From: a virus
Reading direction: 5' to 3' (one strand)
Length of the DNA stretch: 64,000 nucleotides
Virus genome (UHGV): UHGV-0222911
The notes beneath the pieces were generated by a model, which worked only from the letters and a program-made list of their open reading frames with translations, had not been told where the DNA came from and searched no databases. The position numbers and the translations under genes were made by a program. Positions 1 through 64,000 of the stretch are shown one piece after another; position 1 is the stretch's first letter; each line of letters opens with the position of its first letter.

Positions 1-951
1 TCAATGTTAAAAATCTTTGTAGTTGGCTTACCAAATGGCTTGATTTCATATGTCTGCATCTCACCGTTACGTACCTGCTGACGATACTTTGTCTTAGGGT
101 ACTTGGTAATTCTCTTCAGTCCATCTGCGTGACCAAATGCTTCAACATACTCATTCCAAGCTTTTGCAAACTCTTCTCCAGTGACTTTACCTTTGGTCTT
201 AATAGTTGGAGGAAGATGTGGTTCAACTTCTGAAGCAAGCTCATTAGTCAACTTGTCAAGTTCCTTTACATGGAACTCCATAAGCTCTTTATCAGCTTTC
301 CAACCATTGATAGCTTGTTGACTCATCCAGAAAGATGTTTCTTTAGCTCGCATATAGGTTTCATAAGTGTCTATGCCACACTTCTTTAGCTTGAGATACT
401 CATTATCCAGTGCGCGTTTAGTTTTGGCGTTAATACGGATATCTTCCACAACACGAGTGAAGATTTCTGCATTCCACACACCCCAATGTTCAATCTCTGG
501 TTTACGGACACCAACACGAGCACCCCATGCAGCCAAGCCATGAGCACCTTTATAGCCTTTTGGAGTTGGTCTATCCATCCACTGAACACGAGACTGGATA
601 AGAGAATCCTGAAAGAAATTACTCCACGGCTTACACTTTGGATTATCAAAGTTCCATAAATCAGGTGCAATGTGATTGAAAACCCACCAGTCATAACCCA
701 GACCATTATGGATGCAAAGTCGTTTTGCCTTTAACGCAAACTCAATACCTTCACGCAAACCACCCTTGATGTACTTGGTGTATTTGTGACCGAGGATAGG
801 CTCATCTGTAAAGACCCATACAGGTGGCTCTTCATCGTCAGATTTATAGTCTGCGAAAGCCATTACGTGCACTTTAGTGAACTCAAGGAGTAAACCATCA
901 GTTTCTGTATCACCAACTAAATGTAAGTTTTTAAAATCTACGTTTTCCATT
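1..951 (-). CDS. DNA polymerase, family A (T7 gp5-like), N-terminal 3'-5' exonuclease domain; gene continues beyond window start
   Basis: Own translation of minus strand from ATG at 949-951 (MENVDFKNLHLVGDTETDGL...) stays open to position 1; Exo I-like VGDTETDG and Exo II-like HNGLGYDW motifs; absent from ORF track because truncated. Confidence 0.6.
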
Positions 952-1010
952 TTTACTCCCTCTAAAATCATTAACCTCATACATTACTGCAAAAAATTAT
1001 AAAAAGCAAG

Positions 1011-1075
1011 TTGACAATGTACTTGACAAGGTGTTAATCTTTGCGAAGTGGGTTTTTACTTAAAAGGTTACTTAA
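1011..1075 (+). promoter_or_regulatory. Conserved promoter/operator element with tandem TTGACAA boxes (copy 1)
   Basis: TTGACAATGTACTTGACAAGGTGT then ACTTAAAAGGTTAC; near-identical element at 46537-46600; sits at divergent junction between minus-strand polymerase and plus-strand genes. Confidence 0.4.
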
Positions 1076-1207
1076 CAGTTTAACTATACAGATACTTTAA
1101 AACTCTTAAAAGATTATTTAATAGCTTTTAAAAAGTTTTAAAGTATAACGTATAGAATACGTTAAGATAAAAGATTAAAACTTAATAGTTACTTAAAAGA
1201 GGCTTAC

Positions 1208-1630
1208 ATGCAGAAAATGTTTGTTCACCCAGACATAGCTGACTTTGTTAGAGCTTTGCAGAAGTTGGAAGAACTTGACATTGCTGCTCAACGGGAATAT
1301 GCTCACCATCACAGGAGAATGGTTGATATACAACATGAAATAGAGTTGTCTGAAAACTATGAAGATGACTTAAAATGCTCTGTATTTGAGCATATGAAAG
1401 ATGTTGCTACAGCTAGACGTAAAGCTAAAGACACAGTTGCTTTACTAGATTCTCTTAAAAAGAGGTTGCAAAGTGGTACAGACCTGTGTAATCTAGCATC
1501 ACTGATTAATGATGTTGAAACTTCTTGGGATAGACATTACTATCCACGTTCTGAAAAGACACTTGACTTTTCTTCATCCGAAAACTTAAAATGTTCTAGA
1601 AAGAAACTTAACCAACTGAGAGAGAAATAA
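1208..1630 (+). CDS. hypothetical protein
   Basis: 140 aa ORF, first gene after divergent promoter region; no recognisable motif. Confidence 0.4.
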   Translation: MQKMFVHPDIADFVRALQKLEELDIAAQREYAHHHRRMVDIQHEIELSENYEDDLKCSVFEHMKDVATARRKAKDTVALLDSLKKRLQSGTDLCNLASLINDVETSWDRHYYPRSEKTLDFSSSENLKCSRKKLNQLREK

Positions 1631-1631
1631 T

Positions 1632-2444
1632 ATGAATACTACTGTAGACCAGATGCTTGAAGAAAAAGGTATTGACGAAGCTTTCTTAATCAATGCCGTA
1701 GAAAGCATGGCTATGATTCTTCGTGGAAACAACTACACAGAACAGTTTATGCCTGCAAGCTATAACCTGCCTAAAGACAAGTCTGATAACGGTGCTTTTG
1801 CAGAACAGGTTAATATGATGCTGTGTGACAAAACACTTGCTTTAGCATCTATTGTTGTAGGTGTTGATGCTCTTGCAGAGTTCATTTTTTATGAGATGCA
1901 GAAAAATGACTATATTGCCATGACCTCTGAAGAAAAAGACTCACTATTGCTCTTAGATAATAATGAGCTAGTTGACCTGTTAATTTCGTCAACGAGTGCT
2001 GTTATGGCTGCTCTTGAGAAGCGCATGGAAGAGAAGCTGTCACGATATGAAAAACTTGATTGGGGTGTAGAAGAGTTAAACCCACGAATCAAAGAGATTA
2101 TCCAGCAAACTAAAGATTCTTTAGAAGAAGCTGTGAAAGATGATTCTGTAGCTGATGTAGAACCACTACAGGTGAAGGTTGCTCTGATGATTCCAGCTAT
2201 TTCTACAATGATGAATATCGTTGCACTAATCCAACTTTCTCAGATGTTGGGAGTAACCATTGAGTTCGTTGAGGAAATGACTGGCGGTGTGAGTATGCAA
2301 GCAATCAATGATGTTTTGGTAAGCATCGGTGCTTCAATCATTGAAGAGAAGCTTCGCATTAACTTCGGTGATGATTTTGTTAAGCAAATCTCAGCTATGG
2401 CTGAAAAAGAACACTCACAGATTAATACTGACCAACTGCACTAA
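1632..2444 (+). CDS. hypothetical protein
   Basis: 270 aa ORF, start 2 nt after previous stop; no recognisable motif. Confidence 0.45.
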   Translation: MNTTVDQMLEEKGIDEAFLINAVESMAMILRGNNYTEQFMPASYNLPKDKSDNGAFAEQVNMMLCDKTLALASIVVGVDALAEFIFYEMQKNDYIAMTSEEKDSLLLLDNNELVDLLISSTSAVMAALEKRMEEKLSRYEKLDWGVEELNPRIKEIIQQTKDSLEEAVKDDSVADVEPLQVKVALMIPAISTMMNIVALIQLSQMLGVTIEFVEEMTGGVSMQAINDVLVSIGASIIEEKLRINFGDDFVKQISAMAEKEHSQINTDQLH

Positions 2445-2506
2445 GTCTTTATAAAAACTTACAAGCCTCCTTAGTTGGGGGCTTTTTAGTAATTAAGGGA
2501 GATAGA

Positions 2507-3250
2507 ATGAGTAATATTATCGCATTTACTGGAAAGGCACGTTCTGGAAAAGACACCTCATGTTCTATTGTTAAGAATATTCTAGAAGATGAGTATGGCT
2601 ACAATGTTGCAGTAATGGCCTATGCAGACAACCTTAAACTCTCTGCATCAAGGATATTTGACTTGACTTGGAATGACCTGTACGGTGAAACTAAAGAGAC
2701 TCCACAGGTTTTTGATTTATCATACTCTGAACTGATGTTCAAGGTCACAGAAGCTATGGAGTTTACCTTCAGAGGTGAACGTTATCATACGGACTTCAAA
2801 CTCATGTCAGAGTTAACCGGACGATTAATTATGGAACTGAAGAAGGTTGCTAAACCGACTCTATTAACACGTCTGGGATTTAGTAAAAAGTATAAATTTT
2901 CATCAAGACAGATTCAACAGATTTGGGGCACTGAAGTTATCCGTAAAGTTATGGGTGACAAATTCTGGGCTAAAGACCTCGAAAAACGAATGGCAAATTT
3001 CTTTGACGTTTGCTCACTTAAGAATCAAGATGGTGTTGTTTTAATCAGTGACTTAAGGTTTGACTCTGAAGCTGAGTGGTTGAGCAGATTTGCACACCAA
3101 ATTATTGAAGTAAAAAGAGACAATGTGGATAAGGTTTCGTCACATGTTTCAGAAAATGGGATTTCTACCAAATATGCGCGTGACATTATTCATAATAATG
3201 GTACTCTTGCAGACCTTGAAAGCAAGCTAAGAGCTATCCTGAAAATTTAA
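2507..3250 (+). CDS. P-loop nucleotide kinase, deoxynucleoside monophosphate kinase-like
   Basis: N-terminal Walker A AFTGKARSGKDT, 247 aa; resembles phage dNMP kinase N-termini (recalled); RBS AGGGAGA upstream. Confidence 0.5.
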   Translation: MSNIIAFTGKARSGKDTSCSIVKNILEDEYGYNVAVMAYADNLKLSASRIFDLTWNDLYGETKETPQVFDLSYSELMFKVTEAMEFTFRGERYHTDFKLMSELTGRLIMELKKVAKPTLLTRLGFSKKYKFSSRQIQQIWGTEVIRKVMGDKFWAKDLEKRMANFFDVCSLKNQDGVVLISDLRFDSEAEWLSRFAHQIIEVKRDNVDKVSSHVSENGISTKYARDIIHNNGTLADLESKLRAILKI

Positions 3251-3258
3251 AAGAGAGA

Positions 3259-3459
3259 ATGAAGATGAGAGTAAAAGATAATTTTAAAGTTATTGACCAT
3301 CGTTTAGTGGAACTCTCATCTCTTTCCAATGAGGTAATGATTGAACGTCTTAAAAGAGTTGAATCACGAAGGAAAGAGATTGCAGATGAGATTCATGAAC
3401 TTGACAAGATTGAAAATGGATTGAAGGCAGAACTACAACGAAGAGGTGCTAATGTCTAA
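3259..3459 (+). CDS. hypothetical protein
   Basis: 66 aa ORF, overlaps primase-helicase start by 14 nt. Confidence 0.3.
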   Translation: MKMRVKDNFKVIDHRLVELSSLSNEVMIERLKRVESRRKEIADEIHELDKIENGLKAELQRRGANV

Positions 3460-5437
3460 AGGTCGTAAATTGAAAGAGGCTGGTCAGTTTGTTGGTCATT
3501 GCGCATGTCCACGTTGTGGTTCATCAGATGCTGGTTCAATCTACCACCATGACGATGATTCATATTCGATGACTTGCTTTAGTTGTAATAAAGGTTTTCC
3601 AGAGTGGGATTTTGATAAAGGACAAATTGTGAGCACTTATTCTACTGGTTCAGATAATAAAAACCGTACTTTCCGTGGAATGGATTTAGACGATGTAAAA
3701 GAAAACCTTGAAGCAATGGACTTGAAAGACAGGAAGATTCCTGCAAAAGTTCTTGAGCGTCTCGGTATCAAGGTTGACATTGACAGTGACGGTGAAATTG
3801 ATGCACATTTCTATCCGACTTACAAACGTAATGAAGATGGCAAACTAGAACATGTCGGCTACCGTGTTCGTCACCGTTACCCAGAAGACCATCCAAAAGA
3901 ACACCTACGTGGTAAGCTAAAAGACTTCTCAGGTGGTGTTGGAGACATTAAAGGTGAACTGGCAATGTTCGGTTCATGGATTGCTCCAGAAGGTGGTAAC
4001 CGTCTATTCATCTGGGAAGGTGAGATGGAATGTGCGACAGCAATCTATATGACTTCTCTTGCGATTAAGGACAAGTCTCGTCGTAAGAATTACTGTCACG
4101 TATCTGTTCCATCGGGTGCAAACATTAAGTCTATCAAAGACAACTATCAGTACATCACATCATTTGATGAGATTTACTTGTGCTTTGATAACGATGAAGC
4201 AGGTGCTAAAGCTACCAAAGAGGCTGCTGGTATCTTACCTATTGAGAAGGTTCGTTTGTTCCAGTATCCAGAAGGTGTAAAAGACCTTAATGAATGGTGG
4301 ACAAAGTTCTATAAAGAGAAAGATACAGTTCTGGAAGGATTTAAGCAGCGTATCTACAACGCACCTCGTTATTGCCCTGCTGGTATCAAGAACTTTGCAG
4401 ATGGTTTTGAGGCAATGAAGAATCGTGGTCAGATTCCTTTGATTCCTTTCCCAGAATCTTTCGGGGATTTGAACAGACTAACTTACGGTGGTTATGGTTT
4501 AGGAGAGATTACAACTCTGGCAGCACCATCTTCAGTAGGTAAATCAGCTTACACTCGTGAGATGATTTACACTGCTTGGAAAGAAACTGATTATAATATC
4601 GGTGTAATTCCTGTAGAAGATACTTACGAAGAGCTTATGGAAATGCTCTGTGCAATCCACCTGAGCAAGCAGATTTCTGAGATTCCTTATGACGAACGTG
4701 ATTGGGATGAACTAAAAGGGGCACACGCCGAGCTTTCAAAAGGTCGTCGCATCCATATCGTTGACCATCAAGGGGCAATTGACCAAGATAACCTGCTGGA
4801 GTTTGTTGACTATCTTGTTAATAGTTTAGACTGTAAGATTATCATTCTTGACCCTATTACGTTGGCTCTGTCACGTTCTGATACGGATGAAGAGGAAGTC
4901 TTGTCTGAACTACTGCGTCGTTGCAAACGCTACCAGTATGCACAGGTGAACGTCTGTCACGTTCGTAAGAGTGCAGGTGGTCAGAAAGCTAACTCTGAAG
5001 GTGGAGATATCTCTGAAGAGGACATTAAAGGTTCTGGTGCGTATTTCCAGATTTCCATGAACAACATTCTGTTAATGCGTAACAAGGTTGACCCAGACCC
5101 TGTTAAGAAAAACTTGACAAAAATCAAGTTAACTAAGTGTCGTCGTCATGGTAAGTCAACAGGTATTGCTGGTCATACTTGGTACAATCCAGACACAGGA
5201 CGTCTTATCAAAGCTTCTGGATGTGGTGTTGACATTGATGGTGCAGCAGAAAATATCCGTCAACAGTTTGGTATTGGTGAAGCTGAAGACCATTATGACG
5301 ACTCTTTACCTCATTATGAGGATGAAGTGTTTGACCGTGAGACTGGTGAAGTCTATACTGAAGAACAGCGTCAAAGCTCAATGATTCCACCTGTATTAAG
5401 CGAGGATGCAGATGACTGCCCATTCGAAACTGAGTGA
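3446..5437 (+). CDS. bifunctional primase-helicase (T7 gp4-like)
   Basis: Zinc-ribbon CPRCGSSD...CFSCNKG at N-terminus; Toprim-like LCFDNDEAG; Walker A LAAPSSVGKSAY, Walker B IIILDPIT, arginine finger region CHVRK; 663 aa. Confidence 0.8.
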   Translation: MLMSKGRKLKEAGQFVGHCACPRCGSSDAGSIYHHDDDSYSMTCFSCNKGFPEWDFDKGQIVSTYSTGSDNKNRTFRGMDLDDVKENLEAMDLKDRKIPAKVLERLGIKVDIDSDGEIDAHFYPTYKRNEDGKLEHVGYRVRHRYPEDHPKEHLRGKLKDFSGGVGDIKGELAMFGSWIAPEGGNRLFIWEGEMECATAIYMTSLAIKDKSRRKNYCHVSVPSGANIKSIKDNYQYITSFDEIYLCFDNDEAGAKATKEAAGILPIEKVRLFQYPEGVKDLNEWWTKFYKEKDTVLEGFKQRIYNAPRYCPAGIKNFADGFEAMKNRGQIPLIPFPESFGDLNRLTYGGYGLGEITTLAAPSSVGKSAYTREMIYTAWKETDYNIGVIPVEDTYEELMEMLCAIHLSKQISEIPYDERDWDELKGAHAELSKGRRIHIVDHQGAIDQDNLLEFVDYLVNSLDCKIIILDPITLALSRSDTDEEEVLSELLRRCKRYQYAQVNVCHVRKSAGGQKANSEGGDISEEDIKGSGAYFQISMNNILLMRNKVDPDPVKKNLTKIKLTKCRRHGKSTGIAGHTWYNPDTGRLIKASGCGVDIDGAAENIRQQFGIGEAEDHYDDSLPHYEDEVFDRETGEVYTEEQRQSSMIPPVLSEDADDCPFETE

Positions 5438-5543
5438 TAGTTATAAAAGAGAGGGGTTTATACCCTTCTTTGAAGAAAAAAGTTTAAATGAATTTCAGGA
5501 AGAGTGTTTGACAAAGGTTGATAGGTTCTATAGAATGCTCTAC

Positions 5544-5693
5544 ATGAAATGTGATGGAGGCGTTGAGGTAGAAGAAAAGTTCCATCACAGCATAATCACA
5601 GTCACTATTACTATACCTAAACATAATATTGGTTGGCTGTTTGTAATAAAAGAAAATGTGTTTGAATATCAAGTATATCGGAGAATATCATGA
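5544..5693 (+). CDS. hypothetical small protein
   Basis: ATG after a TTGACA-17bp-TATAGA promoter-like site at 5509-5535; the track ORF 5406..5693 overlaps the primase 3' end, so trimmed to the internal ATG. Confidence 0.25.
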   Translation: MKCDGGVEVEEKFHHSIITVTITIPKHNIGWLFVIKENVFEYQVYRRIS

Positions 5694-5838
5694 AACACTC
5701 TAAAGCATTTGAAAAAGTTTTTGGGGATTCCTTAAAAGCCACTGCTGGAAAACCAGCAAAATACTATGAAGAGAAGCGTGTAAGAACTGGAAAAACTGCA
5801 CGTAAAGCAGCTTCTAAAGATAAGCACAACTTCCAGTA
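5690..5838 (+). CDS. hypothetical small basic protein (49 aa)
   Basis: ATGA start-stop overlap with upstream ORF; MKHSKAFEKVFGDSLKATAGKPAKYYEEKR...; below ORF-track length cutoff. Confidence 0.25.
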
Positions 5839-5911
5839 ATTAATGTTTGACAATAGAGTATCAACAAATTAGAATTGGTACTCTTCATAAATTGAGATAG
5901 AGGTTTAAATA

Positions 5912-6769
5912 ATGTCTAAAGTTGTTAAAATGAAAGCTCCGGTAGAGAAGTACAATGGTACTGAACGTCAAACTCTGCGTTACCTTCTGAAAGATGTTTG
6001 GTTTTATTACCTGAACACTTCACCACGTCCGGGGAAAGGTAAATCCATTGATAAGAAATTCCCAGGCAAAGACTGTAACTACAGTGTTTCAATTCTGGCA
6101 GAAGATGGTAACAAACTGTTTAAAGAGTTTACTAAGTCTAAGAAAAACCCAGAAGGTTGGGATAAAGTTACTACTGAAGCAGTTGATGCAGATGACTTCG
6201 AAGAGAAGTTTGGTTGCAAACCACCATTTGAAGCAGACACTTACTACATCTTGAAAGTAAGTCGTGCAGCAGCTTATAAAGATGGTGCTGTGTGGACAGC
6301 TAAACAGTCATTCCCTGTAATGCTGATTGAAGAAGTAAATGGTAAGCGTGTAGCTGTTAAACAGCCGATGAAGAAAATCAAAGCTCAAGCATCTGACAAA
6401 CATGAAGATGACAAGAACTATGATGTAATTCATCCAGATATTGCAGTCGGTAATGGTTCTTTTGGTAGTGTGATTCTTTCTACTCACTTCTACACTTTTG
6501 AGAACAATGTCCTGACAAAACCTATTCAGGAACAGTTTATCATTGACACCCTTGTACCTTACACTGGTGGTAACGGTGCTAACGGTGAACCTGAACTGGA
6601 TGAAGACGAACTGGCTATGCTTGGTCTTGACGGCGTTGAAGATAACGGCGAAATCACTGAAGAAGATGCAAAAGACCACAAACCTTCGAATGATTCTGAT
6701 GATGGTGACGATGAAGACTTGCCAGACCCAGACGACGAAGAAGATGAAGACTTCGATACAGAAGACTAA
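5912..6769 (+). CDS. putative single-stranded DNA-binding protein (gp2.5-like) with acidic C-terminal tail
   Basis: 285 aa; C-terminus DDGDDEDLPDPDDEEDEDFDTED (acidic tail with aromatic residue as in T7-type SSBs); sits between helicase and exonuclease; TTGACA/TAGAAT promoter-like upstream. Confidence 0.4.
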   Translation: MSKVVKMKAPVEKYNGTERQTLRYLLKDVWFYYLNTSPRPGKGKSIDKKFPGKDCNYSVSILAEDGNKLFKEFTKSKKNPEGWDKVTTEAVDADDFEEKFGCKPPFEADTYYILKVSRAAAYKDGAVWTAKQSFPVMLIEEVNGKRVAVKQPMKKIKAQASDKHEDDKNYDVIHPDIAVGNGSFGSVILSTHFYTFENNVLTKPIQEQFIIDTLVPYTGGNGANGEPELDEDELAMLGLDGVEDNGEITEEDAKDHKPSNDSDDGDDEDLPDPDDEEDEDFDTED

Positions 6770-6832
6770 TCTTTAAAAAGTTACTTTAAAGCCCTGTACT
6801 TAGTATGGGGCTTTTTCATATGGAGAGTCACA

Positions 6833-7873
6833 ATGGAGAAGTACACGCTAACAAAACTTCCCGATTCAGTTACACATGTCTTTATTGACTCTGATAGTAT
6901 TGCCTATAAAGGTGCTTGTGTAGTTGAGAAAGCAAAATATAAGTATGTCAATAAACTCACAGCAGAAGAATCTGAACCATTTGATAATGCAAAAGATGCG
7001 GCAAGATGGTTAGCAGACCAGAGAATCCTTGTGGAAGAACTTGGCCTGACATTTGATGAAGATGAATGGGAAAGACAGACTTGGAAAGAAGCTAAGAGTG
7101 AAAAAGAAGCTATCATGGCTACTCAGCAGGTTCTTCAGGAATGGCTTAAGGTTGTTGGTAAAGAAAGAACTTGGGTAGGTTACTTAACAGAGAAGGGTGT
7201 ACATAAACATAAAGACATTAAAGGTCTTGAGCACCAATATCAAGGTAACCGTAAAGAGGCTGTCACACCAACACACTTAGTTGCTTGTCGCGAATATCTT
7301 CTGTCAAGACCAGAGTTTAAACTCTTAAAGGGTGGCTTCGAAGCCGATTCCATCGTAATTGCTAAAGCTGAAAAGATGGGTAAGAAGGCTGCTCTTATGA
7401 GTATTGACAAAGACCTTCGACAAGCTGAAGGTACTTATTGTATTGATATGACTTATGAAAAGTCACCACTAATTTTTATTGCTGACAATAATGTTGGTGA
7501 TATCTGGGATTGTCCTATCAAATCAAAACCAAAAGCTGCAAAAACAGTTGGTGTAGGTTTTAAATTTTTGTGTTATCAGGCTGTTGCTGGAGATAATGCA
7601 GACAACTACTTCGGCCTTAAAGGTGCTGGAAAAGTAGCTGTGATGAATGCTTTAGAGGGTAAAGAGACCTATAAAGAGTGTCTTGATGCTATCTATGAAC
7701 TCTATGCTAAAAAAGAGTCTTACACCTATGTGTCATGGGATGGACAGACTGTTACCAAAACACCATTAGAGTTAATGGAACAACATTTCTGGATAGCATA
7801 TCAAGAGAGAAATCCAAAAGATAATTTCTCTTTTAAGAAATATAATTGGGAGCCGTGTATGAATGAAGATTAA
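6833..7873 (+). CDS. 5'-3' exonuclease (T7 gp6-like / FEN-like)
   Basis: 346 aa; N-terminal VFIDSDSIAYKGA and central SIDKDLRQ...DNADNYFGLKGAGKV resemble gp6 exonuclease motifs (recalled); terminator-like hairpin precedes gene. Confidence 0.55.
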   Translation: MEKYTLTKLPDSVTHVFIDSDSIAYKGACVVEKAKYKYVNKLTAEESEPFDNAKDAARWLADQRILVEELGLTFDEDEWERQTWKEAKSEKEAIMATQQVLQEWLKVVGKERTWVGYLTEKGVHKHKDIKGLEHQYQGNRKEAVTPTHLVACREYLLSRPEFKLLKGGFEADSIVIAKAEKMGKKAALMSIDKDLRQAEGTYCIDMTYEKSPLIFIADNNVGDIWDCPIKSKPKAAKTVGVGFKFLCYQAVAGDNADNYFGLKGAGKVAVMNALEGKETYKECLDAIYELYAKKESYTYVSWDGQTVTKTPLELMEQHFWIAYQERNPKDNFSFKKYNWEPCMNED

Positions 7874-8360
7874 AGGATTTGGCAATTGTCCCACCTATGG
7901 TCATTGGGTATCTTTGTGTGGGGAAGTTGACCCCACTAAACATTTTGGTTTTGTCTATTTAGTATACTGTAAGAAAACCGGACAATATTATATCGGAAAG
8001 AAACAACTTAATAGTGTGACCAAAAGAAAAGTTGCTGGCAAGACTCGGAAGAAGGTAGTCACTAAGGAAAGTGATTGGATGACTTATGAGACTTCTTCTG
8101 AGTATATTAAAAAAGATATTGAGAGCTTTGGAAAAGAATTTTTTGACTTTTACATTATCCAGACCTACTGCACAAAAGGTGGGCTAGTTTATGGTGAAGC
8201 AAACCTTCAACATAAATTCGATGTAATGACAAAAAGGATTGACTCTAAGCTCAGACTCTTCTACAATGCCAATATTGCAGCAATTAAGTTTATTACTAAA
8301 GAAACTTATGAAGATGCTGAAAAAAGAATCCATAAGGTAATGAAAGCAAATTGTGCTTGA
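7863..8360 (+). CDS. GIY-YIG-like protein (possible homing endonuclease)
   Basis: FVYLVYCKKTGQYYIGKK matches GIY-(10)-YIG spacing; 165 aa. Confidence 0.3.
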   Translation: MKIKGFGNCPTYGHWVSLCGEVDPTKHFGFVYLVYCKKTGQYYIGKKQLNSVTKRKVAGKTRKKVVTKESDWMTYETSSEYIKKDIESFGKEFFDFYIIQTYCTKGGLVYGEANLQHKFDVMTKRIDSKLRLFYNANIAAIKFITKETYEDAEKRIHKVMKANCA

Positions 8361-8366
8361 TAACTA

Positions 8367-8630
8367 TTGAGAGAGAATAAAATGTTTAACAAAAGTAAAG
8401 CTGTGAGTCATGTAGCAAAAGTTGACAGCAAGATTGAAGAACTTGGGCGCATTCTTGCAAATGCCAGAGAGTCAATAATTAGAGAAGTTGAAGCTGTTGA
8501 ATCTCAAATGCAGCACCTAATGCTTAAACGTCAAGAGCTACGTGAGCATCTGGAATATATTGAAACACGAGAGCTAAAGGTTAACAGATATTTTAAGGAG
8601 TCCAAATGTTTAACTCAAGAGAATCAGTAA
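8367..8630 (+). CDS. hypothetical protein
   Basis: 87 aa, coiled-coil-like composition. Confidence 0.3.
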   Translation: MRENKMFNKSKAVSHVAKVDSKIEELGRILANARESIIREVEAVESQMQHLMLKRQELREHLEYIETRELKVNRYFKESKCLTQENQ

Positions 8631-9361
8631 AAAACTGGAATCTTCGTTGTGGGAACACTCAAAAGCAACCTTACAGTAATGAGTATTGGGAATCTTTGAA
8701 ATCTCAATCTCTATGTATGCTTGAAGAAGCAAAAGAGCTTGTAAAAGCAATTGAAGAGAAAGACCCCATTGAGACACTTGATGCTCAGGCAGATTTGCAA
8801 TATGTCCTTGACGGTTTGATTTACCTGTCACAACATGACCATAATGGTGCTATGGAAGCTGTTTGCCATAATAATGACCTGAAGTATACAGACGACTATG
8901 AAGAAGCTTTAAAGCGTCTTGCAGATATTGAGAAGCGTACTGGTCAAGAGTGTATCATCAGAATGTCAGTAGTTGATGGTAAAGAGTGGTATGCGATTGT
9001 TCGTGCAGCCGATGGGAAGATTATGAAGCAATCAAATCTCCCTAAAGTACAGCTTGGTGAATACATTGTAGAGCTTGAAAGCCAAGAACTTTTTGTGGTA
9101 GTATCTGAGACATGCGTTATCTGCAAAGGTATTGTATGTAGCTTAAAGGATTTGGGTGTAGATGGTTTTGTAGAAGTTAATCCAATTACCTCTAAAGCAG
9201 ATAAAGATTTCTGTAAAGAGAATGGACTATGGATTGCAGATATTGTCTACTATGATGGTGAGCAGTTCCATGTAACCTCATACCCGAAACTGAATTATGA
9301 TGCTAATAACCTGAAGTGCTGGTTAAAAGGGGTTGGTTATAATGGATTCACAGAACATTAA
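8606..9361 (+). CDS. hypothetical protein with MazG-like NTP pyrophosphohydrolase N-terminal domain
   Basis: LEEAKELVKAIEEKDPIETLDAQADLQYVLDGL resembles the MazG/HisE EExxE...D motif pair; 251 aa. Confidence 0.3.
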   Translation: MFNSRESVKNWNLRCGNTQKQPYSNEYWESLKSQSLCMLEEAKELVKAIEEKDPIETLDAQADLQYVLDGLIYLSQHDHNGAMEAVCHNNDLKYTDDYEEALKRLADIEKRTGQECIIRMSVVDGKEWYAIVRAADGKIMKQSNLPKVQLGEYIVELESQELFVVVSETCVICKGIVCSLKDLGVDGFVEVNPITSKADKDFCKENGLWIADIVYYDGEQFHVTSYPKLNYDANNLKCWLKGVGYNGFTEH

Positions 9362-9665
9362 TAAAGAAGGTGTGGCTCAGAAGAGCCACTTCTCAAACTA
9401 CAATATTTCTATGACGGTGTTTATGAATGACCCGTTACTTGAGAAGTATGGTGAGACTCCAGATACACTTCTGGATAATGAACAAGTTTTAAAAGCAGTC
9501 CTGTACAAATACGGGATTGATATTGAGAAAGAGTATTCTTTTGAAATCTGTCAACACAGGAATACTTTTGGTAAAGTTGTAATGGCTCCACTCTTCATGG
9601 GTGTAGAAAGAACTGACTATGGTTGGTTATATCTAAAAAGAAACTTGGAGAAATACCGTGTCTAA
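9333..9665 (+). CDS. hypothetical protein
   Basis: 110 aa ORF in compact same-strand array. Confidence 0.3.
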   Translation: MVIMDSQNINKEGVAQKSHFSNYNISMTVFMNDPLLEKYGETPDTLLDNEQVLKAVLYKYGIDIEKEYSFEICQHRNTFGKVVMAPLFMGVERTDYGWLYLKRNLEKYRV

Positions 9666-9990
9666 AGCAAAAAAGTTATCTTATGATGACATTATCTCAG
9701 GTGCTAAACTAGGTGTTGATAGTATCGGACAAGATGTTAAGCACGGAGACACAGTTATGTACTGTGACGACCGAAGAGGCAGAAGTGCAATCTTGTTTGG
9801 AAGAGTTGTTTGCAAGATGCGAGGTAATTACGTTGTTGAAGACATGAATGTGGATGTCACAAAACAGCTTGAAATAATTATGAATAGTAATATATCATGG
9901 TTCGTCAATTGTATGCACACTTCGTCAGTCACAAAGGTAAGTGATAAGTTTTACGATATGTGGCAGAATGAGCAAATTTTCAAGATTTAA
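9658..9990 (+). CDS. hypothetical protein
   Basis: 110 aa ORF; followed by hairpin terminator at 9996-10020. Confidence 0.3.
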   Translation: MSKAKKLSYDDIISGAKLGVDSIGQDVKHGDTVMYCDDRRGRSAILFGRVVCKMRGNYVVEDMNVDVTKQLEIIMNSNISWFVNCMHTSSVTKVSDKFYDMWQNEQIFKI

Positions 9991-9995
9991 ACTAG

Positions 9996-10020
9996 GGAGC
10001 CTCTTCGGAGGCTCTTCTCA
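9996..10020 (+). terminator. rho-independent terminator-like hairpin
   Basis: GGAGCCTC-TTCG-GAGGCTC followed by TTCTC. Confidence 0.45.
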
Positions 10021-10036
10021 TCTGTAGGATTCAAAA

Positions 10037-12271
10037 ATGATTAAGACAATTAAAAAATCAAACGGTACAGTAGTAAGCTTTGACCCAGAAAGACTGAATA
10101 AGTGGGCATCATGGGCAGATAAGCGTGGAATTATCTGGTCAGAAGTCACTATGGAAGCTATGAAGCGTGTCTATGAAGGTTGCACTACAAAAGAGATGCA
10201 CCAAGCTATGATTGATGTTTGTGTTGATAAACAAACTCAAGAGTACTCAGACATGGCTGGACGGCTACTTCTGGGTATTATCTACAAAGAAGCCTTTGGA
10301 GGCTTTACTAAGGTTCCTACGCTGGTTACCTTCGTTAAAAATATGGAGAGAGCAGGACTTTGGGAGAAGATGGATTATTCACAGGAAGAACTTGAATACC
10401 TGCAAGGCTACATCGTGCACTCAAAAGATATCTCTTACGGCTATGCAGTGTTGAAACAGTTCAGAGATAAATATGGTATCCGTGATATTAAAACGGGAAG
10501 ACTTTTTGAGTCACCACAATTTATGTTTATGGGTATGGCTATGAAAGCCTTTGAGAAGCAACCAAAGCACCGTAGACTGCAAGATGTTATTAAGCTGTAC
10601 ACTTACCTATCTGACCTGAAGATTAATGCTCCTACACCTTATCTGAATGGTTTACGTGCTACTAAGTCAGGTTATGCGTCATGCTGTTTGATTAAGGCAA
10701 ATGATACTGCTGAGTCACTTGGTATTGCTGCAAAGGTTGCTTATGATATGACTACGAAGCAAGCTGGTATTGGTATGCTGATGGAGACCCGTACTATTGG
10801 TGATGGTATCCGTCAAAACACTATCGAACACATGGGTAAACTACCTTATTACAAGCTTGTACGTTCATCTGTAGAGGCAAATAAACAGAAGAGTCGTGGT
10901 GGTTCAGCTAACAACTTCTACACCGCTCTAGACCCGCAGATTGAAGATTTACTACGTTTGAAGCACCCTACAACGGTTCCTTCTAAACGTATTAACGAGA
11001 TGGACTACTCATTTGGTACAAATGATTATTTCTGGCAGTGTGTTCAGTATGATACAGATTGGTTGCTATTCTCTTACAAAGATGCACCAAAACTTTATGA
11101 TATGTTCTACACCGCATCTGCTGATGAGTTTGCTATGGCAGTTGGTCACGCAGTACATGCAGGTGTTAAGCACAGACGAGTAAAGGCTCGTGAAATTGCT
11201 AAACTGTTTATCCAGCAGCGTTATGCAACAGGTCGTGTGTACCCATTCTTCACAAACAATGCAAACACACATACACCATTTAAAGAACCTTTGAAGATGT
11301 CAAATCTTTGTATGGAAATTGTATTGCCAGTATATGGCTTTGAGAAGGAGACAGACCTTTACAGAGACGATGCTGTGAAAGAGGATGGTGAGGTAGCTCT
11401 TTGCTTCCTAGCTAGTTTGGTTGCAGGGAGAATTTCAGAAGATGAATACGCTGACGTTGCTTATTATGCTCTTGCAATGGTTGATTCCGTTATTGACCTT
11501 ATGGATTATCCGTATCCGTCGATGCGTAACCATGTTCAGAAGCGTCGTTCTGTTGGGATTGGCCTTACAAATGTGGCTCATTACCTTGCGAAAAACTACG
11601 TGAACTATTCTTCAAGAGCAGGTAAGACGAAGCTTCATGAGCTTGCTGAAATGCACTCTTACTACTTACACGAAGCTTCTTTAAGACTTGCTAAAGAACG
11701 TGGTGTACCTGAGTATATGCAGTTCACTAAGTATCCTGAAGGATGGGTTCCTCCAAAGACAGCTAACAAGAAGATTGATGAGAAGCATGATGCAAAACTA
11801 AGATATGATTGGGATGACTTAGCACAACGTATCAAAGAAAATGGTGGCATCCGTAACTCTGTATTAGAAGCTTACATGCCTAACGAGAGTTCTTCGCTGG
11901 CGACTAATACAACTAACGGCTTGTACCCAATTCGTGACTTTATTTTAACTAAAAAGTCTGCAACTGGTAACGTACTGTTTATTGTTCCAGATTATGAAGA
12001 GTTGAAGTATGTCTATGAAATTGCTTGGAATATTGACACCTTTGACCTGATTGATTGTTATGCAATTGTTCAAAAGTTCACTGGTCAAGCTATCTCTTCA
12101 GATTTCTATGTTGACTACGCAAAAGCTAAGAAGGTATCATTGGCTCAAGCTTTGAAGTACATGATTTATGCCAACTCGGTAGGTATGAAAACCATGTACT
12201 ACCTTAACAGTCGCATTGGTGTAGGTAAATCTGCACTGCAAGATGCTTATTGCGAGGGTTGTGGTGTTTAG
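10037..12271 (+). CDS. nrdA: ribonucleoside-diphosphate reductase large subunit (class Ia)
   Basis: 744 aa; N-terminal ATP-cone-like region, catalytic-site NLCMEIVLP, overall RNR alpha length and composition. Confidence 0.9.
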   Translation: MIKTIKKSNGTVVSFDPERLNKWASWADKRGIIWSEVTMEAMKRVYEGCTTKEMHQAMIDVCVDKQTQEYSDMAGRLLLGIIYKEAFGGFTKVPTLVTFVKNMERAGLWEKMDYSQEELEYLQGYIVHSKDISYGYAVLKQFRDKYGIRDIKTGRLFESPQFMFMGMAMKAFEKQPKHRRLQDVIKLYTYLSDLKINAPTPYLNGLRATKSGYASCCLIKANDTAESLGIAAKVAYDMTTKQAGIGMLMETRTIGDGIRQNTIEHMGKLPYYKLVRSSVEANKQKSRGGSANNFYTALDPQIEDLLRLKHPTTVPSKRINEMDYSFGTNDYFWQCVQYDTDWLLFSYKDAPKLYDMFYTASADEFAMAVGHAVHAGVKHRRVKAREIAKLFIQQRYATGRVYPFFTNNANTHTPFKEPLKMSNLCMEIVLPVYGFEKETDLYRDDAVKEDGEVALCFLASLVAGRISEDEYADVAYYALAMVDSVIDLMDYPYPSMRNHVQKRRSVGIGLTNVAHYLAKNYVNYSSRAGKTKLHELAEMHSYYLHEASLRLAKERGVPEYMQFTKYPEGWVPPKTANKKIDEKHDAKLRYDWDDLAQRIKENGGIRNSVLEAYMPNESSSLATNTTNGLYPIRDFILTKKSATGNVLFIVPDYEELKYVYEIAWNIDTFDLIDCYAIVQKFTGQAISSDFYVDYAKAKKVSLAQALKYMIYANSVGMKTMYYLNSRIGVGKSALQDAYCEGCGV

Positions 12272-12326
12272 TTTTAACAACTATGAGGGTCGTAAAAGAC
12301 CCTCTAAAAATAACTTTGGAGAGACC

Positions 12327-12584
12327 ATGAAAGATTTAATAGAAAAACATGAGCGACCAATATACCTGCTCTACAAACCCCGCAAAACATTGTACTATGT
12401 GAGTAGCACAGGTATCATGATAAAGCAGAATGATGACTTATGGGTCACTGGAGCCTCTTACATCTCTACAGCAGATGGTAAAATCTACGCAAGACCTTAT
12501 GAGATGTTTAACAAAGAAAATTGGGAAGTTTTAGACAGAAAACAAGCCTTAGAAATGATAAAGAAAGGAGAAATCACACTATGA
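12327..12584 (+). CDS. hypothetical protein
   Basis: Track ORF 12243..12584 trimmed to ATG after the nrdA terminator hairpin (12283-12310) with GGAGAG RBS; overlaps nrdB start. Confidence 0.3.
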   Translation: MKDLIEKHERPIYLLYKPRKTLYYVSSTGIMIKQNDDLWVTGASYISTADGKIYARPYEMFNKENWEVLDRKQALEMIKKGEITL

Positions 12585-13654
12585 TTAACCAGCACCCAAT
12601 CTTTTTAGGTGGTGAGAGAAAAACTTTTGACTCACTTAATAAGCACTACCCAAAAATCTTTGAACTTTATAAACAACAAAAAGCACAAGACTGGTCAGAA
12701 GATGAGTTCCCTTTTGAACAATCACGTCTTGATTTTGAGAGTGTCCCAGCATCAATGTCAGGTGTAATGCTTGAGATTCTTAAGTGGCAATGGGAAGCAG
12801 ATACTCAAGTTGCTAAGAGCTTGGCATTTGCCTTTGCACCCTTTATCTCTGATGACATCTATGCAACTGCAATTATGAAGCAGTCTGAGATTGAAAACCT
12901 ACACGCTCTTACTTACTCAGAGATTGTAAGGCAATGTATTAAAAACCCTGAAACAATCTTAGATGAGATTAACCAGAATGTTGCTGTACAAGACCGATTA
13001 AAAACTGTGAATCGTGTTCTTGAAGAATTGCTGGATGAAGGTATAAACTATCGACTGAGTTATGTCCGTGACTCACTTCTGGACAAAGACCCTTTACACT
13101 TCCATAAAGTGATTCTGAAAGGTCTATTTGCAGTGACTGCACTGGAAGGTATATCTTTTATGGCATCCTTTGCATGTACTTTTGCACTTGATGCTCAAGA
13201 TAAATTTCAGGGTATTGCTCAAGCTGTCCAGAAAATTATGCTTGATGAAATCCTTCACACTAAAATTGATATTGAAGTTTTAAAAGAAACTTTAAGAGAT
13301 GATGAGTGGCAAAAAGCTTTCCAACAAATTCTTCCAGAGATTAAAGTAATCTTAGATGAAGTAGTTGAAAGTGAAGAAAAATGGTCGTATTATATCTTCT
13401 CCGAAGGACGTGCTGTAGTTGGTTTAAATACAAAGCTTCTTCATGAGTGGGTTTACTATAATGCTGCCCCACTGTATGATATGTTTGGCATTCCCAGAGA
13501 TTTTGTAGCTCCTAAAGAACCACCTTTGAAGTATATGATTAAGAAGATGGAAATTGATAAAGAGCAGAATGCTAATCAGGAGCAACAGAACGGTGCGTAT
13601 TTATTGAATACTGTTGTAGATGATTTGAATAGTGGATTTTTAGAGGTTCCTTAA
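12581..13654 (+). CDS. nrdB: ribonucleoside-diphosphate reductase small subunit (class Ia)
   Basis: Start moved to ATG with AAGGAG RBS (MINQHPIFLGG); di-iron/tyrosyl-radical type helices incl. EGISFMASFA and DEILH; follows nrdA. Confidence 0.85.
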   Translation: MINQHPIFLGGERKTFDSLNKHYPKIFELYKQQKAQDWSEDEFPFEQSRLDFESVPASMSGVMLEILKWQWEADTQVAKSLAFAFAPFISDDIYATAIMKQSEIENLHALTYSEIVRQCIKNPETILDEINQNVAVQDRLKTVNRVLEELLDEGINYRLSYVRDSLLDKDPLHFHKVILKGLFAVTALEGISFMASFACTFALDAQDKFQGIAQAVQKIMLDEILHTKIDIEVLKETLRDDEWQKAFQQILPEIKVILDEVVESEEKWSYYIFSEGRAVVGLNTKLLHEWVYYNAAPLYDMFGIPRDFVAPKEPPLKYMIKKMEIDKEQNANQEQQNGAYLLNTVVDDLNSGFLEVP

Positions 13655-13896
13655 TGACTTATATAATTTACTCCAAAACCGGATGCCCTCAGTGTGAGAC
13701 TGCAAAGAATTTTGCGAAAGCTCGTGGTATTGGCCATGTTGTGAGAATGTTAGGGCAGGATTATGAACTGTCAGACCTGATGGATATTGCACAGATGCCA
13801 GTTCGTCAGATGCCATTCATCATGAAAACTGACGGTCAAAACTTAAAACCTGTTGGAACGCTACAGAATTTTATGGCAGAGGTGAATAATGCTTAA
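13654..13896 (+). CDS. glutaredoxin/NrdH-like redoxin
   Basis: 80 aa with CPQC active-site motif near N-terminus, immediately after nrdB. Confidence 0.6.
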   Translation: MTYIIYSKTGCPQCETAKNFAKARGIGHVVRMLGQDYELSDLMDIAQMPVRQMPFIMKTDGQNLKPVGTLQNFMAEVNNA

Positions 13897-14095
13897 ACGC
13901 CTTTGGGAAGGTTTGGTTGTTGATGCACCAGCCATTGTGATTGGTATGCTTGTTGTTAACCTATTTACTGATTTTGAACAAGGTTCATTGTTTGGAGCCA
14001 TGCTATTATGGGTTATCTTTGAAATATTAGAGATACAGCTAGGCATCACTGAAAAACTAAGAAAACTCGTTTCAAAGTTTTCTAAAAAGATTTAA
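13889..14095 (+). CDS. hypothetical small membrane protein
   Basis: 68 aa, hydrophobic stretch AIVIGMLVVNLF and LLWVIFEILEI. Confidence 0.25.
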   Translation: MLKRLWEGLVVDAPAIVIGMLVVNLFTDFEQGSLFGAMLLWVIFEILEIQLGITEKLRKLVSKFSKKI

Positions 14096-14101
14096 AATGA
14101 A

Positions 14102-14125
14102 AGGGTCTCTTCGGAGACCTTTTTA
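14102..14125 (+). terminator. rho-independent terminator-like hairpin
   Basis: AGGGTCTC-TTCG-GAGACCT followed by TTTTT. Confidence 0.45.
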
Positions 14126-14143
14126 GCATGTAAAGGGGCAATA

Positions 14144-16288
14144 ATGAACAAAGTACAGATTATTAAAAAGAATGGCTCACTTGAAGAACCTGATATCAAA
14201 AAAGTTTTAGCAGCAGTAACTAAGTCAGCTAACAGGGTTGGGTATAGAGAACTTCCACCAGATGTTACCCAAGCTCTTGAGTCAGCATTTATGAGGATTC
14301 TGGTAAAGTCCACTAAGCAGAATAATTTACTAATTTCGGTAAATGATATTCACAGTATTGTTGAGGGTGCTTTGGCAGAAGTCAATCACGAGATTTATGA
14401 GTCTTACTCAACATATAGAAATTACCGTAAAGAGGTTGCTCAAAATTGGGATGAACTCTACCAGAAGACTAAAGATACACTCTTCTTAGGTGACCGTGAA
14501 AATGCTAACTTTGACAGCAGTTTAATTTCTACGAAAGGTTCAATTATCCGTGGTTACCTGACTAAAGAAATCTTTAAACAGTATCATCTAACACCAGAGG
14601 AACTTGAAGCCATTGAGAAAGGCTTTATCTATATCCATGATTTAAGAGACCTGATTTTTGGTGGTATTAACTGTTGCCTGTTTGACATTGGTAAAGTACT
14701 AAAAGGTGGCTTTGAAATGTCCGGCATTGAGTACTGTGAACCTAAATCTGTACTGTCAGCGTTGCAGGTTATTGGTGACGTAGTACTTTCAGCAACTGCA
14801 CAGCAATTTGGTGGTTTTACTTTAGCAGAGATTGATAAGGTACTTGTACCGTATGCTAAGAAGTCTCTACGCTATCATGCTGAGAAAGCATCATCTTATG
14901 GTATTCCTAAAGAGCATTACCACAATTATGTAATGGAGCAGTTACAAATTGAACTGACTCAAGGTTTTCAGTCACTTGAGATGAAACTAAATACCGTACC
15001 TTGTAGCCGTGGTGATTTTGCATTCACAACTTTAACATTTGGTTTACTTGACTCAGATATGTCTAATGAGGATAATCGACTACAATACATGATTGCAAGT
15101 ACTCTCCTAGATGTTCGTATGAATGGACAAGGCAAGAGTAAAAAACCTGTTGTATTCCCTAAACTGGTTTATATTTATGACCAGAAGAGACATGATGAGA
15201 ATATCTGTCAAGGTCACCTGTACAGTAAAGCTATTGAGTGTTGCTCTAAAGCAATGTACCCAGATTTCTTAAGTGTGTCTGGTCATGGTGCTGTAGCAGA
15301 GGCTTTTGAGCGTTCTGGTAAGGTAATTTCACCGATGGGTTGCAGAGCCTTCTTATCTCCATATTTTAATGAGGATGGGGAAGAGTTTTACGTTGGTCGT
15401 GCTAACATTGGTGCTGTATCTTTGAACTTGCCAATGATTTACCAGTACTCTAAAGAGAATGGTTTAGATTTCTGGAAAGAGCTTGATAAGTACCTAGAGA
15501 TGATTCGCAACTTCCACAAGAAACGCTACGAAATGATTGCTAATATGCCAGCAAGTTCTAACCCTCTTGCGTTCACACAAGGTGGTCTGTACAAAGGTAC
15601 TAAGAAACCTACTGATAAGGTTGGTTGGGATATCGTGAAGTCCTTCACAGCTTCTTTTGGGGTTACTGCACTTGATGAGTTATCTGTTCTTGCTGAAGGT
15701 AAACGACTTCATGAAGTTGGAAGCTATAGTTTTGCATATGATGTTCTGGCATACATCAACATGAAAACCGAAGAGTTTAAAAATGAAGATGGCTTCTTAT
15801 ATGCCGTCTATGGTACTCCAGCAGAATCACTTTGTGGAACTCAACTAAAACAGTTCAGAGATATGTTTGGCGTTATCAAAGGCGTTTCTGACAAGGAATA
15901 CTTTACAAACAGTTTCCATATGAATGTTGCAGCAGACATCTCACCATTTGAGAAGCAGGACTTAGAAGAGCCATTCTTCCATATCTGTAGAGGCGGTAGA
16001 ATCCAGTATGTAAGAGTAGCTAACCCAGAAAACTTATCAGCACTTAAAAGTTGTATTACAAGAGGGATGTTGAAAGGTTTCTATCAGGGACTTAACTTTG
16101 ACTTAGCAATCTGTGAACATTGTGGTAACAGACCAAAGGCTGATGTTGAAGAATGTGAGGTTTGCCATTCACACGATATCTCTGTGATTAACAGGGTGTG
16201 CGGGTACTTGTCATTCACAAAAATTAAAGGTCAGTCTCGAATGAATGACGCTAAGATGGCAGAAATTAAGGATAGGGTTTCTATGTAG
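14144..16288 (+). CDS. nrdD: anaerobic ribonucleoside-triphosphate reductase
   Basis: 714 aa; C-terminal Zn-ribbon CEHCG...CEVC and glycyl-radical motif RVCGYLS. Confidence 0.9.
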   Translation: MNKVQIIKKNGSLEEPDIKKVLAAVTKSANRVGYRELPPDVTQALESAFMRILVKSTKQNNLLISVNDIHSIVEGALAEVNHEIYESYSTYRNYRKEVAQNWDELYQKTKDTLFLGDRENANFDSSLISTKGSIIRGYLTKEIFKQYHLTPEELEAIEKGFIYIHDLRDLIFGGINCCLFDIGKVLKGGFEMSGIEYCEPKSVLSALQVIGDVVLSATAQQFGGFTLAEIDKVLVPYAKKSLRYHAEKASSYGIPKEHYHNYVMEQLQIELTQGFQSLEMKLNTVPCSRGDFAFTTLTFGLLDSDMSNEDNRLQYMIASTLLDVRMNGQGKSKKPVVFPKLVYIYDQKRHDENICQGHLYSKAIECCSKAMYPDFLSVSGHGAVAEAFERSGKVISPMGCRAFLSPYFNEDGEEFYVGRANIGAVSLNLPMIYQYSKENGLDFWKELDKYLEMIRNFHKKRYEMIANMPASSNPLAFTQGGLYKGTKKPTDKVGWDIVKSFTASFGVTALDELSVLAEGKRLHEVGSYSFAYDVLAYINMKTEEFKNEDGFLYAVYGTPAESLCGTQLKQFRDMFGVIKGVSDKEYFTNSFHMNVAADISPFEKQDLEEPFFHICRGGRIQYVRVANPENLSALKSCITRGMLKGFYQGLNFDLAICEHCGNRPKADVEECEVCHSHDISVINRVCGYLSFTKIKGQSRMNDAKMAEIKDRVSM

Positions 16289-16295
16289 CATACAA

Positions 16296-16853
16296 ATGAA
16301 TTACGAACTAATATATAATGCAATTATTAAGAAGGCACATTCTGAAAGGGGTGTGCCTCTTACATACTACAAATGTCAAGGTAAGGGTTATGAAAGACAC
16401 CATATCATACCAGTATGTCTAGGTGGAGATAAAATTAGTGGAGATAATATTGCTTTGCTTACACCTAGAGAGCATTATATAGCTCATAAATTACTGGTTA
16501 AGATGTATCCAAACAATCATAAGTTATGGTTTGCATGGAACAGGTTAGCTCATGATGGCCTAGATAGGAAAATATCATCCAGAGACTATGAAAAGGTAAG
16601 AGCTTTGAACTCGAAAGCTTTATCTATTGTGAATAAAGGTAGGGTTTTCACTGAAGAACATCGAAGACGATTAGGAGAATCTCAAATAGGCAATACAAAA
16701 TCAAAAGGTTGTAAAAGGTCTATAGAAACAAGGAAGAAGATGTCAGAAGCCGGAAAAAAGCCAAAGAAAAAGAAAACTTGCCCTCATTGTGGTATGACTG
16801 GTGGTGCTGGTAACATGACTCGATATCATTTTGACAATTGTAAGAAAAAATAA
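16296..16853 (+). CDS. HNH homing endonuclease
   Basis: HHIIPVCLGGDKISGDNIALLTPREHYIAHK HNH motif; inserted between nrdD and nrdG; track ORF 16245.. trimmed to first ATG after nrdD stop. Confidence 0.6.
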   Translation: MNYELIYNAIIKKAHSERGVPLTYYKCQGKGYERHHIIPVCLGGDKISGDNIALLTPREHYIAHKLLVKMYPNNHKLWFAWNRLAHDGLDRKISSRDYEKVRALNSKALSIVNKGRVFTEEHRRRLGESQIGNTKSKGCKRSIETRKKMSEAGKKPKKKKTCPHCGMTGGAGNMTRYHFDNCKKK

Positions 16854-17017
16854 CCTTATGTAAAACTTGACATGGTGGTGTGAGTCTTGATAGGCTTACA
16901 TCACCTTTTTATTTGGATGTTAGATATGGCAGAGAGTATTATTGGGTTGTTCATAGGTTCTGTCTTACTAGGGTTCTTTTTAGGACTTTCTTATTGTGAA
17001 TTGAAAGGTAAGTTAAA

Positions 17018-17218
17018 ATGTTTAAGATATCAAAAGCGTTGATATACATACTCCATATTCTAGTCTTCTTCTTTGGGGTTAGTGTTATGGTATGGGGTTT
17101 TTCAGACCCACAATGGAGTTTCTCATATCATGGTCAGATGGATTTATGGTCATGCTTCAAACCATTTTTAGGGTTAGTCATAGCATTCAGTGCATTACCA
17201 ACTAAGGTGAAATTATGA
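17018..17218 (+). CDS. hypothetical small membrane protein
   Basis: 66 aa with two hydrophobic segments. Confidence 0.25.
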   Translation: MFKISKALIYILHILVFFFGVSVMVWGFSDPQWSFSYHGQMDLWSCFKPFLGLVIAFSALPTKVKL

Positions 17219-17610
17219 TTAAGTTGAGCCAAAAACAGTTAGAGTGGATTAAAGATTATGCCTCAGAGTGTGGCTCTTGTGAAAAGAATCATGTAAGATA
17301 CTCAACATTCCACACGGTCTTCACATTGTATATCGGCGACAATGTTCTAAGTGATTCTGTAGAAGATGGTGTAGCATTGCCTAATGAATTGCTTGACAAA
17401 TTAGCTGTAGTCACTGGAACTTGGTCTGAAGAAGATGGTCACGAACTATCTGATGATGTTGTCTTCTACAGTCTTGAAAACATCATGAATCCAGAGTACA
17501 TTATGCTAATGACTTGCGCACAAGATTGTGTACCATTACAAAACTTCATTAAAGAGCACTGTGAAGAATTTATTACTAAACAGGTTCCTTGTCAGGTGGT
17601 GTTTGAATGA
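17215..17610 (+). CDS. hypothetical protein
   Basis: 131 aa, start overlaps previous stop (ATGA). Confidence 0.35.
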   Translation: MIKLSQKQLEWIKDYASECGSCEKNHVRYSTFHTVFTLYIGDNVLSDSVEDGVALPNELLDKLAVVTGTWSEEDGHELSDDVVFYSLENIMNPEYIMLMTCAQDCVPLQNFIKEHCEEFITKQVPCQVVFE

Positions 17611-17669
17611 GTAAAACAATTCGAAGAAAAGGTTTAAAGAACATTTATATTTATTGGTGAGGTAACTAG

Positions 17670-18155
17670 ATGAATTACATGGAGATTAGACCATTTGACA
17701 CGGCTAATGGTGAAGGGGTTCGTGTAAGCCTCTTCGTAGCTGGTTGTAAGCATCACTGTGAAGGCTGCTTTAACAGGGAGTCTTGGAAGTTTAATGCTGG
17801 TAAGGTATTTACTTATGCAAACCTCTACGGAATCATCCAGCTAATGGGTGATAATGCTGTCAGTGGTTTGTCAATACTTGGTGGAGAACCTCTGGATGAT
17901 AGAAATATTCAAGAGGTTACAGACATATGCAAACGTGTTAAAACTGTTTACCCAGAGAAGACTATATGGCTCTGGACAGGTTTTCAGTTACACGAAAAAA
18001 TTCACCTAGATGTAATGAAATATGTTGACGTGGTGATTGATGGTAAGTATGATTCATCTAAACCAACAGTTAAACCATATCGTGGTTCTGATAACCAAAA
18101 CCTCTGGAGAAAAGAGTATGGGTGGCAAGGCGATTGTCAATGGAGAGCCGAGTAA
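17670..18155 (+). CDS. nrdG: anaerobic RNR activating protein (radical SAM)
   Basis: CKHHCEGC (CxxxCxxC) radical-SAM cluster motif, 161 aa, downstream of nrdD. Confidence 0.8.
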   Translation: MNYMEIRPFDTANGEGVRVSLFVAGCKHHCEGCFNRESWKFNAGKVFTYANLYGIIQLMGDNAVSGLSILGGEPLDDRNIQEVTDICKRVKTVYPEKTIWLWTGFQLHEKIHLDVMKYVDVVIDGKYDSSKPTVKPYRGSDNQNLWRKEYGWQGDCQWRAE

Positions 18156-18279
18156 GTCTCGTCGTAAAGCAGGTTATCGGTAAAGGGCACTTTACAATGT
18201 TCTACAGAACAAACTTAACCGTTTGTGTCACTGAAAAAGAACTTAAAACATTTTGTGAAAAGATTGAGAGAGATATGAA

Positions 18280-18537
18280 ATGGGACTCTGGAATAGTTTT
18301 AAATCAAAAGTAAAAGCAGCACTAGCTTCATTAGGTATGCTCACTGGTGTTGATGTGACTCACCTTATGCAGAACTTCAAGATGGATGAGAAGCTGGCTA
18401 ATGAGATTATGAAAAGTATCTATGTAGGCCGTGGTAAAGGTGGTAAGAAACAAGCCCACCGTCCGTCTGGTGCAGCAGCTATTAAACGAGCAGCTAAGAA
18501 AGCTCGTAACCGTAAACGTAATAAGAAGGCTAAATAA
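18280..18537 (+). CDS. hypothetical protein with highly basic C-terminus
   Basis: 85 aa; C-terminal KRAAKKARNRKRNKKAK. Confidence 0.3.
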   Translation: MGLWNSFKSKVKAALASLGMLTGVDVTHLMQNFKMDEKLANEIMKSIYVGRGKGGKKQAHRPSGAAAIKRAAKKARNRKRNKKAK

Positions 18538-18539
18538 TC

Positions 18540-18860
18540 ATGAGCAAAGTTTATAACACTCGCAAATTACAGATTTTCGTACTGTGCCAGTTTATGGCTA
18601 AAGAATATAACTTCTACTATTGCGGCACAGGTTTTATTAGCGACGATGATGGTTCATACCTACCATTTAAAGAAGCTGTGAAGCTCTTTAATGAAGAGAA
18701 AAGCTCTAAGAAAGATATTGAAAAGGTTAAGCTAACCTATAGCAAGAAAGATAAGAAGATTATCTGCCTAGATAATTTTGTAAAAGTTACTGGAGAAGCA
18801 AAAGAGTTTATGGATGAGAGTGAGATTTCATTCACAAGCATCTTGAAAGTAGCTCAGTAA
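18540..18860 (+). CDS. hypothetical protein
   Basis: 106 aa ORF; followed by hairpin terminator 18873-18900. Confidence 0.3.
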   Translation: MSKVYNTRKLQIFVLCQFMAKEYNFYYCGTGFISDDDGSYLPFKEAVKLFNEEKSSKKDIEKVKLTYSKKDKKIICLDNFVKVTGEAKEFMDESEISFTSILKVAQ

Positions 18861-18872
18861 ACAGATACTATA

Positions 18873-18900
18873 AGGGAACTGTAAAGGTTCCCTTTTTATT
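18873..18900 (+). terminator. rho-independent terminator-like hairpin
   Basis: AGGGAAC-TGTAAA-GGTTCCC followed by TTTTTATTTT. Confidence 0.45.
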
Positions 18901-18911
18901 TTGGAGATAAC

Positions 18912-19427
18912 ATGTATCTGACAAATCTGAAACGTTCGGCTGCAATGTCAGTGCTAAGACTCAGCTTTGAGGAACGTCAAGAGTTCATTGACTCCCACCA
19001 ATACGACCATTCTAACTCCAATCACATGATTCTCTGGAATCGTGGCAGTACTCGTGAAAGAGCACTATTCCGCTATTACCCACACTACACCATAGACAAC
19101 CTGTATGAATGTTTTGTTGTGAAGAACACTATCACAGTACTCAACAAACTTTGCAGATACACAGGTAACCAGTCCTTCACATTAGGTCACCACAAACCTG
19201 TTACAAAAGGTGGTGAACATCACTGTGCAAACTGGTTTATCCAGACTAAACTTGATAACCAGAAGCAAGGTGATAGCCTTTTAAGCACCCCTAAGATGAC
19301 CTATGAAGAGCAAGAGAAATATATCAAAAATAATATGCCAGATGTGCTTGACAACAACTATACAGATTTGGCAATATCTCTCCTGTTGAAGTTCGAGACA
19401 GTTTATAGGGCAACTTATAATGGCTAA
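18912..19427 (+). CDS. HNH endonuclease-like protein
   Basis: GHHKPVTKGGEHHCANWFIQTKLDNQKQGD resembles HNH motif; 171 aa. Confidence 0.4.
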   Translation: MYLTNLKRSAAMSVLRLSFEERQEFIDSHQYDHSNSNHMILWNRGSTRERALFRYYPHYTIDNLYECFVVKNTITVLNKLCRYTGNQSFTLGHHKPVTKGGEHHCANWFIQTKLDNQKQGDSLLSTPKMTYEEQEKYIKNNMPDVLDNNYTDLAISLLLKFETVYRATYNG

Positions 19428-19698
19428 AGAAAAGTGGGAGATTTTACCATTAGTTAGCGAAGGTGGTAATGGTTGTGAGATGTACATGATACGAGGCCAT
19501 GTTCCAGAACCAATTGCACTTGAGATGATAAACAATTTTACAGATGGTTCTTACAAAGACTTAGGCGAACCAACTGTCAAGCAACAATGGGTTAAACCTG
19601 TACCAGACAGCACAGGCAACTGTAGTGTACTTTATCACGTTGTGGACCCTGCAAAATGCAAATCTGCAATGGCAGTAACAAACGTAACTTTTGATTGA
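19420..19698 (+). CDS. hypothetical protein
   Basis: 92 aa ORF. Confidence 0.3.
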   Translation: MAKEKWEILPLVSEGGNGCEMYMIRGHVPEPIALEMINNFTDGSYKDLGEPTVKQQWVKPVPDSTGNCSVLYHVVDPAKCKSAMAVTNVTFD

Positions 19699-19710
19699 GA
19701 GAGAAAAACT

Positions 19711-20592
19711 ATGAAAACATCTATCCGTGTTACAGTTCATTCACCAACTAAAGGAACTCATGAAGAAGAGTTTAACATCATCCAATTTCCTTCTGGTGAG
19801 ATTGGTGGACACTTTTCGCCAGAGTTTGTTGATTTTACTGCTTATGCAGCATCATCCATCAACAATGTGATTATGATTGTAAAAGGTTATGATAAGGACA
19901 CATTGTTTGCTGTGGCACTTGCTAAAGAAGCAATTGATGATTTAATTCCTCACGATTATGCTTTAAAGACTGTCATCTTTTACTACTTACCAAATGCACG
20001 ATATGACCGTCACATGTTTAAAGGCGACGCAGCAGCTTTAAAGGTTTTTGCTAAACAGATTAATGCAATGGGGTTTGGCGCAGTCTGTGCAGTTGACCCT
20101 CACAGCTATGTACCAGATAACCTGTTTAACTGCTTCCAGAGTATTCCTCAAAAGGAAATTGCAGTCCACTATGCAAATGACCCACTGATTGATTACTTAG
20201 TAGCCCCAGATGCAGGTGCTGCTAAGAAGATTGCAGAGACTGCTAAAGAGGTGGATAAACCATACATCACAATGTCTAAAGTGCGTAACCTTAAGACTGG
20301 TGAAATTACTGGTATGCGAATCCTTGATGATGTTGATTTGACAGATAAAACCGTTATGATTCTGGATGATATCTGTGATGGTGGTCGAACCTTCATAGAA
20401 GCAGCGAAACATCTTCGTGAAGCAGGTGCAAAACGTGTGGAACTTTATGTAACACATGGTATCTTCTCTAAAGATGTTGAAAACCTTCTTGACAATGGTA
20501 TCGACCATATTTACACTACAAACTCTTTAGGCGAAGCTAAAGACCGTGGCTTAACACATTACAGTCAAGTTACTGTAGCAAACCTTGATTGA
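19711..20592 (+). CDS. ribose-phosphate pyrophosphokinase-like enzyme (Prs family; candidate ADP-ribose pyrophosphate synthetase of an NAD+ reconstitution pathway)
   Basis: 293 aa; PRPP-binding motif VMILDDICDGGRTF; immediately upstream of a NAMPT-like gene. Confidence 0.65.
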   Translation: MKTSIRVTVHSPTKGTHEEEFNIIQFPSGEIGGHFSPEFVDFTAYAASSINNVIMIVKGYDKDTLFAVALAKEAIDDLIPHDYALKTVIFYYLPNARYDRHMFKGDAAALKVFAKQINAMGFGAVCAVDPHSYVPDNLFNCFQSIPQKEIAVHYANDPLIDYLVAPDAGAAKKIAETAKEVDKPYITMSKVRNLKTGEITGMRILDDVDLTDKTVMILDDICDGGRTFIEAAKHLREAGAKRVELYVTHGIFSKDVENLLDNGIDHIYTTNSLGEAKDRGLTHYSQVTVANLD

Positions 20593-20601
20593 AAGTTTAT
20601 A

Positions 20602-20621
20602 GGGGCTTAAAAGCCCCATTT
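20602..20621 (+). terminator. hairpin between the two NAD-pathway genes
   Basis: GGGGCTT-AAA-AGCCCC followed by ATTTT. Confidence 0.3.
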
Positions 20622-20637
20622 TGAGAGAGATTAAAAG

Positions 20638-22419
20638 ATGACTAAATCACTTTATGCAGTACCAGCAGGTTTAAATGCAGATGCTTACAAATCTGGTCAT
20701 GTTTACCAGTATCCTAGCGCAACAGAGTACTTGATGTTCAATCTGACACCACGTAGCGACAAATGGTTTAACAGCCCTTTAGCAATTGACGGTGTAGTGG
20801 CTTTTGGTATTCAACGTTTTGTTAAAGATTACTTGATAGACCACTGGAATGCCACTTTCTTTGAACGTGATAAAAAAGAAGCCATTGATGAAATCTTAGA
20901 AGTCATGAATGGTGTTCTGGGTAAAGATGCTATCGGTCGAGAGCATTGGGAAGCACTTCACGACTTAGGTTATCTACCAGTTGAAGTATACGCTGTAGAA
21001 GAAGGCACAGTTGTTCCAATGCGTGTCCCGATGATTGTCTTTCATAACACTGTTTCAGGTTTTCATTGGGTAGCAGGTTATCTGGAAGATGCTTTCTCTG
21101 CTGAAATTTGGAAGGCTTGCACCATTGCAACTATTGCATTGCATTACAAACGCATCTGTAAGAAGTGGGCTGACCTTACTTGTGACAATGACTTACATTT
21201 ACCTTATCAGTGCCATGATTTTGCTATGCGTGGTATGTCCGGCTTTACTGATGACGCATTTAACGCTGTAGGTCACTTAACCAGCTTTAAAGGGACTGAT
21301 AGCTTCCCTGCTGTATACACGGCTAAACGAATCTATGGACAGTCCTACCCAATCTCTGATATTGGTAGCTCTGTACCAGCCACTGAGCACTCTGTAATGT
21401 GTGCAAACATTGCTTGGGAAGGTGGTAACGAGTTAATTGAAGAAGAAAGACGCTTTAAAGGTGAGTTACAAACCTTCCGTCGTTTCTTAACAGAAACTTA
21501 CCCAACTGGTATTGCAAGTGTTGTTTCAGATACTTATAACTTCTGGAGAACTGTATCAGTCATATTACCAGAACTCCGTAAAGAGATTATGGAACGTAAT
21601 GGCAAACTGGTAATTCGTCCTGATTCTGGAGACCCTGTACATATTGTCACAGGATACAAAGCAATCCATTTAGAGTGTGCTAAAAAGGCTTATTATGAAC
21701 ACTTAAGCAAGCTGGAAGCCAGTGACACAATGTTGAATGCTGTTCTGAACATGAAGCTTGAAAACATCAATTATGGTATTGCTGGATGGCTACTGTCAGA
21801 AGGCTACGAAATGGTTGTTGACAGAGAAGACTTTGAAGTTGCTGATACAGTGCTGTTGAAAAACGCTTATATGGTTGGTTCTGCAAACGTTGTAACACGT
21901 CCTGTAGCGGAGATTGATGGAGCTATCAAGACACTGTATAACATCTTTGGAGGAACTATCAACTCTAAAGGTTTTAAAGTACTGGATGAGCATATCGGGC
22001 TTATTTATGGCGACTCTATCACGTTGGAACGTGCAAACGAAATACTGAAGCGTTTGTATGAAATGGGTTTTGCAAGCTCTAACGTAGTGTTTGGTGTAGG
22101 TTCTTACACTTACCAGTACATGACTCGTGACACCTTTGCATTTGCTGTCAAAGCAACTCTTGGAAGCATTGGTGGTAAAGAGATTATGCTTGCAAAAGAC
22201 CCTAAAACAGATAGTGGTGTTAAGAAGTCTGCTTTTGGTGGTGTAGCACCTATGTGGGATGGTGAAAATCTGAAAGCTGTAGATGGCTATGGGTTCCAGA
22301 GCTTTGCAGATGCACTTGAACACCCAGCTTGTGCTTTACGTCTAGTCTTTAGCGACTCTGAGCAGTTCGGCTACACGACTCTTGGTGATATTCGAAATAA
22401 TATTGACAAGCAGCTTTAA
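20638..22419 (+). CDS. nicotinamide phosphoribosyltransferase-like enzyme (NAMPT/NadV family)
   Basis: 593 aa; N-terminus MTKSLYAVPAGLNADAYKSGH and overall length typical of NAMPT-family proteins (recalled). Confidence 0.75.
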   Translation: MTKSLYAVPAGLNADAYKSGHVYQYPSATEYLMFNLTPRSDKWFNSPLAIDGVVAFGIQRFVKDYLIDHWNATFFERDKKEAIDEILEVMNGVLGKDAIGREHWEALHDLGYLPVEVYAVEEGTVVPMRVPMIVFHNTVSGFHWVAGYLEDAFSAEIWKACTIATIALHYKRICKKWADLTCDNDLHLPYQCHDFAMRGMSGFTDDAFNAVGHLTSFKGTDSFPAVYTAKRIYGQSYPISDIGSSVPATEHSVMCANIAWEGGNELIEEERRFKGELQTFRRFLTETYPTGIASVVSDTYNFWRTVSVILPELRKEIMERNGKLVIRPDSGDPVHIVTGYKAIHLECAKKAYYEHLSKLEASDTMLNAVLNMKLENINYGIAGWLLSEGYEMVVDREDFEVADTVLLKNAYMVGSANVVTRPVAEIDGAIKTLYNIFGGTINSKGFKVLDEHIGLIYGDSITLERANEILKRLYEMGFASSNVVFGVGSYTYQYMTRDTFAFAVKATLGSIGGKEIMLAKDPKTDSGVKKSAFGGVAPMWDGENLKAVDGYGFQSFADALEHPACALRLVFSDSEQFGYTTLGDIRNNIDKQL

Positions 22420-22432
22420 AAGTATATGATAA

Positions 22433-22455
22433 GAGGCTCCTACGGGAGCCTTTTT
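22433..22455 (+). terminator. rho-independent terminator-like hairpin
   Basis: GAGGCTCC-TACG-GGAGCC followed by TTTTT. Confidence 0.45.
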
Positions 22456-22472
22456 AATTTCTGGAGAAGATT

Positions 22473-22808
22473 ATGAAAATCAAAGAGATGAACATCAACA
22501 TCGTCTTAGAAGAACGTTGGGAGAACATTAAGAAGCCTGAAAATGGTCATAAGTTCCTTAACAAAATTTTAGTAGCAGCTAAAGAAGAACTGACTGGTAA
22601 GATTGCAGCAGCAATCACAATAAAGGTCTGTGTAAAAGGTCTTCCAGACAATCACCAATTTGCACTTGACGAGTTTAAAGAAAGCTTCTACAATCCAAAC
22701 AAACAGATGCTTGAAAGTAACTTTGCAGTGTCTACAAGTATCGTCCATGACAGAAGCTTTATCCTTTACAAGAATATGAGAGGTGAGTCATGCAAGCATA
22801 TTGGATAG
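22473..22808 (+). CDS. hypothetical protein
   Basis: 111 aa ORF. Confidence 0.3.
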   Translation: MKIKEMNINIVLEERWENIKKPENGHKFLNKILVAAKEELTGKIAAAITIKVCVKGLPDNHQFALDEFKESFYNPNKQMLESNFAVSTSIVHDRSFILYKNMRGESCKHIG

Positions 22809-22965
22809 AAATTTTGCTGTCACTTGGTAGTGTAGCAGTATTTGTTTACCTCCTTTGTAAGTACTTTGCAGAGCACAAAAAATGTGACTACTGTAATGGA
22901 GAGGGGTACATAAGGGCAGGATGTTGCCCTATGTGTGGTGGTTCTGGTAAAATGTTTAACAAGTA
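22789..22965 (+). CDS. hypothetical small membrane-anchored zinc-ribbon protein (58 aa)
   Basis: Own translation: MQAYWIEILLSLGSVAVFVYLLCKYFAEHKKCDYCNGEGYIRAGCCPMCGGSGKMFNK; one TM helix plus CxxC...CxxC; below track cutoff. Confidence 0.25.
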
Positions 22966-22994
22966 ATTTAACAGTAAACTAAGAGGAAAGTATT

Positions 22995-25361
22995 ATGCGC
23001 ATGGTAAATGACCACGCAGAAGTGATTAAGAGTTCAACTTCTTTAGAGACGTCTCAAGCACAGATTACAATGACACCTGAGATGTTCAGCCTTTTGAGTT
23101 CTGGTGTATATACCTTTAAAGAAAGGGCAGTGATTCGTGAACTGTCATGTAATGCAGTAGATGCTCAGAAAGAAGCTGGAAAAGAAAACATCCCGTTCCA
23201 TGTGCATTTACCTACTCGATTTGAGCCTTACTTTGAAGTCCGTGACTTTGGAACTGGTTTAACCCATGACAAAGTAATGAGTTTGTATCTGAACTACGGT
23301 GCTTCTACGAAGAATGACTCTAATGACTACATTGGTGCAATGGGTATCGGCTCAAAGTCACCGTTTGCAATTGCTCAGTCATTCACAGTATCTAGCTATG
23401 TTGATGGTGTTGTTAATAAGTACTCTGTTTACCTTGAGAATGGTATCCCTCAAGTAACTAAGCTTACTACTAACCAAACAAATGAACCTAATGGTTTAGC
23501 GGTACGTGTGGCAGTTGCTGACCACCGTATCTCAAAGTTCTTTGAAGAAGCTGGGAATGTGTACTCATACTTCACTGTAAAACCAGAAAGTAATATTGAG
23601 TACGACGATGTATTAGCAGATATGAACGTCATTGCCCGTGAAGAAGGTGTTTATGATGCCATGATTCATAAGCAAAGCTGGCGTTCTAGTGGTAACAGGA
23701 CAGAGTTTAATGTGGTGATGGGTAATATTGCCTATCCAGTGAACATGGAAGCATTACTTGGTGATGATTTCTTCAAAGTCTTGCCAGAGTTTTTCCGTAG
23801 GAGCGTAGACCTTGTAAACATCTACATGCCTATTGGTTCAGTTGCTATAGCAGCTTCTCGTGAAGCATTGCAGATGAATGACACGACAAAAAATGTTATC
23901 ATTGAGGCTACTAAAAAGATAACTGAAGCCATTACAAAGGATGTTATCAAGAAAGTTAATAGCCAACCTACACTCATGGATGCTGCACAGGCTTATGCAG
24001 AGTTACGTTTGAACTCACGAGAGATGTTTAATGCTGTGTGTCCAAAGCTAGAGTGGGGAGGCGTTAAGCTTGATTCTCTGGAAGAAGAATTGTTAAACAT
24101 TCGTCGTGGAATTATCTACGCAGAAGACGGCTCAGTCATTTATGAACGTGACGGTAAAGGCAATATTAAGGTTGATAGGAACGGGAACAATATCCCTAAA
24201 GTAGATTATCTTTATGACCCAGTTGCTTATGTCAAGTTCAACTCTTTAGAGAGTAAGATTCGTGCAACAGCACTTTCCTACACTCAAGAGGCAAGCATGT
24301 TCAATATCTTTGGTGCAATGCGTAAAAGCCAAATTGAACAGTTTTTGTTCGTGATTAATGACCGTCGCAATAAAAACGGTACTGAGAAGACTGTAGGACG
24401 CAATCAAATTTTGCGTGGTGCATGTCGAGACTACGCCAGTGAGTCAAATCTGTTTCACAGATACAATGGTATTGTCTTTGTATTCTCTACAGAGAAAGAG
24501 CTAGATGACTTAATCAATCTGCACAAACTTGATAAAAGCTTGTTAAAGATTGTGAAGATGTCTGATAAGGAACATCACTATCAGCGTAAAGAAGCTGTAA
24601 GAGGTGTTGTAAAACTCTGGAAAGCTGTTCCAGCAGAAGGTGTAGCTTCCTATAAAGAGGTTTCAGAGGACTTTGATACAATTGAAGAACCTCAGCTTTA
24701 CATTAAGGCAGTTGGTGACACAGTTGACGGTGAATGTTTTTGCTCATCTCCAGAAGATGTAGCCAAGTCAGTTGCTAATGTTATAGGGAAGACAGTCTAT
24801 GTTTTCCGAAAAGCAAATTGGAAAAAGATACCAGAAGACTGGATTGAAGTAGACGAGAAACTCTTGAACGACAGCTTAACTGACGTTCACTGGATTAACC
24901 ATAACAGATATATGACACGTATCTATATGAATGGTGTCCTCGACCTTACAAGCAGTTGGATTATTGCCAGAAACTTTACGTTCAATAACAGGAAGATTTC
25001 TCGTGGCTATTGCTATTCACGAGACACAAACAAAACTATCTTCTTAGAAGGCAATGAAGATGCTGTTGAGGCAATGTTTGGTAAAATCCAATACGTTGCT
25101 GCACCGTTTGCATACACTTACACTATTAGTAGATTGCAAACTTTGAAAGAATGCCTTGACAATGATACAAAACTGTACAAGAAAATTAAGAAAGCTGGTG
25201 ACCGCATGGTCATTAAGGTGACAAACTACCTTTCAAAAAGAAAACAAGAAAACTTCTTGCTTTCACACTTAGATTGGAATAAAGTGTCACCCATCGAAGT
25301 GAGTAAGTTCTTAGGCTTTGATGTGAAGTGTGTTCCAGAAGGGACTACAATTTACGATTAA
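22995..25361 (+). CDS. rIIA: rIIA-like protein with GHKL (histidine-kinase-like) ATPase domain
   Basis: 788 aa; N-box IRELSCNAVDA, G1 box VRDFGTGL, G2 box GAMGIGSKSPF; followed by rIIB-like gene. Confidence 0.6.
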   Translation: MRMVNDHAEVIKSSTSLETSQAQITMTPEMFSLLSSGVYTFKERAVIRELSCNAVDAQKEAGKENIPFHVHLPTRFEPYFEVRDFGTGLTHDKVMSLYLNYGASTKNDSNDYIGAMGIGSKSPFAIAQSFTVSSYVDGVVNKYSVYLENGIPQVTKLTTNQTNEPNGLAVRVAVADHRISKFFEEAGNVYSYFTVKPESNIEYDDVLADMNVIAREEGVYDAMIHKQSWRSSGNRTEFNVVMGNIAYPVNMEALLGDDFFKVLPEFFRRSVDLVNIYMPIGSVAIAASREALQMNDTTKNVIIEATKKITEAITKDVIKKVNSQPTLMDAAQAYAELRLNSREMFNAVCPKLEWGGVKLDSLEEELLNIRRGIIYAEDGSVIYERDGKGNIKVDRNGNNIPKVDYLYDPVAYVKFNSLESKIRATALSYTQEASMFNIFGAMRKSQIEQFLFVINDRRNKNGTEKTVGRNQILRGACRDYASESNLFHRYNGIVFVFSTEKELDDLINLHKLDKSLLKIVKMSDKEHHYQRKEAVRGVVKLWKAVPAEGVASYKEVSEDFDTIEEPQLYIKAVGDTVDGECFCSSPEDVAKSVANVIGKTVYVFRKANWKKIPEDWIEVDEKLLNDSLTDVHWINHNRYMTRIYMNGVLDLTSSWIIARNFTFNNRKISRGYCYSRDTNKTIFLEGNEDAVEAMFGKIQYVAAPFAYTYTISRLQTLKECLDNDTKLYKKIKKAGDRMVIKVTNYLSKRKQENFLLSHLDWNKVSPIEVSKFLGFDVKCVPEGTTIYD

Positions 25362-25440
25362 AGTGTTTGACAAGGGGCTTCAAAGCCCCTTAGAATAGCC
25401 TTACAAAATGATTTATTAACTAACAAGAGAGAGTAATAAG

Positions 25441-26346
25441 ATGACTACTAAAACTAAAGCACAGATTGACGCAGAAATTTACGAACTGGTTAAAGAAGGT
25501 AAGCTGACTAAAACAGCTATTGCACAGAAGTTCAATACTTCAACCCGTTCAGTTGGTCGTGCTGTAGAGCGTCATGAAGCAACCTTAAAAGGTAAGAAGA
25601 AGGCGACTTCTACACCAGCTAAGAAGACCCTAAAACAAGTTGCTAAGTCAGTTAAAAAGAAAGCTGACAAACCAGTTGAAAAGGCCGTTAAAGACGCTGT
25701 ACAGAAAGCTCCAGTAAATAAACTGCATGAAGCTATGCAGAAAGATGACAAGATTGAGTACATGATTACTGGTGACTCTGTAATTATGACTTACGGTTCA
25801 GAATCTGAAATTGTTGAGTCTACTCATCCGAACTATCAAGAGATTGTAGTTCATGTTGTGAAAGGTGAGTTCAAGAAAGCATTTGAACTGATGAACATTC
25901 GTAAGTCTATCGAAAACTTCACTCAGGGTGCTATCACAATCAAAGGTGACAAGCTCTTCTACGGTGCTGTTGAGATGCGTTCTACTCTGGTTGACCGTAT
26001 TCTTCACATGATGAAAACTGGTGATAAAGGTTTTGAACGACTTGTAATGTTCTTCGAAAAACTGATGGAAAACCCATCTAAAGATTCTGTAGAACAACTT
26101 TGGGGATTTGTATCTCACCTTGATGTTGAAATTGATGAAGAAGGTTACATCATTGGTTGGAAGAAAGTCTCTACTCGTGAAGGCAAGCTGGTTGACTCTC
26201 ACACCTACAAAGTGCCTAATGATTTGGGTAACATTGTAGAGATGCCACGTTGGATGGTTGATAACAACCGTAACGTAACTTGCTCTCAAGGTCTTCATGT
26301 TGGCGCTTGGATTATGTTCGTTGCTTCTCAGGTGATACCATCCTGA
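25441..26346 (+). CDS. rIIB: rIIB-like protein, 5' portion (reading frame interrupted near 26302-26310)
   Basis: 301 aa ORF downstream of rIIA-like gene; C-terminal TCSQGLHV then frame is lost; continuation is in overlapping frame. Confidence 0.5.
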   Translation: MTTKTKAQIDAEIYELVKEGKLTKTAIAQKFNTSTRSVGRAVERHEATLKGKKKATSTPAKKTLKQVAKSVKKKADKPVEKAVKDAVQKAPVNKLHEAMQKDDKIEYMITGDSVIMTYGSESEIVESTHPNYQEIVVHVVKGEFKKAFELMNIRKSIENFTQGAITIKGDKLFYGAVEMRSTLVDRILHMMKTGDKGFERLVMFFEKLMENPSKDSVEQLWGFVSHLDVEIDEEGYIIGWKKVSTREGKLVDSHTYKVPNDLGNIVEMPRWMVDNNRNVTCSQGLHVGAWIMFVASQVIPS

Positions 26347-26549
26347 AGGTTCGTGTCCATCCACGAGATGTTGTATCCGTACCAACTGATTACAACGATA
26401 TGAAGATGCGTTCCTCTCGTTATGAAGTTGCAGCAATCGTTGATAATCAACGTAAAGTGCTGAAAGCATGGGATGGTAAGACTGAAGCTTTGCATGTCAT
26501 CGTTGGCACTGCTGGTGAACTTATCTCTCAACGTAAACGTGAAATCTAA
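26310..26549 (+). CDS. rIIB: rIIB-like protein, 3' portion in shifted frame
   Basis: Frame-0 translation DYVRCFSGDTILKVRVHPRDVVSVPTDYNDMKMR... continues the rIIB-like sequence; no ATG at its 5' end. Confidence 0.4.
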   Translation, partial: DYVRCFSGDTILKVRVHPRDVVSVPTDYNDMKMRSSRYEVAAIVDNQRKVLKAWDGKTEALHVIVGTAGELISQRKREI

Positions 26550-26564
26550 TAAGTAATTTCTTAA

Positions 26565-26590
26565 AAGGCTGCTTCGGCGGCCTTTTTTAT
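26565..26590 (+). terminator. rho-independent terminator-like hairpin
   Basis: AAGGCTGC-TTCG-GCGGCC followed by TTTTTTATTT. Confidence 0.45.
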
Positions 26591-26649
26591 TTGTATTTTG
26601 TGCAGAGTGCTGTATAATTGTTGTCACGATAAACTAAACAGGAGAACCA

Positions 26650-27198
26650 ATGAAGAAATTGATTCTAGGCTTGTGCTTAATGTTTACAGCACACTTATCT
26701 TATGCAGTTGACTGCCCAGAGCTATCAATTAGCCAAAAAGTTAACATGTTAAAAGCTTACCAGTATGGTGAGAATAATATGGGGAAAGGCTGGGGTATTA
26801 CTCTAGCAGCTATAGCCTTACAAGAGTCAGAGTTAGGTCTGAAGGTAGAGAATAAAAAGACCCACGACTATGGTATTTTCCAGAATCACTTGAAGACTGT
26901 TGTAAAGCGTAACAAAATTAGTCCTAATGTGGCTAAAAAGAAACTCTTAAAAGATTTTGACTATGCAGCAAAAGAGACACATAAAGAGCTTGAGTTTTGG
27001 ACTAAGGTACATGGTCACCCGAAGTCAAAGAAGACTTTACAAAAAGTTTTAGCATCATATAATGCTGGGTATTCGTACAAAATCCCTAAAGCTAAGAAAT
27101 ACTCTCAAGATGTCTATAACAATATGAAAGTTATCGCTCAATGTGAATTTGCAACAAACATTTCTAAGGTAAATCATGAAAAAATTAAGAAAGTCTGA
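26650..27198 (+). CDS. secreted lytic transglycosylase-like (SLT-domain) protein
   Basis: N-terminal signal peptide MKKLILGLCLMFTAHLSYA; SLT-like AIALQESELG ... DYGIFQN. Confidence 0.4.
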   Translation: MKKLILGLCLMFTAHLSYAVDCPELSISQKVNMLKAYQYGENNMGKGWGITLAAIALQESELGLKVENKKTHDYGIFQNHLKTVVKRNKISPNVAKKKLLKDFDYAAKETHKELEFWTKVHGHPKSKKTLQKVLASYNAGYSYKIPKAKKYSQDVYNNMKVIAQCEFATNISKVNHEKIKKV

Positions 27199-27871
27199 TG
27201 AAGTCCTGTGCCATGCTTATGACTTGCATCCTCATGAGTTAGGTCTTGATTCCTGTGTATGGACTCCAGAACAGTGCAGGGATTTTGAAGACACTGCAAG
27301 AGAAGTTGTATGTTCACTTGAAGAGTTCCACACATCAGAACCAATTGTGAACGTTGTGGACAAAGAGACTGGACAAACTATAGGTGTAAGGCGCGATAGT
27401 TTAGTCATAGTCAATAAAGACCTTGTAGAAAAAGGTAACCTCATCTTAGCAGATATTGATGGTGTTCTTACAAATTTTAATCACGAAGATTGCTCAACGG
27501 AATTGACTGATGGGTCATTCTCACAGTACACTAATCTTCTTGATTCTGTAAGAGCAAAGCCAACATATGTTTTCAACATTATTGATGCAATTGCAAATCA
27601 TGCAGCAGTTGGACTCTTGACAGCAAGAGGTGAATCTCAGAGAATACCTACTGAGATGTTTTTAAGGCACAATATAGAGCATGATTACTTGCTTTTTATG
27701 CGTGGTTTTGGAACTAACTCTATAAGTGCAGAAAGTTTAAAAGTGAGGATGATTCAGTCTTGCATTCTTCCTTATTTTAATATAGTATGCTTTATAGAAG
27801 ATACAGAGAATAATGTTCAGAAGGTAAACAGAATCCTTCCACACATTAAAACTATGTTAGTTAAACATTGA
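27176..27871 (+). CDS. HAD-superfamily phosphatase-like protein
   Basis: HAD motif I ILADIDGVLT; 231 aa. Confidence 0.35.
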   Translation: MKKLRKSDEVLCHAYDLHPHELGLDSCVWTPEQCRDFEDTAREVVCSLEEFHTSEPIVNVVDKETGQTIGVRRDSLVIVNKDLVEKGNLILADIDGVLTNFNHEDCSTELTDGSFSQYTNLLDSVRAKPTYVFNIIDAIANHAAVGLLTARGESQRIPTEMFLRHNIEHDYLLFMRGFGTNSISAESLKVRMIQSCILPYFNIVCFIEDTENNVQKVNRILPHIKTMLVKH

Positions 27872-28347
27872 GAGAAGAACTTATGAACAATATCATTACG
27901 GTAGCACTGGACGATACGGCAAACAAATCTGAAGTAGTTCGTAAAATGATTCAAGGTAACTTTGAAGGTAAAATTTTCCGTGCTGTTAATGTAAAAGCTG
28001 ATGGCAGTATTCGTGAATATCGTGCATTGTTGAATGTTAAGAAGCACGTAAAAGGTGCTGGTTCAACGACTGCACACAAAGAAAACCTGATGACTATCTA
28101 TGATATGGGTAAGGCTTCAGAGTTAGGTGCTGAAGGTATCGTTAAAGAAGGTGCTCCATATCGCTCTTTCAATCTGGAAACTACCCTTATGCTTTCCTTT
28201 ACGAGTGGTTCTAAAACAATCACTTATCTCTTTACTGATGCTGCAACGGTATCTGCTATTAAGGATAGCACTGTCAAAGCTGGCGTAGTTGCTGCTGCAA
28301 AAGCTTCTTCGATGGCTGCAAATATCCTTGCTAAAGTCCTCGGTTAA
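27868..28347 (+). CDS. hypothetical protein
   Basis: 159 aa ORF; hairpin terminator 28360-28381 follows. Confidence 0.3.
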   Translation: MREELMNNIITVALDDTANKSEVVRKMIQGNFEGKIFRAVNVKADGSIREYRALLNVKKHVKGAGSTTAHKENLMTIYDMGKASELGAEGIVKEGAPYRSFNLETTLMLSFTSGSKTITYLFTDAATVSAIKDSTVKAGVVAAAKASSMAANILAKVLG

Positions 28348-28359
28348 GGTTAAGATACA

Positions 28360-28381
28360 GGCTCCTTCGGGAGCCTTTTTC
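28360..28381 (+). terminator. rho-independent terminator-like hairpin
   Basis: GGCTCC-TTCG-GGAGCC followed by TTTTT. Confidence 0.45.
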
Positions 28382-28399
28382 ATTTCAGGAGATTGTTAA

Positions 28400-28747
28400 A
28401 TGACATTTAAAGAGTTCTGTCAAGCTACTTTCATAATTGTTTTCTTAGTTGGGGCAGGTGTCTGGGGAGGATACTCTTACAGAGACTACCAAGTTGCTGA
28501 AGCTGAGTTAAGCAATGAGAAACTAATAAGTATTGCTAAAGACGCTTATCAGGAAGGTTTAGCCACACTGAGCACCAATTACAAAAATGATTTGAAAGAT
28601 GTGCTTGCTAAGAATAAGCATACAAAAGAGGTACTAACATATGAAAAAACTAAGCCAGAGTTTTATAATGTTTGTGTTACTGATAATTATGTCAGGGTGT
28701 TCAACGAACAAAGTGAACAGTACATTCAAAAACTCCCAAGTAAGTGA
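28400..28747 (+). CDS. candidate i-spanin (Rz-like): N-terminal TM anchor plus periplasmic helical domain
   Basis: 115 aa; TM FIIVFLVGAGVWGGY then charged helical region; a lipoprotein ORF overlaps its 3' end out of frame. Confidence 0.3.
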   Translation: MTFKEFCQATFIIVFLVGAGVWGGYSYRDYQVAEAELSNEKLISIAKDAYQEGLATLSTNYKNDLKDVLAKNKHTKEVLTYEKTKPEFYNVCVTDNYVRVFNEQSEQYIQKLPSK

Positions 28748-28910
28748 GAGTGATAAGTACACTCAAGAAGATTCAAGATTCACTATCAAAGGTAATACTG
28801 GTAGTGATGTGGCAGCAGCCCTTGAGTTCTATCGTGATGGATTTTACCAGTGCACAATCAAAGCTAATAGCCTTATTGATATGATTTTATTAGGAAATAA
28901 ACAGCAATGA
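28641..28910 (+). CDS. candidate o-spanin (Rz1-like) lipoprotein, overlapping previous gene
   Basis: Signal peptide with lipobox-like IIMSGC; start embedded in 28400..28747 in a different frame. Confidence 0.3.
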   Translation: MKKLSQSFIMFVLLIIMSGCSTNKVNSTFKNSQVSESDKYTQEDSRFTIKGNTGSDVAAALEFYRDGFYQCTIKANSLIDMILLGNKQQ

Positions 28911-36904: not shown

Positions 36905-38560
36905 ACGTCTATGCAATAGCCCCTATACAAGCCTTTCCCTTTCCTTTCCAGAATCTATCCCGTACCTTAAAAGCAATAACTCTATAGCTTACTCTATAGC
37001 CCCTTATCAAATCAACTTAAATAAAAGCCAATAACCCCAGAAAGGGGATGGCCTACTAATTGGTATTGTTACCAATCCCCTAAACGCTCTATAAAGCTCT
37101 ATAACAGCCTTATCAACCTAACTTAAGGGATTGCATTAACCCACTCTAAAAAGCCCTTTATAAAGCTTCCTATAGCCTTAAAAGAATCTTATAAGGGTGT
37201 AAGCTTTATCATCTCGTTAGTTATCTTGTGAATAACTCAATAGCCCTTGATAGTCTCTAAAAAGTATGTTATAGGGGCTGTTAAGTTACTTTGAAGTTAC
37301 GTAAAAGAGGCTATAAAGTTACGTAAACGCTAGCCCCCTTAACATTTTCTTAACAATTTCTTAACAATCCCTACATAGTTATGCTTTTAAGGCACTTGTT
37401 AGAGACTTGTTAGCCCCTTGTTAAATCTCTGTTAAGACCACGTAAAAGCCTTGTAAGAGTCTTTGGCATAGCCTTTAAAGCTCCTATAAAGCCCTATAAA
37501 GAGGTGTCTGTATAGTTGGGGTGTAGTTACTAGGAAGAGACTTAAAAGAGCTTATAAGGGGCTATAGAGAGCTTTTAAGAGGTATGTTTAGAGAGTCACT
37601 AAAAGGGAAGGGAACAATAAGAAAAGAGTAGTGACCATGTTAATAGCTTGTTAAAAAGATTAAACACTTGTTAGGAACTTGTTAATTATCTAATTGGTAT
37701 TGTTACCAATCCCTAACAAAATAACTCTTTAAAATTAACTTGTTAGCTCTTGTTAGTCATCTGTTAAGATTCTGTAAAGTCTATGTATCAACTGTTAAGA
37801 AACTGTTACATCCTTGTTAGTTCTGTTAAGAATCTGTTAAGACCTTTGAAGAGTTGTTAAGAGGATGTAGTAGCTGTTAAGAGATTGTTAAGGATATTTT
37901 AAAATTTTGCAAAGTACTTGTAAGGGAGCTGTTAAGGGCTACCAAGCAGATATACATCTTCTACAGATATTTTTCAGTTCCTTCAAAGACCCTAAAAAAT
38001 GACTTGACAGTCCTATTTTATAAAAATTTTAAAATTCTGAATAATTACCTAGACAGTCTTTTAAAAATACAGGCATAAACAGGCTTATAAGATACCTTGT
38101 TAGTACCGTGTTAGACCTTGTGAGATAAGGTCTGTAAAGATATTCCTGTTAAGTTTGTTAAAACAGTCTATATAGAGGCTTAGTATTTCCTAGTGAACAC
38201 CTATAGAGAGTAACATAGCTAACCTAATGGGTTACTGTTAAGTAACACAGGTAACCTAGAGATTAAGAGGTGTATAGGAGCTTCTAAGAGGGTGTAGAGA
38301 GATGGTTAAGGTGATTGTATAGGTTGTTAAGAAGGCTTGTTAGAAGAGTGTTTAGAAGGGCTATACAGAGGGGCTATTAAGACCACTAGATAGATACTAA
38401 GATACTATATAGTACTATATAACTATATAGAGAGTAAGATTAAGAAGGTTGTTAAGAAGGATAGATATTTTATTCACATATGATGGTGACCCAGAGGTTG
38501 GGACAACCGATAAAATTTTATAAAAATTAAAAAGCCCCCAATTAAGGAGGCTCTTAAGAT
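36905..38560. repeat. 1.7 kb ORF-free region densely populated by YTGTTARG iterons and CTATARAG motifs, plus two copies of CTAATTGGTATTGTTACCAATCCC
   Basis: More than 25 copies of (C)TTGTTAG / CTGTTAAG, often in runs with 10-12 bp period (e.g. 37395-37436, 37739-37892); no ORF of 60 aa or more; lies between convergent gene blocks. Confidence 0.6.
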
Positions 38561-38563
38561 ATT

Positions 38564-39157
38564 TTAAATCAGTGTTTCCAGAACTGTCTTTAGTGATGAC
38601 TTGGTTGTCTGATAAAAATGAGTAAATCCATTGTTATTATCGAATACCTGCATCATGATATCATCTCCCTTGATTGGGTACACTCGGATATCATAGTGAA
38701 AACCATTAAAGACACAAGAACCACTACAGAATGCTCTAAAGTCATCCACTGAGATATACTCTTCATGACCTGTGATTTTTATACAAACACCTTTACTCGG
38801 TCTCTTAGGGTTGATATCTTCCATCACAGACATACTCTGTCCACCAAGAGATACCATAGTGACCACTTTACGGTTCTTCTGTTTAAAGTACATCTTAACT
38901 TTCTGCAAAGTGTCTTCATAGAACGGATACGACTTCTCTACAAAGATTCCTTCAAGTGGCTCTTTACCATTTTGAACCTCTCTGTAACCCCGTACTGCAA
39001 AGATAATTTGTTCTAACCTATTAAGGCTTTCTTCGTAGAGTGCTCCACGAATATCATTCCAGTCAAGGACTAGGTAGTTACCTTCAACTTCTTTTAAGTT
39101 ATCTTTTTCCATAGCTATCACACCATTATCGTAAAACTTGGTAAGCTGGAACTGCAA
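38564..39157 (-). CDS. hypothetical protein
   Basis: 197 aa ORF, first (3'-most) gene of minus-strand block; start may be the internal ATG at 39112. Confidence 0.35.
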   Translation of the reverse strand: MQFQLTKFYDNGVIAMEKDNLKEVEGNYLVLDWNDIRGALYEESLNRLEQIIFAVRGYREVQNGKEPLEGIFVEKSYPFYEDTLQKVKMYFKQKNRKVVTMVSLGGQSMSVMEDINPKRPSKGVCIKITGHEEYISVDDFRAFCSGSCVFNGFHYDIRVYPIKGDDIMMQVFDNNNGFTHFYQTTKSSLKTVLETLI

Positions 39158-39590
39158 ACTTGTTGCCGTTGTTCTTAATGAGGTCTTCTTCTGTTACTAA
39201 GAATGTAATCCCGCATAAGTGTGTGTAGTGGCTATCATACTCAAATATTTTAAATAAGTATTTACCATCATGATAAACAGACTCTACTACACCTTTTGCA
39301 ACAATCTTTCCAGTCTTGAAGTCTTTAAGGTGGTATACATTACCAACTTTAGGAACTGTTTTCATCTCAGGTTCTTTTAGCTTCTCACCAACTTCTACAT
39401 CACCTAGTAAGTTAGAACTTTCAAAAGCTATATGTTTCATATAAGCTTCTGAGCATTCCAAGATAAAGCAATGCACAAGAGCCTTAGCAGCATGTCTTGA
39501 ACAACTCAGCTTATCACAAATCTCTTTGTACATTTTATCTTTAGTTGAGTTGTTAAGCATTGCTTTTTGAACAACTACTTTAACTTTCAT
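39126..39590 (-). CDS. hypothetical protein
   Basis: 154 aa ORF. Confidence 0.35.
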   Translation of the reverse strand: MKVKVVVQKAMLNNSTKDKMYKEICDKLSCSRHAAKALVHCFILECSEAYMKHIAFESSNLLGDVEVGEKLKEPEMKTVPKVGNVYHLKDFKTGKIVAKGVVESVYHDGKYLFKIFEYDSHYTHLCGITFLVTEEDLIKNNGNKFAVPAYQVLR

Positions 39591-40008
39591 AAGCTCTCCG
39601 AATAACCCTATTAAGCATCTCTAAAGTCAGCTTTCCAGATTCTAAATGTGGCATAATGAGCTTTAAAGCTTCTTCAACATCATGCACAACATCTATTATA
39701 CCTTCTTCATAGGCTTCTACAAGGATATCTTTTACATTTTGTGATTTACCTTTTTGTGGTATCACTAGACGCATATCAAACCCATTTGCTTGAGGATGGT
39801 TCTTACCTTGCCAATAACCGTCTTTGTTAAAGCTGATGTAGTCACCATGATAAAAGTGTATACCATTAGCTTTAAACTTTTCCAACACAAGGCATTGAAT
39901 GGGGTATTCAGTATTCCAATCCCTAACTCCTATAGCCTTCACTGTTGCGATATACTTCTGTGTTTTTGCATCTATGATGTCAAGTTCTTGACCAGCTATG
40001 ATTTGCAT
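39580..40008 (-). CDS. hypothetical protein
   Basis: 142 aa ORF. Confidence 0.35.
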   Translation of the reverse strand: MQIIAGQELDIIDAKTQKYIATVKAIGVRDWNTEYPIQCLVLEKFKANGIHFYHGDYISFNKDGYWQGKNHPQANGFDMRLVIPQKGKSQNVKDILVEAYEEGIIDVVHDVEEALKLIMPHLESGKLTLEMLNRVIRRAYES

Positions 40009-40062
40009 ATTCGATACCTTCTAAGTTTCTACAAAGGGGCTATCAAGTAACCCCTCAAATTA

Positions 40063-40287
40063 CTACTCAGACTTTTCAGCCTTCTTATCGGATTTCTTAC
40101 TAGTCTTCTTCTCAGCTTTCTGTTCAGGTTCCTTCTCAGAAGTTGCCTTGATAACCATGTCAAGAAGCTCTGACAGGTCACTCTTCAGTAAAGTAACAGG
40201 CTGCTCATTGTAGAAGTTTTTGTCAAGATAAACTTTGAACTCTTCAATAGAAGGAAATCCAAAAATTGGTACAGGCGTCTTAATCAT
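40063..40287 (-). CDS. hypothetical protein with Lys-rich C-terminus
   Basis: 74 aa; C-terminal EQKAEKKTSKKSDKKAEKSE. Confidence 0.3.
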   Translation of the reverse strand: MIKTPVPIFGFPSIEEFKVYLDKNFYNEQPVTLLKSDLSELLDMVIKATSEKEPEQKAEKKTSKKSDKKAEKSE

Positions 40288-40363
40288 TACTTAGTCTCTC
40301 CATAGGCATCTTTCAAGATTGCCTTGTTAATCATTTCAGCGATTGCAAAACGAACACATACAG

Positions 40364-40867
40364 CTATAATTGTAGGTTGCATTCTTTACTTACCTCTTCA
40401 AGTTTAACCTCAGAGTCCTTGAGTCGCTTCTTATGAACTCTGAATCTTAGTAGTGAGATGATGATACCAACTAAAGGAACAACATACAAGTACCAAACAT
40501 CATACACCTTTGCAGTAACTTGTGTAATGGTTAAATCTTGAGCTATGGAACTAATTGCTGATACTGCCAGCAACGTTGCTAAGAAAAATGCCAGTACCAT
40601 CACAGTACTTAAACAACCTCTGGCATGGTGTTCATGCTTAATGCACTTATTTTTCTCGTCAACAACCCTGTTGTAGTCATTTGTAAAGTCTCTGTAGAAA
40701 GCTTTCAAGTATTCTTGACTGTAACCTTCAAAGCAACCTGTACCATACCAATAATCACCACCAAAATGTGCTATGATACCAGTATCTCCATTTGGTTTGG
40801 TTACTCTCAAAGAGGTGTGATGACGGGTATCTTGATAGTCTATTTTGTATCTTTCTTCGTAAATCAT
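40364..40867 (-). CDS. hypothetical membrane protein (two predicted TM helices)
   Basis: 167 aa; LSTVMVLAFFLATLLAVSAISSIA and VWYLYVVPLVGIIISLL followed by basic tail. Confidence 0.35.
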   Translation of the reverse strand: MIYEERYKIDYQDTRHHTSLRVTKPNGDTGIIAHFGGDYWYGTGCFEGYSQEYLKAFYRDFTNDYNRVVDEKNKCIKHEHHARGCLSTVMVLAFFLATLLAVSAISSIAQDLTITQVTAKVYDVWYLYVVPLVGIIISLLRFRVHKKRLKDSEVKLEEVSKECNLQL

Positions 40868-41082
40868 TTTTCAATCCCTCTCAATCGTTTGTTCCACTCA
40901 AGGTCAACAAGTCTTTGCAGGACTTTACCTCTAGGTGTTACACCTTTTAAATCTGCATCGTAACAATGGTAAAAATCACCTTCAGCATGTCTACCATAGC
41001 ATTTTCTGATGTTCTGACTCCTACGATACTGCTCTAATAGGGACAGTTTGTAGTAATCTTCAACTGTAGTTAGTTTTTTCAT
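40864..41082 (-). CDS. hypothetical protein
   Basis: 72 aa, start-stop overlap with neighbour. Confidence 0.3.
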   Translation of the reverse strand: MKKLTTVEDYYKLSLLEQYRRSQNIRKCYGRHAEGDFYHCYDADLKGVTPRGKVLQRLVDLEWNKRLRGIEK

Positions 41083-41165
41083 TCTTTCACCACGTATCTT
41101 CTCAAGAAACTAAAAAGGGAACTACCTCTCGATAGCTCCCATCATAGTTAATGTTGTATATTCGG

Positions 41166-41747
41166 TCAAGAGTATTTTTTAGGCAGTAATGCACTGCGCT
41201 TGTTGCTCTCTTCACTCAATAGTGCGATAAATTCATCACCTTTCCCTTTCCACGGGCTGAATGTAGGGATGTGCTCTCTGATAGCATCAATCACTGTTTT
41301 CAGGGCGTTGTTCTTTAACCACCAATCAGACACTGCCGAAGCTACAATGTAATAAGCACCATCATCTGTGAAGATTGGCTCAGAGATACATGGTGAAATC
41401 ATAGTGGTAATGATAGAGCCATTGTTCATGTAGTATGTTCTTTTTTCAACCTTATCAAGAAGCTTATGAAGGTCTGCAAAGAGACTCACCACCTCTTTAT
41501 GGTCAATATCTTTTTCAAGATTTGCTCTGTATTTCAATAGTGCAGCATCAACCTCTTTATCGTTGAATTTGAAGTATTGGACTTCTTCATTCACACATAC
41601 GCTGATGTTGTTGGTGTTTATCGTCAATTTGCACAGTTTGACTGGAGAGTTGATGTTGGTCTGGAAAAGTGCTACACAGCCTTCTACATTCCCGAAATGT
41701 TTGACTAATGTAACTTCTGGTTGGATGTGCTCATGTTCTTCTGACAT
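41166..41747 (-). CDS. hypothetical protein
   Basis: 193 aa ORF. Confidence 0.35.
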   Translation of the reverse strand: MSEEHEHIQPEVTLVKHFGNVEGCVALFQTNINSPVKLCKLTINTNNISVCVNEEVQYFKFNDKEVDAALLKYRANLEKDIDHKEVVSLFADLHKLLDKVEKRTYYMNNGSIITTMISPCISEPIFTDDGAYYIVASAVSDWWLKNNALKTVIDAIREHIPTFSPWKGKGDEFIALLSEESNKRSALLPKKYS

Positions 41748-42091
41748 TATAGTTTCCTCATTAAATACTTTTTAAGTTGTGTGTTAGGTTTCTCAAAAAC
41801 TTCTATAGAAGATATCTTGACAGATTCACCACGCATACCTGTATGTTTGAATATATAGTACTCTAACATCCCTATATACTTTGCTGGTAAGTCATGCTTG
41901 ACATACACCGTTACAGAATCTTCAAATTCAACAACCTTTGTACCATCTTTGTAGTTAAACTCTTTAGGATGGTTGTAGTTGTCGATATCGTACATTAAAA
42001 AGAGTCTTTTCCGTTGCATGTCGAGCTTGTTGGTTAAAGACTCTTTGATATCTGAGAAGTTTTTGTACACTGTGACATGGAGCTTACTCAT
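41747..42091 (-). CDS. hypothetical protein
   Basis: 114 aa ORF. Confidence 0.35.
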   Translation of the reverse strand: MSKLHVTVYKNFSDIKESLTNKLDMQRKRLFLMYDIDNYNHPKEFNYKDGTKVVEFEDSVTVYVKHDLPAKYIGMLEYYIFKHTGMRGESVKISSIEVFEKPNTQLKKYLMRKL

Positions 42092-42377
42092 CGTTAAACT
42101 CTCTGACGAAGAAATAATTGACTTTATTATTACCTACCATAAGGTCAAAGCAGGTATTCTCAAAAGGTTTGTTGTAGGCATCGTATGAAGTGTACGTATC
42201 AGCTACTTGTTTAGTATTTAGCTTTTTACTTGATGGGTTTAAGAGGCCACCATACAGCTTCTTGATAGCCTCTTCTACAACAGACCAGATAATTTCGTCA
42301 GTAATTTCTTCGTACAGGTCAAGTTCACGCTCTAGTGAGAAGTCACAAATAGGGAAGATAACCTGTACTTTACTCAT
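42084..42377 (-). CDS. hypothetical protein
   Basis: 97 aa ORF. Confidence 0.3.
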   Translation of the reverse strand: MSKVQVIFPICDFSLERELDLYEEITDEIIWSVVEEAIKKLYGGLLNPSSKKLNTKQVADTYTSYDAYNKPFENTCFDLMVGNNKVNYFFVREFNDE

Positions 42378-42772
42378 TAACGGATAACCTGTGTGACTTG
42401 AATTGCTTCAGTTACGGACAATTCACCTACTTTCTCTTCTTTGATAAAAGTGAAGGTGAGTTCAACAGGTTCTTGCTCTTCTTGCTCAACTGGAACACCA
42501 TTAAGCTCATCAAAGATTGATTGGGTAGTCCAGTCTTCCCCACCATCTGGATAGTGGATGGCATAAAGAGGAAACTCTAAATTATACCAAGCAAAAACAG
42601 GACAACCGTCTGCATCATCTCGGCATCTGTGGAGGTACGTATTTGTACCTTCAAAATGCAAATGAAGATTGCCATTCTTCTCAAATAGAAGAGCATCTCG
42701 CAGGTCTAGTTCCTCATTTTCGCTGTAACGACTGACATCAACTTTAACGTGGATATGACTGTTATTATTCAT
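42377..42772 (-). CDS. hypothetical protein
   Basis: 131 aa ORF. Confidence 0.35.
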   Translation of the reverse strand: MNNNSHIHVKVDVSRYSENEELDLRDALLFEKNGNLHLHFEGTNTYLHRCRDDADGCPVFAWYNLEFPLYAIHYPDGGEDWTTQSIFDELNGVPVEQEEQEPVELTFTFIKEEKVGELSVTEAIQVTQVIR

Positions 42773-43163
42773 AAAAACCTCTCTCTGCTTGTTCGATTTT
42801 TGCTCTTAAAGTTTCGCAATGCTGTAAATGGTGGTTAGCTTCTTGTTCATGTGTTGCTAACTGCCTTTCAAGAACAGTTTTATAGTAACCTGCAAGTTGC
42901 TCTTTTGTCAATGGGTGCTCTGAAATAATATCAAGTCCACTTTCACCAAGAGGATTGAATTGTCCATGCTCATTGACATTGTAAGTCTCAAACTTGAACA
43001 TACCATTGTTCACAGACTCAATAGGTGACAGTTCAACAAGCTCTACAGTAAACCGTGTATACACCTTGTCGCCTCTTGAAACTACATTGTTTCCAATGAT
43101 GCGTACAAGCGAACCATTGCGAGTGTATTTAAAAGTCCCAAAGTCACTAGCCCAAAGCTTCAT
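42765..43163 (-). CDS. hypothetical protein
   Basis: 132 aa ORF. Confidence 0.35.
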   Translation of the reverse strand: MKLWASDFGTFKYTRNGSLVRIIGNNVVSRGDKVYTRFTVELVELSPIESVNNGMFKFETYNVNEHGQFNPLGESGLDIISEHPLTKEQLAGYYKTVLERQLATHEQEANHHLQHCETLRAKIEQAERGFYE

Positions 43164-43175
43164 AGTTTTCTCCTT

Positions 43176-43205
43176 AGAAAATAAAAAAGGCTCCCGAAGG
43201 AGCCT
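43176..43205 (-). terminator. rho-independent terminator-like hairpin downstream of endolysin gene
   Basis: Minus-strand AGGCTCC-TTCG-GGAGCCT followed by TTTTTTATTTT. Confidence 0.45.
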
Positions 43206-43214
43206 ATGAAGATA

Positions 43215-43679
43215 TTACTTTGGGTATACACTGTCAAGATAAATGTCAGCTTCCATTCTACGTCTGTTTTTAAGACCGTTTGAGGTGACCTTCTTACCTT
43301 TGACTGTAACCTTGTTCCACCACTGCATAGCTTCTGCACAACCTACCTTATTACCAGCATTGTGGCGCTTGATAAATGTAGAATCCTGCATAGCTGTGAT
43401 ACCGATGTTGTATGTTTCACTTACAAGTGCATCGAACTCATTCTGAGAAGTTGGAACCTTGATAGCTTTGTTCACTGCTGCAACAAACTTTTCAACATCT
43501 GCGAGAAGATACTGTTCGGCTTGTTCAGCAGTAATTTTCATACCCATCTTAACAGGTTTCCCGTCAATACGGATTGTGCCATACCCAATTGTTGGGATTC
43601 CGGCAGAGTCTTCGTAAGCCTCTAGCTTCAGACCTTCAAAGAACTTAATGGCTTCTAAGCCTTTTCTTGAGAGTTGCAT
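43215..43679 (-). CDS. endolysin, phage lysozyme (GH24 muramidase-like)
   Basis: 154 aa; EGLKLEAYEDSAGIPTIGYG with catalytic Glu-Asp-Thr spacing typical of T4/lambda-type lysozymes (recalled). Confidence 0.65.
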   Translation of the reverse strand: MQLSRKGLEAIKFFEGLKLEAYEDSAGIPTIGYGTIRIDGKPVKMGMKITAEQAEQYLLADVEKFVAAVNKAIKVPTSQNEFDALVSETYNIGITAMQDSTFIKRHNAGNKVGCAEAMQWWNKVTVKGKKVTSNGLKNRRRMEADIYLDSVYPK

Positions 43680-45061
43680 TATGCCTCCCCTGTTGGGTTA
43701 ACTGTAACTGTTGCCGCATTAGATGTTACAGAGCCACCTGCACCAGTTACAACACAAGTGTAGCTTCCTGCATCAGCAGCGGTTGCACCTTCTTTGGTGT
43801 AAGTTGCAGTAGTTGCGTCTGGGATGTTTTCCTCACCCTTCTTCCACTGGTAGCCTGTTGCACCTGTTGCCACAACATTCAGCGTTAAGGTCTCACCTTC
43901 AGTGATTTCTTGATTGGTTGGCTGTTGAGTGATTACAGGAAGAGCATTCACAGTTACTACAGCAGCGTCAGAGACTACATCTCCACCTGCGCCAGTTACC
44001 GTGCATTTGTAAGACCCAGCATCAGCAGGTGTTACACCAGCTTTGGTAAAGGTTGCAGATTTTGCTTCCTCAATACTTACGTTATCTTTGCTCCACTGGT
44101 AGCCTGTTGCTCCAGTTGCAACGATGTTAAGAGTAAGTGTGCCACCCTCATTTACTGTTTTTGCAGTTGGCTGTTGAGTGATTACAGGAAGAGCATTCAC
44201 AGTAACTGTCGCTGCACTAGATGTGACTGAACCACCCGCACCAGTTACTACACAGGTATATGAGCCTGCATCTGTTGGTAGTGCGCCAGACTTGCTATAG
44301 GTAGCTTCTGTAGCTGAAGGGATGTCAGAGCCATCTTTCTTCCATTGGTAACCTGTTGCACCCGTTGCAGTAACCTCCAAGTTGATATTTCCACCCTCAT
44401 TGATGGTCTGACTAGAAGGTTGCTGTGTAATCACGGGTAGCGCATTAACAGTAACTGTTGCCGCATCTGATGTAACACTTGTCCCTGCCTCTCCAGATAC
44501 AACACAAGTGTATGAACCAGCGTCAGAAGGCACTACAGATTGTTTTGTATAAGTTGCAGAAGTGGCACTGGAGATGTCCTCGCCACCCTTCTTCCACTGA
44601 TATCCAGTGGCATTAGTTGCGATAACGCTTAGGGTAAGTGTGCCACCCTCATTAACTGTTTGGTTTGTCGGTTGCTGAGTGATTGCTGGTGGCTTAATAG
44701 CATCCTTCAACTTAGCATTCAACATTGAGAACGGTTTAACTCTTGCCAACCATTCACAATAAACTGTATCAACGTCTTTACCATTGATAATTGCGTATTG
44801 TAAATCCATGAAGAAGTCAGAAGTTCTCATCTGAGCACCGATACTGTAAAGCAAATCATCACTAAAAGGGACTTTGTAGTCTGGTTTGTAGTCAAACTTC
44901 TCAACCTCTGCGATATCAGCTTCAGGCCAATATGAACTATAGGTAAGTGGTAAAATAGCCTCTTGATATGTTCTAAAATCATATCTCTTACCAGCCTTTA
45001 CATTTGCAATGAAGCCCTTTACAAATTCTTTGAAGTCTGGATAAGTCTTTGCTTTAATCAT
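43679..45061 (-). CDS. protein with four tandem Ig-like domains and a unique N-terminal domain
   Basis: 460 aa; four repeats of about 90 aa each (ITQQPTNQTVNEGGTLTL...ATGYQWKK...DAGSYTCVVTGAGGSVTS...ATVTVNALPV); N-terminal domain paralogous to neighbouring 45058..45429 product. Confidence 0.5.
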   Translation of the reverse strand: MIKAKTYPDFKEFVKGFIANVKAGKRYDFRTYQEAILPLTYSSYWPEADIAEVEKFDYKPDYKVPFSDDLLYSIGAQMRTSDFFMDLQYAIINGKDVDTVYCEWLARVKPFSMLNAKLKDAIKPPAITQQPTNQTVNEGGTLTLSVIATNATGYQWKKGGEDISSATSATYTKQSVVPSDAGSYTCVVSGEAGTSVTSDAATVTVNALPVITQQPSSQTINEGGNINLEVTATGATGYQWKKDGSDIPSATEATYSKSGALPTDAGSYTCVVTGAGGSVTSSAATVTVNALPVITQQPTAKTVNEGGTLTLNIVATGATGYQWSKDNVSIEEAKSATFTKAGVTPADAGSYKCTVTGAGGDVVSDAAVVTVNALPVITQQPTNQEITEGETLTLNVVATGATGYQWKKGEENIPDATTATYTKEGATAADAGSYTCVVTGAGGSVTSNAATVTVNPTGEA

Positions 45062-45429
45062 TTCTTTTTAGCCTCTAAACGTGCGTTTAATCTGAAATAG
45101 CCTTTATGTTGTGGAGATACATCACCAACAACAATACCTTCAACTTTATAACCCTTACCAATTACATACTGGATATCCATAAGAAACGTACCAAGCCCAA
45201 CAATGTGGAACATTGGGTATAGTAACTTATCTGAATCTGGGAGTTTAATGTCTGGGTTATAGGTAGGTTGCTCGGCAGTTGGTGTAATATCCTCTTCAGG
45301 CCATCTACTCATTCTCCATGTTAAAGGTGATGAAATAACATCGTTAAGATTGTATTTTTCACCATTCTCCACGGAGCGGATATAGGATTGTAGGAAGCAA
45401 TAAAAGTCTTTTGCACTCTTAGCCTTCAT
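45058..45429 (-). CDS. hypothetical protein, paralog of the N-terminal domain of the Ig-repeat protein
   Basis: 123 aa; MKAKSAKDFYCFLQSYIRSVENGEKY aligns with MIKAKTYPDFKEFVKGFIANVKAGKRY of the neighbour. Confidence 0.4.
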   Translation of the reverse strand: MKAKSAKDFYCFLQSYIRSVENGEKYNLNDVISSPLTWRMSRWPEEDITPTAEQPTYNPDIKLPDSDKLLYPMFHIVGLGTFLMDIQYVIGKGYKVEGIVVGDVSPQHKGYFRLNARLEAKKK

Positions 45430-45476
45430 TAAATATCCTTATAAATAGATAAAGGGGCGTTAGCCCCTGTTTACAC

Positions 45477-46067
45477 TTAAGCTTTGGTCTTAAGTAGGTT
45501 CTTAAGCTTTTTGAGATTCATGCTCTCATCAAACTTAAAACCAAATCCATTGACATAATCAATGAACTCGGATTTCTTACTAAGTGATAGTGCGTAACTC
45601 ATATCGAAGTTATTACTTGTTTCTGCGTCTGGACTAGAGTTCACATCAAATGAAATTTCTGTAGGTTCTTGTTTGCTGCTTCTCATATTATCAATCAATA
45701 GACAGGTATAGTTTGCCGGATAGAAGTTAACACTCCCATCAACATACCCATACTTATTATTGTGAATGAGGCTGGAAAATACCTTAAGAAATGTTTCTGC
45801 GTCGTGGCATACAAGTTTGAATTGACTGCATTCACCAAGAGCCACTAAAGAGTAAGGGCTTTCACTATCAATGTCATAATTCGGATTTGATGTTGTAACC
45901 GTCACACGCATCAGGTTATTGGCGATAGTCTTCTGCTTAAAAGAATTTGGAACATAGTGAAGACCTCTGTCACACTGATTAACTAACTCTTTCAATAGGT
46001 CGTTTGCATATGGTGAATTAATTGATACAGAGCCATCACTATTGTAATTAAAACTTACTGTTAACAT
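45477..46067 (-). CDS. hypothetical protein
   Basis: 196 aa ORF. Confidence 0.35.
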   Translation of the reverse strand: MLTVSFNYNSDGSVSINSPYANDLLKELVNQCDRGLHYVPNSFKQKTIANNLMRVTVTTSNPNYDIDSESPYSLVALGECSQFKLVCHDAETFLKVFSSLIHNNKYGYVDGSVNFYPANYTCLLIDNMRSSKQEPTEISFDVNSSPDAETSNNFDMSYALSLSKKSEFIDYVNGFGFKFDESMNLKKLKNLLKTKA

Positions 46068-46294
46068 TTTTCAGTTCTCCTGCGATTTATAATTTTGCTG
46101 CAATAGAGAAACGAAGTAAACTCACTGGAAGAAACCATTAAGTGTTGTTCACTAGATTGAGCCATTGCCCTGAAATACATTCCAGTCAAAGCATCATAGT
46201 GACTATTCTTTCCAATTGAGGTTATATAGCCATGACTCTTTGCAGTTTGATATAAATCTATAATATCTGCGATTTCTAATTGGGAACTACACAT
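46061..46294 (-). CDS. hypothetical protein
   Basis: 77 aa ORF. Confidence 0.3.
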   Translation of the reverse strand: MCSSQLEIADIIDLYQTAKSHGYITSIGKNSHYDALTGMYFRAMAQSSEQHLMVSSSEFTSFLYCSKIINRRRTEKC

Positions 46295-46458
46295 AGATAA
46301 TCCTCTTGTCTTCTGTAATTTTGAAAGAACAGGTACAGACCAATTTCAGAGGATGAATAGTAGAGTAACTCTACCCTTTTTGATTCCTTACAGTGATTGG
46401 TATTTTTACCTTTCTTCGGGTTATTTGATTTTCTCATTAAGTCTCCTTTGTAGAACAA
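46276..46458 (-). CDS. hypothetical small protein
   Basis: 60 aa ORF at 5' end of minus-strand block. Confidence 0.2.
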   Translation of the reverse strand: MFYKGDLMRKSNNPKKGKNTNHCKESKRVELLYYSSSEIGLYLFFQNYRRQEDYLCVVPN

Positions 46459-46536
46459 GGCAGACCTACAGCTTTAAGTAAGATGGTACAGTAATCCATA
46501 CAACAAGTCAAGAACTATTGCAAGTTAAAAAAGTTG

Positions 46537-46600
46537 TTGACAAAGTACTTGACAAGGTGTAGGCTTATAAATACTTAGAAGATAACTTAAAAGGTTCCTC
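46537..46600 (+). promoter_or_regulatory. Conserved promoter/operator element with tandem TTGACAA boxes (copy 2)
   Basis: TTGACAAAGTACTTGACAAGGTGT ... AACTTAAAAGGTTCC; matches 1011-1075. Confidence 0.4.
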
Positions 46601-46686
46601 TAAAAAGGCTATTTAAACAGATATCTTTCTGGATATCTATCTTTTATCTTAAAAGCCTTTTAAGAGGTCTTATAAGAGGCATACCA

Positions 46687-47058
46687 ATGAAAAACAGAAC
46701 AAACAAAGGCCAGTTTAAAAAAGGCCAGTCTGGAAACCCATCTGGAAGACCAAAAGGCTCTCGTAACAAAAGCTCACTCGTAAAAGCTCAACTGACCATT
46801 GATAATTCTGCTGAGTTTGCTGCAAAGCTGTTTGAGGCGATTGTTACAAGGGACGCTGCTAAGCTTGCAGAGTTTGGGTTAAACACAGATGACGTAACCA
46901 TCAAGAGCATGATTGAGGTCGGTAAAACCATCTTTACTCACTCAGCAGGTGAGATGAAAGCACTTGCAGCAGACACTAAGAAAACCCCTGATAATGGCGG
47001 TCAGCCACAGACAGATAACAAACCAACGTTCTCTGCTGTAGCGACTCTCAAAAAATAA
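46687..47058 (+). CDS. hypothetical protein with N-terminal basic GNPxGRPKG motif
   Basis: 123 aa; KGQFKKGQSGNPSGRPKGSRNK. Confidence 0.35.
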   Translation: MKNRTNKGQFKKGQSGNPSGRPKGSRNKSSLVKAQLTIDNSAEFAAKLFEAIVTRDAAKLAEFGLNTDDVTIKSMIEVGKTIFTHSAGEMKALAADTKKTPDNGGQPQTDNKPTFSAVATLKK

Positions 47059-47138
47059 TTTTAAAAGGTGTTGACAGACTCTACAAAGTTGTTCTAAAGT
47101 CTGTCACATCAAACAACAATGAGAGAAGAGAGTAAAAT

Positions 47139-48554
47139 ATGAGCGAATTATTTAAACATGCGCACCTTCATGCAGGTCGAACTGAAAATGGTGCTGTAAA
47201 CCATACTTCATCAATGTCTGCTCTTGTAGACTTTTACAAAGCTGCTGGTTCTAGCCGTAGCAATGTAGAAATCTTACCAGACCTGTTCTACAAAGCTTTG
47301 CGTGAGGATGTTGATGTTGCAGTTCGTATTTTACTGCATATGCGAGATGTACGAGAAGGTATGGGTGAGCGTAAAGCTTTCCGAACTGTTTTAATTCAAG
47401 CAGTTGAAGATAAAGTTTTAGAACCTACACAGGTTCTTCGCATTATGGATAAGATTGCAGAGCTTGGTCGCTTTGATGACTTCAAAATCTTTGTAGGTAC
47501 TCGTTTCGAGACAGATGCCTTCAAACACTTAGAAGCAGCATTACTAGACCCTGCAACAGCAGGTTTGGCGGCTAAGTGGTTACCACGAGTCAAACCACGT
47601 CATAAGCAGTTTGTAAAACGTTTCTGCAAGTTTGCCAACTTGAGCGAGAAAGAGTACCGCACACTGTTGTCTGCACTATCTGATACAGTTGAGCAAAAAA
47701 TCTCTGCTAATGAGTTTGGTAAGATTGACTACAGTAAGATTCCTTCACTTGCTGCTGCACGCTACCAAAAACTGTTTAACCGTAAAGATGGAGAGCGATA
47801 CAAAGCTTACATCGAGTCCTTATCAAAGGGTGAGGCTAAGATTAATGCTGGTGCTGTTTACCCATACGATGTGATTAAATCTGTCAAGCATGGTAATGCA
47901 GATGTTGCTAATGAGCAGTGGAAAGCACTACCAAACTGGATGGCAGAAGGTGAAAACATCTTATGTATGTCTGATGTATCAAGTTCAATGTCTTGGGTGA
48001 ATTTTGGCTCCATTACTGCTCTGGATATTGGTGTATCACTTGCCTTGTATGTAGCAGAACGCAATACAGGCTGCTTTAAGAATGAGTTGATGGTTTATTC
48101 AACAAACCCTCACTTCATCGAACTGAGTGGTGATTTACGAAACCGTCATCGTCAGGTGATGCGACACGTTGAATATGGCTCAACTAACTTACAAGCAGCT
48201 TTTGACCGTATTCTTGAGGTAGGTAAGAGAAACAACTTGACTCAGAAAGATATGCCAAGTAAGCTTATCATCTTCTCTGATATGGAGTTCAATCAGGTTG
48301 ATGGTGCAAATGGTCGTACAAACTTTGAAGTAATTCGTAGTAAGTACAAAAAAGCTGGATACGAAATGCCACAACTAGTATTCTGGTACTTAGCAAACCG
48401 TAATGGTACTTGCGAAGTGTCTGTTAAGGATAACGGTGTAGCAATGGTATCAGGGTTCTCTCCAGCCACTTTAAAAGCTCTGCTCGGTGGTGAGAATTTT
48501 GACCCAATCAGCGTAATGCTCAAAGCAGTAATGATTGACCGTTACATCTGGTAA
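47139..48554 (+). CDS. vWA-domain protein with helical N-terminal domain (possible Ro60/TROVE-like architecture)
   Basis: 471 aa; MIDAS-type DVSSSM (DxSxS) with downstream GSTN and FSDMEF elements in the C-terminal half; N-terminal about 280 aa helical. Confidence 0.45.
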   Translation: MSELFKHAHLHAGRTENGAVNHTSSMSALVDFYKAAGSSRSNVEILPDLFYKALREDVDVAVRILLHMRDVREGMGERKAFRTVLIQAVEDKVLEPTQVLRIMDKIAELGRFDDFKIFVGTRFETDAFKHLEAALLDPATAGLAAKWLPRVKPRHKQFVKRFCKFANLSEKEYRTLLSALSDTVEQKISANEFGKIDYSKIPSLAAARYQKLFNRKDGERYKAYIESLSKGEAKINAGAVYPYDVIKSVKHGNADVANEQWKALPNWMAEGENILCMSDVSSSMSWVNFGSITALDIGVSLALYVAERNTGCFKNELMVYSTNPHFIELSGDLRNRHRQVMRHVEYGSTNLQAAFDRILEVGKRNNLTQKDMPSKLIIFSDMEFNQVDGANGRTNFEVIRSKYKKAGYEMPQLVFWYLANRNGTCEVSVKDNGVAMVSGFSPATLKALLGGENFDPISVMLKAVMIDRYIW

Positions 48555-48572
48555 AAAGTTTTAAAAGGGGTA

Positions 48573-48602
48573 TTGACAATGTGTTTAATACCCTTTAATA
48601 TG
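48573..48602 (+). promoter_or_regulatory. sigma70-like promoter upstream of tRNA cluster
   Basis: TTGACA-17-TTTAAT; second TTGACA at 48664. Confidence 0.35.
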
Positions 48603-48719
48603 TTCTACATAGAAACGAAATGAGAGCTTTTCTAAGATACTGAAAAATATTTTAAAAAAGTTCTTGACAACCACTAAAAAATAATGTTAAAGTGGTTACA
48701 TAGAGTTTGAAAAGTTTAT

Positions 48720-48796
48720 CTCTGTTTAGCTCAGCTTGGTAGAGCGTTCCGTTTGGGGCGGTAAGGCCGGAGGTTCAAGTCCTCCAACAGAGACCA
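48720..48796 (+). tRNA. tRNA-Pro (anticodon UGG)
   Basis: Cloverleaf parsed by eye: perfect 7-bp acceptor CTCTGTT/AACAGAG, D arm GCTC/GAGC, anticodon loop TTTGGGG, T loop TTCAAGT, CCA encoded. Confidence 0.7.
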
Positions 48797-48803
48797 AATT
48801 AAT

Positions 48804-48881
48804 GTTCCAGTAGACAAAATGGTAAAGTCACCACTCTTTCAAAGTGGATATTTGAGGGTTCAAATCCCTTCTGGAACGCCA
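48804..48881 (+). tRNA. tRNA-Glu (anticodon UUC)
   Basis: Acceptor GTTCCAG/CTGGAAC, anticodon stem CCACT/AGTGG loop CTTTCAA, T arm GAGGG-TTCAAAT-CCCTT, CCA. Confidence 0.65.
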
Positions 48882-48887
48882 GTTTTG

Positions 48888-48962
48888 ACAGAAGACCAAT
48901 TACAGCAAACTTAATCTTATTCATCTGAAGGTAAATCGGACAAAGAAGAGATTTGGTCTGGT
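48888..48962 (+). ncRNA. structured element family A, copy a (conserved stem ACAGAAGACCAAT...ATTTGGTCTGG)
   Basis: 5' ACAGAAGACCNNTTACAGCAA and 3' GGTCTGG conserved in 4 copies; ends are reverse-complementary. Confidence 0.4.
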
Positions 48963-48972
48963 CATTAAGAAT

Positions 48973-49049
48973 TGCGGGTATAGAGAAAGGGCGTCTCACA
49001 TGTCTCATTAGCATGGTATCGGCAGGTTCGACTCCTGCACCCGCCTCCA
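48973..49049 (+). tRNA. tRNA with anticodon CAU (Met or Ile2); irregular 5' half
   Basis: T arm GCAGG-TTCGACT-CCTGC, 3' acceptor ACCCGCC-T-CCA, anticodon stem CATGT/GCATG loop CTCATTA; 5' acceptor pairing imperfect by eye. Confidence 0.5.
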
Positions 49050-49056
49050 AATTTAC

Positions 49057-49120
49057 AGAAGACCGTTTACAGCAATATTTATTAAATTTTTAGCGGAAAA
49101 ATTGAAAGATACGGTCTGGT
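49057..49120 (+). ncRNA. structured element family A, copy b
   Basis: ACAGAAGACCGTTTACAGCAA ... ATACGGTCTGG with internal hairpin AATTTTT-AGCGG-AAAAATT. Confidence 0.4.
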
Positions 49121-49132
49121 AATACTAAACAT

Positions 49133-49209
49133 GGTTAGGAAGCACATAAGGTATGTGCGGTCGCCTGTTAAGCGAATGGCACAGGGTTCGAATCCCTGAC
49201 TAACCGCCA
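49133..49209 (+). tRNA. tRNA-Asn (anticodon GUU)
   Basis: Acceptor GGTTAGG/ACTAACC, D arm GCAC/GTGC, anticodon loop CTGTTAA, T arm CAGGG-TTCGAAT-CCCTG, CCA. Confidence 0.65.
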
Positions 49210-49278
49210 AATTTAGGAGAGAAGCGATTGCTCACCGATTTGTAAGGTGCAAGTCCTTAGCCTGAATAGAAATTAAAT

Positions 49279-49366
49279 GTGTCGTTATCCCGTAGATGGT
49301 AGCGGTGGGGACTGTAAATCCCTTGTCATTGAGACTCGGTAGGTTCGACTCCTACACGGCACACCA
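49279..49366 (+). tRNA. tRNA-Tyr (anticodon GUA), long variable arm
   Basis: Acceptor GTGTCGT/ACGGCAC, anticodon stem GGGGA/TCCCT loop CTGTAAA, 14-nt variable arm, T arm GTAGG-TTCGACT-CCTAC, CCA. Confidence 0.65.
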
Positions 49367-49371
49367 AGTAA

Positions 49372-49450
49372 AGGTTATGTAGTTTAATCTGGTTAAAATA
49401 CTCCCCTGTCACGGGAGATGATGAGGGTTCGAATCCCTTCGTAACCGCCA
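49372..49450 (+). tRNA. tRNA-Asp (anticodon GUC)
   Basis: Acceptor GGTTATG/CGTAACC, anticodon stem CTCCC/GGGAG loop CTGTCAC, T arm GAGGG-TTCGAAT-CCCTT, CCA. Confidence 0.7.
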
Positions 49451-49529
49451 AATTATAATAAGTATTTCAAAATGATGTTTTGAGAGGGCTATTTAGCCCC
49501 TCCCTTAAAGAGTTCTTACGAGTATTCTT

Positions 49530-49612
49530 TAAAGGAGCAGAAGACCAAATTCAGCAAGTTACTTAAAATTTCAAGCCAATTTAATTTTGAAAAATTTAAA
49601 ACTTGGTCTGGC
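49530..49612 (+). ncRNA. structured element family A, copy c
   Basis: GCAGAAGACCAAATTCAGCAA ... AACTTGGTCTGG. Confidence 0.4.
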
Positions 49613-49623
49613 TCAACAAATTT

Positions 49624-49756
49624 ACAGAAGACCGTTTACAGCAAACTTTAAACAATCTATTTCTCCGGTAAAGAAAAGGCGAAGGTTCGATTCCTTCACT
49701 CGGCAGATGTCGAGTTGGTGTAATGGTAGCACTTAAGATGATAAACAACGGTCTGG
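49624..49756 (+). ncRNA. structured element family A, copy d, enclosing a tRNA-like module (T arm then acceptor/D-arm-like segment)
   Basis: Outer stem CAGAAGACCGTT/AACGGTCTGG; inside GAAGG-TTCGATT-CCTTC + ACTCGGC followed by GTCGAGT-TG-GTGTAATGGTAGCAC (acceptor strands complementary but in 3'-then-5' order). Confidence 0.4.
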
Positions 49757-49900
49757 TAATTATCTTTGCAGATAAGTTATTAAGCTTACCTGTGAGTATG
49801 CGACCACAAAGGGTGAAAGGGTAAATTCTAGATTTAAACCCAACAAGGCACATCGCTACAGACCTTAAGCAAGTCTGGGTAGCTTATCTACAAAGATAAT
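49757..49900 (+). ncRNA. candidate structured RNA bounded by inverted repeats TATCTTTGCAGATAAG / CTTATCTACAAAGATA
   Basis: Terminal 16-nt arms reverse-complementary (1 mismatch); internal hairpins CAGACC-TTAAGCAA-GTCTG and palindrome TAAATTCTAGATTTA. Confidence 0.3.
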
Positions 49901-49905
49901 TTAAT

Positions 49906-49981
49906 GGAAGTGTAGCAGAATGGTGATGCGGCAGACTTTTAATCTGACAGGCGATGGGTTCGAATCCCTCCACTTCTACCA
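49906..49981 (+). tRNA. tRNA-Lys (anticodon UUU)
   Basis: Acceptor GGAAGTG/CACTTCT, anticodon loop CTTTTAA, T loop TTCGAAT, CCA; paralog of tRNA at 51982. Confidence 0.55.
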
Positions 49982-50060
49982 AATTCACCCTTAACTGAGA
50001 AACACCTGCGCGGCTGGAAACACCCACTCAACAGTTTCTCTAACTAGGGTACTTATTCTG

Positions 50061-50136
50061 GTTCAGTCGCAGATAAGGTAATGCAAGGGTCTCATAAGCC
50101 CTATGAATGTGGGTTCGATTCCCATCTGAACCTCCA
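50061..50136 (+). tRNA. tRNA with anticodon CAU (Met or Ile2)
   Basis: Perfect acceptor GGTTCAG/CTGAACC, anticodon stem AGGGT/GCCCT loop CTCATAA, T arm GTGGG-TTCGATT-CCCAT, CCA. Confidence 0.65.
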
Positions 50137-50137
50137 A

Positions 50138-50213
50138 GCTGGTATAGTTAAGAAGGTTATAACACTCCCCTGATAAGGGAACATCGGTGGTTCGATTCCA
50201 CCTACCAGTACCA
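50138..50213 (+). tRNA. tRNA-Ile (anticodon GAU)
   Basis: Acceptor GCTGGTA/TACCAGT, D arm GTTA/TAAC, anticodon loop CTGATAA, T arm GGTGG-TTCGATT-CCACC, CCA. Confidence 0.65.
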
Positions 50214-50228
50214 ATTTCAATAAAGTTG

Positions 50229-50258
50229 TTGACATTGAGATGTGACCACTTTATAGTA
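50229..50258 (+). promoter_or_regulatory. sigma70-like promoter inside tRNA cluster
   Basis: TTGACA-17-TATAGT. Confidence 0.4.
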
Positions 50259-50461
50259 ACCTTAGTTTTCGTTGCGTAGCGTCTATTTTGCAAATTTAAA
50301 ATAAATGCAAACGACAATGTTTTTCTGGCAGTAGCTTGATAGGCTAAACACCAGTGAGGTCTTCCAATCCCTCATCAAAGAATTTGGCGTACTCGCCCAC
50401 GGTATGATTAATAAGGTGGGCATCTTTAAGGGCTTTCTAAGAGAGTCTTTAAAGATAATTA

Positions 50462-50543
50462 CGGGGCGTATCTCAGCGGTCTTCTAAACCGCCGTTAACC
50501 GAGTAAGTGGAGTATGCGGGTTCGAGTCCTGCCGCCTCGACCA
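50462..50543 (+). tRNA. atypical tRNA-like gene (anticodon-like loop CTTCTAA = UCU, Arg?) immediately upstream of HNH gene
   Basis: Perfect 7-bp acceptor CGGGGCG/CGCCTCG, T arm GCGGG-TTCGAGT-CCTGC, CCA, hairpin GCGGT-CTTCTAA-ACCGC; no canonical D arm found by eye, 23-nt extra region. Confidence 0.35.
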
Positions 50544-50557
50544 ATTTTGGAGAAATC

Positions 50558-50905
50558 ATGAAAACTTGTATTAGGTGCAAACTTAGCAAGGATGAAAATG
50601 ATTTCTACATGAAAGATGGTAGGAGAACTCATTCATACTGTAAAAAGTGTGTTAATGAGCAAACCATAGAAAGACAAAGAGCACTTAAACTCTTAGCTAT
50701 TGAGTACAAAGGTGGGGTTTGTCATGATTGTGGTAAGAAGTATCATCCAGCAGTGTATGACTTCCATCATTTGAATCCTTCAGATAAAGATTTTAACATT
50801 GGTCATAGGAAAAGCCTTAAGTTCTCTCAAGAACTAAAAGATGAACTTGACAAATGTGTTTTGCTATGTTCAAATTGCCATAGGGTAAGACATGCAAAAT
50901 ATTAG
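50558..50905 (+). CDS. HNH endonuclease with N-terminal zinc-finger (inserted in tRNA cluster)
   Basis: Track ORF 50507.. overlaps tRNA; trimmed to MKTCIRCKL; HHLNPSDKDF...CVLLCSNCHRVRH HNH/Zn motif; paralog of 51134..51538. Confidence 0.55.
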   Translation: MKTCIRCKLSKDENDFYMKDGRRTHSYCKKCVNEQTIERQRALKLLAIEYKGGVCHDCGKKYHPAVYDFHHLNPSDKDFNIGHRKSLKFSQELKDELDKCVLLCSNCHRVRHAKY

Positions 50906-51048
50906 TTAGCAGATTACTTAGACGACCTTAGCGGGTCTTCCTGTAGGGAGGTGGTCTGTATCTCATGTTTTCCAGAACATGTAAATAATCTGAGAAGGGG
51001 CTTTACAGTGTTGAGATAATACGGTAAGCTTCGAATTATAGTTTTAAT

Positions 51049-51119
51049 AGGGGTGAGCTATGGCAGCAATAGAGTCTCCAAAATTCTTGATTAGAGTTCG
51101 AATCTCTACACCCATGCCA
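51049..51119 (+). tRNA. compact tRNA-like gene, anticodon loop CTCCAAA (CCA, Trp?)
   Basis: Acceptor AGGGGTG/CACCCAT (1 mismatch), anticodon stem AGAGT/ATTCT, T arm TAGAG-TTCGAAT-CTCTA, CCA; shortened D arm. Confidence 0.35.
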
Positions 51120-51133
51120 GAACAGGTGCTTGT

Positions 51134-51538
51134 ATGAAACTTTGTAGAAAATGTTCTCAAGAAAAGCCTTTAAGCTGCTTTCATAAAAGAGGTAATGGCT
51201 ATCAGTCTGCTTGCAAAGATTGTAAAGCTAAGTACTCAGCAAAGAGATACAAAGAAGACCCTACTTATAAAGCAAAAAGAAAAGTTAGGGCAAAATATGA
51301 CAAAAAGAGGAACAGAGAGTTCCTTAGTAGATATAAGAAGTTTTGCAAATGCAGAATATGTGGCGAATCTGAGCCAGTAGCTTTGGATTTTCATCACTTA
51401 GACCCTAAAGAGAAAGATTTTGCTCCAAGCAATCTTAAAACTTACTCTAGGGGCACTATTAAGCGTGAAGTCCGTAAGTGTGTTGTGCTTTGTTCAAACT
51501 GTCATAGGAAAGTTCATGCAGGACTGTTAAGTATTTAA
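51134..51538 (+). CDS. HNH endonuclease with N-terminal zinc-finger (inserted in tRNA cluster)
   Basis: 134 aa; CRKCSQEK...CKDCKAK and HHLDPKEKDF...CVVLCSNCHRKVH. Confidence 0.55.
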   Translation: MKLCRKCSQEKPLSCFHKRGNGYQSACKDCKAKYSAKRYKEDPTYKAKRKVRAKYDKKRNREFLSRYKKFCKCRICGESEPVALDFHHLDPKEKDFAPSNLKTYSRGTIKREVRKCVVLCSNCHRKVHAGLLSI

Positions 51539-51551
51539 CAGTCTTATTAGG

Positions 51552-51639
51552 GGTAGGTAGCGGCTAATGGTAGCCAAACTGTCTTGAAAACAGTTGCCAC
51601 TGTAGAGATACGGTGAGGGTTCGACTCCTTTACTTACCG
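51552..51639 (+). tRNA. tRNA-Ser (anticodon UGA), long variable arm
   Basis: Acceptor GGTAGGT/ACTTACC, D arm GGCT/AGCC, anticodon stem ACTGT/ACAGT loop CTTGAAA, 20-nt variable arm, T arm GAGGG-TTCGACT-CCTTT; CCA not fully encoded. Confidence 0.6.
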
Positions 51640-51796
51640 CCTAATAAGATTTAAAGCCAAGCTTCATTCGGATGTTGCTTTGGTATCCCTCGTGTATTGT
51701 CGTACACACTGATAAAGCACCTAGTAGGTGTCACGGAGAAGAGATAATATCAAGCTCTCCAAAGGTTCTAGTCACCGGATTAAACAAGACTATGCA

Positions 51797-51822
51797 AAGA
51801 CCTTTTTAGGTCTTTTTAGAGG
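51797..51822 (+). terminator. hairpin with T-runs inside tRNA cluster
   Basis: AGACC-TTTTTA-GGTCT followed by TTTTAG. Confidence 0.3.
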
Positions 51823-51896
51823 GCTTCTAAGGTTATTACAGCTTGTTGTGGAACCTTGTTGCTTAGGTTCTTAGAAGTTCTCTAAAAAGATTTAAT

Positions 51897-51974
51897 GGGA
51901 GATTGACGGTAATTGGTAAACCTACCATCCTTAGAAGTTGGTGTTTGAGGGTTCGAATCCCTTGTCTCCTACCA
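51897..51974 (+). tRNA. tRNA with anticodon UAG (Leu-type anticodon, short variable arm)
   Basis: Acceptor GGGAGAT/GTCTCCT, anticodon stem CCATC/GTTGG loop CTTAGAA, T arm GAGGG-TTCGAAT-CCCTT, CCA; D arm weak by eye. Confidence 0.45.
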
Positions 51975-51981
51975 AATTAAT

Positions 51982-52057
51982 GCAGGTGTAGCAAAATGGT
52001 TATGCGGCTGACTCTTAATCAGTAAGACGATGGGTTCAATTCCCTCCACCTGTACCA
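51982..52057 (+). tRNA. tRNA-Lys (anticodon CUU)
   Basis: Acceptor GCAGGTG/CACCTGT, anticodon loop CTCTTAA, T loop TTCAATT, CCA; paralog of tRNA at 49906. Confidence 0.55.
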
Positions 52058-52063
52058 AACAAT

Positions 52064-52139
52064 GGGGTCATAGTTTATATGGTTAAAATTCGAGTTTTGC
52101 AAACTTGGGAACTGAGTTCAATTCTCAGTGACTCCACCA
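52064..52139 (+). tRNA. tRNA-Ala (anticodon UGC)
   Basis: Acceptor GGGGTCA/TGACTCC, D arm GTTT/AAAT, anticodon stem CGAGT/ACTTG loop TTTGCAA, T arm CTGAG-TTCAATT-CTCAG, CCA. Confidence 0.7.
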
Positions 52140-52145
52140 ATTAGT

Positions 52146-52220
52146 GCATCCATAGTTTAAACGGGAAAATTACAGTCTTCCAAACTGAGGTTGAGGGTTC
52201 GATTCCCTCTGGATGCTCCA
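52146..52220 (+). tRNA. tRNA-Gly (anticodon UCC)
   Basis: Perfect acceptor GCATCCA/TGGATGC, anticodon loop CTTCCAA, T arm GAGGG-TTCGATT-CCCTC, CCA. Confidence 0.7.
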
Positions 52221-52227
52221 AATTAAT

Positions 52228-52304
52228 GCTGCTTTCGTATAATTGGCTATTACACATCCCTTGTAAGGATGGAAATGCAGGTTCGAGTCCTGTGAGCAGC
52301 ACCA
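52228..52304 (+). tRNA. tRNA-Thr (anticodon UGU)
   Basis: Acceptor GCTGCTT/GAGCAGC, anticodon stem CATCC/GGATG loop CTTGTAA, T arm GCAGG-TTCGAGT-CCTGT, CCA. Confidence 0.7.
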
Positions 52305-52305
52305 A

Positions 52306-52395
52306 TTCAGAGGTCAAGTGAAAGACCGCTGGTGTCAACTGAAGACCGTAACAAATTCCACGGAGTTGAGTTAGCGGCACAACTTCAGACCTCTT
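52306..52395 (+). ncRNA. structured element related to family A (contains TGAAGACCGTAACAAATTCC), flanked by CAGAGGTC / GACCTCT inverted repeat
   Basis: Lies between tRNA-Thr and tRNA-Val; no tRNA fold; shares GAAGACCGT core with family A. Confidence 0.3.
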
Positions 52396-52399
52396 TCAC

Positions 52400-52474
52400 A
52401 CTCGCTTAGTTTATATGGTAAAACATCACCCTTACAAGATGAAGAAAAAGGTTCAAGTCCTTTAGTGAGTACCA
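52400..52474 (+). tRNA. tRNA-Val (anticodon UAC)
   Basis: Acceptor ACTCGCT/AGTGAGT, D arm GTTT/AAAC, anticodon loop CTTACAA, T arm AAAGG-TTCAAGT-CCTTT, CCA. Confidence 0.7.
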
Positions 52475-52475
52475 T

Positions 52476-52553
52476 GTTCCAGTATCCCAATTGGCAGAGG
52501 ATGCAAGCTCAAACCTTGTATTAGTGACGGTTCGAATCCGTCTTGGAACACCA
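52476..52553 (+). tRNA. tRNA with anticodon CAA (Leu-type anticodon, short variable arm)
   Basis: Acceptor GTTCCAG/TTGGAAC, anticodon stem GCAAG/CTTGT loop CTCAAAC, T arm GACGG-TTCGAAT-CCGTC, CCA. Confidence 0.5.
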
Positions 52554-52569
52554 ATTTTAGGAGAACACT

Positions 52570-52677
52570 ATGATTAATAAATCAATTGCAAAAAAGTTTA
52601 TAGCGTCATTCAAAAACAGGCGTAAAAACAACTCTTGTGAAAAACTGTATGGTGTTCTTGTAGGTAAGCAGGATTAG
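52570..52677 (+). CDS. possible micro-ORF (35 aa) overlapping the 5' end of tRNA-Arg
   Basis: TAGGAGA RBS 5 nt upstream of ATG; MINKSIAKKFIASFKNRRKNNSCEKLYGVLVGKQD; below track cutoff; may be non-coding spacer. Confidence 0.15.
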   Translation: MINKSIAKKFIASFKNRRKNNSCEKLYGVLVGKQD

Positions 52678-52743
52678 TTCAAATGGATAGAGCAACAGTC
52701 TACGAAGCTGTTAATAGGGGTTCGAATCCCTTATCCTGCACCA
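52668..52743 (+). tRNA. tRNA-Arg (anticodon ACG)
   Basis: Perfect acceptor GCAGGAT/ATCCTGC, D arm GTTC/GAGC, anticodon stem ACAGT/GCTGT loop CTACGAA, T arm AGGGG-TTCGAAT-CCCTT, CCA. Confidence 0.7.
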
Positions 52744-52762
52744 ATTTAAAGAGGCTATTTAG

Positions 52763-53320
52763 ATGAGATATTTGAAGTATGCTTCATGGATTTTCTTAGC
52801 TTTGTTAGAGCCATTTGCAGCAATCTTAGCAGTTATCTTAGCACCTTTCGTAGTCCCATTCTACAGTGAGAAGAAAGGACACTTACCTTTCGGCTTCAGA
52901 TGGATGGAGACATATGACAACCCAATTGATGGTGATAAAGGGCATGTCGAACGATGGGCTAAGATTAGAAAGATTGGCAAGCTTGGTGTCTATATGCAGA
53001 GAGTCGGTTGGCTCTGGAGAAACAAAGCTTATAACTTCTCTTACCATGTATTAGGAAGAGATGTAAAAGATGTTACTAAGTGGAAAGGTAATATCAACGT
53101 AAGTTCTAACCCTGAAGATAATCAGACAGGTTATCTCCTAATGTGGAACAGTAATGCTTGGGGATTATTCGCTTTTATCCCATCAATTAAAGTCTTTGGT
53201 AAACAATTCTACTGGAGAATTTATGTTGGATGGAAGCTAAAAAGTGTTGTCCCAGAAGAAAGAGCATTCTCAAGGGAAAGAGTTATGTTGGCATTCTTTA
53301 TTCATCCACTAAGAAAGTAA
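52763..53320 (+). CDS. hypothetical membrane protein embedded in tRNA cluster
   Basis: 185 aa; N-terminal hydrophobic WIFLALLEPFAAILAVILAPFVVPF. Confidence 0.4.
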   Translation: MRYLKYASWIFLALLEPFAAILAVILAPFVVPFYSEKKGHLPFGFRWMETYDNPIDGDKGHVERWAKIRKIGKLGVYMQRVGWLWRNKAYNFSYHVLGRDVKDVTKWKGNINVSSNPEDNQTGYLLMWNSNAWGLFAFIPSIKVFGKQFYWRIYVGWKLKSVVPEERAFSRERVMLAFFIHPLRK

Positions 53321-53328
53321 AGATTTAA

Positions 53329-53404
53329 AGGGGATTAGTTTACAAGGTTAAAACCTCGGTCTTTGAAATCGAAGAAGTTGGTTCAATTCCAACATCCCCC
53401 GCCA
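53329..53404 (+). tRNA. tRNA-Gln (anticodon UUG)
   Basis: Acceptor AGGGGAT/ATCCCCC (1:72 unpaired), D arm GTTT/AAAC, anticodon stem TCGGT/ATCGA loop CTTTGAA, T arm GTTGG-TTCAATT-CCAAC, CCA. Confidence 0.65.
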
Positions 53405-53406
53405 AT

Positions 53407-53485
53407 GCTCCATTACTCCAATTGGTAGAGAGGCCAGACTTAAAATCTGTGTTATGTATCGGTTCGAATCCGATATGGAGTACCA
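53407..53485 (+). tRNA. tRNA with anticodon UAA (Leu-type anticodon, short variable arm)
   Basis: Acceptor GCTCCAT/ATGGAGT, anticodon loop CTTAAAA between CAGA/TCTG stem, T arm ATCGG-TTCGAAT-CCGAT, CCA. Confidence 0.5.
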
Positions 53486-53490
53486 AATTT

Positions 53491-53566
53491 AGCGGTATAG
53501 CATAACTGGCAATGCAGCAGTCTCTGAAGCTGTCTTATTAAGGTTCAAATCCTTATGCCGCTGCCA
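53491..53566 (+). tRNA. tRNA-Gln (anticodon CUG)
   Basis: Acceptor AGCGGTA/TGCCGCT, D arm GCAT/ATGC, anticodon stem GCAGT/GCTGT loop CTCTGAA, T arm TAAGG-TTCAAAT-CCTTA, CCA. Confidence 0.65.
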
Positions 53567-53597
53567 CTTCTAAGGGTTCTTACGAGAGTCCTTAAAT

Positions 53598-53673
53598 GTG
53601 GCCTTATCATAAATGGTAATGACCCATGCTGTGAACATGGTCTATACGGGTTCAAATCCCGTAGGTCACCCCA
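53598..53673 (+). tRNA. tRNA-His (anticodon GUG)
   Basis: Acceptor GTGGCCT/AGGTCAC, D arm TCAT/ATGA, anticodon stem CCATG/CATGG loop CTGTGAA, T arm ACGGG-TTCAAAT-CCCGT, CCA. Confidence 0.7.
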
Positions 53674-53679
53674 ATTTAT

Positions 53680-53755
53680 AGTCCAAGTAGCTTATATGGT
53701 TAAAGCGCGTGTCTGAAAAACATGAGAAGAGGGTTCAAATCCCACTGGACTACCA
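53680..53755 (+). tRNA. tRNA-Phe (anticodon GAA)
   Basis: Acceptor TAGTCCA/TGGACTA, D arm GCTT/AAGC, anticodon stem CGTGT/ACATG loop CTGAAAA, T arm GAGGG-TTCAAAT-CCCAC. Confidence 0.6.
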
Positions 53756-53771
53756 ATTTCAAAGGTGCTTA

Positions 53772-54458
53772 ATGAAAGAGATGACAGAACAAGGTAAGGA
53801 GATTTTTAATCTCTTAAAAACTGGTAAAGGGTTTTCTAACCCCCTTATTACTGGTGCAGCAGTTCTCGGTGGAACCGTAGCTGCCTCTACATCACTTGTA
53901 AGCTCTATTAGCTCTGTATCAGACCCTACAGTAAAGGATAAGCTTGTTGCTGCTGGACTTACAACAGTTCTGCTTAACAGCTTTACCACGAGTCTGACAA
54001 GCACTACATCAACTACCAAAACACTGACAGATTACGGTCAAAAGTCCATTGATGAGTTTTCATCACGTATGCAGGTAGCAAAAGGTTATTCTAATGTTAT
54101 GGGTGCAGCAGGTGAACAAGTTGGCTGTACACCATTTAGTGGTATTATGGGTGTTGCTACAGAGTATGGTCAAAAAGCTATTGATACGATTAATAGTGCA
54201 CTAGACGGTGTTAATGATGTATTAAGTGACTTACAAGACGCTATTGACAAAGGTCTTGATACTATTTCTGATTTAGCTAACCAAGCTGTTAGTAAGATTA
54301 ATGAAGGTATCTCGAAGATTACAGCTTATGCAGATGAAGTTGTGCAGATGATTGAAGAAGAAGCTGCCCTTATTGCAGAGTACCTTAAAACGAATATCAA
54401 TGGGTTCTTAGCAGGTATCTACCAGACTGGTTTGATGATGCTTGTAAAACTGGTGTAA
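53772..54458 (+). CDS. hypothetical Ser/Thr-rich protein with N-terminal hydrophobic region
   Basis: Track ORF 53709.. overlaps tRNA-Phe; trimmed to MKEMTEQGKEIF; 228 aa. Confidence 0.4.
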   Translation: MKEMTEQGKEIFNLLKTGKGFSNPLITGAAVLGGTVAASTSLVSSISSVSDPTVKDKLVAAGLTTVLLNSFTTSLTSTTSTTKTLTDYGQKSIDEFSSRMQVAKGYSNVMGAAGEQVGCTPFSGIMGVATEYGQKAIDTINSALDGVNDVLSDLQDAIDKGLDTISDLANQAVSKINEGISKITAYADEVVQMIEEEAALIAEYLKTNINGFLAGIYQTGLMMLVKLV

Positions 54459-54507
54459 TTGACACTATTGCAACACCAGAAATGAAGAACGCATTACAGA
54501 AATAAAT

Positions 54508-54600
54508 GGAAGATTAACCCTAAAAGGTAAGGGAGCAGTTTGCTAAACTGCCAGTAGCTGAGAAATCGGTGTACCAGTTCAAGTCTGGTATCTTCCTCCA
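54508..54600 (+). tRNA. tRNA-Ser (anticodon GCU), long variable arm
   Basis: Perfect acceptor GGAAGAT/ATCTTCC, anticodon stem GCAGT/ACTGC loop TTGCTAA, 21-nt variable arm, T arm ACCAG-TTCAAGT-CTGGT, CCA. Confidence 0.65.
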
Positions 54601-54604
54601 ATTT

Positions 54605-54680
54605 GAATCCGTGACAGAAATGGCTATGTGCCTGTCTGCAAAACAGGTTTATAAGGGTTCGAGTCCCTTCGGATTCTCCA
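54605..54680 (+). tRNA. tRNA-Cys (anticodon GCA)
   Basis: Perfect acceptor GAATCCG/CGGATTC, anticodon stem CCTGT/ACAGG loop CTGCAAA, T arm AAGGG-TTCGAGT-CCCTT, CCA. Confidence 0.7.
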
Positions 54681-54719
54681 AGTTATTTTACTCTCTCTCT
54701 CAATTAAAATAATAATAAT

Positions 54720-54779
54720 GCCCTGCTATAAGTATTCTTCCTTTCGCTACCGAAGAGTATTTTTAGACAGGGCTTTTTT
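54720..54779 (+). terminator. long imperfect hairpin plus T6 closing the tRNA cluster
   Basis: GCCCTG ... CAGGGC outer stem followed by TTTTTT. Confidence 0.4.
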
Positions 54780-54844
54780 ACAGAGTTATACTTTATAAGA
54801 AGTCTTATACAGTATGTCTCTGACGTACATTGTGGTTTCTCCTT

Positions 54845-54867
54845 GACGGTCTCTGTACCGTCTTTTT
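54845..54867 (+). terminator. second terminator-like hairpin
   Basis: GACGG-TCTCTGT-ACCGTC followed by TTTTTT. Confidence 0.4.
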
Positions 54868-54904
54868 TAAGGGGAAACATGGTTAACTATTTGGAGAAAA
54901 CATA

Positions 54905-55105
54905 ATGAGCGAGACCGTTTATAAAGAACTTTATGAAGCTAATAAGAAGCTAGAATTTATGCAGAATACTATCATGGCAATTGCAGACAGATTATCTGTA
55001 GCAACAGGTATTGATATTAAAGAAGCATCTATGGATGCACTTCTTGATGCTGTTGATGCAAAGTTCGAAGTTAAGAAAGAAGAGACTGCTACAGACTCTG
55101 AATAA
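54905..55105 (+). CDS. hypothetical small protein upstream of large terminase
   Basis: 66 aa; position immediately 5' of the terminase gene. Confidence 0.3.
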   Translation: MSETVYKELYEANKKLEFMQNTIMAIADRLSVATGIDIKEASMDALLDAVDAKFEVKKEETATDSE

Positions 55106-55111
55106 TTCTAT

Positions 55112-56728
55112 TTGCGGAGGCGCTTAATGGACTTAAATGCTGTTAAGCAGAAGCGAGTGGAAGATGTTAGGAAAGTCCTAGCTGGAGAGTTGGGGCTTTC
55201 TGATGAAGTAAAAGAAATTATCAAATCATTCGGTAAAGACCCCTCTAAATTCCTTCCAACTCAAATTCTGACTTTATTAAGATACACACCAGACCAAGTT
55301 AGACTTATCTTCAAATTGATGACTGATAAGAACTATGTAGCCCCTCAGCCGGGTTCTCAAGAGGTCTTTTTAAATACTAATGCTGACTTGGTTCTCTATG
55401 GTGGTGCTGCGGGTGCTGGTAAGACTGCTGCATTGTTAATGGACTCTTTAAGGTTTATTGATGACCCTAATTATAATGCTGTATATTTCCGTCGAAATAC
55501 AACACAGCTACAAGGTGGTTTGTGGCCTGCTGCAAAGAAACTATTTGGTAAGTTTGGTGGGGTTCCTCACGAGCAGAAGATGACTATCACATTCCCTTCT
55601 GGGGCAACTATCAAGTTTACCTATCTAGAGCTTGAAAAGCACGCTGAAGGTCATCAGGGTATTGAGTATTCAGCTATTTACTTTGACGAAGGTACTCACT
55701 TCTCTGCTTCACAGATTTCATACCTACAGACCCGTCTGCGTTCTGGTGCTGAAGGTGACTCATACATGAAGATTTCTATGAACCCAGATAGAGACCACTT
55801 CATTTATGATTGGGTAGAACCCTTCTTAGATGAAGAAGGTTACCCAGACCCTGAGAAGTGCGGTCGTATTCGTTGGTATGTTATGAATGATGGTGTGATG
55901 GTTTCTGATTGGGAAAGAGACAAGATTCTTGAAATGTTCCCTCTTGAGATTCCTCAGACATACACCTTCATCTCTGGTACGATTGATGATAACCCAATTC
56001 TTGACTTCTTAGAACCTAAATATCGTGGTAAGTTGGAAAACAACACACCTGTAAACGTTGCAAGACTTCGTTTCGGTAACTGGAAGGCTCGCGCAGAAGG
56101 TTCAAACTATTGGCAAAGACAATGGTGTGAGATTGTTGATTCACTCCCAGAAGATGTGTTTGATGTCAGAGCATGGGACTTAGCAGCAACTTTACCATCT
56201 GAGATTAACCCTAATCCAGACTGGACAGCGGGTGTTAAGATGGGTAAATCTAAAAAAGACGGTTGCTATTATATCATTGATGTAGTAAGATTTAGAGATA
56301 GACCCTCTGGAGTCGAAACACAAATTAATTTGACTGCTGAAAGTGACGGTAAGCGAACTGGTATTTTTATCCCTCAAGACCCAGGCGCTGCTGGTAAATC
56401 CTATGCAACATCCCTCATCAGGAAACTTGCCGAGAAAGGTTATCGCGCAAGAGCTAAACCAACAAATAAAGATAAAGTTACCCGCTTTGCGGGATTTTCT
56501 GCTGCTTCTGAAGCTGGACTTGTAAAAGTCTTGAGAGGTAGTTGGAACGAAGCTTACTTTCAAGAACTTGAAGGTTTTTGTGGTGATGGTAAAACTAAAG
56601 ATGACCAAGTGGATGCTACCAGTGATGCTTTCAACAGTCTTAACGAAGTTAAATTATTCAAGCCACCATCAATGGGTGCTCACACAGACTTAGTGAGAGG
56701 AAACCCATATGAGGGGCTTAGACGTTGA
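55112..56728 (+). CDS. terL: terminase large subunit
   Basis: 538 aa; Walker A LYGGAAGAGKT, Walker B-like IYFDEGTH; C-terminal nuclease-like region; followed by portal gene. Confidence 0.8.
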   Translation: MRRRLMDLNAVKQKRVEDVRKVLAGELGLSDEVKEIIKSFGKDPSKFLPTQILTLLRYTPDQVRLIFKLMTDKNYVAPQPGSQEVFLNTNADLVLYGGAAGAGKTAALLMDSLRFIDDPNYNAVYFRRNTTQLQGGLWPAAKKLFGKFGGVPHEQKMTITFPSGATIKFTYLELEKHAEGHQGIEYSAIYFDEGTHFSASQISYLQTRLRSGAEGDSYMKISMNPDRDHFIYDWVEPFLDEEGYPDPEKCGRIRWYVMNDGVMVSDWERDKILEMFPLEIPQTYTFISGTIDDNPILDFLEPKYRGKLENNTPVNVARLRFGNWKARAEGSNYWQRQWCEIVDSLPEDVFDVRAWDLAATLPSEINPNPDWTAGVKMGKSKKDGCYYIIDVVRFRDRPSGVETQINLTAESDGKRTGIFIPQDPGAAGKSYATSLIRKLAEKGYRARAKPTNKDKVTRFAGFSAASEAGLVKVLRGSWNEAYFQELEGFCGDGKTKDDQVDATSDAFNSLNEVKLFKPPSMGAHTDLVRGNPYEGLRR

Positions 56729-56735
56729 TAGCTAG

Positions 56736-58211
56736 GTGAGAAGAATGGCAGATATTACAGAAACACAAGAAAGCTTACCACCATTTAGAATGGGTGAAGT
56801 AGGTTCTTTGGGTCTGAAGGTTAAGAATGGAAGAATCTATGAAGAACCTCGTCAGGCACTAAGGTTCCCTGAAAGTATTAAAACTTTCCAATTAATGATG
56901 CGTGACCCTGCTGTAGCAGCATCTGTAAATATTATTAAGATGTTTGTCAGAAAAGTCAACTGGAGATTCGTACCTCCAAAGGGAAAAGAGCAAGACCCTA
57001 AAATGCTTGAAAGAGCAGACTTCTTTAATTCTTTAATGGATGACATGGAGCATGATTGGGCAGATTTTATTAACTCTGTAATGTCATTCTGCACTTATGG
57101 GTTCTGTGTTAACGAAAAGGTTTATAAGAAACGTCAGGGTAAAAAAGGAAAGTACCAGTCAAAATTTGATGATGGTCTAATTGGGTGGGCTAAATTACCA
57201 ATCAGAAACCAGTCAACGCTTGATAAGTGGTATTTTGACGAAGACTTTAGAAAAGTTACTGGTGTTAGACAGAATCTGAGAAATGTTTCACATATTGCTG
57301 GAGCAATCAATCTCGGAGAAAGACCACTAACAAGAAAACTTCCACGAGCTAAATTCATGCTGTTTAAGTATGATGATGAGTATGGTAACCCAGAAGGTCG
57401 TTCACCATTACTTAATGCTTATGTACCGTGGAAATATAAAGTACAGATTGAAGAGTATGAAGCTGTTGGTGTTTCAAGAGACTTAGTAGGTATGCCAAAG
57501 ATTGGTTTACCACCAGACTATCTGGATGAAAATGCAGAGCCTGAAAAGAAAGCTTTCGTACAATACTGCAAAACTGTTGTTAATGACATGATTGCTAATG
57601 ACAGAGCAGGTTTAATCTGGCCTAGATATATCGACCCAGAAACTAAAGAGGATATCTTTGAGTTCTCATTAGTTTCTAGACAGGGTGCTAAAGCATATGA
57701 TACAGGTTCTATCATTGACAGATATTCCAAGCAAATTATGATGGCATTTATGTCAGATGTTCTTGCTATGGGTCAGTCAAAATATGGTTCATTCTCTCTT
57801 GCAGATTCTAAGACAAGCCTATTAGCAATGTCAGTAGATATTCTGCTGAAGCAAATTAAGAACGTAATTAACCGTGATTTAGTTGCACAGACTTATGCTC
57901 TTAATATGTGGGATGATGAAGAACATGTACAAATCACATACGATGATATCGAAACTCCAGACCTTGAAGCAATTGGTTCTTATATTCAGAAGACTGTTGC
58001 AGTAGGTGCTTTGGAAGTTGACAAAGAGCTATCTAACAAACTTAGAGAGCATATTGGTCTTCCTCCTGCTGATGAGTCTCAGCCAGTATCTGAAAAGCTT
58101 TCTCCAAATAGCCAAAGCCGTTCAGGAGATGGTTATAAGACCGCTGGAGAAGGTACTGCAAAGACACCTTCAGCGAAAGACCCAAGCACAGCAAATAAGG
58201 CAAATAAATAA
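56736..58211 (+). CDS. portal protein
   Basis: 491 aa ORF immediately downstream of terL, upstream of protease/scaffold and capsid genes; call rests on gene order and size. Confidence 0.6.
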   Translation: MRRMADITETQESLPPFRMGEVGSLGLKVKNGRIYEEPRQALRFPESIKTFQLMMRDPAVAASVNIIKMFVRKVNWRFVPPKGKEQDPKMLERADFFNSLMDDMEHDWADFINSVMSFCTYGFCVNEKVYKKRQGKKGKYQSKFDDGLIGWAKLPIRNQSTLDKWYFDEDFRKVTGVRQNLRNVSHIAGAINLGERPLTRKLPRAKFMLFKYDDEYGNPEGRSPLLNAYVPWKYKVQIEEYEAVGVSRDLVGMPKIGLPPDYLDENAEPEKKAFVQYCKTVVNDMIANDRAGLIWPRYIDPETKEDIFEFSLVSRQGAKAYDTGSIIDRYSKQIMMAFMSDVLAMGQSKYGSFSLADSKTSLLAMSVDILLKQIKNVINRDLVAQTYALNMWDDEEHVQITYDDIETPDLEAIGSYIQKTVAVGALEVDKELSNKLREHIGLPPADESQPVSEKLSPNSQSRSGDGYKTAGEGTAKTPSAKDPSTANKANK

Positions 58212-58711
58212 TGGCTGAAGTTATCTCTATTTCAAATGCTACACGAGTGCATTCGTATAGGGGTGTCCTTATCATCACTGATAAGTTATCTGTAGAGGCT
58301 GGCTCAAGGGTCAGCCTTTCAGGTTATGTTAGTGATGGTGGAGTCTCTGACGTTTTCACTATTTGCAGGTTACTTGATGCACCAATGAGTGGAAAACCGT
58401 TTATTTCAGGAAATTGTAGTGAAATTGTTAAAATTCCATTTGACAGTTCATGCCTTTTGGGTGTAAAGTTATATAACTGCGAGAATAAACGTGTCAATGT
58501 TAATAGCATTGAAGCCGCTTTCATTACCCTCGATACTGCATTTCAATCCCCAATGACAGTTAACAAAGAAACAAACAGACTTGAATACATTTTTTCACAA
58601 AATGATTACAAAGTACTTGTCAAAGGTAAAGTATATGATATGATTGTAAATGTGGTAGATGAATCTGGTAACCATTCAACAGTCCTTAAACAAAAAGTAA
58701 GGTTTAATTAA
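58211..58711 (+). CDS. hypothetical head-module protein
   Basis: 166 aa, start overlaps portal stop (ATGA-type). Confidence 0.35.
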   Translation: MAEVISISNATRVHSYRGVLIITDKLSVEAGSRVSLSGYVSDGGVSDVFTICRLLDAPMSGKPFISGNCSEIVKIPFDSSCLLGVKLYNCENKRVNVNSIEAAFITLDTAFQSPMTVNKETNRLEYIFSQNDYKVLVKGKVYDMIVNVVDESGNHSTVLKQKVRFN

Positions 58712-59043
58712 TGGGAACATTAACTATTGATGGTAAGAATAAAATCCTCGCCACGCTAACCCCAACGACTATTATTTTACACAATGTAGACCCAACGGCA
58801 GACCCTACAGCAAATAAGGTTACTCAGCCAGTGGCTATTTATTTTTCTGAACCGGATAATGGCTTAATTGCCTCAGAAGACACAGTTAATATTACTGTTC
58901 CAGCTTCTGCAACGGTCTCACACTATAGCTTGTGGGATGCTAACGATAAATGCGTGGCAACTGGTGCTCTTAGCAAACCTCAATTCTTTGCTGAAGAAGG
59001 TATCTATGTTATCTCTTCAGTCTCTGTAGATTTAAACAAATAG
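58711..59043 (+). CDS. hypothetical head-module protein
   Basis: 110 aa. Confidence 0.35.
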   Translation: MGTLTIDGKNKILATLTPTTIILHNVDPTADPTANKVTQPVAIYFSEPDNGLIASEDTVNITVPASATVSHYSLWDANDKCVATGALSKPQFFAEEGIYVISSVSVDLNK

Positions 59044-59054
59044 GGTGAGTAAAA

Positions 59055-60401
59055 ATGAGTTCGAATATCTTCAGACTTGCTGATAGATTATTCAACCAAC
59101 CTTTACTAGCCACTGAATCATTAGCTCACTCAGCAGCAACTTATGTGAATAACAGATTGCTGGGTGATGTCCAAGCAGCAGTAAACTTTGATAAACCCAA
59201 AGGTGAAGCAAGAAGTCTTTTAAAAGTAAAAGATGATATTGCTATTATTCCTATTATGGGTGGCTTAACCCATCGTATGACATTCATTGATGCAATGTGT
59301 ACAGGTGGTTTAAGCTCTTATGAAGGTTTACGCAGAGGCTTTGACGAAGCTTTAGCAGATGAGTCAATTAAGACTATTGTTCTGCACATCGATTCTGGTG
59401 GTGGTGAAGCTTCAGGTTGCTTTGAATTAGCACGTCACATTATGGCTTCAAGAGGCCAAAAGAAAATTATTGCTTATGTAGATGAGTTCGCTTGTTCCGC
59501 TGCATATGCTCTTGCATCTTCTGCTGAAGAAATTATTGCATCACCAGATGCAGATGTTGGTTCTATCGGTGTAATCATGGTTCATCAGGAATTAACTAAG
59601 GCATTTGAAAAGAATGGCGTAACAATTAACGTCATCAAAGCTGGTGAGTTTAAAGGTATGGGTTCACCATTCCAAGCACTTTCAGAAGAAAGCAAAGAAA
59701 GACTTCAAAAGAGAATTAATGATACCTACGCAACCTTTACAGGTTTTGTAGCTGAATCACGTAATATCTCTGAAGAAGCTGTAAAGAATACTGAGGCGAA
59801 TGTTTATTCTGCTCAGGAAGCTCTTGAACTTGGTTTAATTAACTCAATCATGTCTCAAGATGATTTCTTAAATTACTTACAAGGTTCTGAAGAGGCTCCT
59901 GTAAGTTTAAACGTTAACAATTCAGGTGAAGAAATGACTGAACAAGAAAAGCAAGAACTAGAAGCTTTGCGTCTTCAGGTTGCTCAAATGAAAGCTAAAG
60001 AACAGGAAGCTGCTTTGTCAGATTTGACTAATAAGATTTCTGCTTCTGCTGAAGCTTTTGGATTTGATGCAAAAGAAGCTGCAACGACTATTTTAGGTGC
60101 TGGTCTTGATAACCCTCTGAGTGTTCTGTTTATGAATGCTATGGAAGGTGCTAACCAGAAACTTAATGAAACTATCGCGTCCCATGCTTCTGCAATGGAA
60201 GAAAAAGAATCAGAAATTACCAAGCTGAAAGAAACTGCTGGTGCTGTTCTTGAACATTCCAACGCTATGGAAGAAGTGGGTAATGACGGCGAAGCTGATT
60301 TAGTTGAAGAAGAAAAAGAACCAGCTAAGAATGCTTCCGAAGACACCGCTGAACAACGCAAACTGGCTCTCCAGAATGCTCTAAAATCTCTTATCAAATA
60401 A
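59055..60401 (+). CDS. prohead protease (S49/ClpP-like fold) fused to C-terminal scaffold-like coiled-coil domain
   Basis: 448 aa; IAIIPIMGGL...VLHIDSGGGEASG...IAYVDEFACSAAYALAS peptidase-like N-half; C-half Glu/Ala/Lys-rich helical. Confidence 0.55.
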   Translation: MSSNIFRLADRLFNQPLLATESLAHSAATYVNNRLLGDVQAAVNFDKPKGEARSLLKVKDDIAIIPIMGGLTHRMTFIDAMCTGGLSSYEGLRRGFDEALADESIKTIVLHIDSGGGEASGCFELARHIMASRGQKKIIAYVDEFACSAAYALASSAEEIIASPDADVGSIGVIMVHQELTKAFEKNGVTINVIKAGEFKGMGSPFQALSEESKERLQKRINDTYATFTGFVAESRNISEEAVKNTEANVYSAQEALELGLINSIMSQDDFLNYLQGSEEAPVSLNVNNSGEEMTEQEKQELEALRLQVAQMKAKEQEAALSDLTNKISASAEAFGFDAKEAATTILGAGLDNPLSVLFMNAMEGANQKLNETIASHASAMEEKESEITKLKETAGAVLEHSNAMEEVGNDGEADLVEEEKEPAKNASEDTAEQRKLALQNALKSLIK

Positions 60402-60412
60402 GGAACACAATA

Positions 60413-60790
60413 ATGGCATATCAAGGTTTTACTAAGTTAGGTAAAAGAGAACCTCTGAATGATATCATTCTTTGGGAACAGGTTACCCCAACAGGCCACT
60501 CTCGTAAAGAGTACACCCCACAGGCATCTACAGAATATCGTGTAGGTGAAGTTCTGAAAGCAGATGGTACTAAAGTTGCAGCAGGGGAAGAAGCTCAGGC
60601 TGATTCTGTATGTATCGTTAACTTTTATGCAGACCTGCAACTGTCTTACCACGGTCAGTTGAAAGTTGTTGGTATTTACCGTGACGCAGAACTGAAAGAC
60701 ATGCTGACTCTTGAGTCTGGTGTTAATGCCGAGAGCGTCAAGACAGCTCTGGCTGCTAAAGGTATTGATTTCGTACCAACTGGCCTGTAA
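60413..60790 (+). CDS. hypothetical head protein (possible decoration protein)
   Basis: 125 aa between protease/scaffold and major capsid genes. Confidence 0.35.
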   Translation: MAYQGFTKLGKREPLNDIILWEQVTPTGHSRKEYTPQASTEYRVGEVLKADGTKVAAGEEAQADSVCIVNFYADLQLSYHGQLKVVGIYRDAELKDMLTLESGVNAESVKTALAAKGIDFVPTGL

Positions 60791-60823
60791 TAACAATAAT
60801 AAGACATTCTGGAGAATTTTACA

Positions 60824-61930
60824 ATGTTGACTAATTCTGAAAAAAGCAGATTTTTCCTTGCTGACCTGACTGGTGAAGTCCAGTCTATCCCAAATACTTA
60901 TGGGTATATTTCCAACTTAGGTCTGTTCCGTTCAGCACCAATCACCCAAACTACTTTCCTTATGGACTTGACTGATTGGGATGTTAGCTTGCTTGATGCG
61001 GTAGACCGTGATAGCCGTAAAGCAGAGACTAGCGCACCTGAGCGTGTTCGTCAAATCAGCTTCCCAATGATGTACTTCAAAGAAGTTGAAAGCATTACTC
61101 CTGATGAAATTCAGGGTGTACGTCAGCCAGGCACTGCAAACGAACTGACTACTGAAGCTGTAGTACGTGCTAAGAAGCTGATGAAGATTCGTACCAAGTT
61201 CGATATTACTCGTGAGTTCCTGTTTATGCAAGCTCTGAAGGGTAAAGTTGTTGATGCTCGTGGTACTCTGTATGCTGACCTGTACAAGCAGTTCGACGTT
61301 GAGAAGAAGACTGTTTACTTCGACCTTGACAACCCTAATGCTGACATCGACGCTTCTATTGAAGAACTGCGTATGCACATGGAAGACGAAGCTAAGACTG
61401 GCACTGTAATCAACGGTGAAGAAATTCACGTAGTTGTTGACCGTGTATTCTTCAGCAAGCTGACTAAACACCCTAAGATTCGTGATGCCTATCTTGCACA
61501 GCAGACCCCACTGGCTTGGCAACAGATTACTGGTTCTCTGAGAACTGGTGGTACTGACGGCGTTCAGGCTCACATGAACACTTTCTACTACGGTGGTGTT
61601 AAGTTTGTCCAGTACAACGGTAAGTTCAAAGACAAGCGTGGTAAGGTTCATACTCTGGTGAGCATTGATGGTGCTGGTGCAGAGGTTGGTGTAGGACACG
61701 CTTTCCCTAACGTTTCTATGCTGGGTGAAGCAAACAACATCTTCGAAGTGGCTTATGGCCCATGCCCTAAGATGGGTTACGCAAATACACTTGGTCAGGA
61801 ACTGTATGTATTCGAATACGAAAAAGACCGTGATGAAGGTATTGACTTCGAAGCTCACTCTTACATGCTGCCATACTGTACTCGTCCTCAGTTGCTGGTA
61901 GACGTTCGTTCTGACGCTAAAGACGAATAA
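60824..61930 (+). CDS. major capsid protein
   Basis: 368 aa ORF in canonical position after protease/scaffold; strong RBS; long antisense ORF on opposite strand is consistent with highly expressed gene codon bias. Confidence 0.6.
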   Translation: MLTNSEKSRFFLADLTGEVQSIPNTYGYISNLGLFRSAPITQTTFLMDLTDWDVSLLDAVDRDSRKAETSAPERVRQISFPMMYFKEVESITPDEIQGVRQPGTANELTTEAVVRAKKLMKIRTKFDITREFLFMQALKGKVVDARGTLYADLYKQFDVEKKTVYFDLDNPNADIDASIEELRMHMEDEAKTGTVINGEEIHVVVDRVFFSKLTKHPKIRDAYLAQQTPLAWQQITGSLRTGGTDGVQAHMNTFYYGGVKFVQYNGKFKDKRGKVHTLVSIDGAGAEVGVGHAFPNVSMLGEANNIFEVAYGPCPKMGYANTLGQELYVFEYEKDRDEGIDFEAHSYMLPYCTRPQLLVDVRSDAKDE

Positions 61931-61951
61931 TATTCTTAAGGAGGGTTATGA

Positions 61952-62401
61952 ATGTGTTATACAGGCGACCCAGCCAATAACCCTCTTGATAGAGTAAGAA
62001 TCCTCTGCACAGACACCAATAATGATGAAATTCTTATTGAACAGTCTGTGCTAGAGTGGTTCTATCTAGAATCTGGAAAGGATGAAAAGAAAGCAGCCAT
62101 CAAAGCTCTTAAATATTTACTCTTTCAAGTAGCCAAGATGGGAGATGAGAAGGTTGGTGGTGTTTATTTACGTAACTCTTCCAGATTCAAATCTCTGAAA
62201 GCTGTTTATGACGACCTTGTTAAAAGCTCTGTTTCAGGACTACCCTATGCAGGTGGTATTAATCAGTGCGACATTGATATGCGTCGTCAAAATCCTTGCT
62301 CTGTCAAGAAATACACAGAATATGGTGATGCTGCCAGATACGAAGGCAGAGATTACTGCAACCGTGTTAATGGCGTATTTATTATCGAGCGAGATGAATA
62401 A
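61952..62401 (+). CDS. hypothetical head-tail module protein
   Basis: 149 aa. Confidence 0.35.
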   Translation: MCYTGDPANNPLDRVRILCTDTNNDEILIEQSVLEWFYLESGKDEKKAAIKALKYLLFQVAKMGDEKVGGVYLRNSSRFKSLKAVYDDLVKSSVSGLPYAGGINQCDIDMRRQNPCSVKKYTEYGDAARYEGRDYCNRVNGVFIIERDE

Positions 62402-62883
62402 TGGTTAAAAGGGTTATTCACCCCGCTAGAGCAAAATTAGTCGGGGCTATGAAGAACTTGCAAACGGCTAATGCTCAAGTTGGGTATTTTCAAGAACAAG
62501 GTCAACATAGCTCTGGTTTTTCTTATCCTGCTTTAATGTATTTACAAGAAGTTATTGGGGTTCCATCAGCTTCTGGTAAAGTATATCGTAGGTTGTTTGA
62601 AATCACTATGATGCTAAACAGACAGACCTTGTTAGAGCAGACTAAGAAGAATCTATATAAGCAACTTAGCAGTCTCAACACAGACCCTTCAAATACCTTA
62701 GAAGCATTTGCAAAGAATGCTCAAAAGGCAATTAAAAGAGGTTTTGGTAATTCTGCTATCCTCCCTCCTAACGCACCTTCCACAGTCAAGAAAAAAGGCT
62801 TTAATGCACCTCTTGTTGAGACAGGTGACTTAAGGGATAACCTTGCTTATAAAATTTCTACTAAGAAGGGTATTAAAAAATGA
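62401..62883 (+). CDS. hypothetical head-tail module protein
   Basis: 160 aa, ATGA overlap with upstream. Confidence 0.35.
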   Translation: MVKRVIHPARAKLVGAMKNLQTANAQVGYFQEQGQHSSGFSYPALMYLQEVIGVPSASGKVYRRLFEITMMLNRQTLLEQTKKNLYKQLSSLNTDPSNTLEAFAKNAQKAIKRGFGNSAILPPNAPSTVKKKGFNAPLVETGDLRDNLAYKISTKKGIKK

Positions 62884-63281
62884 GACTCTTAAACAGACAC
62901 AGCTTTGTAGTAAAGCGCAAAGTCTCTGAAGATGGTTATTACAATGATGATGGTGATTGGGTAGCTTCACAAGATGTTGTAGAGGTTAACTGTAAAGGTA
63001 ATATCCAGCCATATATCAAAGGTTCTGTAAAGAATGGTACACAGATTGCTTTACCGGAAGGTATTAGACTTACTGATACAAGAATCCTGTATACCACATA
63101 TAAGCTTAGAACTTCAGATGATGTAGAGTGGAATGAGTCTGACATTGTTATGATTGATGGTCATGAGTATGAAGTATTTATGACTATGGATTGGTCACAG
63201 CAATTAGCCCATACGTCCCATTATGAATATATCATTATTAGAAGGGATAAAATGAATGCAGTTAGAAACAGCAGAACTTGA
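62880..63281 (+). CDS. hypothetical head-tail module protein
   Basis: 133 aa. Confidence 0.35.
   Translation: MRLLNRHSFVVKRKVSEDGYYNDDGDWVASQDVVEVNCKGNIQPYIKGSVKNGTQIALPEGIRLTDTRILYTTYKLRTSDDVEWNESDIVMIDGHEYEVFMTMDWSQQLAHTSHYEYIIIRRDKMNAVRNSRT

Positions 63282-64000: not shown

What the first reader, a model, noticed from the sequence alone, without database searches (positions are those of the whole stretch)
1011..1075. Conserved 60-bp element with tandem TTGACAA boxes present at two divergent-transcription junctions 45 kb apart
TTGACAAWGTACTTGACAAGGTGT followed about 25 nt later by ACTTAAAAGGTT occurs at 1011-1075 and again at 46537-46600. Both sit between a leftward (minus-strand) gene block and the first gene of a rightward block. 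The two TTGACA hexamers are 13 bp apart and the following -10 region is not obviously conserved, so this may be a shared operator or activator site rather than a simple sigma70 promoter.
Basis: seen in the sequence. Interest (0 to 1): 0.4.

Follow-up and report, generated by a model that had tools for sequence, protein, structure and literature searches.

The report
Phage promoters with doubled -35 box
The repeated element is the core of three related promoters of a Felix O1-like phage, read by the host RNA polymerase, and it carries an unexplained, strictly conserved second copy of the -35 box inside the promoter spacer.

Summary
The window is a Felix O1-like phage (Felixounavirus). The TTGACA boxes start 12 bp apart, not 13. 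Only about 25 + 12 nt of the "60-bp element" are shared. A third copy at 35474 (TTGACA-N7-TTGACA) was missed.

Felix O1 itself has exactly three such sites. All three share one plan: an A-tract, upstream TTGACA, a variable 6-7 nt, (C)TTGACA, then TG(n)TAnnnT placed 17-18 bp after the upstream box. Across 43 distinct orthologous sequences from three genera, no box position varies. The inter-box bases vary freely, and the -10 keeps only T1, A2 and T6.

Erwinia and Pectobacterium relatives have a single -35 box at the same 17-18 bp spacing. So the upstream box is a sigma70 -35, and a -10 does exist, though it is weak (3/6, mostly with TG). The element is a promoter. The downstream box has no -10 of its own. 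It is a lineage-specific, strongly selected addition of unknown role, either a second sigma region-4 docking site or an operator.

ACTTAAAAGGTT is the first unit of a CTTWWAAG-type octamer array in the transcribed leaders. That motif is about 4-fold over-represented and concentrated in non-coding DNA. No start-site mapping data for these phages were found.

Verdict: a new variant of a known kind, of moderate interest.

The parts
991..1005 (+). P1 upstream A-tracts (UP-element-like), AAAAAATTATAAAAA
   Evidence: Read. AAAAAGCAAG immediately 5' of box 1 is invariant in three genera. Other TTGACA promoters of the window carry similar A-tracts.
1011..1016 (+). P1 box 1, TTGACA: the inferred -35 element
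   Evidence: Invariant in 13 distinct orthologues. It lies 18 bp from TAATCT. Single-box orthologues in Erwinia phages and in L048 keep this spacing.
1017..1022 (+). P1 inter-box hexamer (ATGTAC), free to vary
   Evidence: Eleven variants among 15 distinct sequences (ATGCAC, ATACAC, ATGCGC, ATTCAC, AACTAC and others).
1023..1028 (+). P1 box 2, (C)TTGACA, inside the spacer at about -24 to -19
   Evidence: Invariant. The sequence 16-19 bp downstream is GAAGTGGGT, so there is no -10 for this box.
1032..1040 (+). P1 extended -10, TGtTAATCT
   Evidence: The relatives have TGTTAGTCT or TGGTAGTCT. TG, T1, A2 and T6 are kept.
1046..1048 (+). P1 predicted transcription start (inferred, not mapped)
   Evidence: It lies 6-8 nt after the -10 hexamer. 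This is inference from standard sigma70 promoter geometry.
1058..1069 (+). ACTTAAAAGGTT, the first leader octamer (CTTAAAAG, 1059-1066), at about +12 to +23
   Evidence: The core CTTAA(A/T)AG is conserved in relatives.
1047..1207 (+). P1 leader with an octamer array (1059, 1071, 1084, 1105, 1181, 1192) and the small palindrome 1148-1162
   Evidence: The whole intergenic region has 90% mean column identity across genera, while the gene downstream is only 62% identical in protein.
35454..35469 (+). P3 upstream A-tracts
35474..35479 (+). P3 box 1, TTGACA (-35)
   Evidence: Invariant in 17 distinct orthologues.
35487..35492 (+). P3 box 2, (C)TTGACA, 7 nt after box 1
35494..35502 (+). P3 extended -10, TGgTAACTT, 17 bp after box 1
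   Evidence: Orthologues have TAACTT, TAATGT, TAGATT or TACATT.
35482..35514 (+). Hairpin enclosing P3 box 2 and its -10 (CCCUCUUGA...UUCGAGGGGG). It is specific to P3.
   Evidence: Free energy -16.5 kcal/mol, z = -2.8, and -18.0 kcal/mol in Felix O1. P1 gives z = -1.5 and P2 z = +0.6.
35519..35541 (+). P3 leader octamers, TCTAAAAG (about +11) and CTTAAAAG (35534)
   Evidence: The stretch is invariant across genera.
46527..46532 (+). P2 upstream A-tract
46537..46542 (+). P2 box 1, TTGACA (-35)
   Evidence: Invariant in 13 distinct orthologues. Whichard et al. 2010 annotated this hexamer as the -35 of P41, and the AYO145A record marks the site as a promoter.
46549..46554 (+). P2 box 2, (C)TTGACA
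46558..46565 (+). P2 TG + -10 hexamer TAGGCT, 17 bp after box 1
   Evidence: Orthologues have TAGGCT, TAGCCT, TAAGTT, TAGTGT or TAGTAT. Felix O1 has TA instead of TG here.
46585..46596 (+). ACTTAAAAGGTT, the first leader octamer of P2, at about +13
46483..46523 (-). Leftward promoter of the same junction: TTGCAA-N6-TTGACT-N17-(TG)TACCAT
   Evidence: The stretch is invariant across genera.

Best explanation
The element is the core of a three-member family of promoters of a Felix O1-like phage: P1 at 1011, P3 at 35474 and P2 at 46537. They are read by the host sigma70 RNA polymerase.

Shown by sequence and comparison:
- An A-rich upstream stretch precedes a perfect TTGACA.
- That TTGACA lies 17-18 bp before a weak -10 of the form TAnnnT (3 of 6 matches to TATAAT), which is usually preceded by TG.
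- A second perfect (C)TTGACA sits inside the spacer, 6-7 nt after the first.

Inferred:
- The upstream box is the -35 element.
- Transcription starts near 1047, 35509 and 46572.
- P1 drives the rightward replication block. P2 drives the DUF5681 gene and then the Ro-like protein and tRNA region. P3 drives three small genes at the end of the early block.

The second box is not a promoter in its own right and is not needed by the ancestral promoter, because distant relatives lack it. It was fixed in the Escherichia, Salmonella, Shigella and Citrobacter phage clade and is under strong purifying selection at all three promoters.

My best guess is that it is read by sigma70 region 4 itself, since it matches the -35 consensus exactly, including the preferred 5' C. 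On this reading it acts as a second docking site that tunes polymerase capture at these three weak -10 promoters together.

ACTTAAAAGGTT belongs to a different layer. It is the first of several CTTWWAAG-like octamers in the transcribed leaders. These are probably binding sites for an unidentified factor.
For: Identity of the genome: 97.8% identity to Escherichia phage KEP3, with 261 Felix O1-like records matching.

Number of copies: three tandem sites in the window and exactly three in the complete Felix O1 genome, all intergenic and on the + strand. Chance expectation is 0.065.

Phylogenetic footprint over 13 + 13 + 17 distinct orthologous sequences from Felixounavirus, Suspvirus and Mooglevirus: 0 of 12 box columns vary at each site, while 4 of 6, 6 of 6 and 5 of 7 inter-box columns vary. 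The -10 hexamers vary internally but keep T1, A2 and T6.

Single-box orthologues with the same geometry:
- Erwinia phages Coenus and Prophecy: TTGACA-17-(TG)TACATT.
- L048: TTGACT-17-TGgTATCCT.
- phiEa104: TTTACA-17-TGcTACACT.
- Wc4-1: TTGACA-18-TGaTACCCT.
- Arno162 is intermediate: TTGACA-N8-TTTACA-TGcTAGGCT.

Other promoters in the window are single-box and have better -10 hexamers (TAGAAT, TAATAT, TATAGT, TAAAGT). The three tandem-box promoters each have 3 mismatches in the -10.

The site 1 and site 2 intergenic regions are at least 99% identical in 149 of 259 and 147 of 255 records. The flanking 8 kb is mostly 90-95% identical.

Whichard et al. 2010 state that Felix O1 encodes no RNA polymerase and no recognised modifier of host polymerase specificity.
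Against: No transcription start site has been mapped, and I found no RNA-seq or start-site mapping data for these phages.

The -10 hexamers are poor, and the simple consensus scan does not call any of the three promoters.

The TG motif is not universal. Felix O1 P2 has TA, SUSP1 P3 has AG, and in P2 the TG sits one base closer to the hexamer than in the canonical extended -10.

The P1 spacer is 18 bp.

The proposed role of box 2 is inference only. A -35-like hexamer in a spacer could equally lower promoter activity or be read by another protein.

The distance from box 2 to the -10 varies (6, 5 and 4 nt).
Confidence: 0.6

Rival explanations
1. Operator model. The two TTGACA(A/T) units form a direct-repeat binding site for a phage-encoded or host regulator. 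This regulator overlaps the -35 and the spacer and switches the three promoters together, most plausibly as a repressor that shuts off early transcription. Sigma70 still uses box 1 as its -35.
For: Both boxes are equally invariant while the bases between them vary. This is the pattern expected of a two-half-site operator. Exactly three sites per genome share it. Box 2 is a lineage-specific addition that the basal promoter does not need. Whichard et al. state that temporal regulation in Felix O1 is unexplained.
Against: A regulator would have to share sigma70 region 4's specificity exactly, at all six positions in both units. The repeat period is 12 bp at P1 and P2 but 13 bp at P3. No transcription factor was recognised among the genes after P1, P2 and P3 or among 20 early ORFs. 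The PHROG matches carry no transcription-related annotation, and most have no known function.
Confidence: 0.2
2. Two overlapping promoters. Each TTGACA is the -35 of its own promoter, giving two start sites about 12 bp apart.
For: Box 2 with its 5' C is an even better match to the extended -35 consensus than box 1.
Against: At 16-19 bp after box 2 the sequence is GAAGTGGGT (P1) and AGGGGGT (P3). Both are G-rich, invariant and incompatible with a -10. At P2 it is TACTTA, or CACTTA in relatives.
Confidence: 0.06
3. No function for box 2. It is the remnant of a 12-bp duplication of the -35 region, and it looks conserved only because the genomes are closely related.
For: TTGACAATGTAC and TTGACAAGGTGT match at 9 of 12 positions, which is consistent with origin by duplication.
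Against: The adjacent inter-box positions have diverged repeatedly in the same set of genomes while no box position changed, at three independent loci and in three genera. The chance of no variable column falling in the boxes is 8e-4, 1e-5 and 4e-3 under random placement.
Confidence: 0.04

Closest known systems
Strong sigma70-dependent early promoters of virulent coliphages (T7 A1-A3, T5, T4 early promoters)
   Same: They are recognised by the unmodified host polymerase. They have a consensus or near-consensus -35 and an A-rich region just upstream. They sit at the head of early transcription units. This comparison rests on established knowledge and on reading.
   Different: To my knowledge those promoters have good -10 hexamers and no second -35 hexamer in the spacer. 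Here the -10 matches TATAAT at only 3 of 6 positions and a second TTGACA is fixed in the spacer.
Extended -10 (TGn) promoters of E. coli
   Same: TG lies just upstream of a TAnnnT hexamer in P1 and P3 and in the distant orthologues.
   Different: Classical extended -10 promoters often lack a good -35. These have a perfect one, and in fact two. In P2 the TG is displaced by one base, and it is absent in Felix O1 itself.
Lambda PR' and Q antiterminator loading (a -35-like hexamer close to a -10-like element, bound by sigma region 4 when repositioned)
   Same: There is a -35-like hexamer only 4-6 bp from a -10-type hexamer. That position is one sigma region 4 could reach only if displaced.
   Different: No Q-like protein was recognised. 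No consistent -10-like pause element occurs in the initial transcribed region of all three promoters. The hexamer is 4-6 bp from the -10, not the 1 bp of lambda. This is a resemblance from memory, not a tested membership.
Lambda CII / P22 C1 activator sites (TTGC-N6-TTGC direct repeats flanking a -35)
   Same: Both are direct repeats beginning with TTG in a promoter's -35 region.
   Different: The repeat here is TTGACA with a 12-13 bp period, not TTGC with a 10 bp period. The -35 is perfect rather than poor. The phage is virulent.
T4 middle promoters (MotA box at -30 plus TAnnnT, often with TGn)
   Same: A weak TAnnnT -10 with TG, plus an extra upstream or spacer element, in a phage carrying T4-like nucleotide metabolism genes.
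   Different: No MotA box sequence is present. A canonical -35 is present. The extra box is centred near -20, not -30. No MotA or AsiA homologue was recognised.

Membership tests
sigma70 -35/-10 promoter | -35 hexamer close to TTGACA | tested here: met
   Perfect TTGACA at 1011, 35474 and 46537, invariant in 43 distinct orthologues.
sigma70 -35/-10 promoter | -10 hexamer with A at position 2 and T at position 6, lying 16-18 bp after the -35 | tested here: met
   TAATCT at 18 bp, TAACTT at 17 bp and TAGGCT at 17 bp. T1, A2 and T6 are kept while the inner bases vary among relatives. Overall match to TATAAT is only 3 of 6.
sigma70 -35/-10 promoter | Transcription initiates 6-8 nt after the -10 with sigma70 holoenzyme | not testable with these tools
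   No start-site mapping or RNA-seq data were found in the literature.
Extended -10 promoter class | TG at -15/-14, one base upstream of the -10 hexamer | tested here: inconclusive
   Met at P1 (TGtTAATCT), P3 (TGgTAACTT) and four distant orthologues. At P2 the TG abuts the hexamer, and it is missing in Felix O1 P2 and in SUSP1 P3.
UP-element-containing promoter | A/T-rich tract at about -40 to -60 | tested here: inconclusive
   A5-6 tracts lie 4-5 nt upstream of box 1 at all three sites and at other promoters in the window.
Lambda CII / P22 C1 activated promoter | TTGC-N6-TTGC direct repeat straddling a poor -35 | tested here: not met
   The repeat is TTGACA-N6/7-TTGACA with a 12-13 bp period, and the -35 is perfect.
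T4-type middle promoter (sigma appropriation) | MotA box (a/t)(a/t)TGCTT(t/c)A centred at -30 in place of the -35 | tested here: not met
   No such sequence is present and a canonical -35 is present. No MotA- or AsiA-like family was found among the ORFs scanned.
Lambdoid Q-dependent late promoter | Q-binding element in the promoter plus a sigma-dependent pause element (-10-like) in the initial transcribed region | tested here: inconclusive
   TAACTT occurs at about +12 in P2, but the equivalent position reads TTACTT/TACTTA at P1 and TATCTA at P3, so it is not consistent. No Q-like protein was identified.
PhoB/OmpR-type direct-repeat site (Pho box) | CTGTCAT repeats with an 11-bp period on the coding strand, replacing the -35 | tested here: not met
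   TGTCAA appears only on the opposite strand, with a 12-13 bp period, and a canonical -35 is present.
Known structured leader RNA (Rfam) | Match to a covariance model, or covariation support for a structure | tested here: not met
   No Rfam match at E up to 1 in the P1 leader, and only chance-level matches in the P2 leader. The alifold covariation term is +0.86, and only one 7-bp hairpin shows a compensatory change.

The most novel reading that the evidence does not exclude
Box 2 could be the place where an unidentified phage factor re-docks sigma70 region 4, in the manner of sigma appropriation or lambda Q loading. The CTTWWAAG octamer arrays just downstream of the start sites would then be that factor's DNA or RNA binding sites. 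Together they would form a promoter-embedded switch that coordinates three transcription units in time, or makes them terminator-resistant. Felix O1 has no known temporal regulator.
Probability: 0.1. Interest if true: 0.75.

Novelty: new variant of a known kind. Interest (0 to 1): 0.37.

Why it matters
Felix O1-like phages are widely used for Salmonella and E. coli typing and biocontrol, yet their transcription programme is essentially unknown. The genome paper found no promoter in the DNA polymerase / gene 97 gap and said that temporal regulation was unexplained.

This analysis makes three contributions:
- It places a specific, testable promoter in that gap.
- It shows that this promoter belongs to a three-member class with a shared architecture.
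- It isolates one feature, a perfectly conserved second -35 hexamer in the spacer, that ordinary promoter models do not explain and that can be tested by simple mutagenesis.

If box 2 is read by sigma region 4 it is a natural example of promoter tuning by a decoy or auxiliary -35. If it is read by a phage protein it would identify the missing regulator.

Tried and rejected
1. A -10 for box 2. I read the sequence 16-19 bp downstream at all three sites and in relatives. It is G-rich and invariant at P1 and P3, so box 2 is not an independent promoter.

2. An RNA or DNA hairpin as the reason for box 2. Only P3 has a significant hairpin (z = -2.8). P1 gives -1.5 and P2 +0.6.

3. A structured leader RNA. 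Rfam found nothing. Alifold on seven P1 leaders gave no covariation support apart from one short hairpin.

4. The leader octamer as part of ribosome-binding sites. Only 2 of 44 CTTWWAAG copies lie within 20 nt of a start codon.

5. An IMG/VR scan with TTGACAN6CTTGACAA, to find the architecture in other phage groups. It returned 120+ scattered single hits, consistent with chance for 14 specified bases, so it was uninformative.

6. Host origin. A distant blastn search of 996-1070 against 5,426 E. coli genomes found no match.

7. Candidate regulators. Pfam and PHROGs on the genes after P1, P2 and P3 and on 20 early ORFs gave mostly families of unknown function and no transcription factor. A PDB profile search with the 140-aa protein found nothing. 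A single-sequence AlphaFold model was of low confidence (pLDDT 63, long helices), so I made no fold search or inference from it.

8. Lambda CII sites, T4 MotA boxes and Pho boxes were considered and rejected on sequence and period (see the membership table).

9. Literature. No start-site mapping or RNA-seq study of Felix O1-like phages was found. The RT-PCR classes in Whichard et al. are too coarse to separate the promoters.

Full report
**What the window is.** The window matches Felix O1-like myoviruses (Felixounavirus, Ounavirinae). Bases 1-8000 are 97.8% identical to Escherichia phage KEP3, and 261 related records match. It carries a 26-gene tRNA array at 48.7-54.7 kb. Site 1 lies between the start of the DNA polymerase gene (minus strand, ATG at 950) and a 140-aa ORF at 1208. 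That ORF heads the rightward block containing the dNMP kinase, primase/helicase and exonuclease genes. Site 2 lies between small minus-strand ORFs and a DUF5681 ORF at 46687, which is followed by a DUF2828/DUF7788 "RNA-binding" protein and the tRNAs. These are the gene 96/97 and gene 40/41 junctions of Felix O1 described by Whichard et al. 2010 (PMC3185647).

**The observation.** The 24-mer is far beyond chance: 2 hits against 0 in 100 shuffles, and E = 3.5e-6 for the 25-nt local match. Four corrections apply.
- The hexamers start 12 bp apart, not 13.
- Only 24 of 25 nt plus 12 nt are shared. The 23-24 nt in between are unrelated. The 12-mer alone is not significant (E about 0.8).
- A third copy exists at 35474-35492, TTGACA-ATCCCTC-TTGACA. 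It lies inside a co-directional block, so a divergent junction is not a defining property.
- The complete Felix O1 genome has exactly three perfect tandem sites, at 11269, 21515 and 63532. They are the orthologues of the three in the window.
Three tandem sites compare with 0.065 expected from dinucleotide-preserving shuffles, and all three are intergenic.

**Anatomy.** All three copies share one plan:
- A5-6 tracts, then 4-5 nt, then TTGACA (box 1).
- 6 or 7 nt.
- (C)TTGACA (box 2).
- 4-6 nt that usually contain TG.
- A TAnnnT hexamer 17-18 bp after box 1: TGtTAATCT at 1032-1040, TGgTAACTT at 35494-35502, and TG-TAGGCT at 46558-46565.
None of the three is called by the simple consensus scan, because each -10 matches TATAAT at only 3 of 6 positions. 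This probably explains why Whichard et al. found no promoter in the 96/97 gap. In the 40/41 gap they annotated only TTGACA(N15)TATAGG.

**Comparative footprint.** I collected orthologous regions from GenBank phages and IMG/VR contigs of Felixounavirus, Suspvirus and Mooglevirus. This gave 13, 13 and 17 distinct sequences for P1, P2 and P3.
- No column of either box varies at any site (0 of 12 each).
- Of the inter-box columns, 4 of 6, 6 of 6 and 5 of 7 vary. At P1 the variants include ATGTAC, ATGCAC, ATACAC, ATGCGC, ATTCAC, AACTAC, AACTGC, AAGCAC, AACCAC, AATCAC and AATAAC.
- The -10 hexamers vary internally but always keep T1, A2 and T6. P1 has TAATCT or TAGTCT. P2 has TAGGCT, TAGCCT, TAAGTT, TAGTGT or TAGTAT. 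P3 has TAACTT, TAATGT, TAGATT or TACATT.
This is the signature of a sigma70 -10 element.

More distant Ounavirinae settle which box is the -35. The orthologous promoters have a single box at the same spacing:
- Erwinia phages Coenus and Prophecy: TTGACA-17-(TG)TACATT.
- An IMG/VR relative whose protein is 39% identical: TTGACT-17-TGgTATCCT.
- phiEa104, P2 orthologue: TTTACA-17-TGcTACACT.
- Pectobacterium phage Wc4-1: TTGACA-18-TGaTACCCT.
- Pectobacterium phage Arno162 is intermediate: TTGACA-N8-TTTACA-TGcTAGGCT.
So box 1 is the ancestral -35. Box 2 is an addition fixed in the clade infecting Escherichia, Salmonella, Shigella and Citrobacter.

**What box 2 is not.** It has no -10 of its own. 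The sequence 16-19 bp downstream is GAAGTGGGT at P1 and AGGGGGT at P3, both invariant and G-rich. It is not explained by a hairpin. Only P3 has one (35482-35514, -16.5 kcal/mol, z = -2.8), probably a terminator-like structure for the upstream gene. This also explains why the inter-box CCCC is conserved there. P1 and P2 do not fold better than shuffles. It is not mere shared ancestry, because the neighbouring bases have diverged repeatedly.

**What box 2 may be.** It matches the -35 consensus at all six positions and carries the preferred 5' C. The simplest reader is therefore sigma70 region 4. The three promoters that carry it are also the ones with the weakest -10 hexamers among the clear TTGACA promoters of the window. 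The others have TAGAAT, TAATAT, TATAGT or TAAAGT. I therefore favour an auxiliary or competing docking site that tunes polymerase capture at these three promoters together. The main rival is an operator for an unidentified regulator that recognises the two TTGACA(A/T) units. The footprint fits this equally well. It requires a protein with exactly sigma's specificity and must tolerate both a 12-bp and a 13-bp period. No transcription factor could be recognised among the genes following the three promoters or among 20 early ORFs, so no candidate can be named.

**The ACTTAAAAGGTT box.** It lies at about +12 or +13 of the predicted transcripts of P1 and P2. P3 has TCTAAAAG at about +11 and CTTAAAAG at +26. 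It is not specific to this element.
- CTTAAAAG is the commonest + strand 8-mer in intergenic DNA, 12 copies and 8.4-fold enriched.
- The near-palindromic family CTTWWAAG occurs 88 times on both strands against 19.9 expected, and 21 of 44 copies lie in the 6.5% of the window that is intergenic.
- The looser CTWWAHAG occurs 165 times against 41 expected.
- The P1 leader holds six copies in 170 nt at 10-13 nt intervals. Arrays of the same type (CTTTAAAG, CTTAACAG, CTTTACAG) follow the orthologous promoter even in the Erwinia and Pectobacterium phages and in L048.
- The P1 and P2 intergenic regions are at least 99% identical in about 150 records, while the flanking 8 kb is mostly 90-95% identical.
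- Between genera the P1 region has 90% mean column identity, although the adjacent protein is only 62% identical.
- There is no Rfam match and no covariation support for a folded leader. The motif is not an RBS feature.
I read these octamers as sequence-specific binding sites on DNA or RNA for an unknown, probably phage-encoded, factor. This is inference.

**Comparison with known systems.** In how it works, the element is a sigma70 promoter of the kind used by virulent coliphages for early transcription, with features of the extended -10 class. It does not fit lambda CII sites, T4 MotA-dependent middle promoters or Pho boxes (see the membership table). The nearest precedent for a -35-like hexamer close to a -10-type element is lambda PR', where Q helps sigma region 4 bind such a hexamer. 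That resemblance is recalled from memory, the defining features were not found consistently, and I keep it only as the low-probability novel reading.

**Verdict.** The feature is real and non-random and is the core of three coordinated promoters. The conserved second -35 hexamer and the leader octamer arrays are undescribed in the literature I could search. I rate it a new variant of a known kind, interest 0.37.

Noticed in passing
window 36838-38563: A 1.7-kb stretch with no ORF lies between the convergent rightward and leftward blocks. It is packed with short direct repeats (CTGTTAAG x10, CTTGTTAG x8, CTATAAAG, CTTAAAAG). The repeats at 37739-37940 are spaced 10-12 bp apart and look like iterons. 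This could be a replication origin, a packaging or terminal-repeat region, or a protein-binding array. Several GenBank records of relatives start or end near here.
   Followed up: partly
window 31613, 31993, 33292, 34084 (each about 80 bp): A repeated module: ACTTTACA, then a hairpin GGGGCTTA...TAAGCCCC that spans the spacer and -10, then AGATAAAGAGCTTTACCACTAAATCCTAAAYTGGAGA. It precedes small early ORFs. It corresponds to the 57-bp repeats noted in the Felix O1 genome paper and looks like a promoter, hairpin and RBS cassette.
   Followed up: partly
window 35594-35666, with copies near 31207, 32945, 33809, 35028, 36202 and 36519: A second family of about 75-bp intergenic repeats (86-92% identical). 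It contains a GGGGAGG...CCTCCC hairpin followed by the RBS of the next small gene.
   Followed up: no
window 25367-25400, 48565-48601, 16867-16905: Promoter-like sites are embedded in terminator-like hairpins. At 25367 the spacer of TTGACA-18-TAGAAT is itself a GGGGCTTCAAAGCCCC hairpin. At 48573 the -35 sits inside the stem of a terminator-like hairpin. At 16867 TTGACA-18-TGaTAGGCT overlaps a 14-bp stem followed by a T run. This overlapping terminator-promoter design seems typical of the phage.
   Followed up: no
window 1208-1630 (+): The 140-aa protein directly after P1 (phrog_4039, no Pfam domain) is at least 99% identical in 203 of 300 phage records. That is far more conserved than its surroundings. 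A single-sequence AlphaFold model gives long helices at low confidence (pLDDT 63). Function unknown.
   Followed up: partly
window 1148-1162: The palindrome ACGTAT-AGA-ATACGT in the P1 leader becomes ATGTAT-AAC-ATACAT in several Moogleviruses. This is a two-sided compensatory change (C..G to T..A), and it is the only covarying pair set in the leader.
   Followed up: partly
window 46483-46523 (minus strand): The leftward promoter of the site 2 junction is TTGACT-17-(TG)TACCAT, with a second -35-like hexamer, TTGCAA, 6 nt upstream of it. Here the downstream hexamer is the one correctly spaced from the -10, which is the reverse of the rightward promoters. The stretch is invariant across three genera.
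   Followed up: partly
window 46619-46638: A perfect inverted repeat, AGATATC-TTTCTG-GATATCT, lies in the P2 leader and is invariant across genera. It is followed by the near-palindrome CTTAAAAGCCTTTTAAG (46648-46664).
   Followed up: no
window 951-1207, minus strand: No convincing promoter for the leftward DNA polymerase gene could be found in the P1 intergenic region. A perfect TATAAT on the minus strand (about 996-1001) has no -35 and is not conserved in Susp- or Moogleviruses.
   Followed up: partly
window 47139-48554, then 48720-54680: A DUF2828/DUF7788 protein (annotated in relatives as a vWFA or RNA-binding protein) lies immediately upstream of the 26-gene tRNA array. Each intergenic gap there carries its own TTGACA promoter (47071, 48573, 48664, 50229).
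   Followed up: no

What the first reader, a model, noticed from the sequence alone, without database searches (positions are those of the whole stretch)
19711..22419. Two-gene NAD+ reconstitution module: PRPP-synthetase-like enzyme plus NAMPT-like enzyme
A Prs-family protein (PRPP-binding loop VMILDDICDGGRTF) is followed by a 593-aa NAMPT/NadV-family protein, separated only by a hairpin. Recent work describes phage NAD+ reconstitution pathways that counter NAD+-depleting defences (Thoeris, DSR, some CBASS/Sir2 systems): NARP1 uses a Prs-like ADP-ribose pyrophosphate synthetase plus a NAMPT-like transferase, and NARP2 uses NAMPT plus an NMN adenylyltransferase. No NMNAT-like gene is evident in this window, which favours NARP1, but that cannot be decided from motifs alone.
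Basis: partly seen in the sequence, partly recalled or inferred. Interest (0 to 1): 0.7.

Follow-up and report, generated by a model that had tools for sequence, protein, structure and literature searches.

The report
Known phage NAD+ rebuilding operon (NARP1)
These two genes are the already-described phage pathway NARP1, which rebuilds NAD+ from the fragments left by bacterial NAD+-destroying defences; this copy is a close relative of the one in phage Bas63, where the pathway was discovered, so it is real but ordinary.

Summary
Window 19711-20592 (+) encodes a 293-aa Prs-family protein. Window 20638-22419 (+) encodes a 593-aa NAMPT-family protein. A 45-nt spacer with a GC-rich hairpin separates them.

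The window is a Felixounavirus genome, collinear with Escherichia phage JohannRWettstein (Bas63, MZ501086). NARP1 was discovered in Bas63 by deleting its genes 79-80. The two window proteins sit at the same position as those genes, have the same lengths and spacer, and are 78% (Adps) and 97% (Namat) identical to them. Near-identical proteins from phages HY02 and KhF2 are already listed as Adps and "Adps-associated" Namat in the discovery paper's supplementary tables.

The Namat has the catalytic core and the published ADPR-PP "selectivity clamp" signature (GSYTYQYMTRD). The Adps keeps the catalytic lysine, but its ribose-5-phosphate loop is not the canonical Prs one.

No NMN adenylyltransferase is detectable in the window or in the whole Bas63 genome, so NARP2 is excluded. 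No Macro-domain gene lies in the operon, so it is not NARP1-AP.

The only mildly new lead is an unlinked Macro-domain gene at 29920-30705. It falls in the same PHROG family as the NARP1-associated phosphatase Adpp.

The parts
19711..20592 (+). adps: ADP-ribose diphosphokinase (Prs-like), first enzyme of NARP1; 293 aa
   Evidence: ORF. Prs-family hits. 78% identical over all 293 aa, without gaps, to bas63_0079. 99.7% identical to the HY02 protein (H26), which the discovery paper lists in its Adps table. 33-39% identical to the Adps of SPbetaL1 (tested in vitro) and of phage Gary (whose NARP1-AP operon was validated). Catalytic Lys K190 aligns with SPbetaL1 K162.
20593..20637 (+). 45-nt intergenic spacer: hairpin 20602-20617 (stem GGGGCT/AGCCCC, loop TAAA), then ATTTTG, then a purine-rich ribosome-binding stretch GAGAGAG before the namat ATG
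   Evidence: Sequence; fold -12.8 kcal/mol, z -2.5. The stem is invariant and only the loop varies in Bas63, JH2 and Maleficent. It is absent in Erwinia phage Coenus, SPbetaL1 and Gary. It did not meet the terminator scan's T-run criterion.
20638..22419 (+). namat: nicotinamide ADP-ribose transferase (NAMPT-like), second enzyme of NARP1; 593 aa
   Evidence: ORF. NAMPT-family hits. 97% identical to bas63_0080. Best solved-structure match is SPbetaL1 Namat 9w5w/9w5x at 428 bits, against 175 bits for Xanthomonas Nampt and about 140 for human NAMPT. Catalytic core and clamp residues are present: D15, Y17, K42-W43, F195, R198, D221, H251, R327, D329, G458-D459, G488-S489-Y490, Y494, T496-R497-D498.
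22431..22454 (+). Terminator-like hairpin plus T-run directly after the namat stop codon; probable end of the transcription unit
   Evidence: 10-bp stem, 5 GC pairs, then TTTTTAATTT. Identical in Bas63. Function is inferred from sequence only.
18843..18894 (+). Promoter-like hexamers (TTGAAA-17-TACTAT) followed by a terminator-like hairpin; nearest strong punctuation upstream. ORF 18912-19427, ORF 19420-19698, adps and namat may therefore form one transcription unit.
   Evidence: Consensus matches only; inferred, not shown.

Best explanation
This is the core two-gene NARP1 (NAD+ reconstitution pathway 1) operon of a Felixounavirus.

Many defence systems cleave NAD+ into ADP-ribose (ADPR) and nicotinamide. 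Examples are SIR2-HerA/Nezha, DSR1/2, type I Thoeris, SEFIR, Kongming and SPARSA. Adps (19711-20592) transfers a diphosphoryl group from ATP to the 1'' position of ADPR, giving ADPR-pyrophosphate. Namat (20638-22419) then displaces the pyrophosphate with nicotinamide and regenerates NAD+ directly, without an NMN intermediate or an NMN adenylyltransferase. The phage thereby restores the NAD+ pool and escapes abortive infection.

Shown here: gene presence, orthology and synteny with the founding Bas63 operon, conservation of catalytic and substrate-selectivity residues, and absence of NMNAT.

Inferred from published work on Bas63 (genetics, metabolomics) and on the SPbetaL1, Gary and DyoEdafos enzymes (biochemistry, structure): the chemistry and the anti-defence phenotype.
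For: (1) The window is collinear with Bas63 (MZ501086) from 32495 through the record ends to 9096, at 84-99% nt identity block by block. The two genes lie at the Bas63 gene 79/80 position, with identical lengths (293 and 593 aa) and the same 45-nt spacer.

(2) In Bas63, deleting genes 79-80 sensitises the phage about 20-fold to SIR2-HerA and abolishes ADPR-PP formation and NAD+ recovery. The effect is independent of host pncC and nadR (bioRxiv 10.1101/2024.02.11.579819).

(3) HY02 and KhF2 proteins differing by a single residue from the window Adps are listed in that paper's Adps table. Their Namats are labelled 'Adps-associated'.

(4) Namat carries the signature GSX-Phi-X-Phi-X-Phi-TRD as GSYTYQYMTRD at aa 488-498. 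It also has the Bas63-type SCL residues K42-W43 and all catalytic-core residues (PMC12774641).

(5) BLAST scores for the window Adps are 479 (Bas63), 121 (Gary) and 100 (SPbetaL1) bits against validated Adps, versus 61.6 bits against E. coli Prs. Every Prs equivalog model is far below its cut-off, for example 92 versus 297 bits. The catalytic Lys is conserved. The 5-phosphate loop reads DGGRT instead of the Prs DTGGT.

(6) There is no NMNAT motif or domain in the window or in the whole Bas63 genome.
Against: No experiment was done on this exact allele. The Felixounavirus enzymes themselves have never been purified: Bas63 Adps 'did not purify well', so the biochemistry comes from SPbetaL1 homologues that are only 33-47% identical.

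The N-terminal ~165 codons of this adps are a divergent allele, at 60-79% nt identity to Bas63 against 89-100% in most flanking 100-nt windows.

The third Phi position of the clamp motif is Met rather than the typical Asn or Val.

About 23 kb of this phage's genome lies outside the window, so absence of NMNAT there rests on the Bas63 genome.

Namat enzymes retain some PRPP-to-NMN activity in vitro, so a side role in ordinary salvage is not excluded.
Confidence: 0.95

Rival explanations
1. Classical salvage feeding the host pathway. The first enzyme would be a true PRPP synthetase and the second a true Nampt that makes NMN. Host NadR or PncC would then convert the NMN to NAD+.
For: Pfam, NCBIfam and GenBank annotations say Prs and Nampt. 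The genes lie in a nucleotide-metabolism block next to nrdAB and nrdDG. Namat can make NMN from PRPP in vitro at about half the human Nampt activity.
Against: In Bas63 the counter-defence works in a pncC nadR double mutant, and ADPR-PP is the metabolite seen. SPbetaL1 Adps gave no product in the control reaction meant to test for Prs activity (the preprint's legend names ribose-5-phosphate, its text PRPP), but converted ADPR. The window protein fails all Prs equivalog cut-offs and lacks the DTGGT loop. The Namat-specific adenine clamp is present.
Confidence: 0.03
2. NARP2-type pathway: Nampt plus an NMN adenylyltransferase encoded elsewhere in the genome, building NAD+ from PRPP.
For: The second protein belongs to the same superfamily as KVP40 Nampt. 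About 23 kb of this phage genome is not in the window.
Against: No NMNAT motif or domain is in the 64-kb window. None is in the complete Bas63 genome, which is collinear with the window. The published survey found no phage with both pathways, and 97% of Adps-clade genes sit next to a Namat. The near-identical HY02 and KhF2 Namats are classed 'Adps-associated'.
Confidence: 0.01
3. Extended pathway NARP1-AP with an unlinked phosphatase. The Macro-domain protein at 29920-30705 would dephosphorylate ADPR-1''-phosphate made by aRES-type defences and feed ADPR to Adps. The module would then be functionally three genes rather than two.
For: The Macro protein (Pfam PF01661, 31.7 bits) falls in phrog_335, as does the biochemically validated Adpp of Vibrio phage Gary (380 and 171 bits). 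The two align over the whole Macro domain (27% identity, E 4e-13). They share the same best solved-structure neighbours, OARD1/TARG1. In Pseudomonas phage vB_PaeM_B55 a homologue lies about 2.2 kb past the end of the adps match, about where namat would end.
Against: The gene is 7.5 kb and about a dozen genes away from the operon. The published criterion was within two genes. The same family (T4 Tk.4-like 'phosphatase') matches 2788 phage records, against 1394 for Adps. It includes KAW1E185, a phage on which Nezha defence had to be countered by plasmid-supplied NARP, so the family is not specific to NARP1. It carries an extra ~100-aa C-terminal region of unknown function. Macro domains have many other activities.
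Confidence: 0.2

Closest known systems
NARP1 of Escherichia phage JohannRWettstein (Bas63), genes bas63_0079/0080 (Osterman et al., bioRxiv 10.1101/2024.02.11.579819)
   Same: Same genus and same genomic position (after nrdG and four small ORFs, before rIIA). Same gene lengths, 45-nt spacer and hairpin. Namat is 97% and Adps 78% identical. The downstream terminator is identical.
   Different: The 5' ~500 nt of adps is a divergent allele at 60-79% nt identity. Bas63 has one extra small gene (bas63_0081) after namat that is missing here.
NARP1 of Bacillus phage SPbetaL1 (biochemically reconstituted; Namat structures 9w5w/9w5x, PMC12774641)
   Same: Same two-gene order. The catalytic Lys of Adps is conserved. 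The Namat catalytic core and the SCH clamp motif GS(F/Y)TYQY.TRD are conserved.
   Different: Only 33% (Adps) and 47% (Namat) identical. The SPbetaL1 genes overlap, with no spacer or hairpin. The window Namat has an ~88-aa insertion (aa ~340-427) and an ~11-15-aa insertion (within aa ~259-277) that SPbetaL1 Namat lacks. The SCL stacking residue is W43 after K42, rather than R40.
NARP1-AP of Vibrio phage Gary (Adps-Adpp-Namat; bioRxiv 10.64898/2026.01.28.702374)
   Same: Homologous Adps (39% identity) and Namat (37%). A phrog_335 Macro protein exists in both genomes.
   Different: In Gary the Macro phosphatase lies between adps and namat. Here no Macro gene is within the operon, and the only one is 7.5 kb downstream.
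NARP2 of Vibrio phage KVP40 (Nampt NadV plus Nmnat/Nudix NatV)
   Same: Same purpose (NAD+ supply against NAD+-depleting defence) and a NAMPT-superfamily enzyme.
   Different: NARP2 needs an NMN adenylyltransferase and uses PRPP. No NMNAT is here, an Adps is present, and the Namat-type clamp is present. I could not retrieve the KVP40 sequences for a direct comparison.
Cellular Prs (E. coli b1207) and Nampt (human; Xanthomonas)
   Same: Same folds and families. ATP-site and catalytic-loop residues of Prs are retained (F26, R97, D99, R100, H131, K190, R192). The Nampt catalytic His and NMN-site residues are retained.
   Different: 29% identity to E. coli Prs over the 195 residues that BLAST aligns. 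The window protein fails the Prs equivalog cut-offs. The 5-phosphate loop is DGGRT rather than DTGGT. Namat has the aromatic adenine clamp, which Nampt lacks according to the published comparison.

Membership tests
NARP1 (Adps + Namat) | A Prs-family protein belonging to the phage Adps clade rather than to cellular Prs | tested here: met
   78% identical to Bas63 Adps. 99.7% identical to the HY02 protein, which is listed in the discovery paper's Adps table. BLAST bits are 100-479 to three validated Adps against 61.6 to E. coli Prs. No full phylogeny was built here.
NARP1 (Adps + Namat) | Adps catalytic lysine (SPbetaL1 K162, equivalent to B. subtilis Prs K197) | tested here: met
   K190 in SKVRNLKTGEI aligns with SPbetaL1 HKQRNFHTGEI. 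The mutated residue is defined.
NARP1 (Adps + Namat) | A Namat homologue in the immediate vicinity of adps | tested here: met
   namat starts 45 nt after the adps stop, on the same strand.
NARP1 (Adps + Namat) | Namat catalytic core (SPbetaL1 D13, Y15, F189, R192, D215, catalytic His, R306, D308) | tested here: met
   Window D15, Y17, F195, R198, D221, H251, R327 and D329 are all present.
NARP1 (Adps + Namat) | Namat selectivity-clamp helix motif GSX-Phi1-X-Phi2-X-Phi3-TRD with aromatic X | tested here: met
   GSYTYQYMTRD at aa 488-498, identical to Bas63. Phi3 is Met rather than the most common Asn or Val.
NARP1 (Adps + Namat) | Selectivity-clamp loop providing an adenine-stacking residue (Arg at position 3, or the residue after Lys/Tyr) | tested here: met
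   The loop SDKWFNSPLA has K42-W43, 100% identical to Bas63 Namat, which the structural paper uses as its example of this type. The stacking geometry itself was not modelled here.
NARP1 (Adps + Namat) | ADPR + ATP gives ADPR-PP; ADPR-PP + nicotinamide gives NAD+ | not testable with these tools
   Needs purified enzymes and LC-MS. Shown for the SPbetaL1, P. foliorum and DyoEdafos homologues. The Gary three-gene operon was validated in vivo and its Adpp in vitro.
NARP1 (Adps + Namat) | Counteracts NAD+-depleting defence systems during infection | not testable with these tools
   Shown genetically for the Bas63 orthologues. Inferred here.
NARP2 (Nampt + Nmnat) | An NMN adenylyltransferase gene in the same genome | tested here: not met
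   No G-x-F-x-P-x-(H/T)-x-G-H motif in six frames of the window or of the whole Bas63 genome. No CTP_transf_like or Nudix Pfam hit among 49 ORFs. About 23 kb of this phage was not seen.
NARP1-AP (Adps + Adpp + Namat) | Macro-domain ADPR-1''-P phosphatase within two genes of the NARP1 genes | tested here: not met
   Flanking ORFs 18280-19698 and 22473-25361 have no Macro hit. The only Macro gene is at 29920-30705.
Canonical ribose-phosphate diphosphokinase (Prs) | Reaches the curated equivalog score and has the conserved R5P 5-phosphate loop D-T-(G/A)-G-T | tested here: not met
   All NCBIfam Prs equivalog and PRK models are far below cut-off, for example 104.7 vs 296 and 92.4 vs 297. Only the broad TIGR01251 subfamily passes, at 124.8 vs 113. 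The loop is D-G-G-R-T. The loop definition comes from my knowledge of Prs structures.

The most novel reading that the evidence does not exclude
The Felixounavirus NARP1 may be functionally extended by an unlinked accessory enzyme. The Macro-domain protein at 29920-30705 is in phrog_335, the same PHROG family as the validated ADPR-1''-phosphate phosphatase Adpp. It could supply ADPR from aRES-type cleavage products. These phages would then already resist the defence that was reported to defeat core NARP1. Operon-based surveys (15% of NARP1 phages) would also underestimate NARP1-AP.
Probability: 0.2. Interest if true: 0.4.

Novelty: already known. Interest (0 to 1): 0.12.

Why it matters
NARP1 is an important, recently described counter-defence principle: a virus rebuilds a metabolite that host immunity destroyed. 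This locus adds nothing to that. It is another copy of the founding Felixounavirus operon, of a kind already catalogued among the 859 phage genomes of the discovery paper.

Its practical value is in annotation. GenBank relatives still call these genes 'ribose-phosphate pyrophosphokinase' and 'nicotinamide phosphoribosyltransferase', which mis-states their substrates.

It also offers natural Adps sequence variation (a divergent N-terminal half) and a large Namat insertion. Both could inform structure-function work, since no Adps structure exists yet.

Tried and rejected
(1) NARP2 and classical salvage were rejected. The six-frame NMNAT motif scans of the window and the Bas63 genome were empty. 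Pfam scans of 49 further ORFs gave no nucleotidyltransferase, Nudix or RyR domains.

(2) RyDEP (the RyR-domain glycosidase found inside some NARP1 loci) was rejected. There is no PF02026 hit in neighbours or elsewhere.

(3) In-operon Adpp was rejected.

(4) A direct comparison with KVP40 Nampt and Nmnat failed. The supplementary text held no KVP40 sequence. The KVP40 region I fetched (196-245 kb) held only structural genes. I ran no further search on it, because the authors' own classification of near-identical proteins settles the clade.

(5) I searched for a solved or published Adps structure. None is in the PDB copy or the paper library.

(6) I tested the intergenic hairpin as an intrinsic terminator. 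It does not meet the scan's T-run criterion. Its stem is invariant among relatives, so no covariation test is possible. Its role is left open.

(7) I did not run the large protein-database, structure-prediction or fold-search tools. Their answers would not change the verdict.
Full report
**Observation**

The first protein is a Prs-family protein:
- Pfam Pribosyltran and Pribosyl_synth.
- NCBIfam TIGR01251 at 124.8 bits against a cut-off of 113.
- phrog_619 at E 1.7e-97.
- The quoted loop VMILDDICDGGRTF at aa 215-228.

The second protein is a NAMPT-family protein:
- Pfam NAPRTase and NAMPT_N.
- NF006629 at 467 bits against 405.
- phrog_448 at E 6e-201.

The 45-nt spacer contains a GC-rich hairpin. 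The stem is GGGGCT/AGCCCC at 20602-20617 with loop TAAA, followed by ATTTTG and a purine-rich ribosome-binding stretch.

**What the window is**

A megablast of the locus finds 259 phage records, almost all Felixounavirus and relatives from E. coli, Salmonella, Shigella and Citrobacter. The best is KhF2 at 97.1%.

A whole-window comparison shows collinearity with Escherichia phage JohannRWettstein (Bas63, MZ501086). It runs from Bas63 position 32495 through the record ends to 9096, at 84-99% nucleotide identity in successive blocks.

**Identity with the founding NARP1 operon**

NARP1 was discovered in Bas63 (bioRxiv 10.1101/2024.02.11.579819). Three findings there matter:
- Deleting genes 79-80 made the phage about 20-fold more sensitive to SIR2-HerA.
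- The deletion abolished NAD+ recovery and the appearance of ADPR-pyrophosphate.
- The effect did not need host pncC or nadR.

In the Bas63 record these genes are bas63_0079 (882 nt) and bas63_0080 (1782 nt), separated by 45 nt. Those are the same lengths and spacing as in the window, at the same syntenic position: after nrdG and four small ORFs, before rIIA.

The window proteins are 78% (Adps) and 97% (Namat) identical to them, without gaps.

The discovery paper's supplementary tables list the HY02 and KhF2 proteins in the Adps family. Each differs from the window Adps by a single residue. Their partner proteins are listed as "Adps-associated" Namat (HY02 is 99.7% identical by tblastn). This exact allele has therefore already been catalogued as NARP1.

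**Sequence-level membership tests: Namat**

The structural study of SPbetaL1 Namat (PMC12774641; PDB 9w5w and 9w5x) defines two things: a Nampt-like catalytic core and a Namat-specific "selectivity clamp". The clamp consists of:
- A helix motif, GSX-Phi-X-Phi-X-Phi-TRD, with aromatic X residues that stack on the adenine of ADPR-PP.
- A variable loop that contributes one more stacking residue.

The window Namat meets both:
- Its best solved-structure match is SPbetaL1 Namat at 428 bits. Xanthomonas Nampt scores 175 and human NAMPT about 140.
- It has D15, Y17, F195, R198, D221, catalytic H251, R327, D329 and G458-D459.
- It has the motif GSYTYQYMTRD at aa 488-498.
- It has the Bas63-type loop K42-W43.

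**Sequence-level membership tests: Adps**

- The catalytic lysine that was mutated in SPbetaL1 (K162, equivalent to B. subtilis Prs K197) is K190 here.
- ATP-site residues shared with E. coli Prs are kept.
- The loop that clamps the 5-phosphate of ribose-5-phosphate in Prs (D-T-G-G-T in E. coli) reads D-G-G-R-T here. It is D-G-G-A-S in Gary and S-F-G-G-T in SPbetaL1. The assignment of that loop's role is from my own knowledge of Prs structures.
- Pairwise BLAST scores place the protein with validated Adps (479, 121 and 100 bits) rather than with host Prs (61.6 bits).
- It fails every NCBIfam Prs equivalog cut-off.

**Excluding the alternatives**

Neither is met.
- The nucleotidyltransferase (H/T)xGH motif is absent from all six frames of the window and of the complete Bas63 genome.
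- Pfam scans of 49 further ORFs of at least 100 aa found no CTP_transf_like, Nudix or RyR domains.
- The published survey found no phage with both NARP1 and NARP2.
- The immediate neighbours include no Macro-domain gene. This is therefore the core two-gene NARP1, not the extended NARP1-AP described in bioRxiv 10.64898/2026.01.28.702374.
- By inference from that preprint, core NARP1 alone would not rescue the phage from aRES, which leaves a phosphate on ADPR.

**Mechanism**

The best-supported mechanism is the published one.
1. A defence NADase cleaves NAD+ to ADPR and nicotinamide.
2. Adps uses ATP to make ADPR-pyrophosphate.
3. Namat joins nicotinamide to it and regenerates NAD+.

The gene content, orthology and residue conservation are shown here. 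The chemistry and the phenotype are inferred from Bas63 genetics and from SPbetaL1, DyoEdafos and Paenibacillus enzymology, plus the in vivo validation of the Gary operon.

One caveat applies. The Felixounavirus enzymes have not themselves been purified, and the biochemically tested homologues are only 33-47% identical.

**Anatomy around the genes**

- A terminator-like hairpin with a T-run follows namat at 22431-22454. It is identical in Bas63.
- The nearest comparable element upstream is at 18872-18894, preceded by promoter-like hexamers.
- So ORF 18912-19427 (171 aa; phrog_3500, with a weak HNH-like hit), ORF 19420-19698 (92 aa), adps and namat may be one transcription unit. This is inference from consensus matches only.
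- The adps-namat hairpin has an invariant stem in Bas63, JH2 and the Mooglevirus Maleficent. Only loop bases vary.
- The hairpin is absent from Erwinia phage Coenus (13-nt spacer), SPbetaL1 (overlapping genes) and Gary (Adpp in between). Salmonella phage Si3 has a different ORF at that spot.
- The hairpin is therefore a lineage feature, not part of the NARP1 definition. Its role (attenuation or RNA stability) is open.

**Things beyond the finding**

(a) *Divergent adps allele.* Nucleotide identity to Bas63 is 89-100% in most flanking 100-nt windows. It falls to 60-79% from the adps start codon to about 20200. The N-terminal domain of Adps is therefore a distinct allele, the common one among FelixO1-like phages.

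(b) *Namat insertions.* Relative to SPbetaL1 Namat, the Felixounavirus Namat has an ~88-aa insertion (aa ~340-427) and an ~11-15-aa insertion (within aa ~259-277). The long one is partly shared with Gary. The structural paper does not use the word "insertion".

(c) *Unlinked Macro-domain protein.* A Macro-domain protein is encoded at 29920-30705, 7.5 kb downstream on the same strand. It is the orthologue of bas63_0095, annotated "putative phosphatase".
- In favour of an Adpp-like role: it falls in phrog_335, as does the validated Gary Adpp. It aligns with Adpp over the whole Macro domain (27% identity, E 4e-13). It shares the same solved-structure neighbours.
- Against: the family also matches many T4-like phages (Tk.4), 2788 records against 1394 for Adps. 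One of them, KAW1E185, needed plasmid-supplied NARP to overcome Nezha defence. A NARP1-specific role is therefore only a possibility, which I put at about 0.2.

(d) *rIIB frameshift.* The rIIB homologue is frameshifted near 26310 relative to Bas63.

**Verdict**

The system is already known, and this allele is effectively already catalogued. Interest is low (0.12). The only reading with some novelty is the unlinked Adpp-like Macro protein.

Noticed in passing
window 29920-30705 (+): A 261-aa protein with an N-terminal Macro domain (PF01661, 31.7 bits), orthologue of bas63_0095 'putative phosphatase'. It is in phrog_335, the same family as the validated NARP1-associated ADPR-1''-P phosphatase Adpp of Vibrio phage Gary, and aligns with it at 27% identity (E 4e-13). 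It lies 7.5 kb from NARP1, and the family also matches many T4-like phages (Tk.4), far more records than carry Adps. It has an extra ~100-aa C-terminal region of unknown function.
   Followed up: partly
window 19698-20200 (5' half of adps): A sharp mosaic patch. Nucleotide identity to Bas63 drops to 60-79% from the adps start codon to about codon 165, while most flanking windows are 89-100% identical. The N-terminal domain of Adps exists as at least two alleles among Felixounaviruses.
   Followed up: partly
window 21655-21918 (Namat aa ~340-427) and within 21412-21468 (aa ~259-277): Felixounavirus Namat carries an ~88-aa and an ~11-15-aa insertion relative to the crystallised SPbetaL1 Namat and to human and Xanthomonas Nampt. 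The long one is partly present in Vibrio phage Gary. No Pfam domain is seen there, and the structural paper does not use the word 'insertion'.
   Followed up: partly
window 18843-18894 and 22403-22454: Two similar cassettes (promoter-like hexamers immediately followed by a GC-rich hairpin and T-run, then RBS and ATG) bracket ORF171, ORF92, adps and namat. ORF 18912-19427 (phrog_3500) has a weak HNH-endonuclease-like hit (E 3.7e-4). ORF 19420-19698 (phrog_4726) is unknown.
   Followed up: partly
window 25441-26560: The rIIB homologue is interrupted. Bas63 rIIB aa 1-291 match frame 1 and aa 292-367 match frame 3 of the segment searched. A 1-nt gap in the DNA alignment near 26310 fits a frameshift. 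This could be a sequencing error, a pseudogene or a real variant.
   Followed up: partly
window ~22470 versus Bas63 55508-55852: Bas63 has an extra small gene (bas63_0081, 345 nt) directly after the namat terminator that is absent from the window. Several relatives show the same ~350-nt presence/absence (two-piece hits).
   Followed up: no
window 15341 and 16288-16856: The homing-endonuclease-containing interruption of nrdD in Bas63 (47828-48568) is absent here. The window instead has ~570 nt with ORF 16245-16853 (202 aa) that has no Bas63 counterpart. One ORF in this part of the window has a SegE GIY-YIG domain. Which ORF carries it was not checked.
   Followed up: no
L012 (Salmonella phage Si3, KY626162 60835-61326): In Si3 a 163-aa hypothetical ORF follows adps where the hairpin and namat start lie in other Felixounaviruses. 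This suggests an insertion that splits the NARP1 pair.
   Followed up: no

What the first reader, a model, noticed from the sequence alone, without database searches (positions are those of the whole stretch)
25441..26549. rIIB-like gene is split by a frameshift near 26302-26310
The rIIB-like ORF ends ...TCSQGLHVGAWIMFVASQVIPS* while the overlapping frame continues with ...DYVRCFSGDTILKVRVHPRDVVSVPTDYNDMKMR..., which reads as the natural continuation of an rIIB C-terminal region (my recollection of T4 rIIB supports this but is unverified). The two frames can be joined only by a 1-nt shift in the 8-nt segment GGCGCTTG, which has no homopolymer or obvious slippery heptamer. Possibilities are a sequencing error, a genuine inactivating mutation in a gene classically dispensable on some hosts, or recoding.
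Basis: partly seen in the sequence, partly recalled or inferred. Interest (0 to 1): 0.45.

Follow-up and report, generated by a model that had tools for sequence, protein, structure and literature searches.

The report
Real one-base deletion breaks phage rIIB
A wild relative of phage Felix O1 carries a genuine, inherited one-base deletion that cuts off the most conserved end of its rIIB gene. This is an ordinary natural knock-out of a dispensable anti-defence gene, not a sequencing error or a recoding signal.

Summary
The window is a Felixounavirus genome. Its rIIB gene (25441-26549, +) is 1109 nt, whereas relatives carry an intact 1110-nt, 369-aa gene.

- **The lesion.** One G is missing from an ancestral GGG (relatives GCTTGGGAT, window GCTTGGAT; GG = 26309-26310). 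The result is a 301-aa product: 290 native residues plus 11 out-of-frame residues. The last 79 native codons are stranded in the -1 frame.
- **Not an assembly error.** The identical allele is found in contigs from at least two BioSamples, in Logan contigs of run SRR5935990 and in three ENA assemblies. Two genotypes that differ by one SNP both carry it.
- **Not recoding.** There is no slippery heptamer and no stimulatory structure (z = 0.21). Every relative checked has a single ORF.
- **Likely effect.** The break lies inside the family's most conserved block. It removes 7-8 of the 17-19 invariant residues and seven confidently modelled beta-strands, so loss of function is likely.
- **Why the phage survives.** In the Felixounavirus Bas63, a preprint identifies rIIA/B as counters of the QatABCD defence, and deletion mutants of either gene were made and plated.

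This is ordinary and of low interest. Side notes: a second private 1-nt deletion at 54420, and several other broken rII alleles in public data.

The parts
22995..25361 (+). rIIA homologue, intact (788 aa); the functional partner of rIIB
   Evidence: ORF. It has the same 2367-nt length as the CDS annotated 'RIIA lysis inhibitor' in relatives. The protein-level frameshift scan found no break in it.
25367..25396 (+). Promoter-like site upstream of rIIB (TTGACA-18-TAGAAT, 11 of 12 matches)
   Evidence: Consensus scan. This is a consensus match only; function was not shown.
25441..26310 (+). rIIB codons 1-290 in the native frame: N-terminal helix-turn-helix, Lys-rich linker, and the first part of the conserved rIIB core, ending ...GLHVGAW
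   Evidence: PHROG 609 'RIIB lysis inhibitor', E = 4.6e-69, profile positions 755-998. Precomputed PF26926 Phage_T4_rIIB.
26309..26310 (+). Lesion: GG where relatives have GGG (a 1-nt deletion between Trp290 TGG and Asp291 GAT)
   Evidence: Alignment A1 and blastn gap list. In the 121-nt search (172 matching phage records) none reaches 100% identity, and the 12 best-scoring rows all span 122 nt against the window's 121. The intact pattern occurs in 13 IMG/VR contigs. The deleted pattern occurs in none of IMG/VR, GTDB genomes or JGI metagenomes.
26311..26346 (+). Out-of-frame tail IMFVASQVIPS plus the TGA stop of the truncated 301-aa product
26310..26549 (+). Stranded C-terminal 79 codons of rIIB in the -1 frame (DYVRCFSGDT...SQRKREI*), with no ribosome-binding site or good start codon of their own
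   Evidence: 100% protein identity to the relative. PHROG 609 positions 999-1049, E = 7.6e-13. Holds invariant family residues Y292, P308, D310, V312, P315, K322, R324, Y328.
26563..26586 (+). Terminator-like hairpin followed by a T run, closing the rIIB transcription unit after both fragments
   Evidence: 10-pair stem, TTCG loop, T tail. Sequence read.

Best explanation
The window comes from a wild Felixounavirus (a Felix O1-like myovirus of E. coli and Salmonella). Its rIIB gene carries a genuine, heritable 1-nt deletion, GGG to GG at 26309-26310.

Translation from the ATG at 25441 makes 290 native residues, then 11 out-of-frame residues, and stops at 26344-26346. The last 79 native codons are not translated. 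The lost part holds the most conserved motifs of the rIIB family and most of the beta-strands of its C-terminal domain, so the product is most likely non-functional or strongly impaired.

The phage remains viable because rII genes are conditionally dispensable. They are needed only on hosts that carry particular abortive-infection or defence systems: RexAB for T4, and QatABCD for the Felixounavirus Bas63.

- **Shown here:** the deletion itself, its presence in several samples, and the position of the break relative to family conservation and the structure model.
- **Inferred:** loss of function, and tolerance of the loss because the natural host lacks the relevant defence.
For: 1. **The lesion is one missing G.**
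   - Relatives have an intact 1110-nt, 369-aa rIIB; the window differs by one missing G.
   - In the 121-nt search (172 matching phage records), none reaches 100% identity. The 12 best-scoring rows all span 122 nt against the window's 121.
2. **The allele is reproducible.**
   - The exact 301-aa protein is on 8 contigs. These include ENA assemblies of BioSamples SAMN07509848 (an 87,967-bp scaffold) and SAMN07509879. They also include a further ENA assembly with k119-style contig names and Logan contigs of SRR5935990.
   - All of these contigs contain the deleted sequence.
3. **The allele is inherited.** Two genotypes that differ by one SNP (window 19985, A or G) both carry the deletion.
4. **The assembly is otherwise clean.** A protein-level scan of all 64 kb against phage Pr103Blw found only one other broken real CDS.
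5. **The break is in the conserved core.**
   - It sits inside the family's most conserved block, TCSxGLHVGAW|xYVxxFSGDT...DVVSVP.DYN..KMR..Y.V.
   - 8 of 19 (A3) and 7 of 17 (A4) invariant columns lie downstream of it, and T4 rIIB aligns through this block.
   - The equivalent cut in T4 rIIB is after residue 261 of 312.
6. **Structure model.** The AlphaFold2 model of the intact protein has 10-residue-block mean pLDDT of 91-98 over residues 271-369. Seven strands (300-306 through 361-366) lie after the break.
7. **The event looks recent.** The stranded 79 codons are 100% identical in protein to a relative.
8. **Dispensability.** In Bas63, deleting either rII homologue (g84 or g85) lowers plating 10^4-10^5-fold on a qatABCD host, and this is largely restored by complementation (bioRxiv 10.1101/2024.10.10.617714). 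An rIIAB mutant of T4 is blocked by RexAB while wild type is not (bioRxiv 10.1101/2021.03.08.434280).
9. **Precedent.** Other disrupted rII alleles exist in public data.
Against: - I could not see raw reads or learn the sequencing platform, so a systematic platform-specific deletion error that repeats across samples is not formally excluded.
- The relation between the samples (same subject, same batch, possible cross-contamination) is unknown.
- Loss of function is inferred from conservation and a predicted structure. Nothing here tests whether a 290-residue rIIB keeps partial activity.
- The link from Bas63 g84/g85 to this gene rests on the preprint's description and shared genus. I did not align the Bas63 sequence.
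Confidence: 0.8

Rival explanations
1. Sequencing or assembly artefact: the phage really has GGG and an intact rIIB, and the consensus dropped one G.
For: - The deletion is in a short homopolymer.
- A second 1-nt deletion in a short run (TT to T at 54420) exists in the same window, and every full-length row listed (57 of a 60-row spread over 224 records) has the extra base.
- The allele is absent from IMG/VR, GTDB genomes and JGI metagenomes.
Against: - The same allele appears in contigs of at least two BioSamples, in Logan contigs of one run and in three ENA assemblies with two different contig-naming styles.
- Two SNP genotypes share it.
- Only two real CDSs are broken in 64 kb, and both breaks are at 2-3-nt runs. 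Several 1-nt differences at longer A runs fall outside the broken CDSs. That is not the profile of a technology prone to homopolymer errors.
- The second truncated protein is also found in a further run, SRR5946822.
Confidence: 0.09
2. The truncated 301-aa rIIB is a working or partly working variant, or the two fragments are made separately and reassemble, so rII function is kept.
For: - The N-terminal 290 residues, including the helix-turn-helix and half of the core, are intact.
- The C-terminal codons are still undamaged.
- An unrelated lineage (L029) has an independent frameshift only about 8-10 nt upstream, giving the same frame and the same out-of-frame stop.
- Gene callers call the C fragment from a TTG at 26307.
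Against: - Seven to eight family-invariant residues and seven beta-strands are lost.
- No Shine-Dalgarno sequence precedes the TTG at 26307, and no in-frame start codon lies near the upstream stop (sequence).
- Undamaged C-terminal codons are equally expected for a recent lesion.
- About ten disrupted alleles are known across the gene, so two falling within 10 nt is not statistically remarkable.
Confidence: 0.07
3. Recoding: ribosomes shift -1 at UGG-A (re-reading the G at 26310) and make full-length rIIB at a useful level.
For: A -1 shift immediately after the Trp codon would restore the exact ancestral protein.
Against: - There is no X XXY YYZ heptamer. After a -1 slip the Trp tRNA would face UUG and the Ile tRNA would face GAU, which is poor pairing (sequence).
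- The downstream 105 nt fold no better than shuffled sequence (z = 0.21).
- No Rfam element lies at the site.
- Relatives with the same flanking sequence have an ordinary single ORF, so no signal can have evolved.
- A GG run is far too short for transcriptional slippage.
Confidence: 0.03

Closest known systems
Spontaneous frameshift rIIB mutants of phage T4 (Benzer; Crick, Barnett, Brenner and Watts-Tobin 1961)
   Same: It is the same gene family, aligned to T4 rIIB at 35% identity through the conserved block. It is the same kind of lesion: a single-base indel that shifts the frame and ends at a nearby out-of-frame stop. The expected phenotype is also the same, namely viable on permissive hosts and restricted on hosts with a matching abortive-infection system (my knowledge of the classical work; for the RexAB phenotype).
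   Different: This allele occurs naturally in metagenome-assembled Felixounavirus genomes, not in a laboratory T4 stock. It lies in the conserved C-terminal core, equivalent to after T4 residue 261 of 312. The classical code experiments used the dispensable start of the B cistron. No phenotype was measured here.
rIIA/rIIB homologues g85/g84 of Felixounavirus Bas63 (PhageMaP preprint, 10.1101/2024.10.10.617714)
   Same: Same genus and the same rIIA-rIIB gene pair. Each gene could be deleted and the mutants plated, and each is needed to plate on a host carrying QatABCD. This gives the most direct prediction for what the truncation costs this phage.
   Different: Those were engineered whole-gene deletions; here the lesion is a natural C-terminal truncation. 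I did not align the Bas63 sequence with the window.
Programmed -1 ribosomal frameshifting in phage genes (for example the tail-assembly chaperones G/GT of lambda-like phages)
   Same: Two overlapping frames that would join into one protein through a -1 shift.
   Different: There is no slippery heptamer, no stimulatory structure, and no conservation of the two-frame arrangement. Relatives have one ORF.

Membership tests
rIIB protein family (Pfam PF26926 Phage_T4_rIIB; PHROG 609) | Significant match to the family profile | tested here: met
   PHROG 609 'RIIB lysis inhibitor': intact relative E = 1.9e-89, window N fragment 4.6e-69, window C fragment 7.6e-13. Precomputed PF26926 hits on both fragments. 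The local Pfam copy gave no rIIB-family hit.
rIIB protein family (Pfam PF26926 Phage_T4_rIIB; PHROG 609) | Aligns with T4 rIIB through the conserved core motifs (NPS..., TCSxGLHV, DVVSVPxDYNxxKMR) | tested here: met
   Alignment A3 of 19 proteins including T4 rIIB: 35% identity to T4, with 19 invariant columns. Confirmed with 42 proteins in A4.
rIIB protein family (Pfam PF26926 Phage_T4_rIIB; PHROG 609) | Encoded immediately downstream of rIIA in the same orientation | tested here: met
   The 788-aa ORF at 22995-25361 lies directly upstream. It is annotated as RIIA in relatives. I ran no rIIA profile on it myself; the Pfam scan gave nothing significant.
rIIB protein family (Pfam PF26926 Phage_T4_rIIB; PHROG 609) | Function: lets the phage grow on hosts with RexAB-like or QatABCD defences | not testable with these tools
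   Literature only.
Frameshift null allele (pseudogene) of a conserved gene | An indel whose length is not a multiple of 3, relative to intact orthologues | tested here: met
   One G missing. Relatives have 1110 nt and the window 1109 nt.
Frameshift null allele (pseudogene) of a conserved gene | The lesion is real and heritable, not specific to one assembly | tested here: met
   Eight contigs; two BioSamples plus Logan run SRR5935990; Logan contigs and three ENA assemblies; two SNP genotypes share it. Raw reads were not inspected.
Frameshift null allele (pseudogene) of a conserved gene | Removes parts needed for function | tested here: inconclusive
   It removes 7-8 invariant residues and seven confidently modelled strands. 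This makes loss of function likely, but there is no functional assay.
Programmed -1 ribosomal frameshift site | Slippery heptamer X XXY YYZ at the shift point | tested here: not met
   The sequence at the junction is GCU UGG AUU AUG, which contains no slippery heptamer.
Programmed -1 ribosomal frameshift site | Stimulatory downstream RNA structure | tested here: not met
   Fold of 26296-26400: -23.4 kcal/mol against a shuffle mean of -24.1, z = 0.21. No Rfam match at the site.
Programmed -1 ribosomal frameshift site | The two-frame arrangement is conserved in relatives | tested here: not met
   Relatives checked have a single ORF. Full-length homologues dominate the protein search.

The most novel reading that the evidence does not exclude
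The break may not be a random dead allele. The short stretch CATGTTGGxGCxTGGGAT in the rIIB core could be a recurrent mutational target in wild Ounavirinae. The window has a G deletion there. An unrelated lineage at about 41% identity (L029, 13 contigs) has a 2-nt GT insertion 8-10 nt upstream, giving the same frame and the same out-of-frame stop.

On this reading, loss or truncation of rIIB is repeatedly selected in natural hosts. Possible reasons are a cost of carrying rII where no Rex- or Qat-type defence is present, or a defence that is triggered by the rIIB C-terminal domain.
Probability: 0.07. Interest if true: 0.45.

Novelty: new member of a known kind. Interest (0 to 1): 0.15.

Why it matters
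**Annotation.** These two ORFs should be recorded as one frameshifted rIIB pseudogene, not as two genes and not as a recoding site.

**Biology.** A Felix O1-like phage lacking intact rIIB reached assembly-level abundance in more than one natural sample. This fits the view that rII genes are conditionally dispensable counter-defence genes. It predicts that this lineage is restricted on hosts carrying QatABCD-type or Rex-type systems. It adds a natural example to a very old laboratory story and does not change that story.

Tried and rejected
- **Recoding.** I looked for a slippery heptamer in the sequence, folded the downstream 105 nt (z = 0.21) and scanned Rfam permissively. The only Rfam matches were sub-threshold and lay at or near the 3' end of the gene and its terminator. 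Rejected.
- **Independent downstream gene.** Relatives encode one 369-aa protein, and T4 rIIB aligns through the region.
- **Same allele elsewhere.** Exact-pattern scans of IMG/VR, GTDB genomes and JGI metagenomes found none. The intact pattern gave 13 IMG/VR hits as a positive control. The phage collection has no 100% match.
- **Source genome.** It is not in the phage collection. The best matches over 24 kb are 91-94% identical.
- **Sample metadata.** A literature search for the four run and sample accessions found nothing, so subject, time point and platform remain unknown.
- **Fold of the rIIB core.** Foldseek against the PDB gave no match at E <= 0.001. Only the N-terminal helix-turn-helix resembles known DNA-binding domains. 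The PDB sequence search was also empty.
- **Bas63 accession.** My guess (MZ501111) turned out to be a different phage. I did not pursue it.
- **L029 rIIA split.** The 430-aa second ORF did not match the window's rIIA at E <= 1e-3. I therefore cannot say that rIIA is frameshifted in that lineage.

Full report
**1. What is in the sequence**

An ATG ORF runs from 25441 to 26346 (301 aa) and ends ...TCSQGLHVGAWIMFVASQVIPS*. An overlapping frame, shifted by -1, reads ...DYVRCFSGDTILKVRVHPRDVVSVPTDYNDMKMR... and runs to the stop at 26547-26549. That frame is open from 26274.

A 788-aa ORF lies directly upstream at 22995-25361. A promoter-like site (25367-25396, 11 of 12 matches) precedes the pair of fragments. 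A terminator-like hairpin with a T tail (26563-26586) follows them, so both fragments sit in one transcription unit.

**2. Identity of the genome and the gene**

Megablast of 25300-26700 hits 276 phage records. These are almost all Felixounavirus (Ounavirinae) phages of Escherichia, Salmonella and Shigella, at up to 99.4% identity. The matched genes are annotated rIIA and rIIB.

The source genome itself is not in that collection. Over 24 kb the best matches are only 91-94% identical.

In four close relatives the rIIB CDS is a single 1110-nt ORF encoding 369 aa. Profile evidence agrees:
- PHROG 609 'RIIB lysis inhibitor' matches the intact relative at E = 1.9e-89, covering profile positions 755-1048.
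- The window's N fragment matches positions 755-998.
- The window's C fragment matches positions 999-1049.
- Precomputed Pfam hits label both fragments PF26926 Phage_T4_rIIB.

An alignment with T4 rIIB and 17 diverse homologues shows 35% identity to T4 and shared core motifs. Membership in the rIIB family is therefore established by test, not by recollection.

**3. The lesion**

Alignment A1 shows one difference in length. Relatives read GCTTGGGATTAT (Trp-Asp-Tyr) and the window reads GCTTGGATTAT. One G of a G3 run is missing, and the remaining GG is at 26309-26310.

The present sequence has only GG, but the ancestral sequence was GGG.

Re-reading the G at 26310 restores a 369-aa protein with the ancestral ...HVGAWDYVRCFSGDT... 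junction.

In the 121-nt search (172 matching phage records), none reaches 100% identity. The 12 best-scoring rows all span 122 nt against the window's 121. Exact-pattern scans gave these counts:

| Pattern | IMG/VR | GTDB genomes | JGI metagenomes |
|---|---|---|---|
| Intact (GGG) | 13 contigs | not scanned | not scanned |
| Deleted (GG) | 0 | 0 | 0 |

**4. Error or real?**

The exact 301-aa truncated protein is on record on 8 contigs:

| Source | Sample or run | Contig | Locus |
|---|---|---|---|
| ENA ERZ28583644 | BioSample SAMN07509848 | 87,967-bp scaffold | L010 |
| ENA ERZ28583467 | BioSample SAMN07509879 | 13,365 bp | L012 |
| ENA ERZ27273115 | not stated | k119-named contig, 9,024 bp | L013 |
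| Logan | SRR5935990 | 36,072 bp | L011 |

All of these contigs contain the deleted sequence.
- L010 is identical to the window over its whole length, and L011 over all but its last two bases.
- L012 and L013 share a single SNP (window 19985, A to G).

So two slightly different genotypes, in different samples and assemblies, carry the same deletion. That is the signature of an inherited allele.

I also scanned the whole window at the protein level against all ORFs of phage Pr103Blw. Only two real CDSs are broken: rIIB, and one other gene (section 8). Several 1-nt differences at longer A runs fall outside the broken CDSs. This is not the pattern of a technology prone to homopolymer errors.

I could not inspect reads or learn the platform, so I leave about 9% for a systematic artefact.

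**5. Recoding?**

A -1 shift right after the Trp codon would give the ancestral protein, but nothing supports it being programmed.
- The junction GCU UGG AUU AUG has no X XXY YYZ heptamer. After a -1 slip the P-site and A-site tRNAs would pair poorly (UUG and GAU).
- The downstream 105 nt fold no better than shuffles (-23.4 against -24.1 kcal/mol, z = 0.21).
- Rfam finds nothing at the site.
- Relatives with the same flanking sequence have a plain single ORF, so no signal could have evolved.
- A GG run is far too short for transcriptional slippage.

Separate translation of the C fragment is also unlikely. The TTG at 26307 that gene callers use has no Shine-Dalgarno sequence. No in-frame start lies near the upstream stop. 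The next ATG codons lie about 30 codons into the fragment, at the MKMR motif; starting there would give only about 49 residues and omit the FSGDT and DVVSVP motifs.

**6. Consequence for the protein**

In alignments of 19 (A3) and 42 (A4) diverse homologues, the break between W290 and D291 falls inside the most conserved block of the family. That block is TCSxGLHVGAW|xYVxxFSGDT..V.V.P.DVVSVP.DYN..KMR..Y.V.

Invariant residues downstream of the break include Y292, P308, V312, P315, K322, R324 and Y328, plus D310 in A3. That is 8 of 19 invariant columns in A3 and 7 of 17 in A4.

T4 rIIB aligns through this block and ends soon after it. The equivalent cut in T4 would be after residue 261 of 312.

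An AlphaFold2 model of the intact protein (mean pLDDT 84.7) has 10-residue-block mean pLDDT of 91-98 over residues 271-369. It places seven beta-strands after the break (300-306, 311-313, 322-325, 327-334, 340-343, 351-355, 361-366).

Loss of these elements makes a folded, working C-terminal domain unlikely. This is inference; no assay was possible.

The stranded codons are still 100% identical in protein to a relative, so the event is recent.

**7. Why the phage survives**

From established knowledge, T4 rII mutants grow on permissive hosts and fail on lambda lysogens that express RexAB. The BASEL study reconfirms this with an rIIAB fusion mutant.

For this genus specifically, the PhageMaP preprint reports on Bas63 genes 85 and 84, the rIIA/B homologues. 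It identifies them as counters of QatABCD. Deleting either one lowers plating 10^4-10^5-fold on a qatABCD host, and complementation largely restores it.

The best-supported reading is therefore a natural knock-out of a conditionally dispensable counter-defence gene. It would be tolerated because the host in those samples lacks the matching defence.

**8. Other things seen**

- **Second private deletion.** The window has a single T at 54420 where relatives have TT. It lies in gene 53772-54458 (DUF7217, PHROG 2114, 'putative membrane protein', among the tRNA genes). It replaces the last 27 residues with 12 others. Every full-length row listed (57 of a 60-row spread over 224 records) has the extra base. 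The truncated protein is on 6 contigs, including run SRR5946822.
- **Other disrupted rII alleles in public data**:
  - a 2-nt GT insertion 8-10 nt upstream of the homologous site, in a lineage about 41% identical (P0094/L029, 13 contigs);
  - an rIIA::rIIB deletion fusion (P0084);
  - a break at an A5 run (P0059);
  - 75-aa N-terminal fragments ending in the Lys-rich linker (P0021, P0029);
  - the annotated 'RIIB protein, fragment' of Erwinia phage phiEa104 (P0085).

  With about ten such alleles, two falling within 10 nt is not statistically striking. I rate a hotspot or selection reading at about 7%.
- **No solved fold.** The rIIB core has no match among solved structures. Only the N-terminal helix-turn-helix resembles known DNA-binding domains.

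**9. Verdict**

The feature is a genuine frameshift-null, or at least truncating, allele of rIIB in a wild Felixounavirus.

It is a new example of a very well-known kind of event. Its value is for correct annotation and as a small data point on the dispensability of rII in nature. Interest is low.

Noticed in passing
window 53772-54458 (+), lesion at 54420: This is a second private 1-nt deletion. The window has a single T where every full-length row listed (57 of a 60-row spread over 224 phage records) has TT (GGTATCTTACCAG becomes GGTATCTACCAG). It lies in a DUF7217 / PHROG 2114 'putative membrane protein' gene among the tRNA genes. The last 27 residues are replaced by 12 out-of-frame residues. 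The exact truncated protein is on 6 contigs, including Logan run SRR5946822.
   Followed up: partly
L029 3858-3912 (ENA ERZ27313664 k141_143740, 90,242 bp): An rIIB about 41% identical, from another Ounavirinae-like phage (13 contigs), has an independent 2-nt insertion (CATGT[GT]TGGTGCATGGG). It lies only 8-10 nt upstream of the site homologous to the window's deletion, and gives the same frame and the same out-of-frame TGA. In that locus the rIIA-like gene also appears as two overlapping ORFs (554-1663 and 1647-2939). I could not confirm that this is a frameshift.
   Followed up: partly
proteins P0084, P0059, P0085, P0018, P0021, P0022, P0025, P0029 (public collections): Further disrupted rII alleles exist in Felixounavirus-like contigs. 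P0084 fuses rIIA residues 299-437 to rIIB residues 239-369, which resembles T4 r1589. P0059 and P0025 break at an A5 run (ending ...FFEN). P0021 and P0029 are 75-aa N-terminal fragments ending in the Lys-rich linker. P0085 is annotated 'RIIB protein, fragment' in Erwinia phage phiEa104.
   Followed up: partly
window 19985: This is the only SNP (A in the window, L010 and L011; G in L012 and L013) across 9-12 kb between the two sample groups that carry this phage. The strain is nearly clonal across samples.
   Followed up: yes
window 25441-25740 (rIIB residues 1-100): Felixounavirus rIIB begins with a three-helix helix-turn-helix (pLDDT about 95). Foldseek gives probability about 0.97 to DeoR and 0.92 to NarL DNA-binding domains, and there is a weak Pfam HTH_Tnp_ISL3 hit. 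A disordered Lys-rich linker follows. T4 rIIB aligns over the helix-turn-helix. The conserved core has no solved-structure match.
   Followed up: partly
window about 31100-36300: Many copies of a 70-110-nt intergenic repeat end in ...AAACT(A)GGAGATTCAAAATG, that is, a ribosome-binding site plus a start codon. They precede small genes and showed up as multiple cross-matching blastn segments against the relative. They are probably the repeated promoter and leader regions of an early-gene cluster.
   Followed up: no

What the first reader, a model, noticed from the sequence alone, without database searches (positions are those of the whole stretch)
26650..28910. Lysis functions appear dispersed: secreted SLT-like protein and an overlapping spanin-like gene pair lie 15 kb from the GH24 endolysin
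A signal-peptide SLT-like protein (26650..27198) and an embedded gene pair resembling i-spanin/o-spanin (28400..28747 with out-of-frame lipoprotein gene 28641..28910, lipobox-like IIMSGC) sit on the plus strand, whereas the recognisable endolysin (43215..43679) is on the minus strand in another block. No obvious holin is adjacent to either. Either lysis genes are unusually scattered, or the SLT protein serves an entry or other role, or the spanin assignment is wrong.
Basis: partly seen in the sequence, partly recalled or inferred. Interest (0 to 1): 0.4.

Follow-up and report, generated by a model that had tools for sequence, protein, structure and literature searches.

The report
Scattered lysis genes of Felix-O1-like phage
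The window is a Felix O1-type phage whose cell-bursting genes (exported wall-cutting enzyme, membrane-fusing spanin pair, lysozyme) lie at separate places in the genome, an arrangement already documented for this phage group and for T4, so the finding is correct but ordinary.

Summary
The window is a Felixounavirus (97.7% nt identity to phage Pr103Blw).

- **Spanins.** 28400-28747 and 28641-28910 are a two-component spanin pair. They overlap by 107 nt; the second gene is not embedded in the first. Both frames are intact in 29 distinct relatives, and synonymous change collapses inside the overlap. Kongari et al. 2018 already catalogue this pair for Felix O1, wV8 and Moogle.
- **SLT-like gene.** 26650-27198 encodes an exported enzyme of the lytic-transglycosylase/goose-lysozyme fold with its catalytic motifs intact. 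It is a homologue of T4 Vs.1, as the Felix O1 RefSeq note already says, and 2,129 phage records carry one. It lies in a different terminator-bounded unit from the spanins. Its stable neighbours are rIIB and a PseT-like phosphatase, not lysis genes, and it is not among Felix O1 virion proteins.
- **Endolysin and holin.** 43215-43679(-) is a soluble T4-lysozyme-type endolysin. The group's putative holin lies beside the tail-fibre gene, outside the window.
- **Prior knowledge.** The lack of a lysis cassette was published for Felix O1 (2010) and Moogle (2015).

The only open point is what the Vs.1-type enzyme does. My best guess is an accessory wall-weakening enzyme. Novelty: already known. Interest: low.

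The parts
26563..26586 (+). Rho-independent terminator-like hairpin plus T-run, just after rIIB. It ends the rIIA-rIIB unit.
   Evidence: 10-bp stem, 5 GC pairs, TTTTTTATTT tail; sequence.
26591..26618 (+). Sigma-70-like promoter candidate for the SLT unit: TTGtat, 16 nt, perfect TATAAT at 26613-26618. An AGGAG Shine-Dalgarno sequence lies at 26640-26644.
   Evidence: Read directly from the sequence. The scan did not list it because the -35 matches only 3 of 6. This is an inference, not a mapped start site.
26650..27198 (+). Vs.1-family exported lytic-transglycosylase/goose-lysozyme-fold protein, 182 aa. Predicted signal peptide is aa 1-19; catalytic E59 is at 26824-26826; C22 and C164 form a conserved cysteine pair.
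27176..27871 (+). PseT-like HAD phosphatase, annotated in relatives as 'polynucleotide kinase'. It overlaps the SLT gene by 23 nt.
   Evidence: phrog_3970 E=1.9e-134. ADIDGVL motif present, no P-loop, no Pfam or PDB hit. The L004 homologue has a faint HAD_PNKP hit.
27868..28347 (+). Conserved 159-aa protein of unknown function with weak WYL_2/Sm-like similarity. It is the last gene of the SLT unit.
   Evidence: phrog_2267 E=3.8e-50; Pfam WYL_2 E=0.051; syntenic in L004, L038 and L039.
28359..28376 (+). Terminator-like hairpin AGGCTCCTTCGGGAGCCT plus T-run, 24 nt before the i-spanin start. It separates the SLT unit from the spanin unit.
28400..28747 (+). i-spanin, 115 aa: N-terminal membrane span at about aa 6-24, a largely helical periplasmic domain, and conserved Cys92.
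   Evidence: phrog_1152 'Rz-like spanin' E=1.8e-41. Kongari 2018 supplement lists the Felix01 i-spanin. Also.
28641..28910 (+). o-spanin, 89 aa, a lipoprotein. Lipobox is IMSG|C20, with the Cys codon at 28698-28700; Ser at +2 predicts outer-membrane sorting. It is in the +1 frame and shares 107 nt with the i-spanin gene.
   Evidence: Weak N-terminal matches to lipoprotein models.
43215..43679 (-). Soluble T4-lysozyme-type (GH24) endolysin, 154 aa, with the E15-x8-D24-x5-T30 motif and no N-terminal membrane segment.
   Evidence: Pfam PF00959 E=6.6e-41; phrog_7 endolysin; sequence.

Best explanation
This is the normal, T4-style dispersed lysis system of a Felix O1-like myophage.

1. Spanins. The overlapped genes at 28400-28747 and 28641-28910 encode an inner-membrane spanin and an outer-membrane lipoprotein spanin. 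By inference from the family, these link across the periplasm and fuse the two membranes once the wall is gone.
2. Endolysin and holin. The wall is destroyed by the soluble GH24 endolysin (43215-43679, minus strand). That enzyme needs a holin. The group's only curated candidate (Felix O1 gp79 / Moogle gp54 type) lies next to the tail-fibre gene, outside the window.
3. SLT-like protein. It is not part of the spanin operon and is not the endolysin. It is a homologue of T4 Vs.1: a Sec-exported periplasmic enzyme of the lytic-transglycosylase/goose-lysozyme fold. It sits behind a sigma-70-like promoter candidate with a PseT-like phosphatase, downstream of rIIA-rIIB.

Most likely role of the SLT-like protein (inferred, about 40% sure): an accessory muralytic enzyme that nicks or thins the sacculus from the periplasm before holin triggering. 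It would be insufficient for lysis by itself, comparable to the exported second lysin Tgl of staphylococcal kayviruses.

Shown here: gene identities, export signals, dual-frame selection, transcription-unit boundaries as sequence motifs, and synteny. Inferred: enzymatic activity, timing and physiological role.
For: Identity of the phage:
- 258 phage records match, mostly Felixounavirus, with the best at 97.7%.

Spanins:
- PHROG Rz-like spanin, E=1.8e-41.
- Felix01, wV8 and Moogle are listed as overlapped spanins with the same lengths and the same 107-nt overlap in the Kongari 2018 supplement.
- Both ORFs are intact in 29 distinct sequences down to about 78% nt identity, with the lipobox and periplasmic cysteines conserved.
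- Synonymous divergence collapses only inside the overlap.
- Both proteins are homologous to the spanin pair of phiEco32-like phages.
- No conflicting annotation appears among homologues.

SLT-like protein:
- Invariant E-S, G-x-x-Q and Y-N-x-G motifs.
- 14 of 15 homologues hit Pfam SLT.
- AF2 pLDDT is 84.6. The fold matches g-type lysozyme, GH23 chitinase, EtgA and Slt. The profile hits EtgA at E=7e-4.
- 32% identity, E=2e-16, to RB14 Vs.1, which passes the Pfam SLT threshold.
- Homologues occur in 2,129 phage records.
- The Felix O1 RefSeq note for ORF3 reads 'protein in vs-regB intergenic region'. Nolan 2006 noted the Vs.1-SLT similarity.

Separation from the spanins:
- Terminator-like hairpins lie at 26563-26586 and 28359-28376.
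- In distant relatives (SLT 28-44% identical) the gene stays downstream of rIIA-rIIB. No homologue of this spanin pair lies within the fetched flanks.

Scatter already published.

Holin candidate outside the window.

Felix O1 RT-PCR gives ORF3, 4, 6 and the lysin ORF35 all maximal at 25 min. ORF3 is not among the virion proteins.

Precedent for an early-transcribed, exported second lysin: Kayvirus Tgl.
Against: - No experiment on Vs.1 or its Felix O1 homologue was found, so the accessory-lysin role rests on analogy.
- From memory of the T4 literature, T4 e mutants do not lyse. Vs.1 therefore cannot replace the endolysin, and it may have a non-lytic role.
- A freely exported active transglycosylase made before lysis could be harmful. 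Periplasmic over-production of E. coli LTs causes transient lysis, so some control of its activity would have to exist, and none is identified.
- The promoter and terminators are motif matches only. Whichard 2010 notes that read-through of the many Felix O1 terminators is unresolved, so SLT and spanins may still share transcripts.
- The AF2 model of the i-spanin is of low confidence (pLDDT 57.5).
- The o-spanin has no prolines in its mature part, unlike lambda Rz1 (read from the sequence; the lambda comparison is from memory).
Confidence: 0.8

Rival explanations
1. The SLT protein and the spanins form one functional lysis cluster. In this reading the exported transglycosylase is a second, holin-independent endolysin, or a local wall-clearing helper that lets spanin complexes assemble through the peptidoglycan, as specialised transglycosylases do for secretion systems.
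For: - The genes lie 1.2 kb apart on the same strand.
- The best PDB sequence hit is EtgA, the specialised LT of the type III secretion system.
- Felix O1 ORF3 and ORF6 both peak at 25 min.
- In L038, a lipoprotein plus a membrane-span protein again lie in the same block near the phosphatase.
Against: - Two unrelated genes and a strong terminator-like hairpin lie between them.
- The linkage is not conserved. In RB14 (T4-type), vs.1 sits between regB and vs, with no spanin annotated in the 8.5 kb shown. In L004, L056, L064 and L070 no homologue of this spanin pair lies within the fetched flanks.
- Homologous spanins in the phiEco32-like phage KBNP1711 have no annotated SLT-type gene within 3.5 kb.
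- Lambda-type spanins need no such helper (established knowledge).
Confidence: 0.1
2. The SLT protein acts at entry, as a virion-borne wall-piercing enzyme like T7 gp16 or PRD1 P7.
For: - SLT domains are common in virion proteins, and several weaker fold hits are tape-measure or tail lysozyme proteins.
Against: - It is a small single-domain protein with a cleavable export signal conserved across the family. An export signal makes no sense for a protein packaged in the cytoplasm.
- Felix O1 ORF3 is not among the 16-17 virion proteins found by mass spectrometry.
- The gene lies in the rII/early-type block, not the structural block.
Confidence: 0.03
3. The Vs.1-type enzyme is not a lysis factor. 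It belongs to an envelope-control or host-interaction set inherited together with rIIA/rIIB, the PseT-like phosphatase and the macro-domain protein. Possible roles include changing the wall to affect superinfection, stress signalling or defence systems.
For: - The order rIIA-rIIB-SLT recurs in lineages with only 28-44% SLT identity (L004, L038/39, L056, L064/65, L069/70).
- SLT and the HAD phosphatase overlap in both Felixounavirus and L004.
- A macro-domain gene lies next to or near the SLT gene in Klebsiella T4-likes and here.
- PhageMaP links Bas63 rIIA/B to countering a defence system.
Against: - The synteny may simply reflect shared ancestry of Ounavirinae-like phages. In L070, unrelated genes separate rIIB from SLT.
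- There is no rII adjacency in RB14, Kuttervirus or Aeromonas phages.
- There is no functional evidence at all.
Confidence: 0.2
4. The spanin call is wrong: the 89-aa overlapping ORF is a chance ORF, or the pair has an unrelated function.
For: - PHROG labels the 89-aa family (phrog_4180) as of unknown function, and many GenBank records call it hypothetical.
- There are no prolines in the mature part, and no coiled coil was predicted for the Felix01 i-spanin in Kongari's table.
Against: - Dual-frame constraint is present.
- The ORF is intact with a conserved lipobox in all 29 distinct sequences.
- It has a second, weaker PHROG hit to Rz-like spanin phrog_456, E=5.6e-5.
- Specialists curated it as an o-spanin.
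- It is homologous to the phiEco32-group pair.
Confidence: 0.03

Closest known systems
Felix O1 / wV8 / Moogle overlapped two-component spanins (Kongari et al. 2018, PMC6139136)
   Same: Same genes. i-spanin 115 aa, o-spanin 89 aa, 107-nt overlap, and the same upstream sequence tttttcatttcAGGAGattgttaa. The window proteins are about 93-97% identical.
   Different: Nothing of substance; only a few substitutions.
Lambda Rz/Rz1 and T4 PseT.3/PseT.2 spanins
   Same: A type II inner-membrane protein plus an outer-membrane lipoprotein encoded by adjacent genes. As in T4 (from memory), they are not in a lysis cassette and lie near a pseT-type gene.
   Different: No detectable sequence similarity to lambda Rz1. 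The architecture is overlapped, whereas lambda is embedded and T4-likes are separated ('sep'). The mature o-spanin has no proline, whereas lambda Rz1 is proline-rich (from memory).
Spanin pair of phiEco32-like podophages (e.g. KBNP1711 gp035 and the overlapping ORF)
   Same: Homologous i-spanin C-terminus (YEKTKP.FYNVC..D.YV..FNE), o-spanin signal peptide and lipobox, and o-spanin C-terminus. About 80-84% nt identity over 68 nt of the overlap. Also located away from other lysis genes.
   Different: Different phage family and genome context. The remainder of the proteins has diverged.
T4 Vs.1 (conserved T4-like ORF between regB and vs)
   Same: Same length (181 against 182 aa), an N-terminal export signal, SLT motifs, 32% identity at E=2e-16, and location in an early-type non-structural region. 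The function is unknown in both.
   Different: Different neighbours: regB/vs/tk.4 in T4-type phages, rIIB/phosphatase here. The Cys22/Cys164 pair of the Felix O1 group is absent from RB14 Vs.1.
EtgA / IagB / IpgF-type specialised lytic transglycosylases of secretion systems
   Same: Small (about 150-190 aa) exported single-domain GH23 enzymes. EtgA is the best PDB sequence-profile hit (E=7e-4) and also a fold hit.
   Different: The similarity is marginal (17% identity; TM about 0.45-0.53). No partner machine is known here.
Kayvirus Tgl (PMC7150955)
   Same: A large virulent myophage encodes a second, signal-peptide-bearing LT-motif lysin. It can be transcribed by host polymerase, in addition to the late major endolysin.
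   Different: Gram-positive host; no demonstrated sequence relationship to Vs.1; tgl lies only a few genes from lysK.

Membership tests
Two-component spanin: i-spanin | Single N-terminal transmembrane segment (type II, N-in/C-out) | tested here: met
   Hydrophobic segment at residues about 6-24, Kyte-Doolittle 1.75. It is conserved in 29 sequences. Topology itself is inferred.
Two-component spanin: i-spanin | Predominantly alpha-helical periplasmic domain | tested here: inconclusive
   The AF2 model is mostly helical from residue 39 to 111 but has low confidence (pLDDT 57.5). Kongari's table gives 58 of 88 periplasmic residues as helical but no coiled coil for Felix01.
Two-component spanin: i-spanin | Sequence membership in a recognised spanin family | tested here: met
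   phrog_1152 'Rz-like spanin' E=1.8e-41 over the full length. Listed as a Felix01 overlapped i-spanin.
Two-component spanin: o-spanin | Lipoprotein signal peptide with lipobox Cys | tested here: met
   MKKLSQSFIMFVLLIIMSG|C fits the PROSITE-type lipobox rule (applied from memory). [ITL][MI]SGC is conserved in all 29 sequences. No dedicated predictor was available.
Two-component spanin: o-spanin | Outer-membrane sorting (no Asp at +2) | tested here: met
   The mature N-terminus is C-S-T/M-N/S/Y. The sorting rule is established knowledge; localisation was not measured.
Two-component spanin (pair) | o-spanin gene embedded in, overlapping or directly following the i-spanin gene, with both frames under selection | tested here: met
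   107-nt overlap in the +1 frame. pS is 0.06-0.09 inside the overlap against 0.36-0.55 outside. pN/pS is 0.11-0.15 in the single-coded parts.
Two-component spanin (pair) | Required for outer-membrane disruption; complements lambda Rz/Rz1 | not testable with these tools
   No experiment on this family was found in the papers searched.
Family 1 lytic transglycosylase / GH23 (SLT, goose-lysozyme fold) | Catalytic Glu in the E-S motif, plus G-x-x-Q and A/S-Y-N-x-G motifs | tested here: met
   E59 invariant and S60 nearly so; G75 and Q78; S136-Y137-N138-A-G140; Y151.
Family 1 lytic transglycosylase / GH23 (SLT, goose-lysozyme fold) | Profile match above the curated threshold | tested here: inconclusive
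   This sequence scores 18.8 bits against a 21.3 cut-off. However, 14 of 15 homologues match at E<=0.01, the best at 8e-12, and RB14 Vs.1 passes at 25.1 bits.
Family 1 lytic transglycosylase / GH23 (SLT, goose-lysozyme fold) | Lysozyme-like alpha-helical fold | tested here: met
   AF2 pLDDT 84.6. Foldseek probability 1.0 to g-type lysozyme 3gxk, GH23 chitinase 3w6f, EtgA 8urn and Cj0843 Slt, with modest TM of about 0.45-0.53. TM is 0.67-0.76 to phage SLT proteins.
Family 1 lytic transglycosylase / GH23 (SLT, goose-lysozyme fold) | Non-hydrolytic cleavage giving 1,6-anhydroMurNAc (as opposed to lysozyme hydrolysis) | not testable with these tools
   The fold and motifs are shared by g-type lysozymes and LTs, so sequence cannot discriminate between them.
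T4 Vs.1 family | Full-length homology to T4-type Vs.1, with an N-terminal export signal | tested here: met
   32% identity over 174 columns, E=2e-16. Hits are annotated vs.1 in RB14 and 44RR2.8t. The Felix O1 RefSeq note agrees. Signal-like N-termini occur in 37 of 42 members.
Canonical soluble endolysin (GH24, T4 lysozyme type) | Phage_lysozyme domain with the E-x8-D/C-x5-T triad and no signal or SAR segment | tested here: met
   PF00959 E=6.6e-41. E15, D24 and T30 read. No hydrophobic segment in the TM scan.
Holin adjacent to lysis genes (classical lysis cassette) | Small membrane protein gene next to the endolysin or spanin genes | tested here: not met
   No membrane-protein ORF is adjacent. 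The nearest are 22790-22966 (gp131 type) and 40364-40867(-). No PHROG holin hits. The curated putative holin homologue is absent from the window.

The most novel reading that the evidence does not exclude
The Vs.1-type exported transglycosylase is present in at least 2,129 phage records, spanning Felix O1-like, T4-like, Ackermannviridae and jumbo phages, and is never assigned a role. It may be an overlooked, widely conserved component of envelope control in large virulent myophages. It could pre-thin the wall and so set lysis timing or permit lysis of stationary-phase cells. Alternatively it could work with the rII proteins, with which it is repeatedly syntenic.
Probability: 0.2. Interest if true: 0.45.

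Novelty: already known. Interest (0 to 1): 0.12.

Why it matters
It matters little for discovery. The spanin pair, the absence of a lysis cassette and the Vs.1 homology are all in the literature or in database notes. Practically, it corrects common mis-annotations in this phage group: the o-spanin and SLT genes are often called 'hypothetical', the SLT gene is sometimes called 'lysin', and the HAD phosphatase is called 'polynucleotide kinase'. It also points to one real gap. A periplasmic wall-cutting enzyme conserved in thousands of therapeutic-candidate phages still has no tested function, and the holin of Felix O1-like phages is still only a guess.

Tried and rejected
- tblastn of the Moogle putative holin against the window gave no real hit (best E=0.12). 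Its homologues map next to the tail-fibre gene, outside the window.
- PHROG scan of all small membrane ORFs in the window found none labelled holin.
- T4 late-promoter motif TATAAATA had 2 matches, fewer than expected by chance, and none near the loci.
- PhageMaP per-gene fitness for Bas63 could not be obtained. Supplementary files are not held, and the text gives no value for these genes.
- Literature searches for any functional study of vs.1 returned only Nolan 2006 and one genome paper.
- PDB sequence searches for the 'PNK' and the 159-aa protein found nothing useful.
- In Aeromonas phage Aswh_1, the two small ORFs between alc and the SLT gene are not membrane proteins. I therefore dropped the idea of an independent SLT-spanin linkage there.
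- AF2 of the i-spanin gave too low a confidence to use for a fold search.
- NCBIfam gave only sub-threshold noise for the spanins and nothing for the SLT protein.
- I did not run the 1.84-billion-protein representative search or the genome and metagenome scans. The phage collections had already answered the question.
Full report
**What the window is.** The stretch 26400-29300 matches 258 phage records, nearly all Felixounavirus (Felix O1/wV8-like myophages of Escherichia, Salmonella, Shigella and Citrobacter). The best match is 97.7% identical over its full length. The gene order on the plus strand is as follows:
- rIIA, 22995-25361
- rIIB, 25441-26346 (frameshifted, see the end of this report)
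- SLT-like gene, 26650-27198
- 'polynucleotide kinase', 27176-27871
- a conserved 159-aa ORF, 27868-28347
- i-spanin, 28400-28747
- o-spanin, 28641-28910
- small ORFs, then a macro-domain protein, 29920-30705

The GH24 endolysin is at 43215-43679 on the minus strand.

**Checking the observation.**
- The SLT-like protein begins MKKLILGLCLMFTAHLSYA|VD. That is a basic n-region, a 13-residue hydrophobic core and small residues at -3/-1, which is the shape of a cleavable Sec signal rather than a membrane anchor or SAR domain.
- The AF2 model is unstructured over residues 1-19 and confidently folded from about residue 22 (pLDDT 84.6).
- A crude rule finds the same kind of N-terminus in 37 of 42 distinct family members. 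The remaining five look similar by eye.
- The 89-aa ORF begins MKKLSQSFIMFVLLIIMSG|C. The lipobox is conserved as [ITL][MI]SGC in all 29 distinct relatives collected, and Ser follows the Cys.
- The 115-aa ORF has one N-terminal hydrophobic segment.
- One correction is needed. The pair is overlapped, with 107 nt shared and the second gene running 163 nt beyond the first, so it is not embedded.

**Is the overlap more than chance?** Yes. Across 29 distinct sequences reaching about 78% nucleotide identity, both ORFs have no stop or indel. The single-coded parts show ordinary purifying selection: pN/pS is 0.15 for the i-spanin-only part and 0.11 for the o-spanin-only part, with pS of 0.36 and 0.55. 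Inside the overlap, nucleotide divergence halves to 0.055, and pS read in either frame drops to 0.06-0.09. That is the signature of two frames both under selection.

**The spanins are known.**
- The i-spanin hits phrog_1152 'Rz-like spanin' at E=1.8e-41. The o-spanin hits phrog_4180 (unnamed) and, weakly, Rz-like spanin phrog_456.
- The supplementary tables of Kongari et al. 2018 list Felix01, wV8 and Moogle as 'ovl' two-component spanins. The lengths (115 and 89 aa), the 107-nt overlap and the upstream sequence are exactly as seen here.
- Curated records (Moogle, Mordin, JLBYU32, fjerdesal and others) name them i-spanin and o-spanin.
- The 68 nt at the start of the overlap also match the spanin genes of phiEco32-like podophages at about 80-84%. 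Reading KBNP1711 shows homology of both proteins, including the o-spanin C-terminus. There too the pair lies among early-type genes, not in a cassette.
- Homologue searches turned up no conflicting annotation.
- The AF2 model of the i-spanin is mostly helical in its periplasmic part, but its confidence is too low to count for much.

**The SLT-like protein is a T4 Vs.1 homologue.**
- Pfam SLT is just under threshold for this sequence. However, 14 of 15 aligned homologues hit SLT.
- The catalytic E-S, G-x-x-Q and Y-N-x-G motifs are invariant or nearly so.
- The model matches g-type lysozyme, GH23 chitinase, EtgA and Slt folds at Foldseek probability 1.0, although with modest TM-scores of about 0.45-0.53. 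It matches phage 'SLT domain' proteins at TM 0.67-0.76. The best PDB sequence-profile hit is EtgA (E=7e-4).
- tblastn finds homologues in 2,129 phage records. These include Tequatrovirus and other T4-likes, where the gene is annotated vs.1 (RB14, 44RR2.8t), as well as Ackermannviridae and Aeromonas and Vibrio large phages.
- RB14 Vs.1 is 181 aa, has its own signal-like N-terminus, is 32% identical at E=2e-16, and passes the Pfam SLT threshold.
- This is not new. Nolan et al. [quoted passage not shown] I found no functional study.

**Is the SLT gene part of a lysis cluster with the spanins?** Probably not.
- Strong terminator-like hairpins lie right after rIIB (26563-26586), right before the i-spanin ribosome-binding site (28359-28376) and after the macro gene (30735-30776). 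The SLT, phosphatase and 159-aa genes therefore form a unit of their own.
- That unit is preceded by a perfect TATAAT (26613-26618) with a TTG-type -35. This is my reading of the sequence, not a mapped promoter.
- Among 72 viral contigs encoding relatives, Felixounavirus and Mooglevirus keep the whole order. More distant lineages (SLT 28-44% identical: L004, L038/39, L056, L064/65, L069/70) keep rIIA-rIIB upstream of the SLT gene. L004, L038 and L039 also keep the phosphatase and the 159-aa homologue. None has a homologue of this spanin pair within the fetched flanks.
- L038 does have an unrelated lipoprotein-plus-membrane-protein pair next to the phosphatase.
- In T4-type phages, vs.1 lies between regB and vs, near tk.4 (a macro domain), rI and e. 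In a Kuttervirus it lies beside the gp46/47 homologues. In an Aeromonas phage it lies between alc and pseT.
- The gene therefore travels with early-type accessory genes, not with lysis genes.

**Entry role.** This is unlikely. The protein has an export signal, and Felix O1 ORF3 is not among the virion proteins identified by mass spectrometry.

**Endolysin and holin.**
- The endolysin has the E15-x8-D24-x5-T30 arrangement and no hydrophobic N-terminus, so it needs a holin.
- Whichard et al. [quoted passage not shown] They listed gp79, gp116, gp118, gp119 and gp131 as candidates.
- Four of these are in the window: 13889-14095, 16887-17042, 17018-17218 and 22790-22966. None carries a holin label in PHROGs.
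- Center for Phage Technology annotators chose the gp79 type. That is Moogle gp54, a 124-aa protein with one N-terminal membrane span, just downstream of the tail-fibre gene. It is conserved in 261 records and sits at 55316-55684 in wV8, which falls outside this window.
[quoted passage not shown] The same is said of T4 and T4-like Klebsiella phages.
- Felix O1 end-point RT-PCR puts ORF3, ORF4, ORF6 and the lysin ORF35 together at 25 min. The dispersed genes therefore appear to be co-timed, although that data set is coarse.

**How it most likely works.** The steps are holin (unidentified, probably gp79 type), then the soluble GH24 endolysin, then the overlapped spanin pair. This is the standard three-step pathway, with the genes dispersed as in T4.

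For the Vs.1-type enzyme, my best guess (about 40%) is an accessory periplasmic muralytic activity. It would act before or alongside the endolysin and would not be sufficient for lysis on its own.
- The nearest tested precedent is Kayvirus Tgl, an exported LT-motif lysin that host polymerase can transcribe and that acts with the major endolysin.
- Periplasmic over-production of E. coli transglycosylases weakens the wall and causes partial lysis. This shows both that such an enzyme could help and that its activity would need limiting.
- From memory of the T4 literature, e mutants fail to lyse, so Vs.1 cannot replace the endolysin.
- A non-lytic role tied to the rII/phosphatase/macro gene set remains possible (about 20%).

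**Verdict.** The only open question is the function of the Vs.1 family, which the present data cannot settle.

**Things seen in passing.**
- rIIB in this window carries a 1-nt deletion in a GGG run at about 26308, which truncates it to 301 aa.
- The 'polynucleotide kinase' has a HAD DxDGxL motif but no P-loop and no Pfam or PDB hit.
- One database protein (P0059) is a chimeric assembly of the i-spanin and the phosphatase.
- Some Vs.1 homologues (L038, L039) have an LSAC lipobox and may be lipoproteins.

Noticed in passing
window 25441-26549 (about 26308): rIIB is frameshifted. A 1-nt deletion in a GGG run (GCTTGGGAT becomes GCTTGGAT) relative to JLBYU32 and Felix O1 splits the 369-aa gene into a 301-aa ORF plus an out-of-frame remnant at 26280-26549. 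It is either a sequencing error in a homopolymer or a genuine rIIB mutant.
   Followed up: partly
window 27176-27871: The gene that relatives annotate as 'polynucleotide kinase' has a HAD-type ADIDGVL motif but no P-loop, no Pfam hit and no PDB sequence hit. It is probably a PseT-like 3'-phosphatase only, with an uncharacterised 85-aa N-terminal part. It overlaps the SLT gene by 23 nt, and that overlap is conserved in the distant relative L004.
   Followed up: partly
window 13889-14095: A 68-aa protein (Felix O1 gp116 homologue) with two hydrophobic segments and a strongly basic C-tail sits between the glutaredoxin and nrdD genes. It has the shape of a class II holin or pinholin. It is one of Whichard's holin candidates but has never been tested.
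   Followed up: partly
window 28640-28707; L083 3448-3762: The start of the spanin overlap is about 80-84% identical at the nucleotide level to the spanin genes of phiEco32-like podophages. This suggests either exchange of the spanin module between unrelated phage families or extreme dual-coding constraint.
   Followed up: partly
L004, L038, L039, L056, L064, L065, L069, L070 (SLT at about 6001 in each): The order rIIA-rIIB-(0-2 kb)-Vs.1-like SLT recurs in uncultured phage contigs with only 28-44% SLT identity. L070 has no megablast match in the phage collection.
   Followed up: partly
L038 6001-6498, L039 5992-6498: Vs.1 homologues of phi63_307-like phages carry an LSAC lipobox instead of an AxA site. 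In that lineage the enzyme may be a membrane-anchored lipoprotein.
   Followed up: no
L038 9276-9901: A lipoprotein-like ORF (MKKLITTILAC...) is followed by an ORF with an N-terminal membrane span, directly after the phosphatase gene. This may be a non-homologous spanin pair in reversed order.
   Followed up: no
window 43679-45061 (-): A 460-aa protein with four tandem Ig-like repeats of about 90 aa lies immediately upstream of the endolysin gene, with a start/stop overlap. Relatives annotate it as a 'tail protein'.
   Followed up: no
protein P0059: A database protein fuses the i-spanin N-terminus to the phosphatase N-terminus. It is a chimeric short-read assembly and was excluded from the alignment.
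   Followed up: yes
window 29920-30705: This macro-domain protein is the homologue of T4 tk.4, as the Felix O1 ORF13 note says. In Klebsiella T4-like phages it lies directly next to the Vs.1-like gene. Vs.1, tk.4 and PseT-type genes therefore recur together in otherwise unrelated large phages.
   Followed up: partly
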